A DNA stretch of 64,000 nucleotides. Source: Heptranchias perlo (Eukaryota). Below the pieces are notes generated by a model. That model had not been told where the DNA came from. It was given only the letters and a program-made list of their open reading frames with translations, and made no database searches. Both the position numbers and the translations under genes were made by a program. Within the stretch, counting starts at the first letter, position 1, and each line of letters starts with the position of its first letter. The stretch spans positions 16,554,001 through 16,618,000 of the forward strand of contig NC_090346.1 in NCBI RefSeq assembly GCF_035084215.1. The letters run 5' to 3'. Positions 1 through 64,000 of this stretch are shown piece by piece.

Positions 1-1419
1 ATTTATCTAATTTTCCCTGCAGCAAAGCATTCTGTGCTCCTCAACCCTCTGTGTAAAGAAATTTCTCCTAATCTCTTGCCTCACTTTCTAGTGACAATTT
101 TAAATTGATTTCCCCTTCCTCACTGAACCTCCAACGAGAGGAAATAATCTATGGCAACCCACTACCATTTGACATACCTCAATTAAATCTTCTCTCAGCC
201 TTCTCTGCTGCAGTGGATACAGTCCCAGTATCTCAAGTCTCTCCTCATAATTAGGTTCCCCCGCCCGCCCCCCCGATCTGTATTAGTGTCTAATTCACAT
301 TCCAGGACTGGTTACCTTCGATTCCGTTGAGTGTCAAGTAGATTTGTCACTAATTCAGGAGTTCGGTGATTGCTAAACGGTTGATTTGTTGTGTGTATAA
401 ATATTTAATCGGCTGCGGGCTGGTTTTAATCTCCCGACTCCTCTAAACCCGTTAGTTCAGGTGCAAACAGCGGGACACTGGGTTTTATTGCGGGATAATC
501 TCGCAGCGCTCCGGGCAATCGCCCTCTCAGCTCCGGGAACCCGCATCGCCCGTGCCCGCTGCAGGACCACTTACTCCGGCTGGTCGGACAGGGCGAACCG
601 CTGGATGTTCCAGCCGGGAATCAGGCTGAGAGACGGGTACAGTCACTCAATCCACCCGGGCAATAAAAAAACTCGGGTTATTAATATTTTAGGCATATAA
701 ATACATAAAATACATTTATCATATACAATTAAAACATTGATAATTTCCATACTTTAATATAAAAACTGAACTATATATATTTAACATTTCTGAACGAAAG
801 ATAATGCAAAAGTTAATTCATAATCATACCAAATATATGGACTATGTACTGTATAAAAACCAATTGAAGTTAATCTATTTCCAATTAATGCGAGTATTTA
901 TAGGATATAGGCTGGAGTTTGCCCAGGTATCTGAGTTTTTATGGGCAGTTTTTTTTGCTAAATATTAATATTAATCAAGGGCCATTTTATAGATTTTTGA
1001 TGTGAAAATTCAGCTTGATTCCATTTGGAATTTCTCTTGTGTCTTACTCAGGACAGGACTGGTCCGGGTAAAATTACAGAGAATCTCACCCCCAGAAACA
1101 GGGTGTCTCTTGTAAATAATATTAATTGGCAGAGTCTGGGCTCTTCCTCTCCCCAAAACTTTACCCCAAAACACCAGACCCGGGGTAAGGTATAACTTTA
1201 AACTGGGACAGAGACTAACAGCAACTCGCACCCAGGACAGGGGGGAAAGGAGAGAGGGAGGGGGAGATCAGCCTCACCTTCTGCTGCTCGAGTCTGTGCA
1301 GTGGGAATGGGACCGGCGCCGCCGAACAGTCTCAACACTGAACAACTACACGGAGACCCGGCTCATCATCAGCGTCACCTCGTCAGCAACTCACTCAGCT
1401 CAAGCAGACGGCGCTGCTC

Positions 1420-1700
1420 CTCACACTCAAACACAAACACACACTCATTCAAAACACACACACTCACTCAAACTCACTCATTCAAAACACACACTCACTC
1501 ATTCAAAACACACTCATTCATTCAAAACACACACACACTCAAACTCAAACTCAAACACACACTCATTCAAAACACACACACTCACTCAAACTCAAACTCA
1601 CTCATTCAAAACACACACTCATTCAAAACACACACACACACTCAAACTCAAACACACACTCACTCATTCAAAACACACACACACTCTCACTCATTCAAAA
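1420..1700. repeat. CA-rich complex satellite (cactcattcaaaacaca), resuming at 2431-2559 and 5704-5730
   Basis: direct reading. Confidence 0.9.
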
Positions 1701-2431
1701 CAATTGTAAACAATTTTACAACACCAAGTTATAGTCCAGCAATTTTATTTTAAATTCACAAGCTTTCGGAGATTTTCTCCTTCCTCAGGCAAATGTTTCA
1801 AGAGCTCCTTGAAGCCTACGCATTTATACATATTGAACAATACATGGTGTTTACAGACTGCCCCTGCAACTGCCCGTTGCCAAGGCAATCACCGTGTTCA
1901 GACAGAGAGGTGTCACCTGCAGAACCCCCGAATACACATTCAACAAAAAAACAAACAGGGAAAGTTCCGCACCCATGAGGACGGCCTCAACCGGGATCTT
2001 GGGTTCATGTCACGCTACACGTTACCCCACCAGCGAACAAATGTTATCTGTTTTTAATATAATGGGTCATTTGCTGGCTCTCTCTGCCTTCCGGATGTTT
2101 CTGCCTCTCTCTGTGTTTTTTTTTCTCTGTTTTTTTTCCCTGTTTGTTTTTTTGTTGAATGTGTATTCGGGGGTTCTGCAGGTGACACCTCTCTGTCTGA
2201 ACACGGTGATTGCCTTGGCAACGGGCAGTTGCAGGGGCAGTCTGTAAACACCATGTATTGTTCAATATGTATAAATGCGTAGGCTTCAAGGAGCTCTTGA
2301 AACATTTGCCTGAGGAAGGAGAAAATCTCCGAAAGCTTGTGAATTTAAAATAAAATTGCTGGACTATAACTTGGTGTTGTAAAATTGTTTACAATTGTCA
2401 ACCCCAGTCCATCACCGGCATCTCCACATCA
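1701..2431 (+). mobile_element. 5'-truncated Penelope-like element with inverted pseudo-LTR copy
   Basis: arms 1701-1963 and 2135-2397 are reverse complements; spacer encodes KFRTHEDGLNRDLGFMSRYT, the same C-terminus as the PLE ORF at ~7680-7741; 3' tail ccccagtccatcaccggcatctccacatca. Confidence 0.88.
2304..2344 (+). ncRNA. Minimal hammerhead-ribozyme-like motif in PLE terminus
   Basis: AUUUGC-CUGAGGA-A-GGAGA aaa UCUCC-GAAAGCUU-GUGAAU; inverted twin at 1754-1794. Confidence 0.65.
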
Positions 2432-2559
2432 TTCAAAACACACACACACTCACTCAGACTCAAACACACACTCTCACTCATTCAAAACACACACACACAC
2501 TCATTCAAAACACACACACACTCACTCAAACTCAAACACACTCACAACACACACTCATT

Positions 2560-5500
2560 CATAGGAACATAGGAACAGGAGTAGGCCATTCAGCCCCTCG
2601 TGCCTGCTCCGCCATTTGATAAGATCATAGCTGATCTGTGATCTAACTCCATATACCTGCCTTTGGCCCATATCCCTGAATACCTTTGGTTGTCAAAAAG
2701 CTATCTATCTCAGATTTAAATTTAGCAATTGAGCTAGTTTCAATTGCCGTTTGCTGAAGAGAGTTCCAAACTGCTACCACCCTTTGTGTGTAGAAATGTT
2801 TTCTAATCTTGCCCCCTACTCCTAGAATCCCCAACCAGCGGAAATAGTTTCTCTCTATCCACCCTATCTGTTCCCCTTAATATCTTATAAACTTCGATCA
2901 GATCACCCCTTAACCTTCTAAACTCTAGAGAATACAACCCCAATTTGTGTAATCTCTCCTCGTAACTTAACCCTTGAAGTCCGGGTATCATTCTAGTAAA
3001 CCTACACTGCACTCCCTCCAAAGCCAATATGTCCTTCCGAAGGTGCGGTGCCCAGAACTGCTCACAGTACTCCATGTGCGGTCTAACCAGGGTTTTGTGT
3101 AGCTGCAGCATAACTTCTGCCCCCTTGTACTCCAGTCCTCTAGATATAAAGGCCAGCATTCCATTAGCCTTATTGATTATTTTCTGCACCTGTTCATGAC
3201 ACTTCAATGATCTTTGTACCTGAACCCCTAAGTCCCTTTGGACATCCACTGTTTTTAACTTTTTACCATTTAGAAAGTACCCTGTTCTATCCTTTTTTGA
3301 TCCAAAGTGGATGACCTCACATTTGTCTACATTGAATTCCATTTGCCACAGTTTTGCCCATTCACCTAATCTATCAATATCGCTTTGTAATTTTATGTTT
3401 CCATCTACACTGCTTACAATGCCACCAATCTTTGTGTCATCGGCAAACTTAGATATGAGACTATCTATGCCTTCATCTAAGTCGTTAATAAATATTGTGA
3501 ATAATTGAGGCCCCAAGATAGATCCCTGCGGGACTCCGCTAGTCACATCCTGCCAATGTGAGTACCTTCCCATTATCCCTACTCTCTGTCGCCTTTCGCT
3601 CAGCCAATTTTCTAACCAAGTCGGTACTTTTCCCTCGATTCCATGGGCTTCTAACTTAGCTAACAGTCTCTTATGTGGGACCTTATTAAATGCCTTCTGG
3701 AAGTCCATATAAATAACATCCATTGACATTCCCCTGTCCACTACTTTAGTCACCTCTTCAAAAAATTCAATCAGGTTTGTCAGGCACGACCTACCTTTCA
3801 CAAATCCATGCTGGCTCTCTCTGATTAACTGAAAATTCTCGAGGTGTTCAGTCACCCTATCCTTAATTATAGACTCCAGCAATTTCCCCACAACAGATGT
3901 TAGGCTAACTGGTCTATAATTCCCCGGTTTCCCTCTCTCTCCTTTCTTAAAAAGTGGAGTGACATGTGCAATTTTCCAATCTAGAGGGACAGTTCCTGAA
4001 TCTAGAGAACTTTGAAAGATTATAGTTAGGGCATCTGCAATGTGCTCACCTACTTCCTTTAAAACCTTGGGATGGAAACCATCTGGTCCTGGGGATTTGT
4101 CACTCTTTAGTGCTATTATTTTCTTCATTACTGTTGCTTTACTTATGTTAATTTTATCGAGTCCCTGTCCCCGATTCAATATTAGTTTTCTTGGGATTTC
4201 CGGCATGCTATCCTCTTTTTCTATTGTAAATACTGACGCAAAATAATTATTCAACATGTCCACCATTTTCCCATTGTCAATGACAATATCCCCACTTTCA
4301 GTTTTTAAGGGGCCAACACTGCTCCTGACCACCCTCTTTTTCCTAATATAACTATAAAAGTTCTTCGTATTGGTTTTGATATCCCTTGCAAGTTTCTTTT
4401 CATACTCTCTTTTTGTAGCTCTTACTATCTGTTTTGTGACCCTTTGTTGATCTTTGTATCTTTCCCATTCGCCAGGATCTGTGCCATTTTTTGCCTTTTT
4501 GTATGCCCTTTCCTTATGTCTTATACTGTCCCTTAACTCTTTAGTTGTCCATAGCTGTTTTTTTTGGCAAGTAGAGTTCTTGCCCCTCAGGGGTATAAAC
4601 GGATTCTGTATCTTGTTAAATGTTTCTTTAAACATTTCCCACTGATCATCGGTCGTTTTACCCATTAACAGATTTGCCCAGTTTACTGTGGACAGTCTCC
4701 GTCTCATCCCATTGAAGTCGGCCTTATCCAAGTCTAGAATCTTAGCAGCTTATTCACTTTTTTCCCTTTCAAACACTACATTGAACTCGATCATATTATG
4801 ATCGCTATTGGAAAGATGTTCACGCACAGTTAGCTGTTAACTAAATCTGGTTCATTACTCATTACTAAATCTAGTATGGCTTGCCCCCTTGTTGCCTCTA
4901 GGATATACTGCTGTAGAAAACTATCCCAGACACACTCAAGAAATTCACTACCTTTCTGACAGTTGCTAGTCTGCTTTCCCCAATCTATGTGAAGGTTAAA
5001 GTCCCTCATTAAGACCACCATGCCTTTGTTACATGCTTGTCTAATCTCTGCATTTATACAATCTAGCACTTCAGAGTTGCTGCCAGGGGTCCTATACACA
5101 ACTCCCACTATCGTCTTAGATCCTTTCCTATTTCTCAATTCAACCCATAAGGTCTCTGTTGGCTGCTTACCTCTCGTTATATCCTCCTTTATCATTGAAT
5201 TGATTTCATCTCTAATCACTAAGACTACTCCTCCCCCTCTTCCATTTTTCCTATCTCTCCTGTAGACCTTATAACCCAGTATATTTAGTTCCCAATCCTG
5301 ACCATCCTGCAGCCATGTCTCAGTAATAGCTATCATGTCATACCCTCCAATTTGAATTTGAATCTGTAGTTCATTTAATTTATTCCTTATACTCCATGCA
5401 TTTGTATATAGAACTCTTAGTTGGGTCACACACCCTAGCCTGACCTTCAGCTTTGATGCTGGGTTAATTGCCTTACGCCTTCTAGTTTTCACTATCTGTA

Positions 5501-5710
5501 GTGTCTAAAGCACACTTTCTTTCTGCTGCTCTACGCTTTTCCCTTTCACTTGTTCTTGAACAACTGTTTGTACTATTTGTATTGTAAATTTCCCCTGGGT
5601 TTTCCCCTCTCTTGCTGCTCTCAACTTTACTCCCTTCTGACTCCCCGCTAAGGTTCCCATCCCCCTGCCACTCTAGTTTAAACCTTCCCCAACAGCACTA
5701 GCAAACACTC
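2560..5710 (-). mobile_element. CR1-clade LINE: end of ORF1 plus near-complete but disrupted ORF2 (APE endonuclease + RT)
   Basis: APE motifs (YTNA, AITETW, ILDLV) at 4830-5492; RT motifs (NYRPVSLTS, GVPQGSILGP, FADD) at 2803-4731; frameshift near 4833, stop near 4750, deletion near 2810; short-repeat 3' tail at 2560. Confidence 0.93.
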
Positions 5711-7309
5711 AAAACACACTCACACTCAAACCGCATAGGTTACCGCATATATAGTCAGACAACAATGCCTGGTGATTACAGATAATCTTTCCAACTGCCC
5801 GTTGTCAAGGCAATCAAAGTGTTCAGACAGAGAGACATTACATACAGGACTACTGAATATACAAACGGTCAGAACCCAACTGGACAACCAGGAACACTAG
5901 AGACGGTTACCCGCAGATCCGACCAAAGAACACACCCACCAGCTCAACAAACTGATCAAGACCTTCGATCCAGACCCTCAAAGCATCCTACGTGCTCTCA
6001 TCCCACGTACTCCCCACGTGGGAGACTTCTACTGCCTCCCAAAGATACACAAAGCCAACACACCCGGATGTCCTATTGTATCAGGCAACGGAACCCCGTG
6101 TGAGAACCTCTCTGGATACGCCGAGGGCATCCTGAAACCCATCGTACAGGGAACCCCCAGCTTCTGTCGTGACACTACAGACTTCCTACAAAAACTCAGC
6201 ACCCACGGACCAGTTGAACCAGGAACACTTCTCACCACGATGGACGTCTCGGCACTCTACACCAGTATCCCCCACGATGACGGCATCGCTGCAACAGCAT
6301 CAGTACTCAACACCAACAGCCAATCTCCAGACGCCATCCTACAACTCATCCACTTCATCCTGGATCACAATGTCTTCACCTTCGATAACCAGTTCTTTAC
6401 CCAAACACATGGAACAGCCATGGGGACCAAATTCGCACCCCAATACGCCAACATTTTCATGCACAAGTTCGAGCACGACTTCTTCACTGCACAGGACCTC
6501 CAACCAACGCTATACACCAGATACATCGACGACATTTTCTTCCTATGGACCCACGGCGAAGAATCACTGAAGAGACTACACGATAACATCAACAAGTTCC
6601 ATCCCACCATCAAACTCACCATGGACTACTCCTCAGAATCGGTTTCTTTCTTGGACACACGAATCTCCAACAACGATGGGCACCTCAGCACCTCACTCTA
6701 CCGCAAGCCCACGGACAACCTCACGATGCTCCACTTTTCCAGCTTCCACCCTAACCACGTCAAAGAGGCCATCCCCTATGGACAGGCCCTGCGAATACAC
6801 AGGATCTGCTCAGACGAGGAGGAACGCGATGGACACGTACAGACGCTGAAAGACGCCCTCGTAAGAATGGGATATGACGCTCGACTCGTCGATCGACAGT
6901 TCCGACGGGCCAGAGCGAAAAATCGCATAGACCTCCTCAGAAGACTAACACGGGACGCAACCAACAGAGTACCCTTCGTCATCCAGTACTTCCCTGGAGC
7001 GGAGAAACTACGTCATGTTCTCCGCAGCCTTCAACATGCCATCGATGACGACGAACACCTCGCTAAGGCCATCCCCACGCCTCCACTACTCGCCTTCAAA
7101 CAGCCACCCAACCTCAAACAGACCATCGTTCGCAGCAAATTACCCAGCTTTCAGGAGAACAGCGTCCACGATACCACACAACCCTGCCACGGCAACCTCT
7201 GCAAGACATGCCGATCATCGACACAGATACCACCATCACACGAGAGGACACCACCCACCAGGTACATGGTTCATACTCCTGTGACTCGGCCAACGTTGTC
7301 TACCTCATG

Positions 7310-7445
7310 CATAAGAACATAAGAAATAGGAGCAGGAGTAGGCCAATCGGCCCCTCGAGCCTGCTCCGCCATTCAATAAGATCATGGCTGATCTGATCCT
7401 AACCTCAAATCTAAATTCATGTCCAATTTCCTGCCTGCGATTTCC
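7310..7445 (-). mobile_element. Short CR1 3'-end insertion inside the PLE endonuclease domain
   Basis: cataagaacataagaaataggagcaggagtaggcc tail interrupts VVYL|CRKGC; near-identical to 33092-33198. Confidence 0.8.
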
Positions 7446-7995
7446 TACATTGCAGGAAAGGATGCCCCGGAGCATGGTACATTGGCGAGACCATGCAGAC
7501 ACTGTGACAATGGATGAACGGACACCGTGCAACAATCGCCAGACAGGAGGGTTCCCTCCCAGTCGGGGAACACTTCAGCAGTCATGGACATTCAGCCACC
7601 GATCTTCGGGTAAGCGTTCTCCAAGGCGGCCTTCGAGACACACGACAATGCAAAATCGTTGAGCAGAAATTGATAGCCAAGTTCCGCACCCACGAGGATG
7701 GCCTCAACCGGGATCTTGGGTTCATGTCACGCTACACGTAACCCCACCAGCGAAAAAAGAGTTATCTATTTTTAATACAACTGGTCATTCTCTCTCTTTC
7801 TCTTCCTTTCGGATGTTTCTCTCTCTCTCTCTGTCTTTGGGTTCTGACCGTTTGTATATTCAGTAGTCCTGTATGTAATGTCTCTCTGTCTGAACACTTT
7901 GATTGCCTAGACAACGGGCAGTTGGAAAGATTATCTGTAATCACCAGGCATTGTTCTCTGACTATATATGCGGTAACCTTCAAGAAATCCCACAC

Positions 7996-8032
7996 TCACC
8001 TGATGAAGGAGAAAGCCTCCGAAAGCTTGTGA
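7996..8032 (+). ncRNA. Minimal hammerhead-ribozyme-like motif in PLE terminus
   Basis: UCAC-CUGAUGA-A-GGAG aaagc CUCC-GAAAGCUU-GUGA. Confidence 0.7.
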
Positions 8033-8625
8033 TTTTCAAATAAAACTGTTGGACTATAACCTGGTGTTGTAAGATTCCTTACATTTGTCCACCCCAGTCC
8101 ATCACCGGCATCTCCACATCACCCCTACCCAGGCAGCACTGACTCTCGCTGAGGTGCAGTTCCACGGACACTGGGATGCACTTCAGGGCCTCGACCCACG
8201 CGGCCGTTATACGCCTTGCCCTCAGGGAGGAAACCTGGGATCTTCCGGTATGTACACTTCAGTGGGGGAAGCCCTGGCTTTAAGTCGGATTGTGGTTCAG
8301 CTGCAGGTGGAGTTGGAAGCATTTTCGGTACTCCTCTCCCCTCCCCTCTACCCCTCCCTCTCTTCCTCTCCCCGCTCCCTCCCTCCCTCTCCCCCACCCC
8401 TCTCCCCACTCTGTGCTCCCCCCTCTTGTTTTTGGTTTTGCCTGAACTTTGACCTATTTGTGAGACACACTTTTTTCCACACAGGAAGAGGGGACGCCTG
8501 GCCTCAGCTAGCACTGAGTGAGAAAGGGAAGATTGAGAGATGCAATGCGAGTCAGATCTCCAAACTGCTGAAGACATTATTATCAATGAGCTACTTAACC
8601 TGGACCACAGCTGGATAAAAAATGA

Positions 8626-9057
8626 AAAGAAACACTTGTATTTATACAGTGCCTCTCATGGCCTCAGGATGTCCCAAACCGTTTTACACCCAATGAAGTA
8701 CTTTTTTGAAATATAGTCACTGGTTATAATGTGGGGAACGCGGCAGCCAATTTGTACACTGCAAAATCCCACAAACAGCAATGAGATAATGACCAGATAA
8801 TCTGTTTCAGTGATATTGGTTGAGGGATAAATAAAGACACTGGGGAGAACTCTGGTTCTCATGGGATCCTTCACATCCATCTGAGAGGGCAGACGGGGCC
8901 TCAGTTTAATGTTTCATCTAATAGATGGCACCTCTGACAGTGCAGCACTCCCTCAGTACTGCATTGAGAGTGTCAGCCTGGATTTTGTGCTTAAATCTCT
9001 GGAGTGGGACTTGAATCCATAACCTTCTCTGAGGCGAAAGTGCTACCCACTGAGCCA
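8626..9057 (-). mobile_element. DeuSINE-type (SacSINE1-like) tRNA SINE
   Basis: tRNA-like head, central ggtgccatct...gatgtgaaggatcccatg core, L2-like tail; homologous to 26435-26880. Confidence 0.7.
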
Positions 9058-9379
9058 ATAAGAGTTAACAAGTCCCACACAAGATAGTTTGGTCCTCATC
9101 AGAGTATGAGAGGAACACTGTGTCAGTGAAGCAATGAATTCTGCACCAGTGAAACCTGTCTGGTAAGGAGCTGATTGAATGTTGCACTGATAGAGATGGT
9201 TGAGCAGGTATCTATGGAATGCAACTGATCAGGGTTGAGGAGAGTGAATTGCAGATTGAGCCTGAGATCTCTGAGTTTGTGTCCCTCAGGGGGACACGTA
9301 TTGTTCAGGGTTCCATCATTTTGGTAGTTTTCCCTGGGGCTGTTCACAGATTGATACAGACTCGATTTACATCACACTT

Positions 9380-10205
9380 TTCACATCCTCAGGACGTCCC
9401 AAAGCACTTCACAGACAATTAATTACTTTTGAAGTGTAGTCACTGTTGTTTTGTACACAATTGTGACAGCAAATTGGTGCACAGCAAGATCTCACATACA
9501 ACAAATGAACGAGTAACTAGATAAGCAGTTTTAGTGGTGTTGGTTGAGGGAAGAATTTTGGCAGCGTGCTGGGACAACCCCCTGCCCTTTGAATACTGCC
9601 ATGGCCCCTTTAAATGCACCTGAACAGGCAAATGGGGTCTTTTAATGTATCATTTGAAAGACGGCACCTCCAATAGTGCAGCTCTCCCTCAGTACTGACC
9701 CTCGAACAGTGCAGCCCTCCCTCAGTACTGACCCCCCCACAGTGCAGCGCTCCCTCAGTACTGACCCTCCCACAGTGCAGCGCTCCCTCAGTACTGACCC
9801 TCCCACAGTGCAGCGCTCCCTCAGTACTGACCCTCCCACAGTGCAGCGCTCCCTCAGTACTGACCCTCCGACAGTGCAGCCCTCCCTCAGTACTGACCCT
9901 CCCACAGTGCAGCGCTCCCTCAGTACTGACCCTCCCACAGTGCAGCGCTCCCTCAGTAATGACCCTCCGACAGTGCAGCGCTCCCTCAGTACTGACCCTC
10001 TGACAGTGCAGTGCTCCCTCAGTACTGACCCTCTGACAGTGCAGTGCTCCCTCAGTACTGACCCTCCGACAGTGCAGCGCTCCCTCAGTACTGACCCTCC
10101 CACAGTGCAGCTCTTCCTCAGTACTGACTCTCCGACAGTGCAGCTCTCCCTCAGTACTGCACTGGGAGTGTCGACCTGGATTTTGTGCCCAAGTCGAACC
10201 CTGAG
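9380..10205 (-). mobile_element. DeuSINE-type SINE with an internal segment amplified into a tandem array
   Basis: SINE tail and core at 9380-9675, array, then SINE sequence resumes (gcactgggagtgtc) at ~10159. Confidence 0.7.
9674..10160. repeat. 33-bp tandem repeat (acagtgcagcgctccctcagtactgaccctccc), ~14-15 copies
   Basis: 11-aa periodic ORFs; direct reading. Confidence 0.95.
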
Positions 10206-10625
10206 TCGAGCATTCTTTGTGTAAAGAGCTTCTTGACATTAGTCCTATGTTTGCCTTTCCTCAGTGTGAACCTGAGCTCTCATTTCCCGGCTGATTAAAT
10301 AAGTGCGGGGCAGTGCCCAAGGAACTGATTGTCGGGCTCGAGGGACATTTCTTTCCTCAATCCGTACTTATGTTAAATTGAGAGGAATGCAGAGTGACCT
10401 ATCACCATCTGTTGCTGAGTGTTGACACTGTGACAGTTGCACAAAACCATCCCGTCGTGAATGAGCTGAGGATGAAATCACAGACCCTCCCCAGGCAACT
10501 TGTCCTGTCACGGGAAATAGAGTGATGGCAATGGGCAGAACTCTTTTTAAAAAAAGATGGAGAAACGCCAGAGCTGCCTGAGACCATCGGTTACCTTTTG
10601 CAAATGGTTGAAGTTGAATTCTGTT

Positions 10626-11040
10626 CATAGAGCTGTACAATACAGAAGGAGGCCATTCGGCCCATTGTGCCTGTGCCGGCTCTTTGAAAGAGCTATCCAA
10701 TTAGTCCCACACCCCTGCTCTTTCCCCGTAGCCTTGCAAATTTCTCCTTTTCAAGCACAGTATAAACCCAATTCCCTTTTGAAAGTTATTATTGAATCTG
10801 CTTCCACCGCCCTTTCAGGCAGAGCATTCCAGATCATAACAACTCACTGCGTAAAAAAATTCTCCTCCTCTCCCATCTGGTTCTTTTGCCGATTACCTTA
10901 AATCTGTGTCCTCTGGTTACTGACCCTTCTGCCGCTGGAAACAGTTTCTCCTTATTTACTCTATCAAAACTGTTCATGATTTTGAACACCTCTATCAAAT
11001 CTCCCCATAACCTTCTCTGCTCTAAGGAGAACAACCCCAG
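10626..11040 (-). mobile_element. CR1 3' fragment
   Basis: LGLFSLEQRRLWGDLIEVFKIM...TRGHRFK plus CR1 tail. Confidence 0.85.
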
Positions 11041-11318
11041 ATCTTGGAACAAGTTTATAGCCTATTAGATATTCCTTGCCAGAGATTCTCATCTGACCTG
11101 TTGTCGATGTCTGTGGAGTTTGTGAATGGGGACTGGAGGAACGTATGTCAGGGAGTATCACAAAACTAAGGAGCAGCATAAAACCCAGACCTAGAATTCT
11201 CCACCAGCCTGAGGACACAACAAAAACTCATCTGTGTTTTAAACAGAAAGTCAAACTGAGACACACACACGGGCCGTACAGTACCAGACAGGCTTAGAAA
11301 TCAGGCTTGTAAATCCCA

Positions 11319-11446
11319 TTTATTTTTACAATAGACACCTGTTGGACTGTGCTACAGCAGCAAGCTAACAATAGCCTTCTACCCTCAAAATATATGTACA
11401 ATCCGTGGCTTTTGTTACATGGCAACAATTTGAAATGGCATTTATT
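11319..11446 (-). terminator. Candidate SCNN1G polyadenylation signals
   Basis: AATAAA on the minus strand at 11446-11441 and 11324-11319, 320-450 nt after the stop codon. Confidence 0.4.
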
Positions 11447-11764
11447 ACCAAACGCAAAGATAGAAGATACGAAGACTATGTACAGTTTCTGGAATTATGG
11501 AATTATTTGCTCTGAATGATTGGGTTACACAAGCCCCTCCCCCAACACAGACCCCTCCCCCTCCCGACATGGGCCCCTTCCCCTGACACAGGCCCCCTCC
11601 CCCCACAGACCCCTCCCCTCCCAACAGACTCCGCCCCCTCCCCGACAGACCCCTCCCCCGACACCGTCCCCTCCCCCGACACTGTCCCGCCCACTTCCTC
11701 CCAACACAGGCTCCTCCTCTTTGGTCTTCCCAGGCCTCCCCCAAACACCCATCCAACACCACAA

Positions 11765-12130
11765 TCAATAACTGCAAGACTCAATAGTGGAGGTGTCTTG
11801 GATGAAACCACTCCGTATTCGTAAGGTTTGGTAAGTGGGGGGCAGCGTGTCTGGGACAGGCTGGCGAGGTAACTGTAGGGCTGAGTTGAAAGTTGGTGGG
11901 TCCTCATCGCTGATGTAGAAGGGGCTTCCATGAGCCGTGTTACTGGCGGTAGGAGGCAGTTGCTGTTCCTCTTCTTTCCTCCACCACCTGCGTACGGTCT
12001 GCACACCCTTCCGAGCAGCGATCAGGAACATGTCGATGAAGAACACCTCCACGATCTCGATGATGCAGACTACAGAGCAGCTCATCCATAGTCCCAGCTG
12101 GCCCCCAAAGTTCGAGAGTAAGGTCACAAC
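11765..12130 (-). CDS. SCNN1G: ENaC gamma last coding exon (TM2, selectivity filter, PY motif)
   Basis: VVTLLSNFGGQLGLWMSCSVVCIIEIVEVFFID (gamma-type SCS filter), DEDPPTF, PPTYQTL, stop TGA ending at 11765. Confidence 0.96.
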   Translation of the reverse strand, partial: VVTLLSNFGGQLGLWMSCSVVCIIEIVEVFFIDMFLIAARKGVQTVRRWWRKEEEQQLPPTASNTAHGSPFYISDEDPPTFNSALQLPRQPVPDTLPPTYQTLRIRSGFIQDTSTIESCSY

Positions 12131-12539
12131 CTGAGATGAGAGAGGTGGTGGAATTAGCTCTGGTACAGAGTCACCGATTGTGGCCTGGACCCGTGAATTG
12201 GGGGGGGAAGGAGCAGGTTGGAACTTGGGGTGCAGACCCCCAATCGGAACACTTTGCTGGCTCCTTGGACCTGGTTCCTGGGCTCTGTTCTCCCTTTTGC
12301 CAGTTTTTAATGATTTCCTTCCCACTGCCTATTCTGTTTGGTTTCCGATTTCCTGCGCCTGCAGTATTTTACTTCACTAAATGAGCCTTTTGTTTGGATT
12401 AGATCATTTGTTTAGATTTATTTTTTATAGCAAACAGCATGGGCTGTTAATGTTCACTTACAGAAAGTGGACAACCTTATCGATACATGACAGCGACGAA
12501 TCTCGACAAGATGTCTATCTGGGCACTGAGGGTCCAAGA

Positions 12540-12862
12540 CCCGATCACCCACCATCTCCTGTACTTGCTGACCGACATTGACTCCAGGTCTGGGAATGCC
12601 TCAAATTCTCATCCTTGTTTTCAAATCCCTCCATGGCCTCGCCCCTCCCTACCTCTGTAACCTCCTCCAGCCCTACGACCCTCCGAGATCTCTGCGCTCC
12701 TCCAATTCTTGCCTCTTGCGCATCCCTGATTTTAATGGCTCCACCATTGCCATCCGTGCCTTCAGCTGCCTAAACCCTGAGCTCTGGAATTCCCTCCCTA
12801 AACCTCTCCGCCTCTCTACCTCGCTCTTCTCCTTTAAGACCCTCCTTAAAACCTACCTCTAC
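12540..12862 (+). mobile_element. L2 LINE 3' fragment
   Basis: ILILVFKSLHGLAPPYLCNLL...RAFSCL.PELWNSLP; homologous to the 35597, 43935, 53075 and 60790 fragments. Confidence 0.75.
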
Positions 12863-12865
12863 TAC

Positions 12866-13440
12866 CTATTACGACAATTGTACAGGGCTTTGGTGAGACC
12901 TCACCTGGAATACTGTGTACAGTTTTGGCCTCCTTATCTCCTTAGAGGCGGTGCAATGAAGGTTCACTAGATTAATTCCTGGGATGAGAGAGTTGTCATA
13001 TGAGGAGAGGTTGAGTAGAGCGGGCCTATACTCTCTGGAGTTTAGATGAATGAGAGGTGATCTCATTGAAACATCTAAGATTCTGAGGGGGCTTGACAGG
13101 GTAGATGCTGAGAGGTTGTTTCCCCTGGCAGGAGATCTAGAACTAGGGGCCATAGTCGCAGGATAAGCAGTCGGCCATTTAAGACTGAGATGAGGAGGAA
13201 TTTCTTCACTCAGAGGGTTGTGAATCTTTGGAATTCTCTACCCCAGAGGGCAGTGGATGCTCAGTCGTTGAATATATTCAAGACTGAGATAGATAGATTT
13301 TTGGACTCTAGGGGCATCAAGGGATATGGGGATTGTGCAGGAAAGTGGAGTTGAGGTTGAAGATCAGCCATGATCTGATTGAATGGTGCAGCAGGCTCAA
13401 GGGGCTGAATGGCTTCCTCCTGTTCCTATGTTCCTTCCTA
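12866..13440 (+). mobile_element. CR1 3' fragment
   Basis: [17 protein letters not shown], then tail ctcctgttcctatgttcc. Confidence 0.85.
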
Positions 13441-13842
13441 TATTCCTCTCCTGAAGACCTGGACTTCGTGCTGGGAACAGTTTCAGGGATGCATGTTGCC
13501 ATCTGAGTATTATTCATCTGTGAGCCTCGAGTGTGATGGTCATCGGGCTATTCTACCACAGAGCCATCACAGACAAGACTGATCCCCATTGTCACCTAAC
13601 GTCCAGTTATGTCCACTTCTGGTTGGAGTCACTGGATGACAATCAGGAGTGGGAACCCTTACTAACTGTCTGCTCTCTAACCCATCGGTGCTGAGACCAA
13701 TGTGCCTCTACTGTTGTCCCAACTGAGATCATCTAGCTCAGCACAGACCAGGGAATCAACCTGGGATCTTCCTGCTCTGTTTGGCTCACAATAAGCTTGC
13801 TGGGCCATCAGGAAGTCCAATGAGTATAATTCTGATACTTAC

Positions 13843-13918
13843 ATTATTTGCAGGTGTCTCAGAGATGTTCCTCAGATTAAGATCTTTGTAGAAGATGCCC
13901 AGATTGGCCAACTCATTC
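13843..13918 (-). CDS. SCNN1G: ENaC gamma coding exon 11
   Basis: NELANLGIFYKDLNLRNISETPANN; 76 nt; tggcag/gtaagt. Confidence 0.93.
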
Positions 13919-14156
13919 CTGCCAAGTAGAAATAAGACCATGAAAGTCTCAGTTAAGTCTGTGCATGTTGTTATATACATGGCTACTAGATACAGACTTA
14001 AAACACAGAATAGGCTAGACCACTCCCCCTTACTCCCATTGAAAGAAGAAGGAAAGACTTGCATTTCTAGAGCGCCTTTCATGACCTCAAGACATCCCAA
14101 AGCACTTTACAGCCAGTGAAGTATTTTTTGAAGTGTAGTCACTGTTGTAATGTAGG

Positions 14157-14429
14157 AAACCCCTTCCCATTCACTCCCATTGTACAGAATCCCAACGGAC
14201 CAAACCCCTTCCCATTCACTCCCATTGTACAGAATCCCAACGGACCAAACCCCTTCCCATTCACTCCCATTGTACAGAATCCCAACGGACCAAACCCCTT
14301 CCCATTCACTCCCATTGTACAGAATCCCAACGGACCAAACCCCTTCCCATTCACTCCCATTGTACAGAATCCCAACGGACCAAACCCCTTCCCATTCACT
14401 CCCATTGTACAGAATCCCAACGGACCAAA
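14157..14429. repeat. 45-bp perfect tandem repeat, 6 copies
   Basis: aaaccccttcccattcactcccattgtacagaatcccaacggacc. Confidence 0.97.
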
Positions 14430-14517
14430 GACTAGAGGTATTAAAGGCTCCAGCCTATCCCATGGCGTAAGGCAGCACCCTCAGGAAATTAGGGCGAGTT
14501 AACAAATCAGAACTTAC

Positions 14518-14579
14518 TTTGTCAGTGTTCTGTTCCCATGGAGACCATTTTCCCAGCTCAGAAGACGAAGGATCCGCTC
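14518..14579 (-). CDS. SCNN1G: ENaC gamma coding exon 10
   Basis: ERILRLLSWENGLHGNRTLT; 62 nt; caatag/gtaagt; phase fits neighbours. Confidence 0.88.
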
Positions 14580-14651
14580 CTATTGGAGGAAGGACAACGG
14601 GGTGAGATAATCCTGTCCCGTTCAGCAGCATAAGGACCGGGGCAGCTCAGT

Positions 14652-15075
14652 CCCCCCGCGGACAGGCCCCCCCCACCGCCGCGGTCGAGGCCCCCCCTCC
14701 GCGGACAGGGCCCTCCCCTCCTGCCACGGACAGGGCACCCCCTCCCCCCGTGGACAGGGCACCCCCCCACCCCGCGGACTTGGCACACCCCCGCGGGCAG
14801 GGCACCCACCCCACCGCGGACAGGGCACACCCCCCCCACAGACAGGGCACCCACCCCACCGCGGACAGGGCACACCCCCCCCACAGACAGGGCACCCACC
14901 CCACCGCGGACAGGGCACACCCCCCCCACAGACAGGGCACCCACCCCATCGCGGACAGGGCACCCACCCCATCGCGGACAGGGCACCCAACCCGCGGACA
15001 GGGACCCCCCCCCCCCTGCTGCGGACAGGGCACCCCCCACCGCGGATGGGGCACTTCCCCCTGCAGACAGGGCAC
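14652..15075. repeat. GC-rich minisatellite (gcggacagggcacccacccc variants, 42-bp dimer)
   Basis: direct reading. Confidence 0.9.
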
Positions 15076-15249
15076 CTCACTCTCCTCCCTCTCACCGTGT
15101 CCGGGACACTCCACCATGACCTCTATCCAACTCATTTAAAAACCTTCCACCGACCCTGCTCCACCCATTTAATCTCCTCAAGCAAAAGTTCTGAAACATT
15201 TCTCCCTGTCCCAGAAATAAGTTACACAAACTCATCAGTAAAAGGTGGA

Positions 15250-15600
15250 CTGTGTGTGGGTGTGTGTTTGTGTCTTTTCGGGTGTGCGTGTATCTCAGTT
15301 GCAGGTTTGTGTGTGCTTGTATATGTGTGTAAGTGTGCATCTGTGAGGGTGTGTGTAGGTGTGCGAAAGTGCATGGATGTGACTGGGTTTGTGACTGAGT
15401 GAGTTTGTGTGTGTGAACCTAAGTATATGAGAGGTTGTGAGTTTTTGAGGGTGGATGTGAGTGAGAGTATGTGTGTGTGTAATTGAGTGCGTGTGTCTGA
15501 GTGTGTGTACGTGTGAATGAAAGTGTGTAATTGTGTTTGGGTAATTGAGTGTGTGTGTGTGTGTGTGTGAGTGTGAGTGTGAATGAGTGTGTGCAGGTGT
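15250..15600. repeat. Degenerate (GT)n-rich tract
   Basis: direct reading. Confidence 0.85.
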
Positions 15601-15729
15601 ATATTCACACTACGTGCCTCCCCAAAAATGTTTCCCTTTAAACACTTTTCTCATCTCATACAGTCCGACTATAAATTAATAATTCAGTTACCAGAGAACA
15701 GATACATCTCCTTAGGTGAGGCTGCTCAC

Positions 15730-15787
15730 CTCAGATGGTGATGACGGCCACTGGGCAAGACTGATGGTCATTGTCCATTCCTTGGAA
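15730..15787 (-). CDS. SCNN1G: ENaC gamma coding exon 9
   Basis: SKEWTMTISLAQWPSSPSE; 58 nt; ccacag/gtgagc. Confidence 0.93.
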
Positions 15788-15872
15788 CTGTGGAAAGATC
15801 ACATGATCGTTACCGAGTAACTCAGACCCTTACCACAGTAACTCAGCTCGCTGATAAATAGAAACATAGGAG

Positions 15873-18170
15873 CATTGAACTGGACACTGGCCCAGTACTG
15901 AACTGGACACTGGCTCAGTACAGGACCCAGTACTGAACTGGACACTGGCTCAGTACAGGGACCAGTATTGAACTGGACACTGGCTCAGTACAGGACCCAG
16001 CATTGAACTGGACACTGGCCCAGTACTGAACTGGACACTGGCTCAGTACAGGACCCAGCATTGAACTGGACACTGGCTCAGTACTGAACTGGGCACTGGC
16101 TCAGTACAGGACCCAGTATTGAACTGGACACTGGCTCAGTACAGGACCCAGTATTGAACTGGACACTGGCTCAGTACGGGACCCAGTATTGAACTGGACA
16201 CTGGCCCAGTACAGGACCCAGTATTGAACTGGACACTGGCTCAGTACAGGACCCAGCATTGAACTGGACACTGGCTCAGTACAGGGACCAGTATTGAACT
16301 GCACACTGGCTCAGTACAGGACCCAGTATTGAACGGGACACTGGCTCAGTACAGGACCCAGTACTGAACTGCACACTGGCCCAGTACTGAACTGGACACT
16401 GGCTCAGTACAGGACCCAGCATTGAACTGGACACTGGCTCAGTACTGAACTGGGCACTGGCTCAGTACAGGACCCAGTATTGAATTGGACACTGGCCCAG
16501 TACAGGGACCAGTACTGAACTGGACACTGGCTCAGTACAGGGACCAGTATTGAACTGGACACTGGCTCAGTACAGGACCCAGCATTGAACTGGACACTGG
16601 CTCAGTACTGAACTGGGCACTGGCTCAGTACAGGACCCAGTATTGAACTGGACACTGGCTCAGTACAGGACCCAGTATTGAACTGGACACTGGCCCAGTA
16701 CAGGACCCAGTATTGAACTGGACACTGGCCCAGTACAGGAACCAGTATTGAGCTGGACACTGGCCCAGTACAGGACCCAGTATTGAACTGGACACTGGCT
16801 CAGTACAGGGACCAGTATTGAACTGGACACTGGCTCAGTACAGGACCCAGTATTGAACGGGACACTGGCTCAGTACAGGACCCAGTACTGAACTGGACAC
16901 TGGCCCAGTACTGAACTGGACACTGGCTCGGTACAGGACCCAGTATTGAACTGGACACTGGCTCAGTACAGGACCCAGTACTGAACTGGACACTGGCCCA
17001 GTACAGGCACCAGTATTGAACTGGACACTGGCTCAGTACAGGACCCAGTATTGAACTGGACACTGGCCCAGTACAGGGACCAGTATTGAACTGGACACCG
17101 GCCCAGTACTGAACTGGACACTGGCCCAGTACTGAACTGGACACTGGCTCGGTACAGGACCCAGTATTGAACTGGACACTGGCTCAGTATAGGACCCAGT
17201 ATTGAACTGGACACTGGCCCAGTACAGGGACCAGTATTGAACTGCACACTGGCTCAGTACAGGACCCAGTATTGAACTGGACACTGGCTCAGTACAGGAC
17301 CCAGTATTGAACTGGACACTGGCTCAGTACAGGACCCAGTATTGAACTGGACACTGGCTCAGTACAGGACCCAGTATTGAACTGGACACTGGCTCAGTAC
17401 AGGACCCAGTATTGAACTGGACACTGGCTCAGTACAGGGACCAGTATTGAACTGGACACTGGCTCAGTACAGAGACCAGTATTGAACTGGACACTGGCCC
17501 AGTACTGAACTGGACACTGGCCCAGTACAGGACCCAGTATTGAACTGGACACTGGCCCAGTACAGGGACCAGTATTGAACGGGACACTGGCCCAGTACAG
17601 GGCCCAGTATTGAACTGGACACTGGCCCAGTACAGGACCCAGTATTGAACTGGACACTGGCCCAGTACAGGGACCAGTATTGAACTGGACACCGGCCCAG
17701 TACTGAACTGGACACTGGCCCAGTACTGAACTGGACACTGGCTCGGTACAGGACCCAGTATTGAACTGGACACTGGCTCAGTATAGGACCCAGTATTGAA
17801 CTGGACACTGGCCCAGTACAGGGACCAGTATTGAACTGGACACTGGCCCAGTACAGGGACCAGTATTGAACTGGACACTGGCTCAGTACAGGGACCAGTA
17901 TTGAACTGGACACTGGCTCAGTACAGGACCCAGTATTGAACTGGACACTGGCCCAGTACAGGGACCAGTATTGAACTGGGCACTGGCTCAGTACAGGACC
18001 CAGTATTGAACTGGACACTGGCCCAGTACAGGGACCAGTATTGAACTGGACACTGGCCCAGTACAGGACCCAGTATTGAACTAGACACTGGCTCAGTACA
18101 GGACCCAGTATTGAACTAGACACTGGCTCAGTACAGGGACCAGTATTGAACTGGACACTGGCTCAGTACC
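15873..18170. repeat. 35-bp satellite (cagtattgaactggacactggctcagtacaggacc) with 22-bp deletion variants
   Basis: direct reading, ~2.3 kb. Confidence 0.97.
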
Positions 18171-18381
18171 GGACCAGCCTTTACTGTATTTGCTCAGTTG
18201 GTCTGGTAATCAGGAGGGAGGGAGGGAGGTGCTGCTCTGTAGTGAGTGCTGAGAAGATCGGCTTTAAATGTTATGGGGAATTCTTGTGATTCTGTATCCA
18301 TGTGCTTCTCTCCAGATCAACCTCATGATTGGGGAAGTATTGTCAGGTGTTGGGCCCACGCATCAAACCTCAGGAACGTAC

Positions 18382-18460
18382 TGACAGGCTGGTCGGCAAA
18401 CCTTCTGGCAAACCAGCTGCTCCTGAATAAACTTGTCGTGCAGTCTGTAATAGCAGGAAA
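18382..18460 (-). CDS. SCNN1G: ENaC gamma coding exon 8
   Basis: ISCYYRLHDKFIQEQLVCQKVCRPAC; 79 nt; ccgcag/gtacgt. Confidence 0.92.
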
Positions 18461-19134
18461 CTGCGGGAAAAACAAAAACACTTTCTTAAACAATCGCACA
18501 TAACAACAATATAACCTCGCTTGATATAAACACAGAATTAAGTCCATATAGTTCCAGATTTCCACTCCCCTTTGTGTGAAGAAGTGCTTCCTGATTTCAC
18601 CACTGAACGGCCTGGCTCTAATTTGAAGATTATGCCCCCTTGTTCTGGACTCTCCCACCAGAGGGAATAGTTTCTCTGTATCTCCCCTATCAGAACCCTT
18701 TATCAAGGTCAAACATCTTACGTTAAAAATAACAAATATACGAATACCTCACAGGTGTTAATATTTGTCAAGCTCAAAATCCTTACTACTTCAATGAATA
18801 TCAGGCAAGCAAAGCCCCTCAGCGACATTAGTCAAACAGCAGGTCCTCGTCCTTTTCTTTATCATTTTAAGCTCCTTGATGAGATCCCCCCCTCAACCTT
18901 CTCCCGACATCCTGCTCAACGTTCCTCCCCCAGCCATCACCGTACAAAACGATTAACTGGACTTTCAAGGTGTTGCTGTTTTTTGGGGAACTCTCTGTGC
19001 AGAAAATGGCCGTTTCATTTACCAATACAACAGGTCAATGCACTTCAAAGTGATTCGCTGCCTGACCATCTTTGGATGTGATAGGGTGCTACACAAATGG
19101 AGGTGGTCTACTAACACAGGAAGTGTGAACTCAC

Positions 19135-19252
19135 TCCACCCCGGGTACTTTTTGTAGTTGCAGTATTCTTCGCCCGCTGGCAGTGGATTCTCGTAGTGAG
19201 CACAGCCACAACTTTGAACCATCTCCATCTGAAAGCACGAGTGCAGGCACAT
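19135..19252 (-). CDS. SCNN1G: ENaC gamma coding exon 7 (thumb cysteines)
   Basis: MCLHSCFQMEMVQSCGCAHYENPLPAGEEYCNYKKYPGW; 118 nt; ccacag/gtgagt. Confidence 0.95.
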
Positions 19253-19342
19253 CTGTGGAGAACAGAAAGTCTCCCATTGGTCTGCGGCCTTTACTCTCAA
19301 CGTAGGTTTGGACCGACGGCCGTGAGTGAGCTGGAGTGTTAC

Positions 19343-19441
19343 CTGTAATGAGTAGGTCTTGTTGTAGAGGTTTGTCACAGGCACATCGAGTCCATCTGGT
19401 GTACAGTCACTATAGGGGCTGCTCAGTCTCTGCGATACAGT
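19343..19441 (-). CDS. SCNN1G: ENaC gamma coding exon 6
   Basis: TVSQRLSSPYSDCTPDGLDVPVTNLYNKTYSLQ; 99 nt; tttcag/gtaaca. Confidence 0.94.
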
Positions 19442-20249
19442 CTGAAACAACAGCAAAAAGGGCATTTTGGAAAACACTGGACTTCTGAGAGTTTTCAGGA
19501 AGAGGCCGATCACAGCTAACAAGACCACCAAAGTCGACTTTCCAGTCGGTGGCGATCGTGTACAAACACTTAATAGCATTCACACTACATTCCTATACAC
19601 TGTTTCTTCGCAGGTGTTAACCCGTTAGTGGGAATATAGCACATTACAGCAAGCATTCAACAACAGACTTAACCAATTGGATGATCGGCTATTAGATCTG
19701 AACCCCACATTCCCACCTTCCCCCCCATATCACTCAAGCTCATCCACCCAGCTTCTCCCTATCCCTCTCAATCCCACCAACTCACCTTCACCCCATATCC
19801 CTCTCAATCCCACCAACTCACCTTCACCCCATATTACTCAATCCCACCGTATCACCTTCTCCCCATATCCCTCAATCCCACCTACCCACCCTCATATCCC
19901 CCATTAAATTGCCTCCTGAGCTTATCTATACTGGCTGCCCCACTCCATCACCCTTTGGGTGAAAAGTTTCCCCTCACTTCCCTTCTTATTCCTAACTAAC
20001 AAAATGTTTTAATTGCATCACCACAGTTTTGTCAGTCCCCTTAAGAATCTTTGGTCAGCTCACCTTGAAGTCTTTTTTTCCCCCAAAGTAAACAGTCTTG
20101 ACTTTTGTAGCTAGTACCTGAACCGAGTGTGTGTAACACTGTGACGTTTGCTATGGCATCTGGCCGACCGGGATTATCAGCTCATGCGTTATCTTTAATT
20201 GCCCCCCTCCCCGGGCCTTGGTGGACGAGTTTCCTGCTGGATAGTTTAC

Positions 20250-20413
20250 CATGTCCAGGCCCATGGATGTCTCCGTTGCTGTCTGTATCTCAATCCCCAC
20301 ATCTTCAATGAAGGGCTGTTCATTCTGATCGTGAATGGAAATCTTTGCTCCCATCGAGGTGACCAGATATGGATTATATTCATCCTCAGCCAAGTGCAGA
20401 GTCACCTTCAAGC
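20250..20413 (-). CDS. SCNN1G: ENaC gamma coding exon 5
   Basis: GLKVTLHLAEDEYNPYLVTSMGAKISIHDQNEQPFIEDVGIEIQTATETSMGLDM; 164 nt; ag/gt ends. Confidence 0.95.
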
Positions 20414-20426
20414 CTGGGAGGTTCAA

Positions 20427-20858
20427 AAGAAAGAAAGAAAGGGACTTGCATTTCTATAGCGCCTTTCATGACTTCAGGATGTCCCAACTTTACAGCCAAT
20501 AAACTGTACTCACTGTTGTAATGTAGGAAATGCGGCAGCCAATTTCACACAGCAAGATCCCACAAACAGCAATGTGATAATGGCCAGTTTTAGTGATGTT
20601 GGTTGAGGGATAAATATTGTCCAGGAGATCGGGGAGAACTCCCCTGCTCTTCTTTGAATAATGCCATGGGATCTTTTGTGCCCGCCTCAGAGGGTTTAAC
20701 ATCTCATCTGAAAGACGGCACCTCCGACAATGCAGCACTCCCTCAGTATTGTACTGGGAGTGTCAGGCTGGATTTTGTGCTCAAGTCTCTGGAGTGGCGC
20801 ATGAGCCCATGACCTCTGACCCAGAGGCGAGACAGCTACCCACTGAGCCACAGCTGAC
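20427..20858 (-). mobile_element. DeuSINE-type SINE abutting the acceptor of SCNN1G coding exon 5
   Basis: full head-core-tail similarity to the other copies; (aaag)n tail ends ~14 nt from the exon. Confidence 0.75.
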
Positions 20859-21705
20859 ATAAGCCATCGATTGTTAATACTCCTCTGAGCAGCAGTTTAT
20901 TCCCTTTAAATCAATTTTTCTCCTCAGTTTTTCTCCCATTCTCTCCTGAAAGCACTGACTTTCAGGGATACAGTTGCCTAGGTCCGGGCCTATATGTGAC
21001 TCCAGTCCCACATTAATGTGGTTGATTCTTAAATGCCCTCTGAAAGTGGCCTAGCAAACCCCTCAGCTGTATCAAACTACGCAAGTAGAAGGCCCACCAC
21101 CACCTTCTCAGGGCAGCGAGGGATGGGCAATAAATACCGGCCTTGTCAATGACGCCCACTTCCCGAGAATAATTTTTTTTTAAATACCAAGGGAAGCTCT
21201 GGTTATGAAGAGAATTTGCTTTATTTCATTAATGCAGAGAGGTCTGATAGAGGGGTTCAAAATTACTAAAGGTCTTGATTTCGGGAAAAACAATTCCCGC
21301 TGGTCGGTGAGTTGGTAACTAGAGGGCAAAAATTTAAAGAACAAAGGGAGAGGTTGAAGAAATGTTCCCACGCAGAGAGTTATTCAGATGTGGATTGTCC
21401 AATCAGAAACAGTGGGGGAAGCAGAATAGCCTTTAAAAGAAAAGTGGATAAATACTTGAAAAAGAAAAATTTGAAGGGTTATGAGGAAAGGGCGGGGGAA
21501 TGGGTCTAATGGGACTCTTTCACTGAGTGGGCACAGGTACGGTGGGCCCAACGGCCTCCTTCTGTGCTGTCCAATTCTGTAATTATAGTTGTTATTGAAT
21601 GCAGTCAGGTATTCACATCAGTCAGAGCACGGCAGAGTGTTTGGTGCAAAGTTAAAAACAGCTGATAAGAGGTCAAGGGGCAGCAGCGAGTCACACAATG
21701 AGATG

Positions 21706-22814
21706 GTCATCGGTCAGAGTTTAACGTGGTTATCGGTGAGAGTTTAAGGTGGTTATTGGTGGTTATCGGTCAGAGTTTAACGTGGTCATTGGTGAGAGTT
21801 TAAGGTGGCTATCGGTGAGAGGTTGAAGTGGTTATCAGTTAGAGTTTAAAGTGGTTATCGGTCAGAGTTTAAGCTGGTTATTGGTCGGAGTTTAAGGTGG
21901 TTATCGGTGAGAGTTTAAAGTGGTTATCGGTCGGAGTTTAAGCTGGTTATTGGTCGGAGATTAAGGTGGTTATCGGTTGGAGTTTAAGGTGGTTATCAGT
22001 TAGAGTTTAAGGTGGTTATCGGTGAGAGTTTAAGGTGGCTATCGGTCAGAGTATAAGGTGGTTATCGGTGAGAGTTTAAGGTGGTTATTGGTTAGAGTAT
22101 AAGGTGGTTATCGGTTGGAGTTTAAGGTGGTTATCGGTTAGAGTTTAAGGTGGTTATCGGTCAGAGTTTAAGTTGGTTATTGGTTAGAGTATAAGGTGGT
22201 TATCGATTGGAGTTTAAGGTGGTTATTGGTTAGAGTTTAAGGTGGTTATCAATGAGAGTTTAAGGTGGTTATCGGTTGGAGTTTAAGGTGGTTATCGGTG
22301 AGAGTTTAAGGTGGTTATCGGTTGGAGTTTAAGGTGGTTATTGGTTAGAGTTTAAGGTGGTTATCGGTTGGAGTTTAAGGTGGTTATCGGTCAGAGTATA
22401 AGGTGGTTATCGGTTAGAGTTTAAGGTGGTTATCGGTCAGAGTTTAAGGTGGTTATCGGTGAGAGTTTAAGGTGGTTATCGGTTGGAGTTTAAGGTGGTT
22501 ATCGGTTAGAGTTTAAGGTGGTTATCGGTCAGAGTTTAAGTTGGTTATTGGTTAGAGTATAAGGTGGTTATCGGTTGGAGTTTAAGGTGGTTATCGGTTG
22601 GAGTTTAAGGTGGTTATTGGTTAGAGTTTAAGGTGGTTATCAATGAGAGTTTAAGGTGGTTATCGGTTGGAGTTTAACGTGGTTATCGGTTGGAGTTTAA
22701 GGTGGTTATCGGTTGGAGTTTAAGGTGGTTATCGGTCAGAGTTTAAGGTGGTTATCGGTTGGAGTTTAAGGTGGTTATCGGTCAGAGTTTAAGGTGGTTA
22801 TCGGTTAGAGTTTA
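21706..22814. repeat. 23-bp minisatellite (gagtttaaggtggttatcggtta)
   Basis: direct reading, ~1.1 kb. Confidence 0.97.
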
Positions 22815-23282
22815 TGTGTGAGAAGAAACCTATCTCTATCTCTAAGGTCACTGCCTTGTGGTCAGAAATGTAACAAAACTTAACAGAGAAGAATGGAAAC
22901 TGCTGGAGGAGGAGGAAGAGAAAGAAAGGCTGGAGTGGGTGATGGAAAATGTGAGCTGAGAGATTTGAGGGAGTTTCCCAGTGGGTCAGTGAGTTAATCC
23001 AGCCATTAGCTGAGCTATTCAGACCAGGAAGGACCCTGGGTTGAGTCCTGGTATCAGCAGGATGGAGAGCTACCAGCGGGGTTCAATGAGGAGAAAATTA
23101 GCCAGGGTTTTCCTCACAGATTAATGGATTGCTCCCCCTCCCCCAACGAGAATCCAGAGCAAAGGCTTGGCCTCCCAGCAGAGTAAAGTGTTGTTCAAAA
23201 TAATTGGAAGGCTCCGTTTTCTCTTGAACTTTAGATTTTGCCCCTCTCTGGGAGGTGAATGTTGTTGCCGGGTGGGTTTTAC

Positions 23283-23386
23283 CGTTTTCGCTGCCGCCGG
23301 TGGTGGTCCGTAGAACGTGGCCATTCTCTCCACCATTGAAGGTGAAACAGTTTCCATGCAGGGGGTGGTGCATCAGACTGAAGTTC
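23283..23386 (-). CDS. SCNN1G: ENaC gamma coding exon 4
   Basis: NFSLMHHPLHGNCFTFNGGENGHVLRTTTGGSEN (GNCxTFN motif); 104 nt; ag/gt ends. Confidence 0.95.
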
Positions 23387-23780
23387 CTGCAATGGAGAGA
23401 GAGACAAACCTCAGTACCTGGACAGGAAAAGCCACCAGCCAGGACGAATCTGTCATCGGAAAGAAAGTACAAAGGCTCCCATTGATACCGCAGCGTAACA
23501 GGCCTCGGAGAGACATGTCCGCTCAGTGCAGTCAGCCTGTGTGTATAGAGGATTGAGGGGCGATCTGATCAAGGTGTTTAAACTGATAAAGGGATTCGAT
23601 GGGGTGAATACGGGGAAACCGTTTCCTCTGGTGCAGCGCTCCCTCAGCCTGGATCACATGCTCGAGTCTCTGGAGTGGGCCTTGAACCAACGACCTTGTG
23701 GTTCAGAGGTGAGAGTGCTGCCAATGAGCCACGGCTTAATATTGAAAGAGGCACCTTCACCTATAACTCAATATACAAAC

Positions 23781-23980
23781 CTTGAATCACAGGGTAGTCC
23801 ATCGAACAGGCAGGTGAGCATGAGGTCATTGGCAGAGTAGCCCATTTGCAGCTTGGTTTGTTGAGGCACCTGTGCCATGATGTTGATGTAGTGCAGCCGG
23901 TACCATTCCTGAATGGCCGTTATGCCCGAATTAAACGTGTAGATGATGCAGGTGGAGTTTTTATCTTGGTTTCTGTCGCA
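23781..23980 (-). CDS. SCNN1G: ENaC gamma coding exon 3
   Basis: CDRNQDKNSTCIIYTFNSGITAIQEWYRLHYINIMAQVP...MGYSANDLMLTCLFDGLPCDS; ag/gt ends; not shown as such in the ORF track. Confidence 0.95.
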
Positions 23981-24036
23981 CTGTCACAGGGGAGACGGAA
24001 AAAAGCATTCATTACAAAAAGAAGCTGCACCAACAG

Positions 24037-24128
24037 TCAGCGCCCGCTCGGTCCGGTCAGCGCCCGCTCGGTCCGGTCAGCGCCCGCTCGGTCCGGTCAG
24101 CGCCCGCTCGGTCCGGTCAGCGCCCGCC
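24037..24128. repeat. Short GC-rich tandem repeat (gtcagcgcccgctcggtccg), ~4.5 copies
   Basis: direct reading. Confidence 0.92.
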
Positions 24129-24365
24129 CGCCCGGGCCGGTCAACGCCCAGGACACCCCACAAGGCCATGGTAGAAACTTGGATTCAAAGCCGGGGCTCA
24201 GTGTATCCAGGCCCCCTTTCCCCCCTGCCCCCCATCCACCAGCTTCCGCCCCACCTCCCGGTCTCCCCCAGCCCCCCTCCCCCACCAGCCGCCCCCCCCC
24301 CTCCCAGGTTAGAATCGGGGCTCACAATCCTCGTTATAAGCGGAGAGGTGGGAGGTGTAACTTAC

Positions 24366-24690
24366 CAGTTTGAAGCCGACCAGTTTGGCTCGGTTCTGCG
24401 TGTTGATGCTCCCAAAGGACTGGGTTTTGATCGTCCCATTGACTCGGTGCCGTCTCTTGGTGATGAGGTCAGACACGATGCTGTACTCCTGGTCCATCAG
24501 CTCGATATGCAGCAACGGAATGTTCCTGAAGAGTGCGTCATTTTGACCTTCCGAGGGGCTTCCCCGGATGGGCTGGCTCTGATCTCGCGCCCGGCTGCTG
24601 TTGGGCCCATTAGTGAATTGGTACAGCTCTCTGATGGCGGTTTGAGTCTCCTGGTCTAATTTCTTGAGGAGGTGTCTTGTTGCATTGTAT
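24366..24690 (-). CDS. SCNN1G: ENaC gamma coding exon 2 (finger/GRIP region)
   Basis: acceptor ctcacag, YNATRHLLKKLD...LVGFKL, donor gtaagt; 325 nt, phase consistent. Confidence 0.93.
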
Positions 24691-26434
24691 CTGTGAGCAG
24701 ACATGAGTAAACCCAGGGCCAATAGGAATTACTAGACCAATAATGACCAAGGTCCATCTAGTTCACCTTCTACCACCCTGGAAATCGCTGATACAACGAT
24801 AATGGAGATGTTGACTAATCAGAGCAATCAATTTCCATCGATTAGTCTCCAACAGACCCAGATATGAGGCAAGGAAACTCCCAGTGGTGGAGAGCTTTGG
24901 GAACCATAGGTCTAAGATCACCTGTTCCTCCCGAGCCTGTCACACTCACCACATGTCACATCTCAAATTACCCCTATAGTGTATCCCAAAATATAATTTT
25001 CTGAAAGAAATTGATCTAATTTGCAATTGGATGAATCAGCACTAACTGTTCCCACCCTCTGCCCAGGGAGCCTGGTCCATGGACTGGTCACTCACCCACT
25101 CAAATACTGATTCTTTAATTTGTTCTCGGGATGTGGGCATCGCTGGCAAGGCTGGCATTTATTGCCCATCCTCAGTTGCCCCGAGAAGGTGGTGATGAAT
25201 TTACCCCTGTTCAAGCACAGGCCGTGTGCTCTGGTTCTACTGTTCTGGACAAGGTGAAACAATGAATTATTCATCATCTGGGTGAACACTGGTTTGTGCT
25301 GCTTATATTATTATTTAAGTGTAAACTGAGCTGTCTCAGAGAGGACCACACTTGCAGGGAGTGTAGGTCGGAGAATTCTTGGGCCCTGGGCAACGAGAAC
25401 ATTCCGAATCCCTCCTCATCCCCCGCACGACCCCCCCCACACACATCCCCCCATCCCCCGCCCCGACACAACCCCTCCCCATCCCCCACACAACCCCTTC
25501 TCCCGATCCATTAAAACAAACATGTAATCAAATGCACGAAGAAACAGGCTGGTAGAATGTTTACACACTATTAATAATCATGTTTTACAATATACCACTC
25601 TTAAAGAGAACTGCCACCTGAGCAGGGGCCCTGTATTTGGCCGGGGCCCCGAGTTTTGTCCCCCTATCTTTGACCCAAGGGTTAAAGTAAGGTTTGTCTG
25701 GAGGCCTAAGGATGTTACTGGAGGGGGTAATATAAAGGATAAAGAGGGAAATAAATCAAATACATTGGAAAAACAATGGAACATTTCAGTAAGGAAAAGC
25801 AAGACTGAGCAGTTTCAGTAACAATAGCCACTCGATTGACGCTTCACAGCAGGAAAGATATAAAGGAATGGATACCAAACCATGGTGGGAGAGGGAGAAG
25901 CCAGGTGAAGGGTCAAGGTTCACAGGGCAGGACACCATCAGGGTTGTAGAGCGAGAGAGCAGGGGAGTTAAATGGAGAAATAGCAGGTCTTGGGGTTTAA
26001 ATGCTTGCAGATTGTAAGAGGAAAGGAAAAGTGAGGGAGGTGAGGAGTTCGATAGTTCCAAGGTGCTGGGAAAGATTGTGTTAGAGTCAGAGACGCGCGA
26101 TGAGCCTTAAGTTCCGGCACAGGCACGATGGGACGAATGGCCTCCTTCTGTGCTGTATCATTCCACGAAGTTCAACTCAGCGAGGATGCTGGGAGGAGGA
26201 TGGGTGTGTAGGGCAGGGTATTTGGAGCGTGGGAGGGGAACAAAAGAACTCAGACGAACACTGAATCATTGTAGTATCAAGAAGATAGAAAAAGACTGTA
26301 ATAGTTGTGGGAAATGAGATAGAGGGTGGAGGCTGGGAGTGAGAGAAAGATCTCCAAACAGACGTCAAGCTGTTTCTTGTCCGGGGGGGGAGAGAGGAAC
26401 CTCCCCAGATACGGGAGCAGGATTGCAGTCGTGT

Positions 26435-26880
26435 GTCAGCCGTGGCTCACTGGTATCACTCTTGCCTCTGAGTCAGAAGGTCGTGGGTTCAAGCCCCACT
26501 CCAAAGACTTGAGGCCATAATGCAGGCTGACACTCCCAGTGCAGTACTGAGGGAGTGCTGCACTGTCAGAGGTGCCGTCTTTCGGGTGAGACGTTATACC
26601 GAGGCCCCATCAGCCCTCTCAGTTGGATGTAAAAGACCCTATAGCACTATTTGAAGAAGAGCAGGGGAGGTGTCCAGGCAAATATTTACCCCTAACCAAC
26701 ATCAATAAAAAACAAGTCATTATCTCATTGCTGTTTGTGGGATCTTGCTGTGTGCAAATTGGCTGCCGAGTTTCCAACATTACAATAGTGACTAACTTCA
26801 AAAAGGTACTTCATTGGCTGTAGAAGTGCGTTGGGAACATCCTGAGGTTGTAAAAGTGTGATACAAATGCAAGTTCTTTC
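26435..26880 (+). mobile_element. DeuSINE-type SINE, full length
   Basis: A box tggctcactgg, B box ggttcaagccc, core ggtgccgtctttcgggtgagacgtt, tail aaatgcaagttctttc. Confidence 0.78.
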
Positions 26881-26904
26881 CTTTGGACAGAGCCTGGACT
26901 TCGC

Positions 26905-27848
26905 TGAGAGCGTAGAGTCAGTGAGAGACCGCAGACTCCGAGAGTGTAGAGTCAGTGAGAGACCGCAGACTCCGAGAGTGTAGAGTCAGTGAGAGACCGC
27001 AGACTCCGAGAGTGTAGAGTTAGTGAGAGACCGCAGACTCCGAGAGTGTAGAGTCAGTGAGAGACCGCAGACTCCGAGAGTGTAGAGTCAGTGAGAGACC
27101 GCAGACTCCGAGAGTGTAGAGTCAGTGAGAGACGGCAGACTCCGAGAGTGTAGAGTCAGTGAGAGACCGCAGACTCCGAGAGTGTAGAGTTAGTGAGAGA
27201 CGGCAGACTCCGAGAGCGTAGAGTCAGTGAGAGACCGCAGACTCCGAGAGTGTAGAGTTAGTGAGAGACGGCAGACTCCGAGAGTGTAGAGTCAGTGAGA
27301 GACCGCAGACTCTGAGAGTGTAGAGTTAGTGAGAGACCGCAGACTCTGAGAGTGTAGAGTCAGTGAGAGACCGCAGACTCTGAGAGTGTAGGGTTAGTGA
27401 GAGACCGCAGACTCCGAGAGTGTAGAGTTAGTGAGAGACGGCAGACTCCGAGAGTGTAGAGTCAGTGAGAGACCGCAGACTCTGAGAGTGTACAGTCAGT
27501 GAGAGACCGCAGACTCCGAGAGTGTAGAGTTAGTGAGAGGCCGCAGACTCCGAGAGTGTAGAGTCAGTGAGAGACCGCAGACTCCGAGAGCGTAGAGTCA
27601 GTGAGAGACCGCAGACTCCGAGAGCGCAGAGTCAGTGAGAGACGGCAGACTCCGAGAGCGTAGAGTCAGTGAGAGACGGCAGACTCCGAGAGCGTAGAGT
27701 CAGTGAGAGACCGCAGACTCCGAGAGTGTAGAGTCAGTGAGAGACCGCAGACTCCGAGAGTGTAGAGTCAGTGAGAGACCGCAGACTCCGAGAGCGTAGA
27801 GTCAGTGAGAGACCGCAGACTCCGAGAGCGTAGAGTCAGTGAGAGACT
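26905..27848. repeat. 34-bp minisatellite (gagagtgtagagtcagtgagagaccgcagactcc)
   Basis: direct reading. Confidence 0.97.
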
Positions 27849-28918
27849 GAGAGTTGCAGACACTGAGTGTAGGGTTCGGGAGAGACTGAGAGTTGCAGAC
27901 ACTGAGTGTAGGGTTCGGGAGAGACTGAGAGTTGCAGACACTGAGTGTAGGGTTCGGGAGAGACTGAGAGTTGCAGACACTGAGTGTAGGGTTCGGGAGA
28001 GACTGAGAGTTGCAGACACTGAGTGTAGGGTTCGGGAGAGACTGAGAGTTGCAGACACTGAGTGTAGGGTTCGGGAGAGACTGAGAGTTGCAGACACTGA
28101 GTGTAGGGTTCGGGAGAGACTGAGAGTTGCAGACACTGAGTGTAGGGTTCGGGAGAGACTGAGAGTTGCAGACACTGAGTGTAGGGTTCGGGAGAGACTG
28201 AGAGTTGCAGACACTGAGTGTAGGGTTCGGGAGAGACTGAGAGTTGCAGACACTGAGTGTAGGGTTCGGGAGAGACTGAGAGTTGCAGACACTGAGTGTA
28301 GGGTTCGGGAGAGACTGAGAGTTGCAGACACTGAGTGTAGGGTTCGGGAGAGACTGAGAGTTGCAGAAACTGAGTGTAGGGTTCGGGAGAGACTGAGAGT
28401 TGCAGACACTGAGTGTAGGGTTCGGGAGAGACTGAGAGTTGCAGACACTGAGTGTAGGGTTCGGGAGAGACTGAGAGTTGCAGATACTGAGTGTAGGGTT
28501 CGGGAGAGACTGAGAGTTGCAGGCACTGAGTGTAGGGTTCGGGAGAGACTGAGAGTTGCAGACACTGAGTGTAGGGTTCGGGAGAGACTGAGAGTTGCAG
28601 ACACTGAGTGTAGGGTTCGGGAGAGACTGAGAGTTGCAGATACTGAGTGTAGGGTTCGGGAGAGACTGAGAGTTGCAGACACTGAGTGTAGGGTTCGGGA
28701 GAGACTGAGAGTTGCAGACACTGAGTGTAGGGTTCGGGAGAGACTGAGAGTTGCAGACACTGAGTGTAGGGTTCGGGAGAGACTGAGAGTTGCAGACACT
28801 GAGTGTAGGGTTCGGGAGAGACTGAGAGTTGCAGACACTGAGTGTAGGGTTCGGGAGAGACTGAGAGTTGCAGACACTGAGTGTAGGGTTCGTGAGAGAC
28901 TGAGAGTTGCAGACACTG
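27841..28918. repeat. 39-bp minisatellite (gagagactgagagttgcagacactgagtgtagggttcgg), ~27 copies
   Basis: 13-aa periodic ORFs on both strands. Confidence 0.97.
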
Positions 28919-28920
28919 AC

Positions 28921-29240
28921 CTATATGGGTTCATGTTGCAGATGGTGATGGCGGGGAAGGTGATCTCCTGGAACTGGACGATGATGGTGACTGAGGCGGT
29001 GTAGTAGGAGGCGATGAGGAGGGCACACTGCCAGAAAATGATGGCCACTGTGCTGAAGGTCAGGATTGCCCAGGCAGCCCGGCGCAGTCGACCTTTCGAC
29101 ACCACAATCCTGCGGCAGCCGTGGGTGTTGGTATGGTAGCAATACCATCGCAGCAGCTCGTAGGCACTGGCTGCTTGAGGGCCTGTCACTGGCAGCCTCT
29201 CCTTGATCTTCTCCTTCAGTCGCTTTGTCCCCGATTCCAT
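28921..29240 (-). CDS. SCNN1G: ENaC gamma subunit, coding exon 1 (N-terminus, HG motif, TM1)
   Basis: ATG at 29240; MESGTKRLKEKIKERLPVTGPQ...WYCYHTNTHGCRRIVVSKGRLRR...FPAITICNMNPY matches the gamma-ENaC N-terminus; donor AG|gtcagt at 28920. Confidence 0.96.
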
Positions 29241-29719
29241 GATCTCTGCAATGGGACCTTGCACAGAAAGAGGTTTCCACAGTAAACTATACGGGAAGGT
29301 CGAGAACCAAGACCCACACCCCCTGCCCCCCTCTCCACCCACCTCACACCCTATCACAGTTTAAAAAGTTGTGAGACAATTTTATTCTAAACTTTTCGGG
29401 GTTCGTCATTAAAAAATCCCACAATGAGAATCTTCAGTTCAAACCATTAAGCTCCAGTGTCACATCGAAACAGGCCACACACACCTCACCTATCAATCAA
29501 ACCCATTAAACTCGAGTTTAAAAAGTTCAGTGGTGGAGGGAGAGGAAAGTTTCAGTCAAACACTGGTTATATAATTTATTAAAACTTTTTCACCAACACC
29601 CCAGTGAGATTTGGTTCAGTTTATCAATTTAACTGCACTCCCTGTGAAAGTTCCCTCTCAATATTATTAAATTACTTTCTAACTGGAGACAATTCACATT
29701 AAAAAAAAGTTGAACAGAC

Positions 29720-30005
29720 CTGTTTAGGGAGTGAGGGACACGGAGCTGCAGTTTAACCAAGCGATTCCTGGAAACTGGGATGGCAGAGACCTGGAGTTCA
29801 GTGTCTGGCAGTGAGACTGGATCCGACTCCCAGCTCCGGCCCCCGCCCGAGGTGAAGGGGCTGTTCCAGGGCTCTCAGTGACACCTTCTGGTACAGCTCC
29901 TGATCAACCACCTGACAGCCCCTTTTATATATTATACAAAAAGTACTGGGCCATACGACCCAGGGAAATCGAGAAAGTGAAGAAAGCTGGGAGACCAAAC
30001 CAATC
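29720..30005 (-). promoter_or_regulatory. Candidate SCNN1G core promoter and non-coding first exon
   Basis: minus-strand TATAAAA at 29929-29923, CCAAT at 30000-30004, GC-box-like ccccgccc near 29840, candidate donor CAG|gtctgt at 29720/29719, acceptor ctttctgtgcaag at 29258 just upstream of the ATG. Confidence 0.5.
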
Positions 30006-30339
30006 ACTAGTTAAAGAAACTGAATAAATGAGAAAATAACAAAATATAAATCATTATACAACAGATTTTTCAGGGTATGGGTAATACTTGCAAGGCCAGC
30101 ATTTTTTGCCTGTCCCGAGTTGCTACTAATGATTAATTTTACAACTGAGGGACCTGCTTCACCACCTGAGGGGATATTAAGGGGTAGAAATTGGTATGAT
30201 TTGTACCCATTTGTTTGGGTGTATAACAGGCACAAAGTGCACTAATATATCAGTTGGACAGGCTACACCCAAACTGCACAGGTGCTGGTCCACTGCTAAA
30301 TTCATGGGGCCCATTTTTTAGGTGTCCCAGGTAATCATG

Positions 30340-30918
30340 TTGGGCTGGGTATGGAACGCACTATACCTGGTGTGAGACACACCACGCCTGGTGTGAGACA
30401 CACCACGCCTGGTGTGAGACACACTATACCTGTTGTGAGACACACTGGGTTGGATGTGAGACATACGGTGCCTGGTGTGAAACGCACAGGGCTGGGTGTG
30501 AAACATACTACGCCTGGTTTGAGACACACTACGCCTGGTGTGAGGTACACTACACCTGGTGTGAAACACACTACACCTGGTGTGACACACTGCGCCTGGT
30601 GTGAATCACAATGGGCTGGATGTGAAACATTCTGCGCCTGGTATGAAACACACTACATCTGGTGTGAGACACACTGTGCTGGGTGTGAAACATTCTACGT
30701 CTGGTGTGAAACACACTGCGCCTGGTGTGACGCACACTGCGCCTGGTGTGACGCACACTGCGCCTGGTGTGACGCACACTGCGCCTGGTGTGACGCACAC
30801 TGCGCCTGGTGTGAGGCACACTATGTCTGGTGTGAGGCACATTACATCTGGTAAGAGACACACTACGTCTGGTGTGAGACACACTGCGCCTGGTGAGAGC
30901 ACACTGGGCTGGGTGTGT
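30340..30918. repeat. ~21-bp degenerate minisatellite (gcctggtgtgagacacactac)
   Basis: direct reading; lies just upstream of the candidate SCNN1G promoter. Confidence 0.9.
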
Positions 30919-31470
30919 CAGCATTTACCATCAGAATGGGGCCCACCTGCACTGGGACACCTCCTCCTCCGCTCTGGGTTAGGTGGTTGCCTAAAGATAA
31001 CTCTGAGTGACAGGACACCACAGGTGGTACAGGAGCCATCCTGACATTAAACGTACGGCACAGAACCACTGTGGTGAGCGAACCCTTCCATACTGCATTT
31101 AAAAAAAATTTAAATCATAAAATGTATGACCGAACCTGCCATGGGTTATATTAATATACCGCACAAAACTAGTAATATACATTTAACAACACAGTAACAG
31201 TGGGAATGATGATCTTATCCCAATAAACCCATGAGGTGGGAATGGTTAATGTTACGTGCATCCTTCCCTTGATGTGAGTACAGCCCACAGGAGTGTGAAC
31301 TGAACAAGACTGCCGTGTTTCACAAACCAATGCTGTACTGCCACCTAGCCATTGACTGTTAGCTACACTCCTGGGACAGACTTTCACCGGAGGAGCTGAG
31401 CACTCACAACACCCAGTACGGCCTGCAGTGCAGCCTGTCTCCAATGGATGTTAGTGCCTGGGTTATTACA

Positions 31471-31649
31471 TGATGTGGAGATGCCGGTGATGGACTGGGG
31501 TTGACAATTGTAAACAATTTTACAACACCAAGTTATAGTCCAGCAATTTTATTTTAAATTCACAAGCTTTCGGAGATTTCCTCCTTCCTAAACATTTGCC
31601 TGAGGAAGGAGGAAATCTCCGAAAGCTTGTGAATTTAAAATAAAATTGT
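31471..31649 (-). mobile_element. PLE-derived fold-back mini-element with hammerhead-like motif
   Basis: antisense PLE tail followed by a sense copy; motif at 31594-31634; 12-bp TSD tgggttattaca at 31459-31470 and 31650-31661. Confidence 0.85.
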
Positions 31650-32152
31650 TGGGTTATTACACACAGCTGAGGCAGAGGGAAGGTTCCCTTCTCCATCTGC
31701 TGGATCAAATGCAGACTTCCAGCCCTGCGGTTTGCCCTGTTTGAATTCTGTGAGTCAGGACGCTTGGAAAGGGCTGTTTTTAACGCACTGATTGGTGAAT
31801 AAATCCTAAAACCAGAACACCCAGATCTGTTAGCTTGAGACAGATTAATAGGAACACGGATTCAATTGTAGTGGGGGAATTTTCCGATCTCATGAGCTTC
31901 TGAGATTGCAAATCAGAAATTCAGAAATTGTGGGCAGGGTGTCCCTGAATTTCTGATCTTCGCCACTTGATGGATGAGGCTCCCTCCCGGAAACACAGAC
32001 TTGGACAATTAATTACCCCTTATCCGCAGCCCGTGGCTTCATGTTACGCACCTAAACGGCCCACGAAGATAATAAGCTCAGACCCTCCTGAGCTGAGGAA
32101 CTCAACGAAGCAGTGACCTGTGTCCTGTTGGGGGGAGATGGAGGGGCAGGAG

Positions 32153-32642
32153 TAGGGTTGCCAACTCTGGTTGGATGTATTCCTGGAGGTTTCATCACAT
32201 GACCTCCTGCCTCCAACCGGACAACCAGCCATTTCTCCCCATCTCCAATATTCTTATAACTAAGATGTGGAGATGCCGGTGATGGACTGGGGTGGACAAA
32301 TGTAAGGAGTCGCACAACACCAGGTTATAGTCCAACAGCTTTATTTGAAATCACAAGCTTTCGGAGCCTTGCTCCTTCGTCAGGTGAAGACTTCACCTGA
32401 AGACTTCACCTGACGAAGGAGGAAAGCTCCGAAAGCTTGTGATTTCAAATAAAGCTGTTGGACTATAAGCTGGTGTTATGCGACTCCTTACATTCTTATA
32501 ACTAATAAACAAAAGTACTCAAAGAAAATGAAAATGTTAATGCCCCTATGATTTTTCTCCCGGTTTGCTCACAGCCGTGTCCTGGAGATTAACCTTTATT
32601 TCCTGGAGACTCCAGGACAATCCTGGAGGGTTGGTCACCCTA
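32153..32642. mobile_element. Non-autonomous DNA transposon (MITE-like) hosting the PLE mini-element
   Basis: terminal inverted repeats tagggttgccaac / gttggtcacccta; internal tcctggag repeats. Confidence 0.6.
32264..32491 (-). mobile_element. PLE-derived fold-back mini-element with two opposed hammerhead-like motifs
   Basis: motifs at 32351-32387 (-) and 32406-32442 (+); 14-bp TSD attcttataactaa at 32250-32263 and 32492-32505. Confidence 0.87.
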
Positions 32643-33091
32643 GGAAGGAGAGACAATGGGGGTGGGAGGGGGCAGGTCTTGATTCTCTGGCTTACCAGGG
32701 ATCAATGAGAGTTTGTGCCGGATCTGATTTTATCTCATATATCGCCGTTCCTTCAACGTCGCTGGCTCATTATCCTGGAATTCCGGACCTAACAGCACTG
32801 TGGGAGAACCTTCACCACACGGACTGCAGCGGTTCAAGAAGGCGGCTCACCACCACCTTCAGTTGTTTGACATGAGAATTAACAAATATCCAGTTTCTAG
32901 TAATCACTTTTCAGGATTAAAACTAATCTTCTATTATACTGTCACCCCTACTTTGGAGTGACCGATATTAAACCCAAACTAGGGTTTATAGACTACAATT
33001 GTACATTTAATTACAATTAAATAGGGCTACGAAGCCCAATAGTTTGGCAAATACTGTAAGTACAATATAAAACATATATACATCAAAAAGA

Positions 33092-33340
33092 ACATAAGAA
33101 CATAAGAAATTGGAGCAGGAGTAGGCCAATCGGCCCCTCGAGCCTGCTCCGCCATTCACTAAGATCATGGCTGATCTGATCCTAACCTCAAATCTAAAGA
33201 ACACAAGTAGGAACAGGACCCGGCCAGTTCGGATCGGTCAAGGCCCTGTGGGTGGCCCGCTCCGCCACCCACAGGGCCTTGACCGATCCGAACTCAGCTT
33301 CATGTCCAATTTCCTGCCCGCTCCCTGTAACCCCTCCCTT
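33092..33340 (-). mobile_element. CR1 3'-end variant carrying a perfect 31-bp hairpin
   Basis: collinear with 7310-7435 except for a ~100-nt extra segment at 33199-33298. Confidence 0.75.
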
Positions 33341-33566
33341 TATCAGAATTCCTTCTGCAGAAATGTAACAGTATTTTTCATTTTTAAAGATGAAGTTCTG
33401 GTAACCAGCATGGTGAGTTCAATAAGTTTTGACCCCACATGCCACTTTCAGCATCGGTGTAACATACTGTATTGAATTATCTCCCTCGCAAAGGAGTTAA
33501 AGGTAAATCTTCGGCCTGGCCAGTCACCAGAAGCAGCAACGACTCCAATACTGTTTCAGAGACCTC

Positions 33567-34125
33567 ATAGAATCATAGAAAATTGATGGCACAGAAGGAG
33601 GCCATTTGGCCCATCCTGTCTGCGCCGGATGAAAATGAGCCACCCAGCCTAATCCCACTTCCCAGCACTTGGTCCGTAGCCCTGTAGGTCACAGCACTTC
33701 AGGTGCACATCCAGGTACTTTTTAAATGCAATAAGGGTTTCTGCCTCTACCACCCTTTCAGGCAGTGAGTTCCAGACCCCCACCACCCTCTGGGTGAAAA
33801 TATTTCTCCTCAGCTCCTCTCTAATCCTTCGACCAATAACTTTAAATCTTTGCCCCCTGGTTATTGACCTCTCTGCTAAGGGAAATAGGTCCTTACTATC
33901 CACTCTATCTAGGTGCCTCATAATTTTGTACACCTCAATTAAATCTTCCCTCAGCTTCCTTTGTTCCAAAGAAAACAACCCTAGCCTATCCAATCTTTTC
34001 TCATAGCTAAAATTCTCCAGCCCTGGCAACATTCTCGTAAATCTCCTCTGCATCCTCTCTAGTGCAATTATATCCTTCCTGTAATGTGGTGACCAGAACT
34101 GTACACAGTACTCAAGCTGTGGCTT
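33567..34125 (-). mobile_element. CR1 3' fragment
   Basis: QRRFTRMLPGLENFSYEKRLDRLGLFSLE...QGYGPSAGKWD; tail catagaatcataga. Confidence 0.88.
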
Positions 34126-35596
34126 TGAGCTTGTTTTAATTCTTTTGTTCTTTCCTAGTCGGGTTATGAGACAAATTTATTACTATCATAGAATCATACA
34201 GCACAGAAGGAGGCCATTCGGCCCATCGTGCCTATGCCGGCTCTTTGAAAAACCTATCCAATTAGTCCCACTCCCCTGATCTTTCCCTATAGCCCTGCAA
34301 ATTTCTCAACTACAATTAACATTGCAACTATAAAAATAACTGGATAATTATATTGATGCAACCATGGATCTCGACAGGATTCATACTCCCACAGCACAAA
34401 CATGCGCTCTTGTCTGCAAAGACTTGCTACATTTTTAAGCTTCCAGATAAGCAAGTCTGTTGGCTACGGTATAACCAGGCATTCACAATTGGTCCAGTAA
34501 CAAGAAACCACTGCTATTTCAAGTAATTTGGCCATTGGCAATTTAAATCAGTGAACCAATCTCACTTAGGATCAAACAAAATCGAAAAATGAAACAAAGC
34601 AATTCAAAATGTTTTACAATGTGCACTATGCTTGTCCTGGGTGAGATTGATGCTGACATTACATTCACAAGTACAAATAAATTCCTACCTCTCCTCACAC
34701 TGACTTGGTTTTTGAGCCACAAACTTCACCCAAAACACACAACCAAATAACATTTAAAAAGTCGAATGCACCACTTTGCAGGTTGCTGCTGAGTACTCAG
34801 GGTGAGTTTTGCCTGGGGCTGTATTATGTGGGTTCTTGTGGTCAGTTTTTACTGTAACACCCCTGATACAATCACTGTGTTGGATGAAATGTCACGTTCA
34901 CGGCTGGGTATTGGGAGGTGCTCACTATCACTCTGGGATAACATGCAGGGCACAGCTGATGTGGGTGACTAAGAATTGGCACCAATATCGGTTACCTGTT
35001 TTCACCAATATTCCTGTATCACAGTTACATCAAAACCACCGCCCTGCTACTGGGTTAACTTTCTCCTGTTTTTTCTGAGGCAAATGTAAGAATAACAACA
35101 ACTACTTGCATTTATATAGCGCCTTTAATGTAGTAAGATGTCCCAAGGTACTTCACAGGAGCATAATCAAACAAAATTTGATACCGAGCCACATAAGGAG
35201 GTATTAGGACAGGTGGAGGAGGAGGAGAGAGAGGTAGAGAGGTGGAGAGGTTTACAGAGGGAATTCCAGAGCTTAGGGCCTAGGCGGCTGAAGGCATGGC
35301 CGCCAATGGTGGAGCGATTAAAATTGGGAATGTGCAAGAGGCAAGAATTGGAGGAGTGCAGAGTTCTCCCTCAGTGTTGCACTGAGAGTGTCACAATAAC
35401 TTAAAAGCCTGAGTCCTGGAATAGGGCTTGAACTCACAACTTTGAGTCACAAAAACAAATCATAAGTTTTACAAGTTTATCAAGCGATGATTTCCAGGAG
35501 GTTGCTAGCAGATAATACAAGTAAATGTCTCAGTGCATCTATTCTCTTTTTGTCGTTGTTACCCTATTTGATCCTGAGATGAGCTGCTGACCACAT

Positions 35597-36135
35597 ATCT
35601 GCTCCATCACCAAAACTGCCTACTTCCACCTCCGTAACGTCGCCCTTCTCCGCCCTCAGCTCATCTGCTGCTGAAACCCTCACCCATGCCTTTGTTACCT
35701 CCAGACCGGACTATTCCAATGGTCTCCTGCCCGGCCTCCCATCTCCCACCCTCCATAAACTTCAGCTCATACAAAACTCAGCTGCCCGTATCCTAACTCG
35801 CATCAAGTCCAGTTCTCCCATCACCCCTGTGCTCGCTGACCTACATTGACTCCCGGTCCGGGAACGCCTTGTTCCTTGTTTTCAAATCCCTGTATTGCCT
35901 CACCCCTCCTTATCTCTGTAATCTCCTCCAGCCCGACAACCCTCCGAAAATCTGGAATTCCCTCCCTAAACCTATCACTCTCTCTACCTCTCCTCCTCTA
36001 GGACTTGCCTCTTTAACCAATGTTTGGTCACCTGTCCTAATGTCTCCTAATGTGGCTCGGTGTCAAATTTTGTCTGATTACGCTTCTGTGACGTTTTACT
36101 ACGTTAAAGGCGCTATATAAATGCAAGTTGATGTT
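35597..36135 (+). mobile_element. L2 LINE 3' fragment
   Basis: catgcctttgttacctccagac...atcacccctgtgctcgctgacctacattg...ggcgctatataaatgcaagttg. Confidence 0.75.
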
Positions 36136-36283
36136 GGGTGAACAAAAAATAGAATGTAGGAGGAAAATGGAGCCAGAAACTCAGGAGTAGATTATGATGC
36201 ATTGTAACATAAACTGTATAAAGAACCTGTATAATCTTATGCAGGAAAAGAAAGTTTGTCAGGCATTGTCCATAAAGTCCCCT

Positions 36284-36378
36284 CCCCTTTAAATCAATTT
36301 ATTTCCCCACTCTGCTATTTCACTCCCCTTTAAATCAATTTATTTCCCCACTCTGCTATTTCACTCCCCTTTAAATCA
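36284..36378. repeat. 41-bp direct duplication, ~2.3 copies, immediately upstream of the USP31 promoter
   Basis: tcccctttaaatcaatttatttccccactctgctatttcac repeated. Confidence 0.9.
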
Positions 36379-36389
36379 CTTCAACCTAC

Positions 36390-37085
36390 TGCCGCAGGGT
36401 GGGGCGAGTGATTGACGTTACTTATACCCAATCAGAAGCGGGGCAGGGGTCGAAGGAGCCAATGGGAGTTGAGAGCGGCGGTTGCCATGGCGAAGGGGGA
36501 AGGACGCCGCCCCCTGGAGGGAGCGCGCCGGCCGCTCCCGCCCCCGAGCCCGAGCCATGGTGCGGGAGAGCGGCGGGCGAGCGGAGCGTTGTTAGGCGAA
36601 GGCCCAGCCGCTGGGAATAGCGGCCTTTTTCCAGCACATGCCAGGTCTCGGAGAGGGCGGGAAGGAAAAGAATAATGAGCCGGACACGGAGCGTCCGCCT
36701 GGCGGCCCGGACAGGGGTTGCCAGCCCACAGGCCGCAGGCTTCTGAGGCGATCGAGTTAAATCCCTGCCGCGCTGAGAGACCCGAGGATAGCAGAGTGAG
36801 AGAGAGAGGGGGAGGGAAAAAAAACAGGCGCAGCGACCCCGCCCGGCTGCAGGGGCGATGCGGATTCCCGGCCGAGTGAGGGAGTCGGGGAGCGGAGCCG
36901 AGCGGCGCCTCGTGGATCCGGCACCTCACTGAAAAAATACGGCCAGAAGCGGACAGCAGCGCCGGGGTCAGGCCGGGGTCAACCCGGGAGAGGGGCGTTC
37001 GCGCGCTGCTGACACCGGCAGCAAAGTCAAGTCCGCCCCGGGAGCAGAGCGCGCGGACCGGGACCTGCTGCAACCTCGCCACTAA
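36390..37085 (+). promoter_or_regulatory. CpG-rich promoter / 5' region of USP31
   Basis: dense CpG, GC boxes, CCAAT at ~36428 and ~36459, TGACGT half-CRE at ~36413, X-box-like GTTGCCATGGCGAA at 36481. Confidence 0.75.
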
Positions 37086-37479
37086 AAGTTTAACTTTGCC
37101 CCCCTCTCCTGTGTGTTCAGAGCATTGCTTTTAAACATCCCTTTTTTTTTTGCATATTGCATTGCGATTCATAACACTTTCCCATTGATTTTTTTTTGCA
37201 ACTTAAAGTCCCATTTTTTGTTTCGATTTTTTTTGCATTCTAAATTGCTACCTTGTTTTCTTAAATAAAAACAAAATTGCAAGTTACAAAACTTTCAAGT
37301 TGCAATTTGAAATGTTGCAATTTTTAAAGTTTGCAATAAATTAAAGCAGTTTGTTTTCCCCCTCAATTTTTTAATTTTGCAATTTGTAACTTATTTTTTG
37401 CATTTTATTTGGGGGTGGTATTGCATTATCCATAATATATTTTGCAAACATTTTTTTTGGGGGGGGGGAGGTGGGAAAG

Positions 37480-38187
37480 ATGTCTAAGTCGGCAGCTAAA
37501 GAGAAGAAGTCGTTCAGTAAGAAACTTTTCCGACGGGGCTCGGCGCGCTCGGTCGGGAGTTTCATGAGCCGGGTGCTGAAGACACTCTCCACCCTTTCGC
37601 ACTTCGGTACCGAGGAGGCGGCCGAGGACGAGAAGGACGACGGCGGCTTCAATAGCTTCCGAGCGGCCGGTGCCGGCGCGGCCATGGGGTTGGGGATCGG
37701 GCTGGGGGCCGGGGTCGGGGTGGTCTCCTCGGCCTCTTCCATCATCATGATGATGAGCGGCATTAACCCTGCGGCAGCCGCCGCCAGCCGGAGCGGAGCG
37801 TCCGGGCAGAGCGATTCCTCCGACAGCTGCTTCTCGCCGGCCTCCGGGGATCGTTGGCAGCCGCCCGGCGTGTCCGGCCTCAAGAACCACGGCAACACCT
37901 GCTTCATGAACGCCGTGCTGCAGTGCCTGAGCAACACCGAGCTCTTCGCCGAGTTCCTGGCTCTGGAGCAGTACCGGGACCGGGTGGCCTGCGGACTGGA
38001 GCCCCCCGACGGAGGAGAGGGCCGGGATCAGGAGGTGGAGCAGGACAAGACTTCCAAATCCAACGGGGTTTTATTCCGACCCAGGTCCCAGCCGGACAGA
38101 GGAGGAGAGGTCACCGAGCAGCTCGCTTCTTTGGTCCGAGCCCTTTGGACTTCAGAATACACCCCGCAGCTCAGCCGGGACTTCAAG
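37480..38187 (+). CDS. USP31: Ubiquitin-specific peptidase 31, first coding exon (partial gene)
   Basis: MSKSAAKEKKSFSKKLFR...SARSVGSFMSRVLKTLSTLSH, Cys box GLKNHGNTCFMNAVLQCLSNT, ...GEVTEQLASLVRALWTSEYTPQLSRDFK|gtagga; head-to-head with SCNN1G as in human. Confidence 0.95.
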
Positions 38188-41100
38188 GTAGGACTGTCAT
38201 TGCTGGAGAAGTCACACCCTCCACCCACGGGACAATCGCCCCCTCCCCTCCCCATCCCATCCATCCTCAGGACTAAAATAATTTCCTTGGGAATTGTGCA
38301 ATGATGCCATAAAGTTGCTGTCTTAATCACTTATTGGTACAAACCGTCACAGCTTAAAGATTACAGCATATTATTCTGGGCATCTTCCAGTCACTGCAGC
38401 CTGGCTAAAAATTCCTGGTTGGGTTTGGAGTAGCAGGTACTTCACAGAAGAACGGGCAGTCTGTGCCCAGGTCACACCTATAATCTGCTTGCTTTGTTGG
38501 TATGGTTAGCCAGTAAGTCTGAACATGCAGCACACTTAAACTCGACAGAGGATCCAGTTGTGGAGTGTAGTATGCTGTCGTAAAAATATTTTTGCCCTTG
38601 AGAGGGTAGGGAACTGAGTAACCAAGATGCTTCCACCCAAAGGAAATTTACTTTGAGGAAAGGTTAAAGGGAAAGTAAAATTACACCAACACAGGGTGGG
38701 TGGGGGCAATGTTTGGGCACTGCCTAACCCTGGGGTCAGCGTGCTTCCCTGCATCGGCAGCCTGTCTTAAAGATTCCAGCTCCTTTTGGTGGGCGTCTGC
38801 TCCACAAATCATCTAATGTGCAATTTCAGGGATGAAAGGGAGGAGGGGAATTTCATCTGATCTCCTGTCTCTCTTTCTTTGCTTGTTCTCTAGTGCTGCA
38901 AGCAGCTTGTTAAATAACCTGTTTGAAACACTGCACCACATAGATAATGTGGGCGTACAGAAACGATTCTCATCTGCCTTCTGGCCTCCAGTGAGATCAC
39001 TTTCAGTTCTGTCAGTATCTCCTTTCTGGGTGTTGCTGGCAAATGCTTTCTAATTAGGAAAATGATTTGCTGCCGTAACTACCCATTAACAGACCCAATC
39101 AGATTTATTACTGGCCTGATATGAAATTCACTAGAAATGTCTTTGTATCTCAACATCACCGCTGTTGTGTTCCTCTTACTGTAGAGTTGTTAGCCAAATG
39201 AAAGCTTCACCATTCTTGTATCGGCAATTAGCTGGCAGAGCAGCCCATTGCCATGCTTCTGATCTGTGGGATATTTGTTGGACCAGTGAATTCATGAAAT
39301 AAGAATTGCTTGTCCACTGCTTTGTTCAGTTGTATGAAATGCTATTTTAACATCTCTCGTGAGCTGCACAAATTTCGAGCACTTGTTAGAGAGCAGTATT
39401 GGGCTAGCTAGATAGCTCAGCTGGTGCACACTGAGTCGCTCAGCCACATAGACCAGGAAAGTTACAGATTTGATCCCTGGTAATAACTGAGTTATCTGAT
39501 CTCTGGTGATAGGAACGCTACATTTAGTCTCAGCTGACCTCGAGTTGGGAAAACATTGCTATGATTGTTCCTAATCACTGTCCAGTTACCCATGCTGGAA
39601 GTGTGCATGTCTGGGCATCAGGTGGGGACAGGATTGGGTTTGAGCGTAATGTCCCCTGTGGTCTAGTAGTCTGTCAGTGCTCACCACCTGCCCTCACGCA
39701 TGAAGAATGATGAGATACTGGAGAGTTCCCTTGATGCTGTATTCCAGCAAGGAGTTGGTTCCACCGAGGAGGGGAGGGCAGAATACGAGTGTAAAAGGAG
39801 GAAGAAGAAACTCTTCCCACCGCCCTTTCTGAGCAGCACTGGTCTCTCGGGTGTGTTTCCTTGATGCCCCAAAGCAAAGCTTGAGATTGAATGAGTGCCT
39901 TAAGTTTGCAGTCGGCTGTAATGTACATAGAGCTGCTCGTGAGAAGTACTTGGTATTGTGGCAGTGGTACAGTTGAGAAGCTTGACTGAGTTGAAATGGT
40001 AAAGTTTGTGATGTAGTGCCTGAACGTAAATGGCATCAGAGGACACTTGCTATACTATCAGCGGTGTTCCCCAATGGTAGATCACTGGTAATAGATTATT
40101 CAGTGCAAACCATGACTGGTTCTTTAGTCACCCATGGAACGATAGTACTGCTGGTACTAATGTCAAAAATATTAGCTAAAGATGTGTGGAAAGCAGGACT
40201 TGTTCTCTAAACTATAACATGATACTAAAGCATCTTTGGAGCATCAAGGCAATGTATTTTTCTCTCCGAAAGCTGCTTGCTCGTGTTGGGGTCTGGTTCC
40301 ACTGGTAGTGCCTGTCTCATGGTACCCCACCCAAGTGGCCATTTATCCTGTGTGAGCCTGGACTCTAAATATTGGTCGGCTGTTTGGTCCTGTTGTAGTC
40401 AAGCTCGATCCTGTCCTCACCTGCTTAAATATCAGTTAAGGCATTTTTAAAATACATATTTAAATGCCACAATATGTAAAATGAAAAGAATATTCACACA
40501 TTGAAAGGATTTATGATGCAAATCATACTCTAAACATTTTGAGTGTGTGCACCTTGAATCCCCTGAGTTTATACTTTGAAAGGTAGGCACTGGAATCTGC
40601 AGGTTGAATTTTGAGATTCTGGAAACTATTTGGATTTGCTCTATCAATGTTCTCCAAATCTTAACTGGAAAAAATAAAAATAGATTTTCAATTCTGTGCC
40701 CCTTTCAGAGCTAGCAGTGCAAGGGAGGCTGACAGCTGATTGCTTTGTACTGAGAAATAATGCTTTGACTGGTTAAATGCTTCTGCTAATGGCTTCTAGC
40801 TGAGGAACTCTGGGAGCCAGCCTCAGTTTCTGGCATTCACAGCTTTGGCTATTATAAAAATGTCTTAATTGTAAAGTTACAGGTGCTTTTTGACATTTTT
40901 TCCCTCCTAGAGTGATACCAAGCTGTCTGTATCGCCCTACCACCTTCACATGTATTAAATTTAAAACAAAACACTTCAAATAAAAATAATTCCTTGTGGA
41001 CCCCTGAGAAACATGGAGTTGGCGCAGTGTGTCGTGGGTGCTTGCACCATGATGCCATGACACGAGCTGTGTGGAACCGGCTCAGTACCTTGACTGGGTC

Positions 41101-43934
41101 ACTGTGGGAGTTCGGTCTACTGGCAGTAGTTTAAGAGACACAGTAAAAATGGGCTCTGTGCTGCTGTGTCTGGCTAAATGGCAGCGGGCAAGTTTACTTT
41201 TGTTAAATGCTGTCGACTGTGGGAGTGACTCTCGCATCTGAAGTCGACGACACTGCAATGTAAAAGCTCAGAGGCACGGAGAATATTTATTATACCAACA
41301 TCCTCTGCTGGCATCATATCCTGGTAAATGATGGATTTAAAGTGTAATTACAAGTTAATGATGTAATGGAGCAGTTCAGATGGCTTGACATCATGGACAT
41401 GACATAATTTCATTGGGTTTCTTTGTGATTACTAATTATTGGGCTTGCATTGTCAAATTCTTTTTATCCTGAATTATCTGCCGACAAATGCAGCGTGACT
41501 GTGATGACTTGTTGATTCTCGACCTCTATGCTGCTTCCTTGCATTCTATGACTTAAAGACTACCTGCAAAATTGACTCATAACTCTGTTCCTTGTACCTT
41601 TTACATTGTGTCATTCTTTGAGTTTTAAAGCTATGTTGCTAACTAACATAACTGGATTATATTCTTCAATTCATTTCACAGGGTTTGTTGAGACCTCTGT
41701 TTGATGTTCGTACGACATGGGGGGAGGGAGGCATTTTTTTTGAGGAATGGTATTTGATCTGGAATTTGCGCCTTGGGAAGTTTTACACCATTAAAGGTGT
41801 TATAATAAATGTAAGTTGTTGTGGAAATGTTTTTTTTTGAAAACTGCAAATGGCCTTTGGTGCTAACAAGTATTGCTCCTGACTCTTCAGATGTTTTGGG
41901 CTGAAATTGCAGATTTCTGTTTGGAGGCCTGATTGCTGTGTGGTTGTTTAATGCTGTAGAATCTGGCATTTAAAGGCAGCAGTGTGTTATGATATTGCAG
42001 TGTGATTTGAGTGGGTGTTTGGACTAGGAGGTATTATGAGGGTTGGCTCTAACATCCCTTAATTTCAGGATATGGTATAATTCTCTAATTCCATTGGCAT
42101 TATGTCTAGGAACTTCCATTAGTTTCTATTTTAGCTTCAGTTGCAGTAGTTAACTCATTAGTGGTGCAGACCAGAGCATATTAAGTGGCAGCTGTCTTTG
42201 AGTGTGTTGTAGCTTTGGGACACAATTGAGGGGAGGTGTTCTTTCAGCTTTTGCATGCTGGGGGACAGCAGTGAGCTGTTGTAACCTATAGTTTGATTTG
42301 TTCTAAAATGCTGTGCGTGAATGTAATATTTAAAATACATCTAGATTGTTGATTTTGTCCCTTGACTATACTCTTGCATTGTGATACTTGCCTGCTTTGG
42401 AGAGGAGAATGATGCAAGCAAGCATTGTGAATTTTCAGATGCAGTTTAGGAGCTATAATTTTCAAGCTGTGTTTATCCCCTAACGCACCCGAGACAAGTT
42501 AAACTATTTAATTGTCAATCACCACTGTTACTGCATTGAAAGCATATCATTGACTGAAACTTAAATCAGGCCCAGAAAGTGGTTTGCAAAAAACCTAGAA
42601 TATTTTGAACATTGCTGATGAACTATCATCGGTGGCATTGCCTGGGTAGCCTGGGGCACAGTTGTCATGTATGGCTGCTAATCTTTCCTTTAAGGCCACT
42701 GCCCAGATATAGGGTTATAGCAGTGTTTAGCCTTCCCTTTTGGTGATTACAGTTTCTGAATTCTGAGCACTTTTTTAGTGACAATATCTATCTTTCAGTG
42801 ACTGGGACACACACACTCTGGCTGGGTCACTCCGCCCCACCCCCTCACCCATCTAAGTTTCTGTTCCCTCCCTCATGTCGTGCAGCAATATGCTATGGTT
42901 TCTGGGTGGTACAGATTAGTAGCTGGACATGGAACTGTGTCCATCCATTCTGTGATACCACCTGCAGTAGCATTGGGGTGTTCCCCAGTTGTGAACATCA
43001 GCAAAGTTGTGATTTTTTTTTAGTACAGTATTGGGTCGAGCTTTTTTGTTTGGATAGTTTCTGCCTTGTTACCATTATTGTTTAGTCCTTACTGAGCAGT
43101 CCACTTGCCAACTGAGCCATTTACTAGACCCTGAATTTGGAGCTTGTGATAGGTTGTATGCATGGCTAGTAGTTATTGAGAGAAACTGCCCCTCACTTCA
43201 CCGCTGTGGTACATTAGTAGAAAAGATTGCTGATGTATTTGGTTTAACATCTCATCCGAAAGATGACGGCTCTGACAGTGCAGCACTCCGTCAGTACTGG
43301 CACAAGAGTGTAAGCTTACCTCCTTCTGACTGAAAGGCTAGCAGGCTATAAAGCAATTTAAGTGTTGTCTTGTGGTTACTTCATGTGTATGGATATAGAA
43401 CAAATGGTGATTGTGCCATAACTTTTGAGACTGCAGCAGACTGGAGTGCTAGCTGATGTTGATCAACTCCTTTCAAACCTTATCTGCAGTGAAGCAACCT
43501 GTAATCCATAAGGAATGTGGCTTTAATATTCTGAAATTGCCAACAGGGTGTGAATTTCCTGGGTGCTTCATTTTCCACAAAAAGCACAATGGAACATTAA
43601 AAAAAATCCTGAAACACTGTGGGCAGGTCAAAACCTATCATACAGGAACAAATGAGACTGTACAGGCTGAGACATGTGGCAGGTGATTGAAAGAGACTTG
43701 CATTTATACAGTGCCTGATCATGTGTCTCCAATGTCTGTGCTTCACATACAGTGGCATTCAGTATTGTTCTGTTTTGTGCACAGCAAGATCCCACGCATA
43801 ACATTGAGCTGACTGACTTGTTAACCAGTTTTTGCTTGTATCTATCTCCCTGTTTCCTGGCTGAAATTACTTTTCAACATTGTGCCACAGGCCTCCAGTA
43901 ACCACCTCAGCATGCTTTTGAGGGTCTACCCTCC

Positions 43935-44430
43935 TTAAACTTGAGCACATTCAAAACTCTGCTTCCCATACCATAACTTGCACCAAGTCCCATTCATCCA
44001 TCACCCCTGTGCTCACTGACCTGCATTGGCTTCCGGTCCATTAACGCCTCAAATTAAAATTCTCTTCCTCGTTTTCAAATCCTTCCATGGCCGTAACCTC
44101 CTCTAGCCCTACAATCTTCTGAGAACGCTGTGTTCCTCCAACTCTGGTCTCATACAACACTCGTTTCCTTCTCCCCACCGTTGGTGGCCATGCCTTCAGC
44201 TGTCTAGGCCCTAAGCTCTGGAATTCCCTCCTGAGACACCTCCACCTCTCTCCTCCTTTAAGATACTTCTTAAAACCTGTCTTTGTCCAAGCTTTTGGTT
44301 ACCTGTCCTAATTTATCTTTCTTTGGCTTGGTGTCAATTCTTATGTCTGATTACATTCCTGTGAAGCCTAAGAAATGTCCTGGGATACTTTACTACATTA
44401 AAGAAGCAATATAAATGCAAGTTGTTGTCT
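43935..44430 (+). mobile_element. L2 LINE 3' fragment
   Basis: same L2 terminal motifs as 35597-36135. Confidence 0.72.
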
Positions 44431-47400
44431 TGGTTTAACACTCATCCAAGTGTGGCAGTCCCAACAAGGCTTCACTATCTCAATGGAGTGTCAGCCTAGA
44501 CTAACAATTGAGTCCTGTTGTGGGGCATGAACCAATAACCTTCAGAACCAGAAGTGAATGTGTTGTCAACAGAGCCAAGACAGTGTGTGTGTGGCTGAAC
44601 TTCATACTCTTGAGCTGCTATTAGCTTGGGTTAGTAGCTGATGAGTCTGCGCATCTGACATGGAAATGGATGTGCCATTGCTGGTGGTCATTAAAAGTTT
44701 TGCTTTCTTTAAAAACAAAAGTATTATAAGTGACTGAAGTTCTTGTCCTAAGTAAGTTGAAGAGAAGTGTTGCACCTCCATTTTTCATTGCAGTTACATG
44801 TGTTGAACATTAATGAATGCCAACAACATTTATATATTGCGTTACTTACTTTCCCCTCCATCCTACAAGTTTTTAAAAAATCAAAACTTGGTGTTGTCTA
44901 GTCATCGCTCGAGTTACCTCATCTTCTCTGCTTGCTTATCTTGTGAAAGGAAAACTGGGGGTCTGCAGGGCTCCCTATCTTGCGTTGCCTGCAGAGGTTT
45001 CCAGAGCTCTGTGGAGGAGCCCATAATAATGAATTCTGTAAAATTGAAGCACCCAGTTGTTGTTCATATTGGACATAGTCTTAGGGGCAATCACTTTGAG
45101 TCGTAAGCATTGGTTATTATAAGCTAGGGAAGTATCCCATGCAATGCATCAAAAAATAGGCCATGATGACCATAATAATTGGTGCCAAGTGGAACCATCT
45201 ACTCTTGCCTTCCAGTTGAGGGTGGTGGTGTGCATGGGAGCCATGAGGGGTCATTTATGTGACCAATTAAGTGCACAGACTGTCTTCCTATCTCAGCGAA
45301 CAGCTTAGGCAAGACAATTACTCTAACCCATTCTGGAGGGTGAGGGTTGGGAAATTTGCGTGAATACATCCAGAGAGGATTATTGAGAAGGAGTTGAACT
45401 GGCTTTGGTGATCATCTATTGAGGAAGAAACTTGGAAGTTGTGATATTGTTTAATTGGGAGAAGTGTTTGACTGTGTGTGTATATAGTATATATGTGCTG
45501 CAGAAGTCATATACACAAAGATACAGTGATTTGTAACTTGATATTACTCTCAGGGCTTCCTGCTTTAATGTTGTTGATCTGTCAGTGAATTAGCAGGTCA
45601 AGCCAGACTGTGAGTGATAGGAAAGATTTATAGAGGATTTAAAGAGTGGTTGTAATCCCAGTGGGCAGAATGCCCTACTGTTGTCACATCTTGGTTTGAA
45701 GAAAGGTTAATTATACATTTCTATAGCAGTAGAATTGAAGGTACAAAAACCTCTGTTGAACTCTATTTCCTCCTCCCCAGAAAAGATGCTGCCTCAGGCT
45801 GGGGTGGGTGACTGTCTTTTAGCTGGCTGCTGTCGGTGGTGATTTGCCCATAGGAGGGGTTGCTTCTCCCTTGTCGGTGGGTTGGAGTCATTGAGATGTC
45901 TGCTCCCTCCAGCAGGGCACTAATATGAATTGCCACAGTCTCTCTCTAATTCCTTCAGTCCTGGGGAGGGAACGAAGTAAAAGCTAAACTTTTCAGAACA
46001 ATTTCCTCCTGTTCAATGGAGTGAGAACTCTCTGGTCTTGTTGAACTGCTCAGAGATGACGTTCCCATGGTTCTCACAAGGCCAGGATCATAATGTTCTG
46101 CCATATGTCTGATAATCTGTACTTATTTCGACACTCTTCAGTTGTTTTCCCAACTAGATTTCCATCCAGTTCTTTTTTAAAAAGTAACAGGTCAACATGA
46201 CATTAATTGTCTACTCTCCTTATCTCTGTTCTCGTTTGCCGGTTTTGTACACATGCCCTCTGGTTCTATTCATTTAATTAACTTGATTCCGTCTATTTCT
46301 TTTAGCATTTTAAAGGCCTGGATTACTTCCCCTTCAGCTGTGCTCCAAAGAGGTTATTTTTTCAGCCTAATTTTGAGTTTCTGAAACGTCTCAGTCACTT
46401 TTCTGATTTTGAAAGGCCAAGTGCCCAAAATTCCATTCACTATTCTAAAGTGTGTCTCCTATCTTTAACTGGGGCTTGGGAAACTCTGCATGCAGGACTT
46501 GTTGCAGTTTTTTGGAGGGGAGGAGATTAGGGCAAGTCATTGTGATGTGACATTCTGTGACAGTTCATGCGAACTGATGCACTTCCTGCATGTAGGGCAA
46601 TTTGCTGCCTAAGTATTGCAATTTTGCATGAAATGTCCTAGAGGCAGTGAAAGTGCTAGTTTCTGAGCAGGCCATAACCAGTCACTGATTAAGTATTTGG
46701 TCTGATTGCGTTTTTCTTCCTAAAGTGGAACAGTTTGCTGATTGGTGATCCAGCTCTGCAGGATCTGAGAGTTGTCCCGTTGGCTTTATCACCTTGCTAA
46801 GTCCCTTTTTGAAGGCGTTGAGGTCCAGTTGGTTCCTGTCCCTGTTGAGGCAGAAGATCCTGCTGTATTTGGGACTGCTTGTGTTGGTATGACTGTCAGG
46901 TGCAGCATACTGTGGGTCAGAACAGACTCTGCTGGTGCTTTTTCTCCCTGTAAGGTCGTTACGCCGATATTGAACCATTTTAAGGGACGGGGTTCCAGAG
47001 TTTGAAAGAGGCGGTCGCTAATGGCGAAGAGACAGGGAATGACTAGAGTAGACTGGTGTTAGAGGAGCGAAGGGCACAAGCAGGGCCATAAGGGTTAAGA
47101 TAAGATATTTAACACAGCAATTGAAAATGTTAATGTGCTTATTCACACCTTAACTCAGCCCTTACAAATTATGATTAATGAATGGTGATTTTTCATTACC
47201 TTTTTTTCCAGATCTTCTACGAACTCTTATTATGTGAAATTCCTTCCCTGGATGGTAGGTTTACAAACAAGGCCATCAGGTTGTTGGCTGTCTGGAGCCA
47301 GACATACCATATGGTGCGAGTCTCATATTCTGTGTTCTATACTTCTGTATTTGTTAGTTACGAGTACGTTATTTCTGCTGCTATACGCTAACATAAAACA

Positions 47401-50400
47401 AAAGTGTCACTGACGGCACTGTCTTTTGGAAGTTGGCACAGAGGCTCCCCAGTAGTGTGTGGATATTTTCAGGGGGCCCTACAGGGTGACAGTAGTTGCA
47501 GTGGGTCTCCAGACAAATGTTTGAAAAGCCGTTACTTTGGATACGAGGTGGATTTGTGATCCTGCCCTGGTGCTGCACTATAACTGCTGCAAGGTGAAAT
47601 CGTCGTGTCCGAGCAGTCACCTGCTCTGTTTACCCCCGCTCACCTCTCTTTCTACCCCCCCACATTCTGTTTTTGGGGAAATACAAAGCCTTTCACTCAG
47701 CAGGTCTGCAGAGTGCGAGAATTTGATTTGTAGTGAATCGTGGACATGAATTAGCACCCAACTGCTTGTGTGCTGTGCAGCTTTTTAACAAATGAAAGTT
47801 ATTGTTGGTACAAGTTTAATTCTGTCTTTCTGTGCCGTGTTTTTGTTTAAACTGCGAGTACTGATGACTTCACTGGGGAAGTAGTGGATTGAAAGGGTTC
47901 CTCAGGCTGATTTTAACTTGCATGGTTGAAACTGAAACACCCTTGGGTAATGATTTATATCACTGGTGTTAATTTAACTCCCTGGTACAGGTCCCTGAAA
48001 GATATCAGCACTCGTGGTTTAAAATAAAAAATATTACATACAAATAGGATGTTATTAGTTAATTATTCTGTATTTTAAAAAAAATAGACTGCTGATGGCA
48101 ATAATGTGAAATGAAAATTGGTGATTGTGCTACATTTTTGGAGGTTGTTGGACCTGAAATTGGCCACAATCTTTCCTCTGGAAAGCAGTGCAAACTATAT
48201 GTGATTTGGAAATTGACACACCAGCACCTATTTAAAAACATGTCATTAGCATCCAGTGCTGCTTCAGGACAAATTTTATCTCTTTCACTGTCCTGTTCTT
48301 TCCCTCCCCCCACCCACAACCCACTAACTCATTGGATCCTCCCTTTGTATTTGTTATTGCATCATTTCAACTTGAATGTAATATTTTTAAATTGCTGGCT
48401 TCATGCACAACGTGTATGCACAGGCCCTTCCTATCCCATAAATGTGTGCCATTCAGCTACTCTGCTGAGTGCGAACAATATCGTCCAGGTAATTTCATTC
48501 AACGTGGCCTCCTGAATCTGAAAGTACTGAGCCTGGATAATGTTACCGGGTGTGGGGGTGACTGTGGCGCAGTTGTTAAAACTCTTCGCTACTAAATGGC
48601 CACTCCTGAGGTTGGGCATGGAAGATGAGAAGAACTCTTTTCCCTGAAAGCCTAGGAGCAAATAGATAAAGCTGTGTGACCCGTCTGCACTTGGGATCTG
48701 ACCTCCTGCCGTTCTTACTAGTTGGGGATTGCCCCATAGTCATTTGTTTTGAATTTTCTGAGCACAGGTGCTGCTTTCATACGGTGCTGCAGGTACTAGA
48801 GGAGCAACGTTCCTTAAGTTACAGATTCCTTGCATGCAAAAGGGTGTATCAGGGAGAATGTCGTCCCCTTGTGCAATTAAATATAAAGATATAAAGTTAC
48901 AATATTTGGTTCTAAGTGCCGTTTTACAGAATGGTTTGAATAGAGGCTATTTTTTCGAAAGCTGCTGTGCTTGTCCTTGACTTCTTGGCTGATCAGCACT
49001 CTTACTGCTGCCCTCCACTGTCCTACAAGTTCAAGGATACTCTAGTGGCTTTTGCAGCATGAAACACTTTCAAATTGCAAGCTGATATGAAAAGCGATAG
49101 TTACTAATTGCAGCCTGTACTCAAATTTAAAATGTTTGTGCTTTTGTCCCGACCTATGAATTCAGTTCACTACCCCATGGTGTTCTAGCTGCCTCTCTGC
49201 GGGATCGTGGTTATAGATCTGGGAAGCTTTTTAAATTTTTATGTTCTCCCCAACTTGTATTTACGAATATATAAAGCTTTCATAGCACATTCTCTTCAAC
49301 TCCAAAACTCCTGCCCAATTTTTAAAAAATTGCCGTGTCTCTTTAATTGGAGTCTTTCGACAGAACGTTACTTAAGTATTTCAAGTGCTACAGGGCTGGT
49401 CCAGGGCACTGTGGAAAACTCTGTTTGGACCTGAGAGATAAATTAAATGCAGAAATACAGCTTTTTACCACTAGTTGGAGTGGTAATTTGAACAGGTATC
49501 AGTGATCCCCAGAAGAGCTGCCTTGAAAGGATTACCTTTCCCTGATGTAAATGGCTGTTGTACTTTTTTTTAGCTGGTCTGTCTTCTTGCCCCATTCCAT
49601 TCTTTTCCCCCTCCCCCCCTGACTTCTCTCAATATTGTGACAGATGGTTCCTGCTCCCCATCACTTTGTGCTCAGTTTACTGCATTATGTGCAGCATTGT
49701 TTTATTAATAGATCCTCAAAACTTTGAGAAATGTTTTTCTGCATATGAGGATGCGACTGGGTCTCTTTCCCCCCCCCCCCCCCCCCCCCAACTCCCTGGT
49801 CTTGCTAGCTCAGGTGCCACCAGCCCCCTACTGCTAGTTTTTACCAGTGATGATTTCTAGATGGGACAGAGTGATGCCTGGTGATTCCCCTTTCTACACT
49901 CTGTGCCTTAATTCCCTACAGCATTTTTTTAAAGATTAGGCCAGGTTGGTTTGTGGGAGAGGTAAAGGTAATCCAACCTGGGTACCTCCACTCCATGATG
50001 CTGCACCAATCAACAGAAGTGCCTCTACAGATTCCTTTATTAAAAATCTCATTTCCAAAGCCTTGCTGTTGGTGACCCGAATCAGCCATGGCTTATCTAA
50101 ATTCATGGCACCTGTGAGCATGGTGCCAAGATTCACTCTCAAAATTGGGTGTAAAATCCATTTTCTCAATTTTTATGGCTCATTTATCAGAATGGAATGT
50201 TGGTGTATTTTTCACATCTCTTCAAACCTGAGTTTTAATCTGTTGAAGGAGATCTATATATGACCGTGAGCTTGTGTGCACCGTCCCAGGTATATGTTCA
50301 ATCTGTTTCCATTTACGACCTCGTTCAGAATCCCAGTCAATGCTGTGAATACAAAGGGACCCTTCTGGTGTGCTTAACTTGTTTTTTTTTGCTCCCAGTG

Positions 50401-50904
50401 GAGCTAGAGCTGCATACTCATATATCTTTTGGGACTTTTAATGAGAGTGTACAGACTTAGTTTATCATGCCATGCTGTTTAAAACTGCCAACTGGCTCCA
50501 ATTGTAAAATCAAATCCTGTAACAGCCTATACTTTTATAACTATAAGTGGAGTACTTGATTGGTTGTTGAGCCTCTGCTGCTGTGTAGCTCAAGTTGTCT
50601 TAGCCTGACTTTCCTCCCTGCTTCTTGGGCAGTGCCTCCCCACAATGGCATGTTAGGCACTTGCTGTGTGGGAATCATAACACTCACCGCTCCTATTCTA
50701 ATACACCCTGTTGTAGGTCCCGTGTACCACCTCTGTCTGAATGTCTTTCAGAATCCATTGATTTCTGGGGGATATTTCCTCCTCTTCAAGGGGCACATAT
50801 AGGTCCACATTCTGTAGTGGGGCAGGTGGAGGGCGGGAAGCGAAGGTGGAGCTTCATGTCAGTGAAATAAACGGCTTTGTAGTAGTCAGCATCCTGATTT
50901 TTTA

Positions 50905-51255
50905 AAAATTCATTCTCGGGATGTGGGTGTCACTGGCAAGGCTGGCAAATATTGCCCATTCCTAGTTGCCCTTGACAAGGTGATGATGGGCCGTCTTCTT
51001 GAAGCAGCTTGCTAGGCTACTTCAGAGGGCAGTTGAGAGTCAACCATGTTGGTGTGGGACTGGAGTCACATATAGGCCCAGACCGGGTAAGGACGGCAGG
51101 TTTCCTTCCCTCAGGGACATTAGTGAACAAGTTGGGTTTTTATGATAATCTGACAGCTTCATGGTCCCAGTTGTTTTTCTCAAACTGCCATGGTGGATTT
51201 GGCCTCCAGTTGTCTCTAGATTATTAGTCCAGTAACATAACCACTGCACTACCAT
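50905..51255 (-). mobile_element. tRNA-derived SINE, separate family
   Basis: head ...ggttatgttactggactaataatc; tail shared with 21090-21175 and 25120-25197. Confidence 0.55.
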
Positions 51256-52147
51256 ACCCCAATGAGGGAAAGTAGTGTTGAGCGAGTTTCTCCCTGCAGT
51301 TTTCTGTTCCCAACCTCTCCTGAAGGTGCTAATACCTGTGTGGGAGTGAGTCCATGGGTGTGGGTGCCCTCTGCTTCATCATCCAAGTGTCCATTCTTCA
51401 TCTGTGAGGCTGGACCAGTATTTGCAGGTTGTTTGACCACTGGCATCGTAAGTAATTCTGATCCTGATCAGGTTTTGTTGGGAGCAGAAACTGGCCGTTT
51501 TTTTTACACTTCCTATCCCCGTACCCTCCCACCCTGGCCCTTTGGTGGCACTGACACCAGTTATAGTGATCAGCTAACTCATCATAGGCTGGGGATCCAA
51601 TCTGAAACCTGCCTGGTTTTTACAACTCAGCAACTGAAACTCGCTGAGCCATCTGGGAGAGCGGTGTCGAGGCATTGTATAAAAAAGAAGTATAATGAAC
51701 TGGAACCCTCCAGAAAACAGCTGTTGCCTTCACGCAGTGTAACGTTGCAAATGAATTTTGAAGGAATGACAAAGAACGTTTTGATTCTGTAGGTTTGTAG
51801 AGATGGCTGCTGCTTGGACAGATGCTTTTCTTGTTCGTTTTGTTTTTTAAAAACCCACAAATTGTGAGGCTGATTATGGGAGTATTGCTGAAGGTAGTTT
51901 ACTCCTGTACTGCAGTATCATGAGGAACAACGTAATGAAATGCATCTTATTTTACAGGACACTGTTCTAAGGAATTTGTAGTGTGTGTTCTCATTCTTAC
52001 AATTTCATAATCTCTGGAAAGGATGTTAGACTGATGGCAATCTTGGAAAATGTAACTGCATAAGTGTCAACCTAGGTTGGTTGGTAGCACACTTTCCAGA
52101 GTCTGACGGCTGTGGTTTTAAGCCCTAGTTCATGATTTGAGCATATA

Positions 52148-52363
52148 AAATAAAAACAGAAAATGCTGGAAACACTCAGCTGGTCAGGCAGCATCCGTGG
52201 AGAGAGGAATTTAGGGTCAACATTTCAGGTTGATGACCTCTTCTCAGAACTGGAGAGGATCATCGACCTAGAACGTTAGCCCTTCTTTCCACAGACACTG
52301 CCTGACCTGTTGAGGGACTCTAGCATTTTCTGTTTCTATTTCCGATTTCTAGCATCTGCAGTA
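52148..52363. mobile_element. Older palindromic element of a second family, inserted into a DeuSINE
   Basis: arms aaacagaaaatgctgga...caggcagc / actgcctgacc...agcattttctgttt; related degenerate copy at ~56067-56250. Confidence 0.65.
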
Positions 52364-53074
52364 CGATCTATGCTTCCACGTCAGTGCAGTACTGAGGGCG
52401 TGCTGCATGGTTGGAGATGTCATTCCTGAGAGGAGGCATTAAACCGAGTCCCCATCTGCCTGTTAGATTAATTTAGGGGAACGTTGAAGATCCCAAGGCA
52501 ATATTTGAAGAGCAGGGAGTTCTCCAACATTGCTCCCTCCTCTGACATCATGTTTTTAAAAAAAACTATCTATTCATCTCATTGCTGTTGGTGGGATCTT
52601 GCTCTGTGCAAAATGGCTGCAGCATTTTCTCACTTAGGTGACTGTGTTAAGTGCTTTGGGTTGGTGGAGAAATGTAATGCAGCCCTATATAAATGATAGT
52701 GTTTTTAAGTGCAATAGTGTAGTTCATGGATGTATTTATTTTCTATCTGTCGTCATAAATTCTTTGTCTTGTAATGCATAAGCTGACTCTTGGCATTTGA
52801 ATTGAAAGCCAGCAGGGTAAGATTTCATCTTTATATTCAACGGCACAATAACTACTTCCCACATTCTGCCTGAATGATGCTGTGTGCATGTGCAGTGTGA
52901 TGGGGACCCAAATTGTTGAGAGGATCTTTCTTAAAAACTCTTATGCTGTGAATTGGGACTTGGAACAAAATCCAGATTGGAATTTCAGCAGAAATCTTGA
53001 TTGGGGAACAGCTGCCATGATTAGTGATTGTCATTTAAAATAATTGAACGTTTTTGGAGTGAGTTTTTTTTTGG

Positions 53075-53563
53075 GTCAGCTGAGCGTCTCCGCAAACTCT
53101 GTTCTCTTGCCACCAATTCTATCGCCTTCTCTGGTTTCTGTCTCGTGTTGAACTAGACTGTTCGCAACCTGAGTGCCTAATTCGATCACGAGCTCAGCTT
53201 CCCACCCCACATCCTCTCCGTCATAAAGGCATCCTGCTTCCACTAATATCGCCCGTTTCCGCCCCTGCCCTACTGAAACCCTCTTCCATGCCTTTGTCAC
53301 CTCCAGACTTAACTATTCCAGTGCTCTCCTAGCCGGCCTCTCTCCCTCCACCCTCCATAAACTTGAGCTCATCAAAATTGCTGCTGCTTGTATCCTAACT
53401 CGCACAAAGTCTCGTTATAAGACCTTTCATGAAACCCACCTCTTTGACCAAGCTTTTGGTCACTCCTCCTTTGGCTCAGTGTTGATTTTTGTCTGTTTAT
53501 GCTTCTATGAAGCACGGTGGGACATTTTTCTATGTTAAAGGTGCTGCATAAATACAAGTTGTC
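53075..53563 (+). mobile_element. L2 LINE fragment with internal deletion
   Basis: catgcctttgtcacctccagact..., L2 tail. Confidence 0.65.
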
Positions 53564-56500
53564 TGAGATACACATTTGAGCCTCTAGCCCAAGTTACTGA
53601 GAAATCCCCACAGGTAGAGTTTCTGTTAGCTCGTTAGAGTGCACACTGCTTTCATAGTGCGGGACGGTAAGAGCTAATGCTTGGGGAGCTGTGTGTGTAC
53701 AGAGGTGCTGTTGGAGTTTATTGAGCTAAAACCATGTAAAGTACCAGCACATAATGCTGTAAGCTTTATGTTGATAGTCACCCTACCCTTTAGAGCACTG
53801 GCTTGCAGGTTTATCAGGAACTGATTGGGAAGAATCTTAGGCCCCAGTGATGTGTTTGTCCCCCTAGGTCCCATCAGTGAGCCAGGTTATGGGGTCAACA
53901 ATGATTCCTGAAGACCTGCCAAGTTGAGGGTGCGCGTTACCGAGTCTGCCACACAAGGTTCATCTGGTTCCAATCTCCCATTGCCAGATATCATCTTGCA
54001 ACCAATTCAGTTTCAAATAGATCCTATTTGTCTCTTTCCTGCCCTCCCCCAACTCTCCCAGAAGAATAGTTAATAGTTATGGAGGGAATCATAGAAAAAT
54101 TGCTGATGGCATGAATTCTATTTTAGAAGTTGTCATTGCAAGTGATTCTCATGTTAGTTTATTTAGTGATTGATTGTGCCTGATCTGGTTGGTCACAAGA
54201 AAACTTTCTATATCTGGACTTGTGATTCAGTACATGAGAAAAGCTGATTTTTGGAGGGGATAAATTGTATTGAAGTATGATGGGATATTGTCTGTATTTT
54301 TCTCTCCCCAGTTGATTTTAATTGCATCAAAAATGAAATCTACGGGCGAAGCTTGAAATGTCAATGGAGGGAAGGAAAGTGAATTTGAAGCAAGCCCAGT
54401 CCAGTGTTTCTATATTTGGATGGCTCCATCACAAACATCCGCTGCAAATTTAGGAAGCGTCTAGTTGACAATTTCTCATTTCAGAAAAACAATTCGTGGA
54501 AACTTTAAAGAGAGAGCCTTTCCATTTGGATTTCTTTTTGGAAGACGTTGGATGATGACATAGAATTAGCAATATTAACATCCGGTCGTTTGCCTTCGAT
54601 GGATATATTGAGACTGCTTCGCAAAAACTTAGCAACAGCTGTGTAACTTTTCAGCAATTCTTCAGTGGAAATTTGGTTTATAAAACTGCTTTCATCAGTT
54701 ACTTGAAGCAAAGCTAGAAGGGGCACTTGCCTTAAATTTGTTCCTGTGTAGTTTCTTTCTCTTTTCTCCTCCAGGAAAAATAATGCACTGCAGCATGCTA
54801 GGTGCCCCAAATCCCGAAATATAGCTAGTGTAAACCAACAGCACCAGGCGTCCTACTGTGGGACACTGTGGAGGGGCCCGGGGTGGGGGGGGGGAGCTTC
54901 ATAGAACAACCAAATGTGGCTGTGATGTTAATGGGATGACCGAGTTAGTGTAACACACAAACAGATACTATCACAACCTGCCTTTTCTTTTCTCTAGAAG
55001 GATATGCTAATAGGGTTAGATGAAGTAAGGTGAGAGGAGGCTTGTATGGAACTTAAACATCGGTTGGGCCTAATGGCCTTTTTCTGTGCTGTAAATTCTA
55101 TGTAATTCACAGATGCTGATGGGCCTACTGTGTATTTCCAGCATTTTCTGTTTTTTTTTTATTACCAGCATTTCCAATTTTCCCGTTTTTATTTCAAAAT
55201 ATCACATGTTGCATGTTGGAATATGGTTTCATTTTAATCGGTTGGATATTATGTCTGCGTTGGTAACTCATGACCTGCCCGCTTGCCATTTCTGATGGAT
55301 TGAAATGTGATTTGCTGCAGTGAAACTAAGGTCATGGCACAAACAATACCCTGTATTCACCCTGCACACGCAGGGAACCTACAGAGCCCATTTGGAGACG
55401 GCTCAAGTTTTTTTAGGGGTGGTTCTGTTTACTGGAAAAAGATGTCCCATAATACTCTCAATGTGGAAGAGGGCGGGAAGTCCCAGGTTTCGTCCCTGGT
55501 CTGTGTTGAATGTGCTGAAATCAGCGTGGGGAGTGCTTGGAGATTACAGTTGGGCTTTTGGTGCTCAGGCTGGGGAAGGGGGAGGCGGAAATCTGCCAGG
55601 GTTCCTTCACCCTCCTGATCATTCATCTAATCCTGTCCTCACCACACATGCATGGAGGGTGTCCAGTTCTTGTCGATCTGCACCCCAGCATGTGAAGCTT
55701 CAGGAAAGGAAATTAACTTCCCTTTGACTATTGGAATGACACATATAATAGACTGACCTGGCCAGACATGAGCCCAGGAGTGGAAGAGGAAAACATGATT
55801 GTATTGTTTCCATTTTATTTAATCTCTCCTAGTTGACAATAGCTGGTAATCTTCTGATGTGACGTGATTTCTTTTCACCAGAGGGCTGTGGCTGAACATT
55901 GTGCGGCTTCGGTACACAGTTGATTTTCAGGTTTGGCATGGTGCTGTCTGTTATCTGAAGATCGAAAACTTATTCTAAAACTTTGACTTCTCTGGGGTTT
56001 TATTTGTAATTTTTTTGGTTTTGATTAAACATTTCAAATAAAAATGGTGGTCGGGGGGCGGGGGACAGAACTGCAGATGCTGGAAATCTGAAACTAGAAC
56101 AAATGGCTGGAACTGCACCAGGTCTGTCCACATCTGTAGAGAGTTATTGTTTGAGGTGTAACCTTTTTGACAGAACTGAAAACAGACAAAGGATCGCACC
56201 TAAAACGTTACTTTTTTCCCAAAGATGCTAATGGACCTGTTTATGTATTTAATTGTTCTAAAGTTGTGTGTAGCTTTGAGCCAACTGGGCAGCAGTGTGT
56301 GATCTGTAGGTTTGAGGAGCTTTTGTTCGGTGTAATTCAGTAATGTGGCGCATCTGTGTTTAATAAATCCAATTTGTGCATTCTTTTTGTCCGCTCTACT
56401 TGAAACAGCAGCAGCTGTGATGAGTTGTTGTGCAGTTTAAGTCTTCGTACCAGCTGTACCCACAGTTCAACTCCCCAACTCCCCAACCCCCACCTCCCAC

Positions 56501-57179
56501 CAATGTTGTCTTAAGTCGTACTCTTGGAAGGAAAGAAAAAAGTGAGAAAGAAAAAGTGAGAATATCCTGAGTTTAGGAATTTAATCCAGGAACTGAGCCT
56601 GAGTTCACCAGCACAGTGAGGACAGTGAGCCCTTCTGAAAATGCACTCATTGCAGAGTTTAAAGGATAAACAGTAAATGGCCAAATCTCGCTGACATCAG
56701 TGATTCCAACATTTTTCTTTAGGTCCCTCTACTTGAATGCCAGGGGGAGAATAGAACCTAGTGAAAGGTAAATTTAAGGCTTGGTCAGTGACTAGTTTGT
56801 CACACAGTGATCCGTGTGTGGAGCAGTCTTCAGGGTAGGGCCATGAATGCAAAATCCCTGGAATAATTTTTTAAAAAAAACATTGACTGTTATAAAGGGA
56901 GATATCAAGTTCTTTCTGAATGGATGAACTCTGAGGGGCCAAATAGTTTTCCTCACTAATATCTCTTTTGTGAGGTTGATAATTGAGGAATCTGAATTGC
57001 AGATGCTTTAAGCCTTTTTTTTAAACATCTACTTGGGCGGGGGCACTGAAGAGGATGTCAATCAGTGAAGTTTAGTCTAGGTTTGTGGAGAGCTGTACCA
57101 ATTGATGTGTAATTGCATGGTCAGAAAACTCTGTGCACTCACTCTCATTTAAGGCTTTGATCTTTGCTGCAAGACTGTT

Positions 57180-58270
57180 AGAATCATAGAATCCTAGAGC
57201 ACAGAAGGTGGTCATTCGGCCCGTTGTGCAAGTGCCGGCTCTTTGAAAGAGCTGTCCAATTTAGTGCCACACCCCAGCTTTTTCCCCATAATCCTGCAAA
57301 TTAGTCCTCTTCAAGTACATGTCCAATTGTCTTTTAAAAGTTCCTATGCAATCACCTTCCACCACCCTTTCAGGTAGTGCGTTCCAGATCTTAACAGCCT
57401 CATTTCCCCTCTAGTTCTTTTGCCAATTATTTTAAATCTACGACCTCTGGTTACTGACCAGTTTGTCAGAGGAAACAGTTTCTCCCTATTTGCTCTATCA
57501 AAATCCCTCATAATTTTGAATATCTCTCCCCTTACCCTTCTTTGCTCTAAGGAGAACAATCCCAGCTTCTCCAATCTCTCCATGACTGAAGTCCACCATC
57601 CTGGTAAACCTCCTCTGTAACCTCTTCAAGACCTTGACATCCTTCCTAAAGTATGATGTGCAGAATTGTACACAATATTCCATCTGAGGCCCAACTGGTG
57701 ATTTGTAAAGGTTTAACATGACTTCCTTGTTTTTGTATTCAATGCCCCTGTTTACAGATAGTAGCCATGATGTGGAGACTCGCTCACCTGACGAAGGAGA
57801 AAGCCTCCGAAAGCTTATGATTTTCAAATAAAACAGTTGGACTATAACCTGGTGTTGTAAGATTCCTTACACCTGTTTACAGAGCCAAGTATCCCATATG
57901 CTTTCTCAACCTCCTTATCAACTTGCCCTGCCTCTTTCAAAGATTTGTGAATATGCACCCCCCAGGTCCCTCTTCTCTTGCACTCCCTCAAAATTGTACC
58001 ATTTAGATTATACTGCCTCTCCATGTTGTTCCTCCCAAATTGCATCACTTCACACTTATCTGCATTAAATTGTATCTGCCCATTTCACCAGTCTGTTTAT
58101 GTCACCAACTGTTTACTACGTTGCCAAGTTTTGTATCACCCGCAAACTTTGAAATCGTACTCCCTATTCCCAAGTCCAGGTCATTTATATGTAACAAGAA
58201 AAGCAATGGTCCTAATACCAACTCCAGTCAGAAAAACATCCGTTCACCACCACTCTGCTTCCTATCCCGT
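57180..58270 (-). mobile_element. Decayed CR1 fragment
   Basis: RLEKLGLFSLEQRR, EYCVQF; interrupted by the PLE mini-element. Confidence 0.82.
57759..57871. mobile_element. 113-bp PLE mini-element nested in a CR1 fragment
   Basis: ~20 nt antisense tail then a sense hammerhead-like motif at 57784-57820; 12-bp TSD cctgtttacaga at 57747-57758 and 57872-57883. Confidence 0.85.
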
Positions 58271-60789
58271 AACCAATTACGTACCCAAGTTACTGTCTTG
58301 ACTCATCATAATCTCCCCAAAAAAGTATTCTGATCATTGCAGATATAATCAGCAATTCAGTTTTATACATGGCAGTAAAATTCTTAGTGCAAAGTATAAA
58401 ATCTAGCATTGTGATTCTTGCAATGGTTCACAGCTCATTCTAGCAGAGGTACTGTTGGTGCAGCTGGATTTAGTGACTCCTGTATTTATCAATGAGTTGA
58501 GACTAGAATTCTTGTGCCTCTTTGCCCTTAACAGCATTATTGTGGATGTTTTCATTTGTCCTTTTCTCCTCCCCTGTTACCCGTGTGTCATAAATTCATG
58601 TTGCATGATTAAAGATTGAATGTGTTATATTGTTTCAGATTTCAAAAATCTATCTTTGTTCTCTGTGCCACGCATGTTCCTTGGTTAAAGATCACCTACT
58701 CCAGGCATCTTTATGATGTGTTTTGGGTAGAGGCATATTTTAAGGGAAGCAGGACGAGCAGGAACCTGTACGGAGTCACTAGGTGGAAGTGCATCAGTTC
58801 TGGCTTAAGATGTTAGCAAACCATCAGTGTTGAAAATGTCCCCAACTGGTTAAAACTTATGCTGAGAAGCTAACTAGCACACTGGGAAAATGGGCTGCTC
58901 ACTGATCCTGAGTGAAGATCCGGTACTGTGTGCAGCTGATGACATCTGGAAAGATTTAAATATGTCTTGTTCTTGGCTGGGACCTTCTAATGACTATCTC
59001 CCTCAGATGGGTTTGTTCAACCTGAATAGGATGTGTTTTAAATTGATGATTATTTTGGAGCACTCCCCTTTGTGTCTCTACCCATTTTTATGAACCCTGT
59101 CTGCTCTCTTTCCTTTTCCTGATGGAGTGTGGTTGCAGAGAAGACTTGGAACAGTCCTGTCAGAATGCTGCTAAACTTCGAAAGAGTCCTCACTCCTCAG
59201 AAAGTCAGGTTCTAAGTATAACTTGAAGATCTGATGGAGCTTCCTTTGTGTCTGAGCAGATGTAGTCGAAGAAAAATTGCATTTTGTAGTGCTTTCAACA
59301 AGTAGTGGTGTCTTAAAGTGCTTCCCAGAGTGAATTAAATTTTAAAATGCAGTAATTAATCATGGGCAGATGCAGCAGTAATTCTGTGCCAATGATGTCC
59401 CATAGATGCTGAAAAGGAGTGAAACGTGCTGGACAGTCAAAAGTTGAGTAAAAGCACTCCAAAATGGAGGTGAACAAAATGAAATGTGAATGGGAGAAAC
59501 TAGCAGGCAAATGAGAGAAACAGCTAAGGTGTGGTGTTGCTGAAGGAAATGTTTAGACTAGAAGGGGGCCATGAGAAAGATGAGTTGCTGTGATTGTCTC
59601 CTCTCCTGTAGGAGCTGACTGATGCCGTAATATTATCACTAAGCTTCTTTACTGATGCCAATACGCTGTAGGAAAGCCACAATAAAGCCAATGTGCTTTG
59701 GTAACCCGCGCCAGTTTGATGGTCTGTGTACATGGACCCCCCACCCCCATGGGACTGCTGTCCTGGGTAGGAATTGTTCATTTGAAGCACCTTGCAGATA
59801 TCGCCATAGTTTAGTGATTCACGTGTAGCATAATAAACTAAGGGTGTCTGTTTTGAAATGTTTGTGGTAATTTTCCGTGATCCTTATAATGCATGGCTTC
59901 ATCCTCCTCCTGGGCAGTTGGTAAGAAAGATGTCTACTATCTTGTTCACATCAATCGATACTTAACTTGTTTCAGTTTGTACTATTTGACATTTTTCTTC
60001 AGTATATTTACCATCATCTGACCTCTAATGAATGGCTGTTTCTCTAAGCTATGTTTGCTGTATGTTCTCCACTCATTTTCAGCCCTGTGACTATCAGATT
60101 GCAGCTATTCTCATCCAGCTGGAAGGTCATCATAGCCCGTCCATTGAGAAAAATCCTACATTTGTCCTCTTCCCTTCCCCTGGCACCAATCATAGCATCC
60201 AACTGGCTCTTAAACGATACTAGGGGTTTTACCTTCGCCATCTTATCTGGAAATCTATTCCACTTTCTGACATCAGTCCTAAATTTGTCTTTAACTAGTT
60301 TGAACTTCTGTTCTCTTGTCGTACTGTCATGTTTTGAAATAGTGTTCTGGATCTGATGTTATCTAAACTCTTTGAGATCACCGGTCAGTCTCCTCCTTTC
60401 AAAGCTGAAAAGCCCACATTTCTCCAGTCTTTCTTCGTAACTCAGTCGTGTGGATGCTAGAGATTAGTCTCGTGGCTCTTCTTTACATAGTCCCCAGGGC
60501 TTTCTAATTTTCTATTCTACAGTTGCCTTGAGCAGTGGAAAATTATCAGTGCACCAGTCCCTGCAGCTGTTCAGAAAAGTAAATGGTCATCTCTTGCTGC
60601 AGAAAAATTCATTGTCATTCAGCTCACCCTGGAGTCTGAACTGTGCTTATCAGAAAAAAATGAAACAAAGTTCTTCTGCCCAGTTGTCTGTTTATAAATG
60701 CATTACATGGTATGTAACCCTGCAAACTGGTGCGTGCAAAAACCCCTCACCACCTCACCATCTCAAGAACAGACATGTAAAAAAAAACA

Positions 60790-61372
60790 GTATTGAATCG
60801 TCCTCCTCTGCCCATCACTGCTGAAACCCTCATCAATACCATTGCCACCTCCAGAGATCACTCCAATGCTCTCCTTGTTTGTTGCCTGAGTTCCGCAAAT
60901 TACAACTTTTCCAAAACTCTGCCTCCCACGTTCTATTCTAAACTAAGTCCCATTCCCCTATCAAATCTGTCCCTGGCAACCTTTTGTTCCATGTCTCCCA
61001 TTGGTTTCAAATTCTTGTCCTCATCTACAAGTTCCTCCATGGTTTCACTCCTCCTCACCTCTGTTACCTGCTTCAGTCTTGTGTCCCAGCATGCCCTTCT
61101 GACTCTGGCCCCTTTTGCATAGCTGACCCCTGTGCTCCATCTTTGAGAGCAGTGTCATCAGTTGTCTCGGTCCCCTGCTCTGGAATGTACCCTGTAAACC
61201 CCTCTGCCTTGCTATCCCTCCACTGTCCCTGCAAAAATCTCCTTAAAATTTTTCTCCTTGGTCACTACCCCATACCCTTCACTGCTCACCCTTCACCACT
61301 CGATGTCTGATATATACCTTTTGTGCTTTGGGATGTTTTGTTATGTTGAAGGGACTATGAAAGTGCAAGTTG
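60790..61372 (+). mobile_element. Old L2 fragment
   Basis: degenerate similarity to the other L2 ends. Confidence 0.6.
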
Positions 61373-62621
61373 ATATAATACTGCAAAACTCATTGCAGGA
61401 CGCTGTGGTTGTTTCGTTGATGTATGACCTCCTTTGATGAAAAATTCATGATTGTGATGTAGTTACAGGAAACTTCCCAACAGAATGAAAGTGGGTTACT
61501 GGGGAAAATATATCCAGACCAGCATGTTAGTTGGCTCAGGGTGTTTCCAATGTGTTAACGTGCTCTGTTTTAATGAAAGGAATTACCAAACGTTGTTCCC
61601 TCTGAATGCAAAGATAAAAGGTTCTCTTCTATTTTTAGATTTTTAAAGGGGCCAGGCGCAGGTAGGAAAAGCATTAAAGTAAGTGGAATTCTGGGTTTTA
61701 TAGAAAGAAAGAAGAAAGCACTTGCATTTATAAAGTGCCTTCCATGACCTCAGGACGTCCCAAAGCCAATGAAGTACTTTTGAAGTGCAAGGAAGTGATT
61801 AGTTTTGCTACCGTTGGACTATTGCATGGAGTCCCAGGCAGCACATTATAAGAATATTTGAGTCATGAAACAGGTACAGCAAAGATTTAATGGAATTATA
61901 CCAGGAATGAGAAGTTACAGTTGTGAATAAAGGCTTGAAAATATTGGCTTTTTTCACTGGAGTGGCAGAGGGTAAGAGTGAATCTAACGGAGGTTTTGAT
62001 CATTTCTGTAAGGTTATGAGAGTGAGCAGTGAAAGATTTCAACTGATTGACAATAGGTTAACAAGGGGGCATAAACTCAGCATTATTACTAAAGGAATGA
62101 AGGAGAAAGTTGGAAATGATTTTTTTTTCCCACTCAGGGTTATTAGTACATGGAATGTTTCACAAGCAGCTATTGAGGCAGATTATAGCATCATTTAAAA
62201 TACAATTGGTCAAGTATTTAAAAAGAGAGGATATGGGATAAGAGCAGGGGGATAGGATCAGAGTAAGCAGCTACTGCTGAGAAGCAATCACCAGCCCAGG
62301 TGGGATGGGCCAATCTCATTCCAGTTTGCTGCTAAAGGAGAAAGAAAATCTTGGGAGCATACTCTCTTTTTCAGAGTGTTAACATGCCGGCGTGTTTTTT
62401 TGTTGACAATTAGTGCCTTGCCAAAATATCTCATGGATAACTTCTTTTCCCGGGGTTGGGCAGGTGTGGGCCAGCTCCTCGGGCAGTTCGATTGCTGCGC
62501 TCCATTTGAGAGAATGGAGCCACTCTCGGGTGCAGGAGGTCTTTCCTTGTCCAGTGACTGGGAGCAGTACTGGAAGGGAAAATGAGGTATTGAATGTTGC
62601 TAAAGAAATGACTGTATGTGA

Positions 62622-64000
62622 AACATAGAAACATAGAAACATGGAAAATAGGAGCAGGAGTAGACCATTCAGCCCTTCGAGCCTGCTCCACCATTCAGTA
62701 TGATCATGGCTGATTCTCTATCTCAATACCATATTCTTGCTCTCTCCCCAAACCCCTTGATGCCTTCTATGTCTAGAGATCTATCTAGCTCCTTCTTAAA
62801 TACATTGTGACTTGGCCTCCACAGCCTTCTATGGTAGAGAATTCCACAGGTTCACCACCCTCTGAGTGAAGAAATTTCTCCTCATCTCAGTCCTAAATGA
62901 CCTACCCCGTATCCTGAGACTGTGACCCCCTCATTCTGGACCCCCCAGCCAGGGGAAACATCCTCCCTGCATCCAGTCTGTCTAGCCCTGTCAGAATTTT
63001 ATATGTTTCGATGAGATTCCCTCTCATTCTTCTAAACTCGAGTGAATACAGGCCTAGTCGACCCAATCTCTCCTCATACGACAGTCCTACCATCCCAGGA
63101 ATTAGTCTGGTGAACCTTCACAGCACTCCCTCTATGGCAAGTATATCCTTTCTTAGGTAAGGAGACCAAAACTGCACACAGTACTCCAGGTATGGTCTCA
63201 TCAAGGCCCTTTTATAACTGCAGGAAGACATCCTTGCTCCTGTACTCAAATCCTTTTGCAATGAAGGCCAACATACCATTTGCCTTACTAACTGCTAGCT
63301 GCACCTGCATGTTTGCTTTCAGTGACTGGTGTACAAGGACACCCAGGTCCCTCTGTACATCAACATTTCCCAATCTATCACCATTTAAATAATACTCTGA
63401 CTTTCTGTTTTTCCTTCCGAAGTGGATAACTTCACATTTATCCACATTATACTGCATCTGCCGTGTATTTTCCCACTCATTCAACTTGTCTAAATCGCCT
63501 TGAAACCTCTTTGCATCCCCCTCACAACTCACGATCCCACCTAGTTTTGTGTCTTCAGCAAACTTGGAAATACTACATTTGGTTCCCTCATCCAAATCAT
63601 TGATATATATTGTGAATAGCTGGGGCCCAAGCTCTGATCCCTGTGGTGCCCCACTAGTCACTGCCTGCCACCCTGAAAAAGACCCATTTATTCCTACTCT
63701 CTGTTTCCTGTCTGTTAACCAATTTTCAATCCATGCCAGTATATTACCACCAATTCCATGTGCTTTAATTTTGCACACTAACCTCTTATGTGGGACTTTA
63801 TCAAGGCCTTCTGAAAATCCAAATTAACCACATCCACTGCTTCTCCCTTATCTATTCTACCAGTTATATCCTCAAAAAACTCCAGTAGGTTTGTCAAACA
63901 TGATTTCCCTTTCATAAATCCGTGTTAGCTTTGTATAATCCAGTTGATATTTTCTAAGTGTCCTGTTATCACATCCTTTATAATAGACTCTAGCATTTTC
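62622..64000 (-). mobile_element. CR1 LINE RT region, continuing past the window end
   Basis: WLTDRKQRVGINGSFSGWQAVTSGAPQGS.LGP, FAEDTK (catalytic D altered), tail (aacataga)n at 62622. Confidence 0.9.

What the first reader, a model, noticed from the sequence alone, without database searches (positions are those of the whole stretch)
7996..8032. Family of ultra-minimal hammerhead-like ribozymes showing structure-preserving variation
Seen: seven complete copies (1754-, 2304+, 7996+, 31594+, 32351-, 32406+, 57784+) fit stemI-CUGANGA-A-GGAG(loop)CUCC-GAAAGCUU-stemI. The only core position that varies is N7 (G/U/C), the known free position of the hammerhead core. Stem II pairs are invariant while its loop varies. 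Stem I is UCAC/GUGA in one subfamily and AUUUGC/GUGAAU (two G-U wobbles) in the other. Stem III is reduced to the palindrome AGCU and there is an extra A after A9. Known: PLE termini carry minimal type I hammerheads thought to cleave as dimers. Inference: selection on an unusually reduced, dimer-dependent ribozyme in this lineage. The 57784 copy has a stem I mismatch and is likely dead.
Basis: partly seen in the sequence, partly recalled or inferred. Interest (0 to 1): 0.7.

Follow-up and report, generated by a model that had tools for sequence, protein, structure and literature searches.

The report
Minimal hammerheads of a Penelope retroelement
These seven motifs are real copies of an already described tiny hammerhead RNA motif, predicted to cut itself only in pairs, that sits at the ends of a very abundant Penelope-type jumping gene, and most genomic copies were likely made from RNA that had not been cut.

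Summary
The seven motifs are real (0 in 100 shuffles) but come from five insertions of one Penelope-like retroelement (PLE) family of Neptune/Nematis type. The genome holds 71,237 exact matches and intact 3,081-nt tandem units with a 902-aa RT plus GIY-YIG frame. Every 'unusual' trait (extra base after A9, G10.1-C11.1, stem III shrunk to a palindrome) is a defining trait of the minimal PLE hammerhead of Cervera and De la Pena 2014; their turtle example has the same GAAA-GCU-U. Selection is plausible: across 122 long copies no core position has a lineage-level variant, while N7, the loop and stem I do, and stem I changes keep pairing. Insertion 5' ends do not pile up at the predicted cut; they cluster just upstream of the motif, about 30 nt after a TATA-like box. 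Cleavage itself was not testable. This scan has noted the same thing on much other DNA (1,136 notes in at least 37 genomes, 241 in this one). New member of a known kind; low interest, but a good test system.

The parts
7996..8032 (+). Minimal type I hammerhead: stem I 7996-7999 with 8029-8032, core CUGAUGA 8000-8006, extra A 8007, stem II 8008-8011 with 8017-8020, GAAA 8021-8024, palindrome AGCU 8024-8027, U17 8028; predicted cut between 8028 and 8029
   Evidence: numbering as in PMC4209133
7963..7969 (+). TATA-like box of the pLTR, 37 nt before C3; predicted transcription start a few bases before stem I
   Evidence: sequence; a TATA-like motif lies 36-47 nt before C3 in 60 of 72 long copies; promoter function inferred
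8087..8121 (+). About 34-nt PLE tail; in intact tandem units it ends at the ATG of the ORF, 92 nt after the predicted cut
5877..8121 (+). 5'-truncated, broken PLE copy: RT frame 93% identical to the intact protein, frameshift near 7214, unrelated insertion at about 7309-7442, endonuclease remnant, 3' pLTR with the hammerhead
5737..5879 (-). Inverted pLTR piece of the same insertion (99% complementary to 7837-7979), without hammerhead
1700..2432 (.). Two-armed inverted insertion: minus arm 1700-1963 without tail, plus arm 1962-2432 with tail; 99.6% identical to an intact unit
1754..1794 (-). Hammerhead copy with 6-bp stem I (two G-U pairs)
2304..2344 (+). Hammerhead copy, identical to the 1754 copy
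31470..31650 (.). Short two-armed insertion with a 12-nt target duplication; minus arm with tail, plus arm starts 10 nt before C3
31558..31589 (-).
31594..31634 (+). Hammerhead copy
32264..32494 (.). Short two-armed insertion with a 13-14-nt target duplication, one hammerhead per arm (32351-32387 minus, 32406-32442 plus)
57768..57871 (.). Short insertion: inverted tail stub, then a plus arm starting 10 nt before C3; hammerhead 57784-57820 with a C-A mismatch at the first pair of stem I

Best explanation
The motif is the minimal hammerhead in the pseudo-LTR of a young, very abundant Penelope-like retroelement, predicted to cut slowly after U17 only when two copies pair through their AGCU palindromes, which likely trims tandem read-through transcripts into 3,081-nt units, while most genomic copies are likely by-products copied from uncut RNA. 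Shown: position in the pLTR of an element with an RT plus GIY-YIG frame; order TATA-like box, hammerhead, 92 nt, ATG; identical tandem units 3,081 nt apart; two-armed insertions with one tail and target duplications of about 12 nt; no lineage-level change in the core. Inferred: transcription starts just before stem I; reverse transcription starts at the tail and often runs off the RNA's 5' end about 130 nt upstream, which makes the many short hammerhead-bearing stubs; selection acts on the rare more-than-unit copies that found new lineages. From the literature, untested here: dimer-only, slow and possibly protein-assisted cleavage, and ligation of cut units into circles.
For: Window copy 7996 ends a PLE remnant. 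Intact 902-aa ORF with RT (PF00078), a C-x4-CxxC linker and a weak GIY-YIG match (E 0.0003, just under the Pfam cut-off). 71,237 exact motifs, control 0; 43,266 exact tails; 686 exact tail-to-ORF junctions. Units of the L031 array are identical up to the tail. In 122 long copies from 100 loci no variant seen 3 or more times at any of 13 core positions, but such variants at N7, 10.5, 11.5, two loop bases, 2.1-2.4, 1.4, 1.5 and all 8 positions further upstream. In 13 recurrent haplotypes all four stem I pairs vary on one side only and stay paired; 10.5-11.5 is G-C 6, A-U 5, G-U 1, unpaired 1. In contigs of one run labelled as another organism the differences inside the motif fall on N7, 10.5, a loop base, 11.5 and 2.2. 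103 of 112 arm pairs have exactly one tail, target duplication mode 12. 5' ends of 79 arms from tail-selected loci: 32 at 28-51 nt upstream of the cut, 11 at 4-27, none at 0-3, 11 at 52-119, 15 further, 10 downstream. Published: same motif consensus and weak dimer cleavage (PMC4209133); internal RT start at the tail, uncut RNA as dominant template, protein-assisted cleavage (PMC11167929).
Against: No cleavage was observed; only contigs were available. No pile-up of 5' ends at the cut: 180 junctions there, 162 two bases upstream, about 240 two bases downstream after removing a stem variant lineage; 0 of 30 tail-to-ORF loci start at the cut. Covariation is limited to one weak pair closing a 3-nt loop, the shuffle control is borderline (8 of 500) and ignores relatedness, and an A.C lineage exists there (25 of 271); no family with a double change at 10.2-11.2 (11 hits against 26 in the control). 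Part of the 122 copies were found with an exact-core pattern, which biases towards conservation, and the tail is about as invariant as the core. ViennaRNA puts the active swapped dimer 0.9 kcal/mol above two monomers and the 6-bp AAGCUU register, which would pair U17, about 2.6 kcal/mol lower. U4C is shared by both arms in 9 insertions among the first 100 of 642 hits, so core-mutant templates were likely inserted. The cluster upstream of the motif is partly a microhomology effect (57 of the first 100 of 1,441 hits share one AAA/TTT join), at least 3 of the 32 ends are false ends of lineages missing from the reference panel, and the intended control was confounded by another lineage.
Confidence: 0.7

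Rival explanations
1. The sequence is kept as a binding, pairing or promoter signal in the RNA leader and cleaves rarely or never; catalysis would be dispensable for the element or the ribozyme would be a passenger.
For: No trace of cut templates; both-arm U4C insertions; one two-armed insertion lacks the motif in both arms (L148); hammerhead mutants did not affect insertion in vitro for an anole PLE (PMC11167929); Naiad PLEs spread without canonical hammerheads (PMC8557442).
Against: The fixed and free positions match the catalytic consensus base by base, including free N7; U4C is only 642 against 71,237 and is spread over many loop types, so it founded no lineage here; the distance from the TATA-like box to C3 varies from 36 to 47 nt, which does not suit a fixed downstream promoter element.
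Confidence: 0.2
2. The copies look conserved only because the family is young; there would be no selection on the motif.
For: The seven copies are five insertions, several 99% identical to intact units; monomer folding energies are not unusual (z -0.6 to -1.9); pair-keeping changes in stem I are all transitions, the commonest change.
Against: Lineages differ at all 8 positions just upstream of stem I and at N7 and the loop but at none of 13 core positions; common changes occur at the four stem I bases where a transition keeps pairing and not at their partners.
Confidence: 0.06
3. The motifs form a separate small mobile family (retrozyme or SINE-like) rather than PLE ends.
For: Most copies are short and lack the ORF; one 404-nt by 9.5 tandem array with a hammerhead per unit exists elsewhere in the genome.
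Against: Every window copy aligns to the 3' end of the PLE unit at 83-99.6%, 5' ends vary from copy to copy, and the 404-nt array's own junction occurs only in that array (9 of 9 hits).
Confidence: 0.04

Closest known systems
Minimal hammerheads (min-HHR) in pLTRs of metazoan PLEs (Cervera and De la Pena 2014, PMC4209133; main text parts 1-2 of 4 and supplement parts 1-2 of 3 read)
   Same: Type I, CUGANGA plus one extra base, G10.1-C11.1, palindromic 15.2-16.2 with no loop 3, short helix I, mostly single truncated copies, opposite-strand pairs. The turtle row of their Fig. S3 has the same G-C palindrome and U17; the lamprey row the same UCAC/GUGA stem I.
   Different: Stem II is at the short end (4-5 bp); copy number (71,237 exact matches) is far above the about 4,000 and 9,000 reported for coelacanth and Xenopus with another search method; no cartilaginous fish is among the rows I read.
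PLE hammerhead variants that cleave as dimers (Lunse, Weinberg, Breaker 2017; paper not held, only its title and a review's summary seen, PMC6765202 passages)
   Same: Very short palindromic stem III; dimer cleavage proposed.
   Different: Could not compare sequences; no activity data for this family.
Poseidon element PAc of the green anole (Frangieh et al. 2024, PMC11167929; parts 1-2 of 4 read)
   Same: Hammerhead in the pLTR, two RT start sites that bound the tail, both target strands cut and extended, uncut RNA as main template, no read ends at the cut.
   Different: In PAc the ORF starts inside the hammerhead and RT starts 111-118 nt into the ORF; here the cut is 92 nt before the ATG and the tail ends at the ATG; this element has the Cys linker that Poseidon lacks.
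Neptune (and Nematis) clade endonuclease-bearing PLEs (PMC8557442 and PMC3846280, passages read)
   Same: Single ORF, RT then CX2-5CxxC linker then C-terminal GIY-YIG; partial tandems, inverted 5'-truncated copy, 30-40-nt tail.
   Different: No tree was built, so Neptune versus Nematis is not resolved; target duplications here are about 12 nt (8-10 in the rotifer examples read).
Non-LTR retrozymes of animals (bioRxiv 10.64898/2026.07.22.740005; part 1 of 5 and passages read)
   Same: Type I hammerheads derived from PLE pLTRs.
   Different: The window's copies are dispersed element ends, not tandem arrays; only the 404-nt array elsewhere in the genome fits that definition.

Membership tests
Metazoan PLE minimal hammerhead | Core CUGANGA ... 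GAAA ... NUH in type I order | tested here: met
   7 of 7 copies; triplet is CUU
Metazoan PLE minimal hammerhead | Extra nucleotide between 9 and 10.1 and G10.1-C11.1 pair | tested here: met
   A in 268 of 271 copies; G10.1 and C11.1 in 265 of 271 each
Metazoan PLE minimal hammerhead | Helix III reduced to palindromic 15.2-16.2 without loop | tested here: met
   G15.2 270 and C16.2 269 of 271
Metazoan PLE minimal hammerhead | Located in the pLTR of a PLE | tested here: met
Metazoan PLE minimal hammerhead | Compensatory variation in helices | tested here: inconclusive
   one pair with two-sided change, four with one-sided change, four invariant; no double change at 10.2-11.2
Metazoan PLE minimal hammerhead | Self-cleavage as a dimer, none as a monomer | not testable with these tools
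   only energy estimates and contigs
Rfam hammerhead families | Match at gathering threshold | tested here: not met
   0 matches in the window; the reduced motif lacks helix III
Neptune/Nematis-type endonuclease-bearing PLE | Single ORF with RT followed by C-terminal GIY-YIG | tested here: met
   902 aa; RVT_1 above cut-off; GIY-YIG E 0.0003, 21.5 bits against cut-off 22.6
Neptune/Nematis-type endonuclease-bearing PLE | CX2-5CxxC linker between RT and endonuclease | tested here: met
   C-x4-CxxC near residues 753-761
Neptune/Nematis-type endonuclease-bearing PLE | Partial tandems, inverted truncated copy, 30-40-nt tail at one end | tested here: met
Neptune clade proper | RT phylogeny | not tested
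   no named reference PLE proteins were at hand
Non-LTR retrozyme | Tandem array with a hammerhead in each unit, no coding part | tested here: not met
   window copies are dispersed or inverted pairs; one such array elsewhere

The most novel reading that the evidence does not exclude
The AGCU palindrome is an RNA dimerisation signal, like a retroviral kissing loop: it pairs two element RNAs in one RT dimer so that both nicked target strands are primed at once, giving the two-armed inverted insertions, and cleavage is a late, secondary step. Insertions whose two arms come from different lineages yet share one target duplication (L071, L072) would be fossils of two-template events; the unique 404-nt by 9.5 array of near-identical units inside one 12-nt duplication would be a fossil of copying round an RNA circle.
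Probability: 0.15. Interest if true: 0.65.

Novelty: new member of a known kind. Interest (0 to 1): 0.22.

Why it matters
As a ribozyme it adds nothing new in kind. Its use is practical: what PLE hammerheads do is still open (PMC8557442 says so; PMC11167929 found them dispensable for insertion in vitro), and this family offers intact young elements, several lineages and tens of thousands of insertion footprints on which cleavage, dimer and circle models can be tested.

Tried and rejected
Rfam scan: no match. Pile-up of 5' ends at the cut: not found; 7 of 30 cut-site junctions inspected are inverted joins that use stem I as microhomology. Compensatory family at 10.2-11.2: not found. A U4C lineage as noted for other genomes: not found here. 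An extra cap-derived G at 5' ends: not separable from the templated G in the lineage tested. Control for the upstream cluster: confounded by another lineage; the second histogram has false peaks at 29 and 36 from a lineage missing in the panel and was not used; one search is noisy for the same reason. RNA runs: only contigs, RNA status a guess; four runs of one sample cover the element and almost none of the flank but cannot show ends, strand or cleavage. Bacterial promoter scan: irrelevant, no hit. No solved structure related to the ORF by sequence. The script stopped before its last test (downstream positions); one search was used for that. The Lunse 2017 paper is not held.

Full report
Observation. 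The pattern CUGANGA-A-GGAG-loop-CUCC-GAAAGCUU occurs seven times in the window at the stated places and never in 100 shuffles. An eighth copy, cut off inside the core, lies at 31558-31589 minus. The copies belong to five insertions; two carry a complete copy on each arm. Rfam gives no match.

What it belongs to. The 7996 copy closes a 5'-truncated retroelement at 5877-8121 with an RT frame and an inverted piece at 5737-5879. The genome (G000, 3.25 Gb) has 71,237 exact matches to the 29-nt motif, control 0. [quoted passage not shown] The window's frame is 93% identical to it, and all window copies align to the unit's 3' end. By the features given in PMC8557442 (passages) this is a PLE of Neptune/Nematis type. 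That the host is a shark-like fish is my recollection of such repeats and the wording of earlier AI notes; I did not test it.

Anatomy of the element end. In order: a TATA-like motif 36-47 nt before C3 (60 of 72 long copies), stem I and the hammerhead, the predicted cut, then 92 nt to the ATG. The last 34 nt before the ATG are the PLE tail. There are 43,266 exact tails but only 686 exact tail-to-ORF junctions. Of 112 inverted arm pairs listed, a few counted twice through overlapping loci, 103 have exactly one tail, and the shared flank is most often 12 nt (46 of 103). The window's three short insertions show duplications of 12-14 nt; the two long ones gave no clear one.

Is the motif under selection? 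In 122 long copies from 100 loci no core position (0 of 13) has a variant seen three or more times; N7 (C 65, G 53, U 3), 10.5, 11.5, two loop bases, 2.1-2.4, 1.4, 1.5 and all 8 positions further upstream do (the upstream comparison is ungapped, so indels inflate it). Part of these loci were found with an exact-core pattern. In the 112 copies from loci not chosen on the motif the core differences are scattered or come from junctions. On 13 recurrent haplotypes all four stem I pairs change on one side only and stay paired, four stem II pairs never vary, and 10.5-11.5 is G-C 6, A-U 5, G-U 1, unpaired 1; 8 of 500 shuffles reach the score, a control that ignores relatedness. An A.C lineage at that pair includes the 7996 copy (25 of 271). 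No family with a double change at 10.2-11.2 exists at this spacing (11 hits, control 26). Contigs of one run labelled as another organism differ inside the motif only at N7, 10.5, a loop base, 11.5 and 2.2 (1-3 contigs). U4C occurs 642 times against 71,237, over many loop types. I read this as purifying selection on a hammerhead, with thin covariation. U7 in the 7996 copy is likely CpG decay.

Does it cut? A monomer folds stems I and II but has no room for stem III. A strand-swapped dimer gives a 4-bp stem III; ViennaRNA scores it 0.9 kcal/mol above two monomers, and the 6-bp register that pairs U17 about 2.6 lower. These energies do not model the core, but they fit a slow or assisted ribozyme. 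If cut RNA were a usual template, 5' ends should pile up at the cut. They do not: 180 junctions at the cut, 162 two bases upstream, and 1,352 two bases downstream of which 82 of the first 100 are a stem variant lineage, leaving about 240. None of 30 tail-to-ORF loci starts at the cut; 20 run on upstream and 10 start downstream (some loci share an insertion). Nine insertions among the first 100 U4C hits carry it on both arms, so core-mutant templates were likely inserted.

Where the copies do end. Following a lead from earlier notes, I mapped 5' ends. Of 79 arms in tail-selected loci 32 end 28-51 nt upstream of the cut, that is at or up to about 20 nt before C3, against 11 in the next 68 nt and 11 at 4-27 (at least 3 of the 32 are false ends). 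In the lineages with the AAACAUUU leader, 1,441 junctions lie 10-11 nt before C3, about 30 nt after the TATA-like box, though 57 of the first 100 share one microhomology join and my control failed. The window's 31594 and 57784 copies both start 10 nt before C3. The likely reading: the hammerhead occupies the first 10-45 nt of the transcript, RT starts at the tail and often runs off the RNA's 5' end. This is inference; no RNA ends were available.

Comparison with what is known. Cervera and De la Pena 2014 (PMC4209133) define this motif: extra base between 9 and 10.1, G10.1-C11.1, palindromic 15.2-16.2, no activity as monomer and low activity as dimer for a schistosome example; their alignment has a turtle motif with the same palindrome and U17 and a lamprey motif with the same stem I. 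A review summarises dimer cleavage (PMC6765202 passages); Lunse 2017 itself was not held. Frangieh 2024 (PMC11167929) found two internal RT starts bounding the tail, uncut RNA as main template and protein-assisted cleavage. A TATA box and initiator-like sequence in a pLTR, inverted pLTRs, tail and duplications are described for rotifer PLEs (PMC3846280 passages); the fly element has an internal promoter (PMC2377424 passages). Three searches of the held library found no paper joining Penelope, shark genome and hammerhead ribozyme, Neptune, Penelope, shark and retrotransposon, or pLTR, hammerhead, transcription start site and TATA; a 2026 preprint on retrozymes sampled one cartilaginous fish (supplements closed).

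Side findings behind the novel case. Of 79 arm pairs with one tail, a duplication of 8 nt or more and 50 or more aligned bases, 10 differ at two or more sites where both states recur elsewhere; 3 are junction artefacts, 5 are weak, and 2 (L071, L072) clearly join two lineages inside one duplication. Most pairs match, so two-template events are at best a minority, and heterogeneous tandem sources could explain them. One array of 9.5 units of 404 nt, identical but for one base in two units, sits inside a 12-nt duplication and its junction occurs nowhere else; copying round a circle or later tandem expansion would both fit.

Verdict. Observation confirmed; interpretation partly supported; new member of a known kind; interest 0.22. 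The scan has noted this motif many times before (1,136 notes in at least 37 genomes; 241 in this genome).

Noticed in passing
L249:357-4183 (G000:C2:21272856-21276682): Array of 9.5 near-identical 404-nt units (pLTR, hammerhead, tail, first 130 nt of the ORF) inside one 12-nt target duplication; its junction is unique in the genome. Retrozyme-like; possible rolling-circle product.
   Followed up: partly
L071 and L072: Two-armed insertions with one target duplication whose arms carry different lineage loops, suggesting two RNA templates in one event.
   Followed up: partly
L148: Two-armed insertion whose arms share a rearranged leader with no hammerhead.
   Followed up: no
L154 and 8 more pairs: U4C core change shared by both arms of single insertions.
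   Followed up: partly
window 57750-57885: The target duplication of the 57768 insertion differs by 5 extra bases on the left side.
   Followed up: no
window 11765-29360 minus strand: Exons of an amiloride-sensitive sodium channel gene (PF00858) with large minisatellites in the introns, one starting right at an exon end (27841-28919).
   Followed up: no
window 37390-38304 plus strand: First exon of a ubiquitin-specific protease gene (PF00443).
   Followed up: no
window 2803-5504 minus strand: LINE remnant with endonuclease and RT frames lying between two PLE insertions.
   Followed up: no
window 7309-7442: Short repeat inserted into the PLE endonuclease region; 98% alike to 33093-33198.
   Followed up: no
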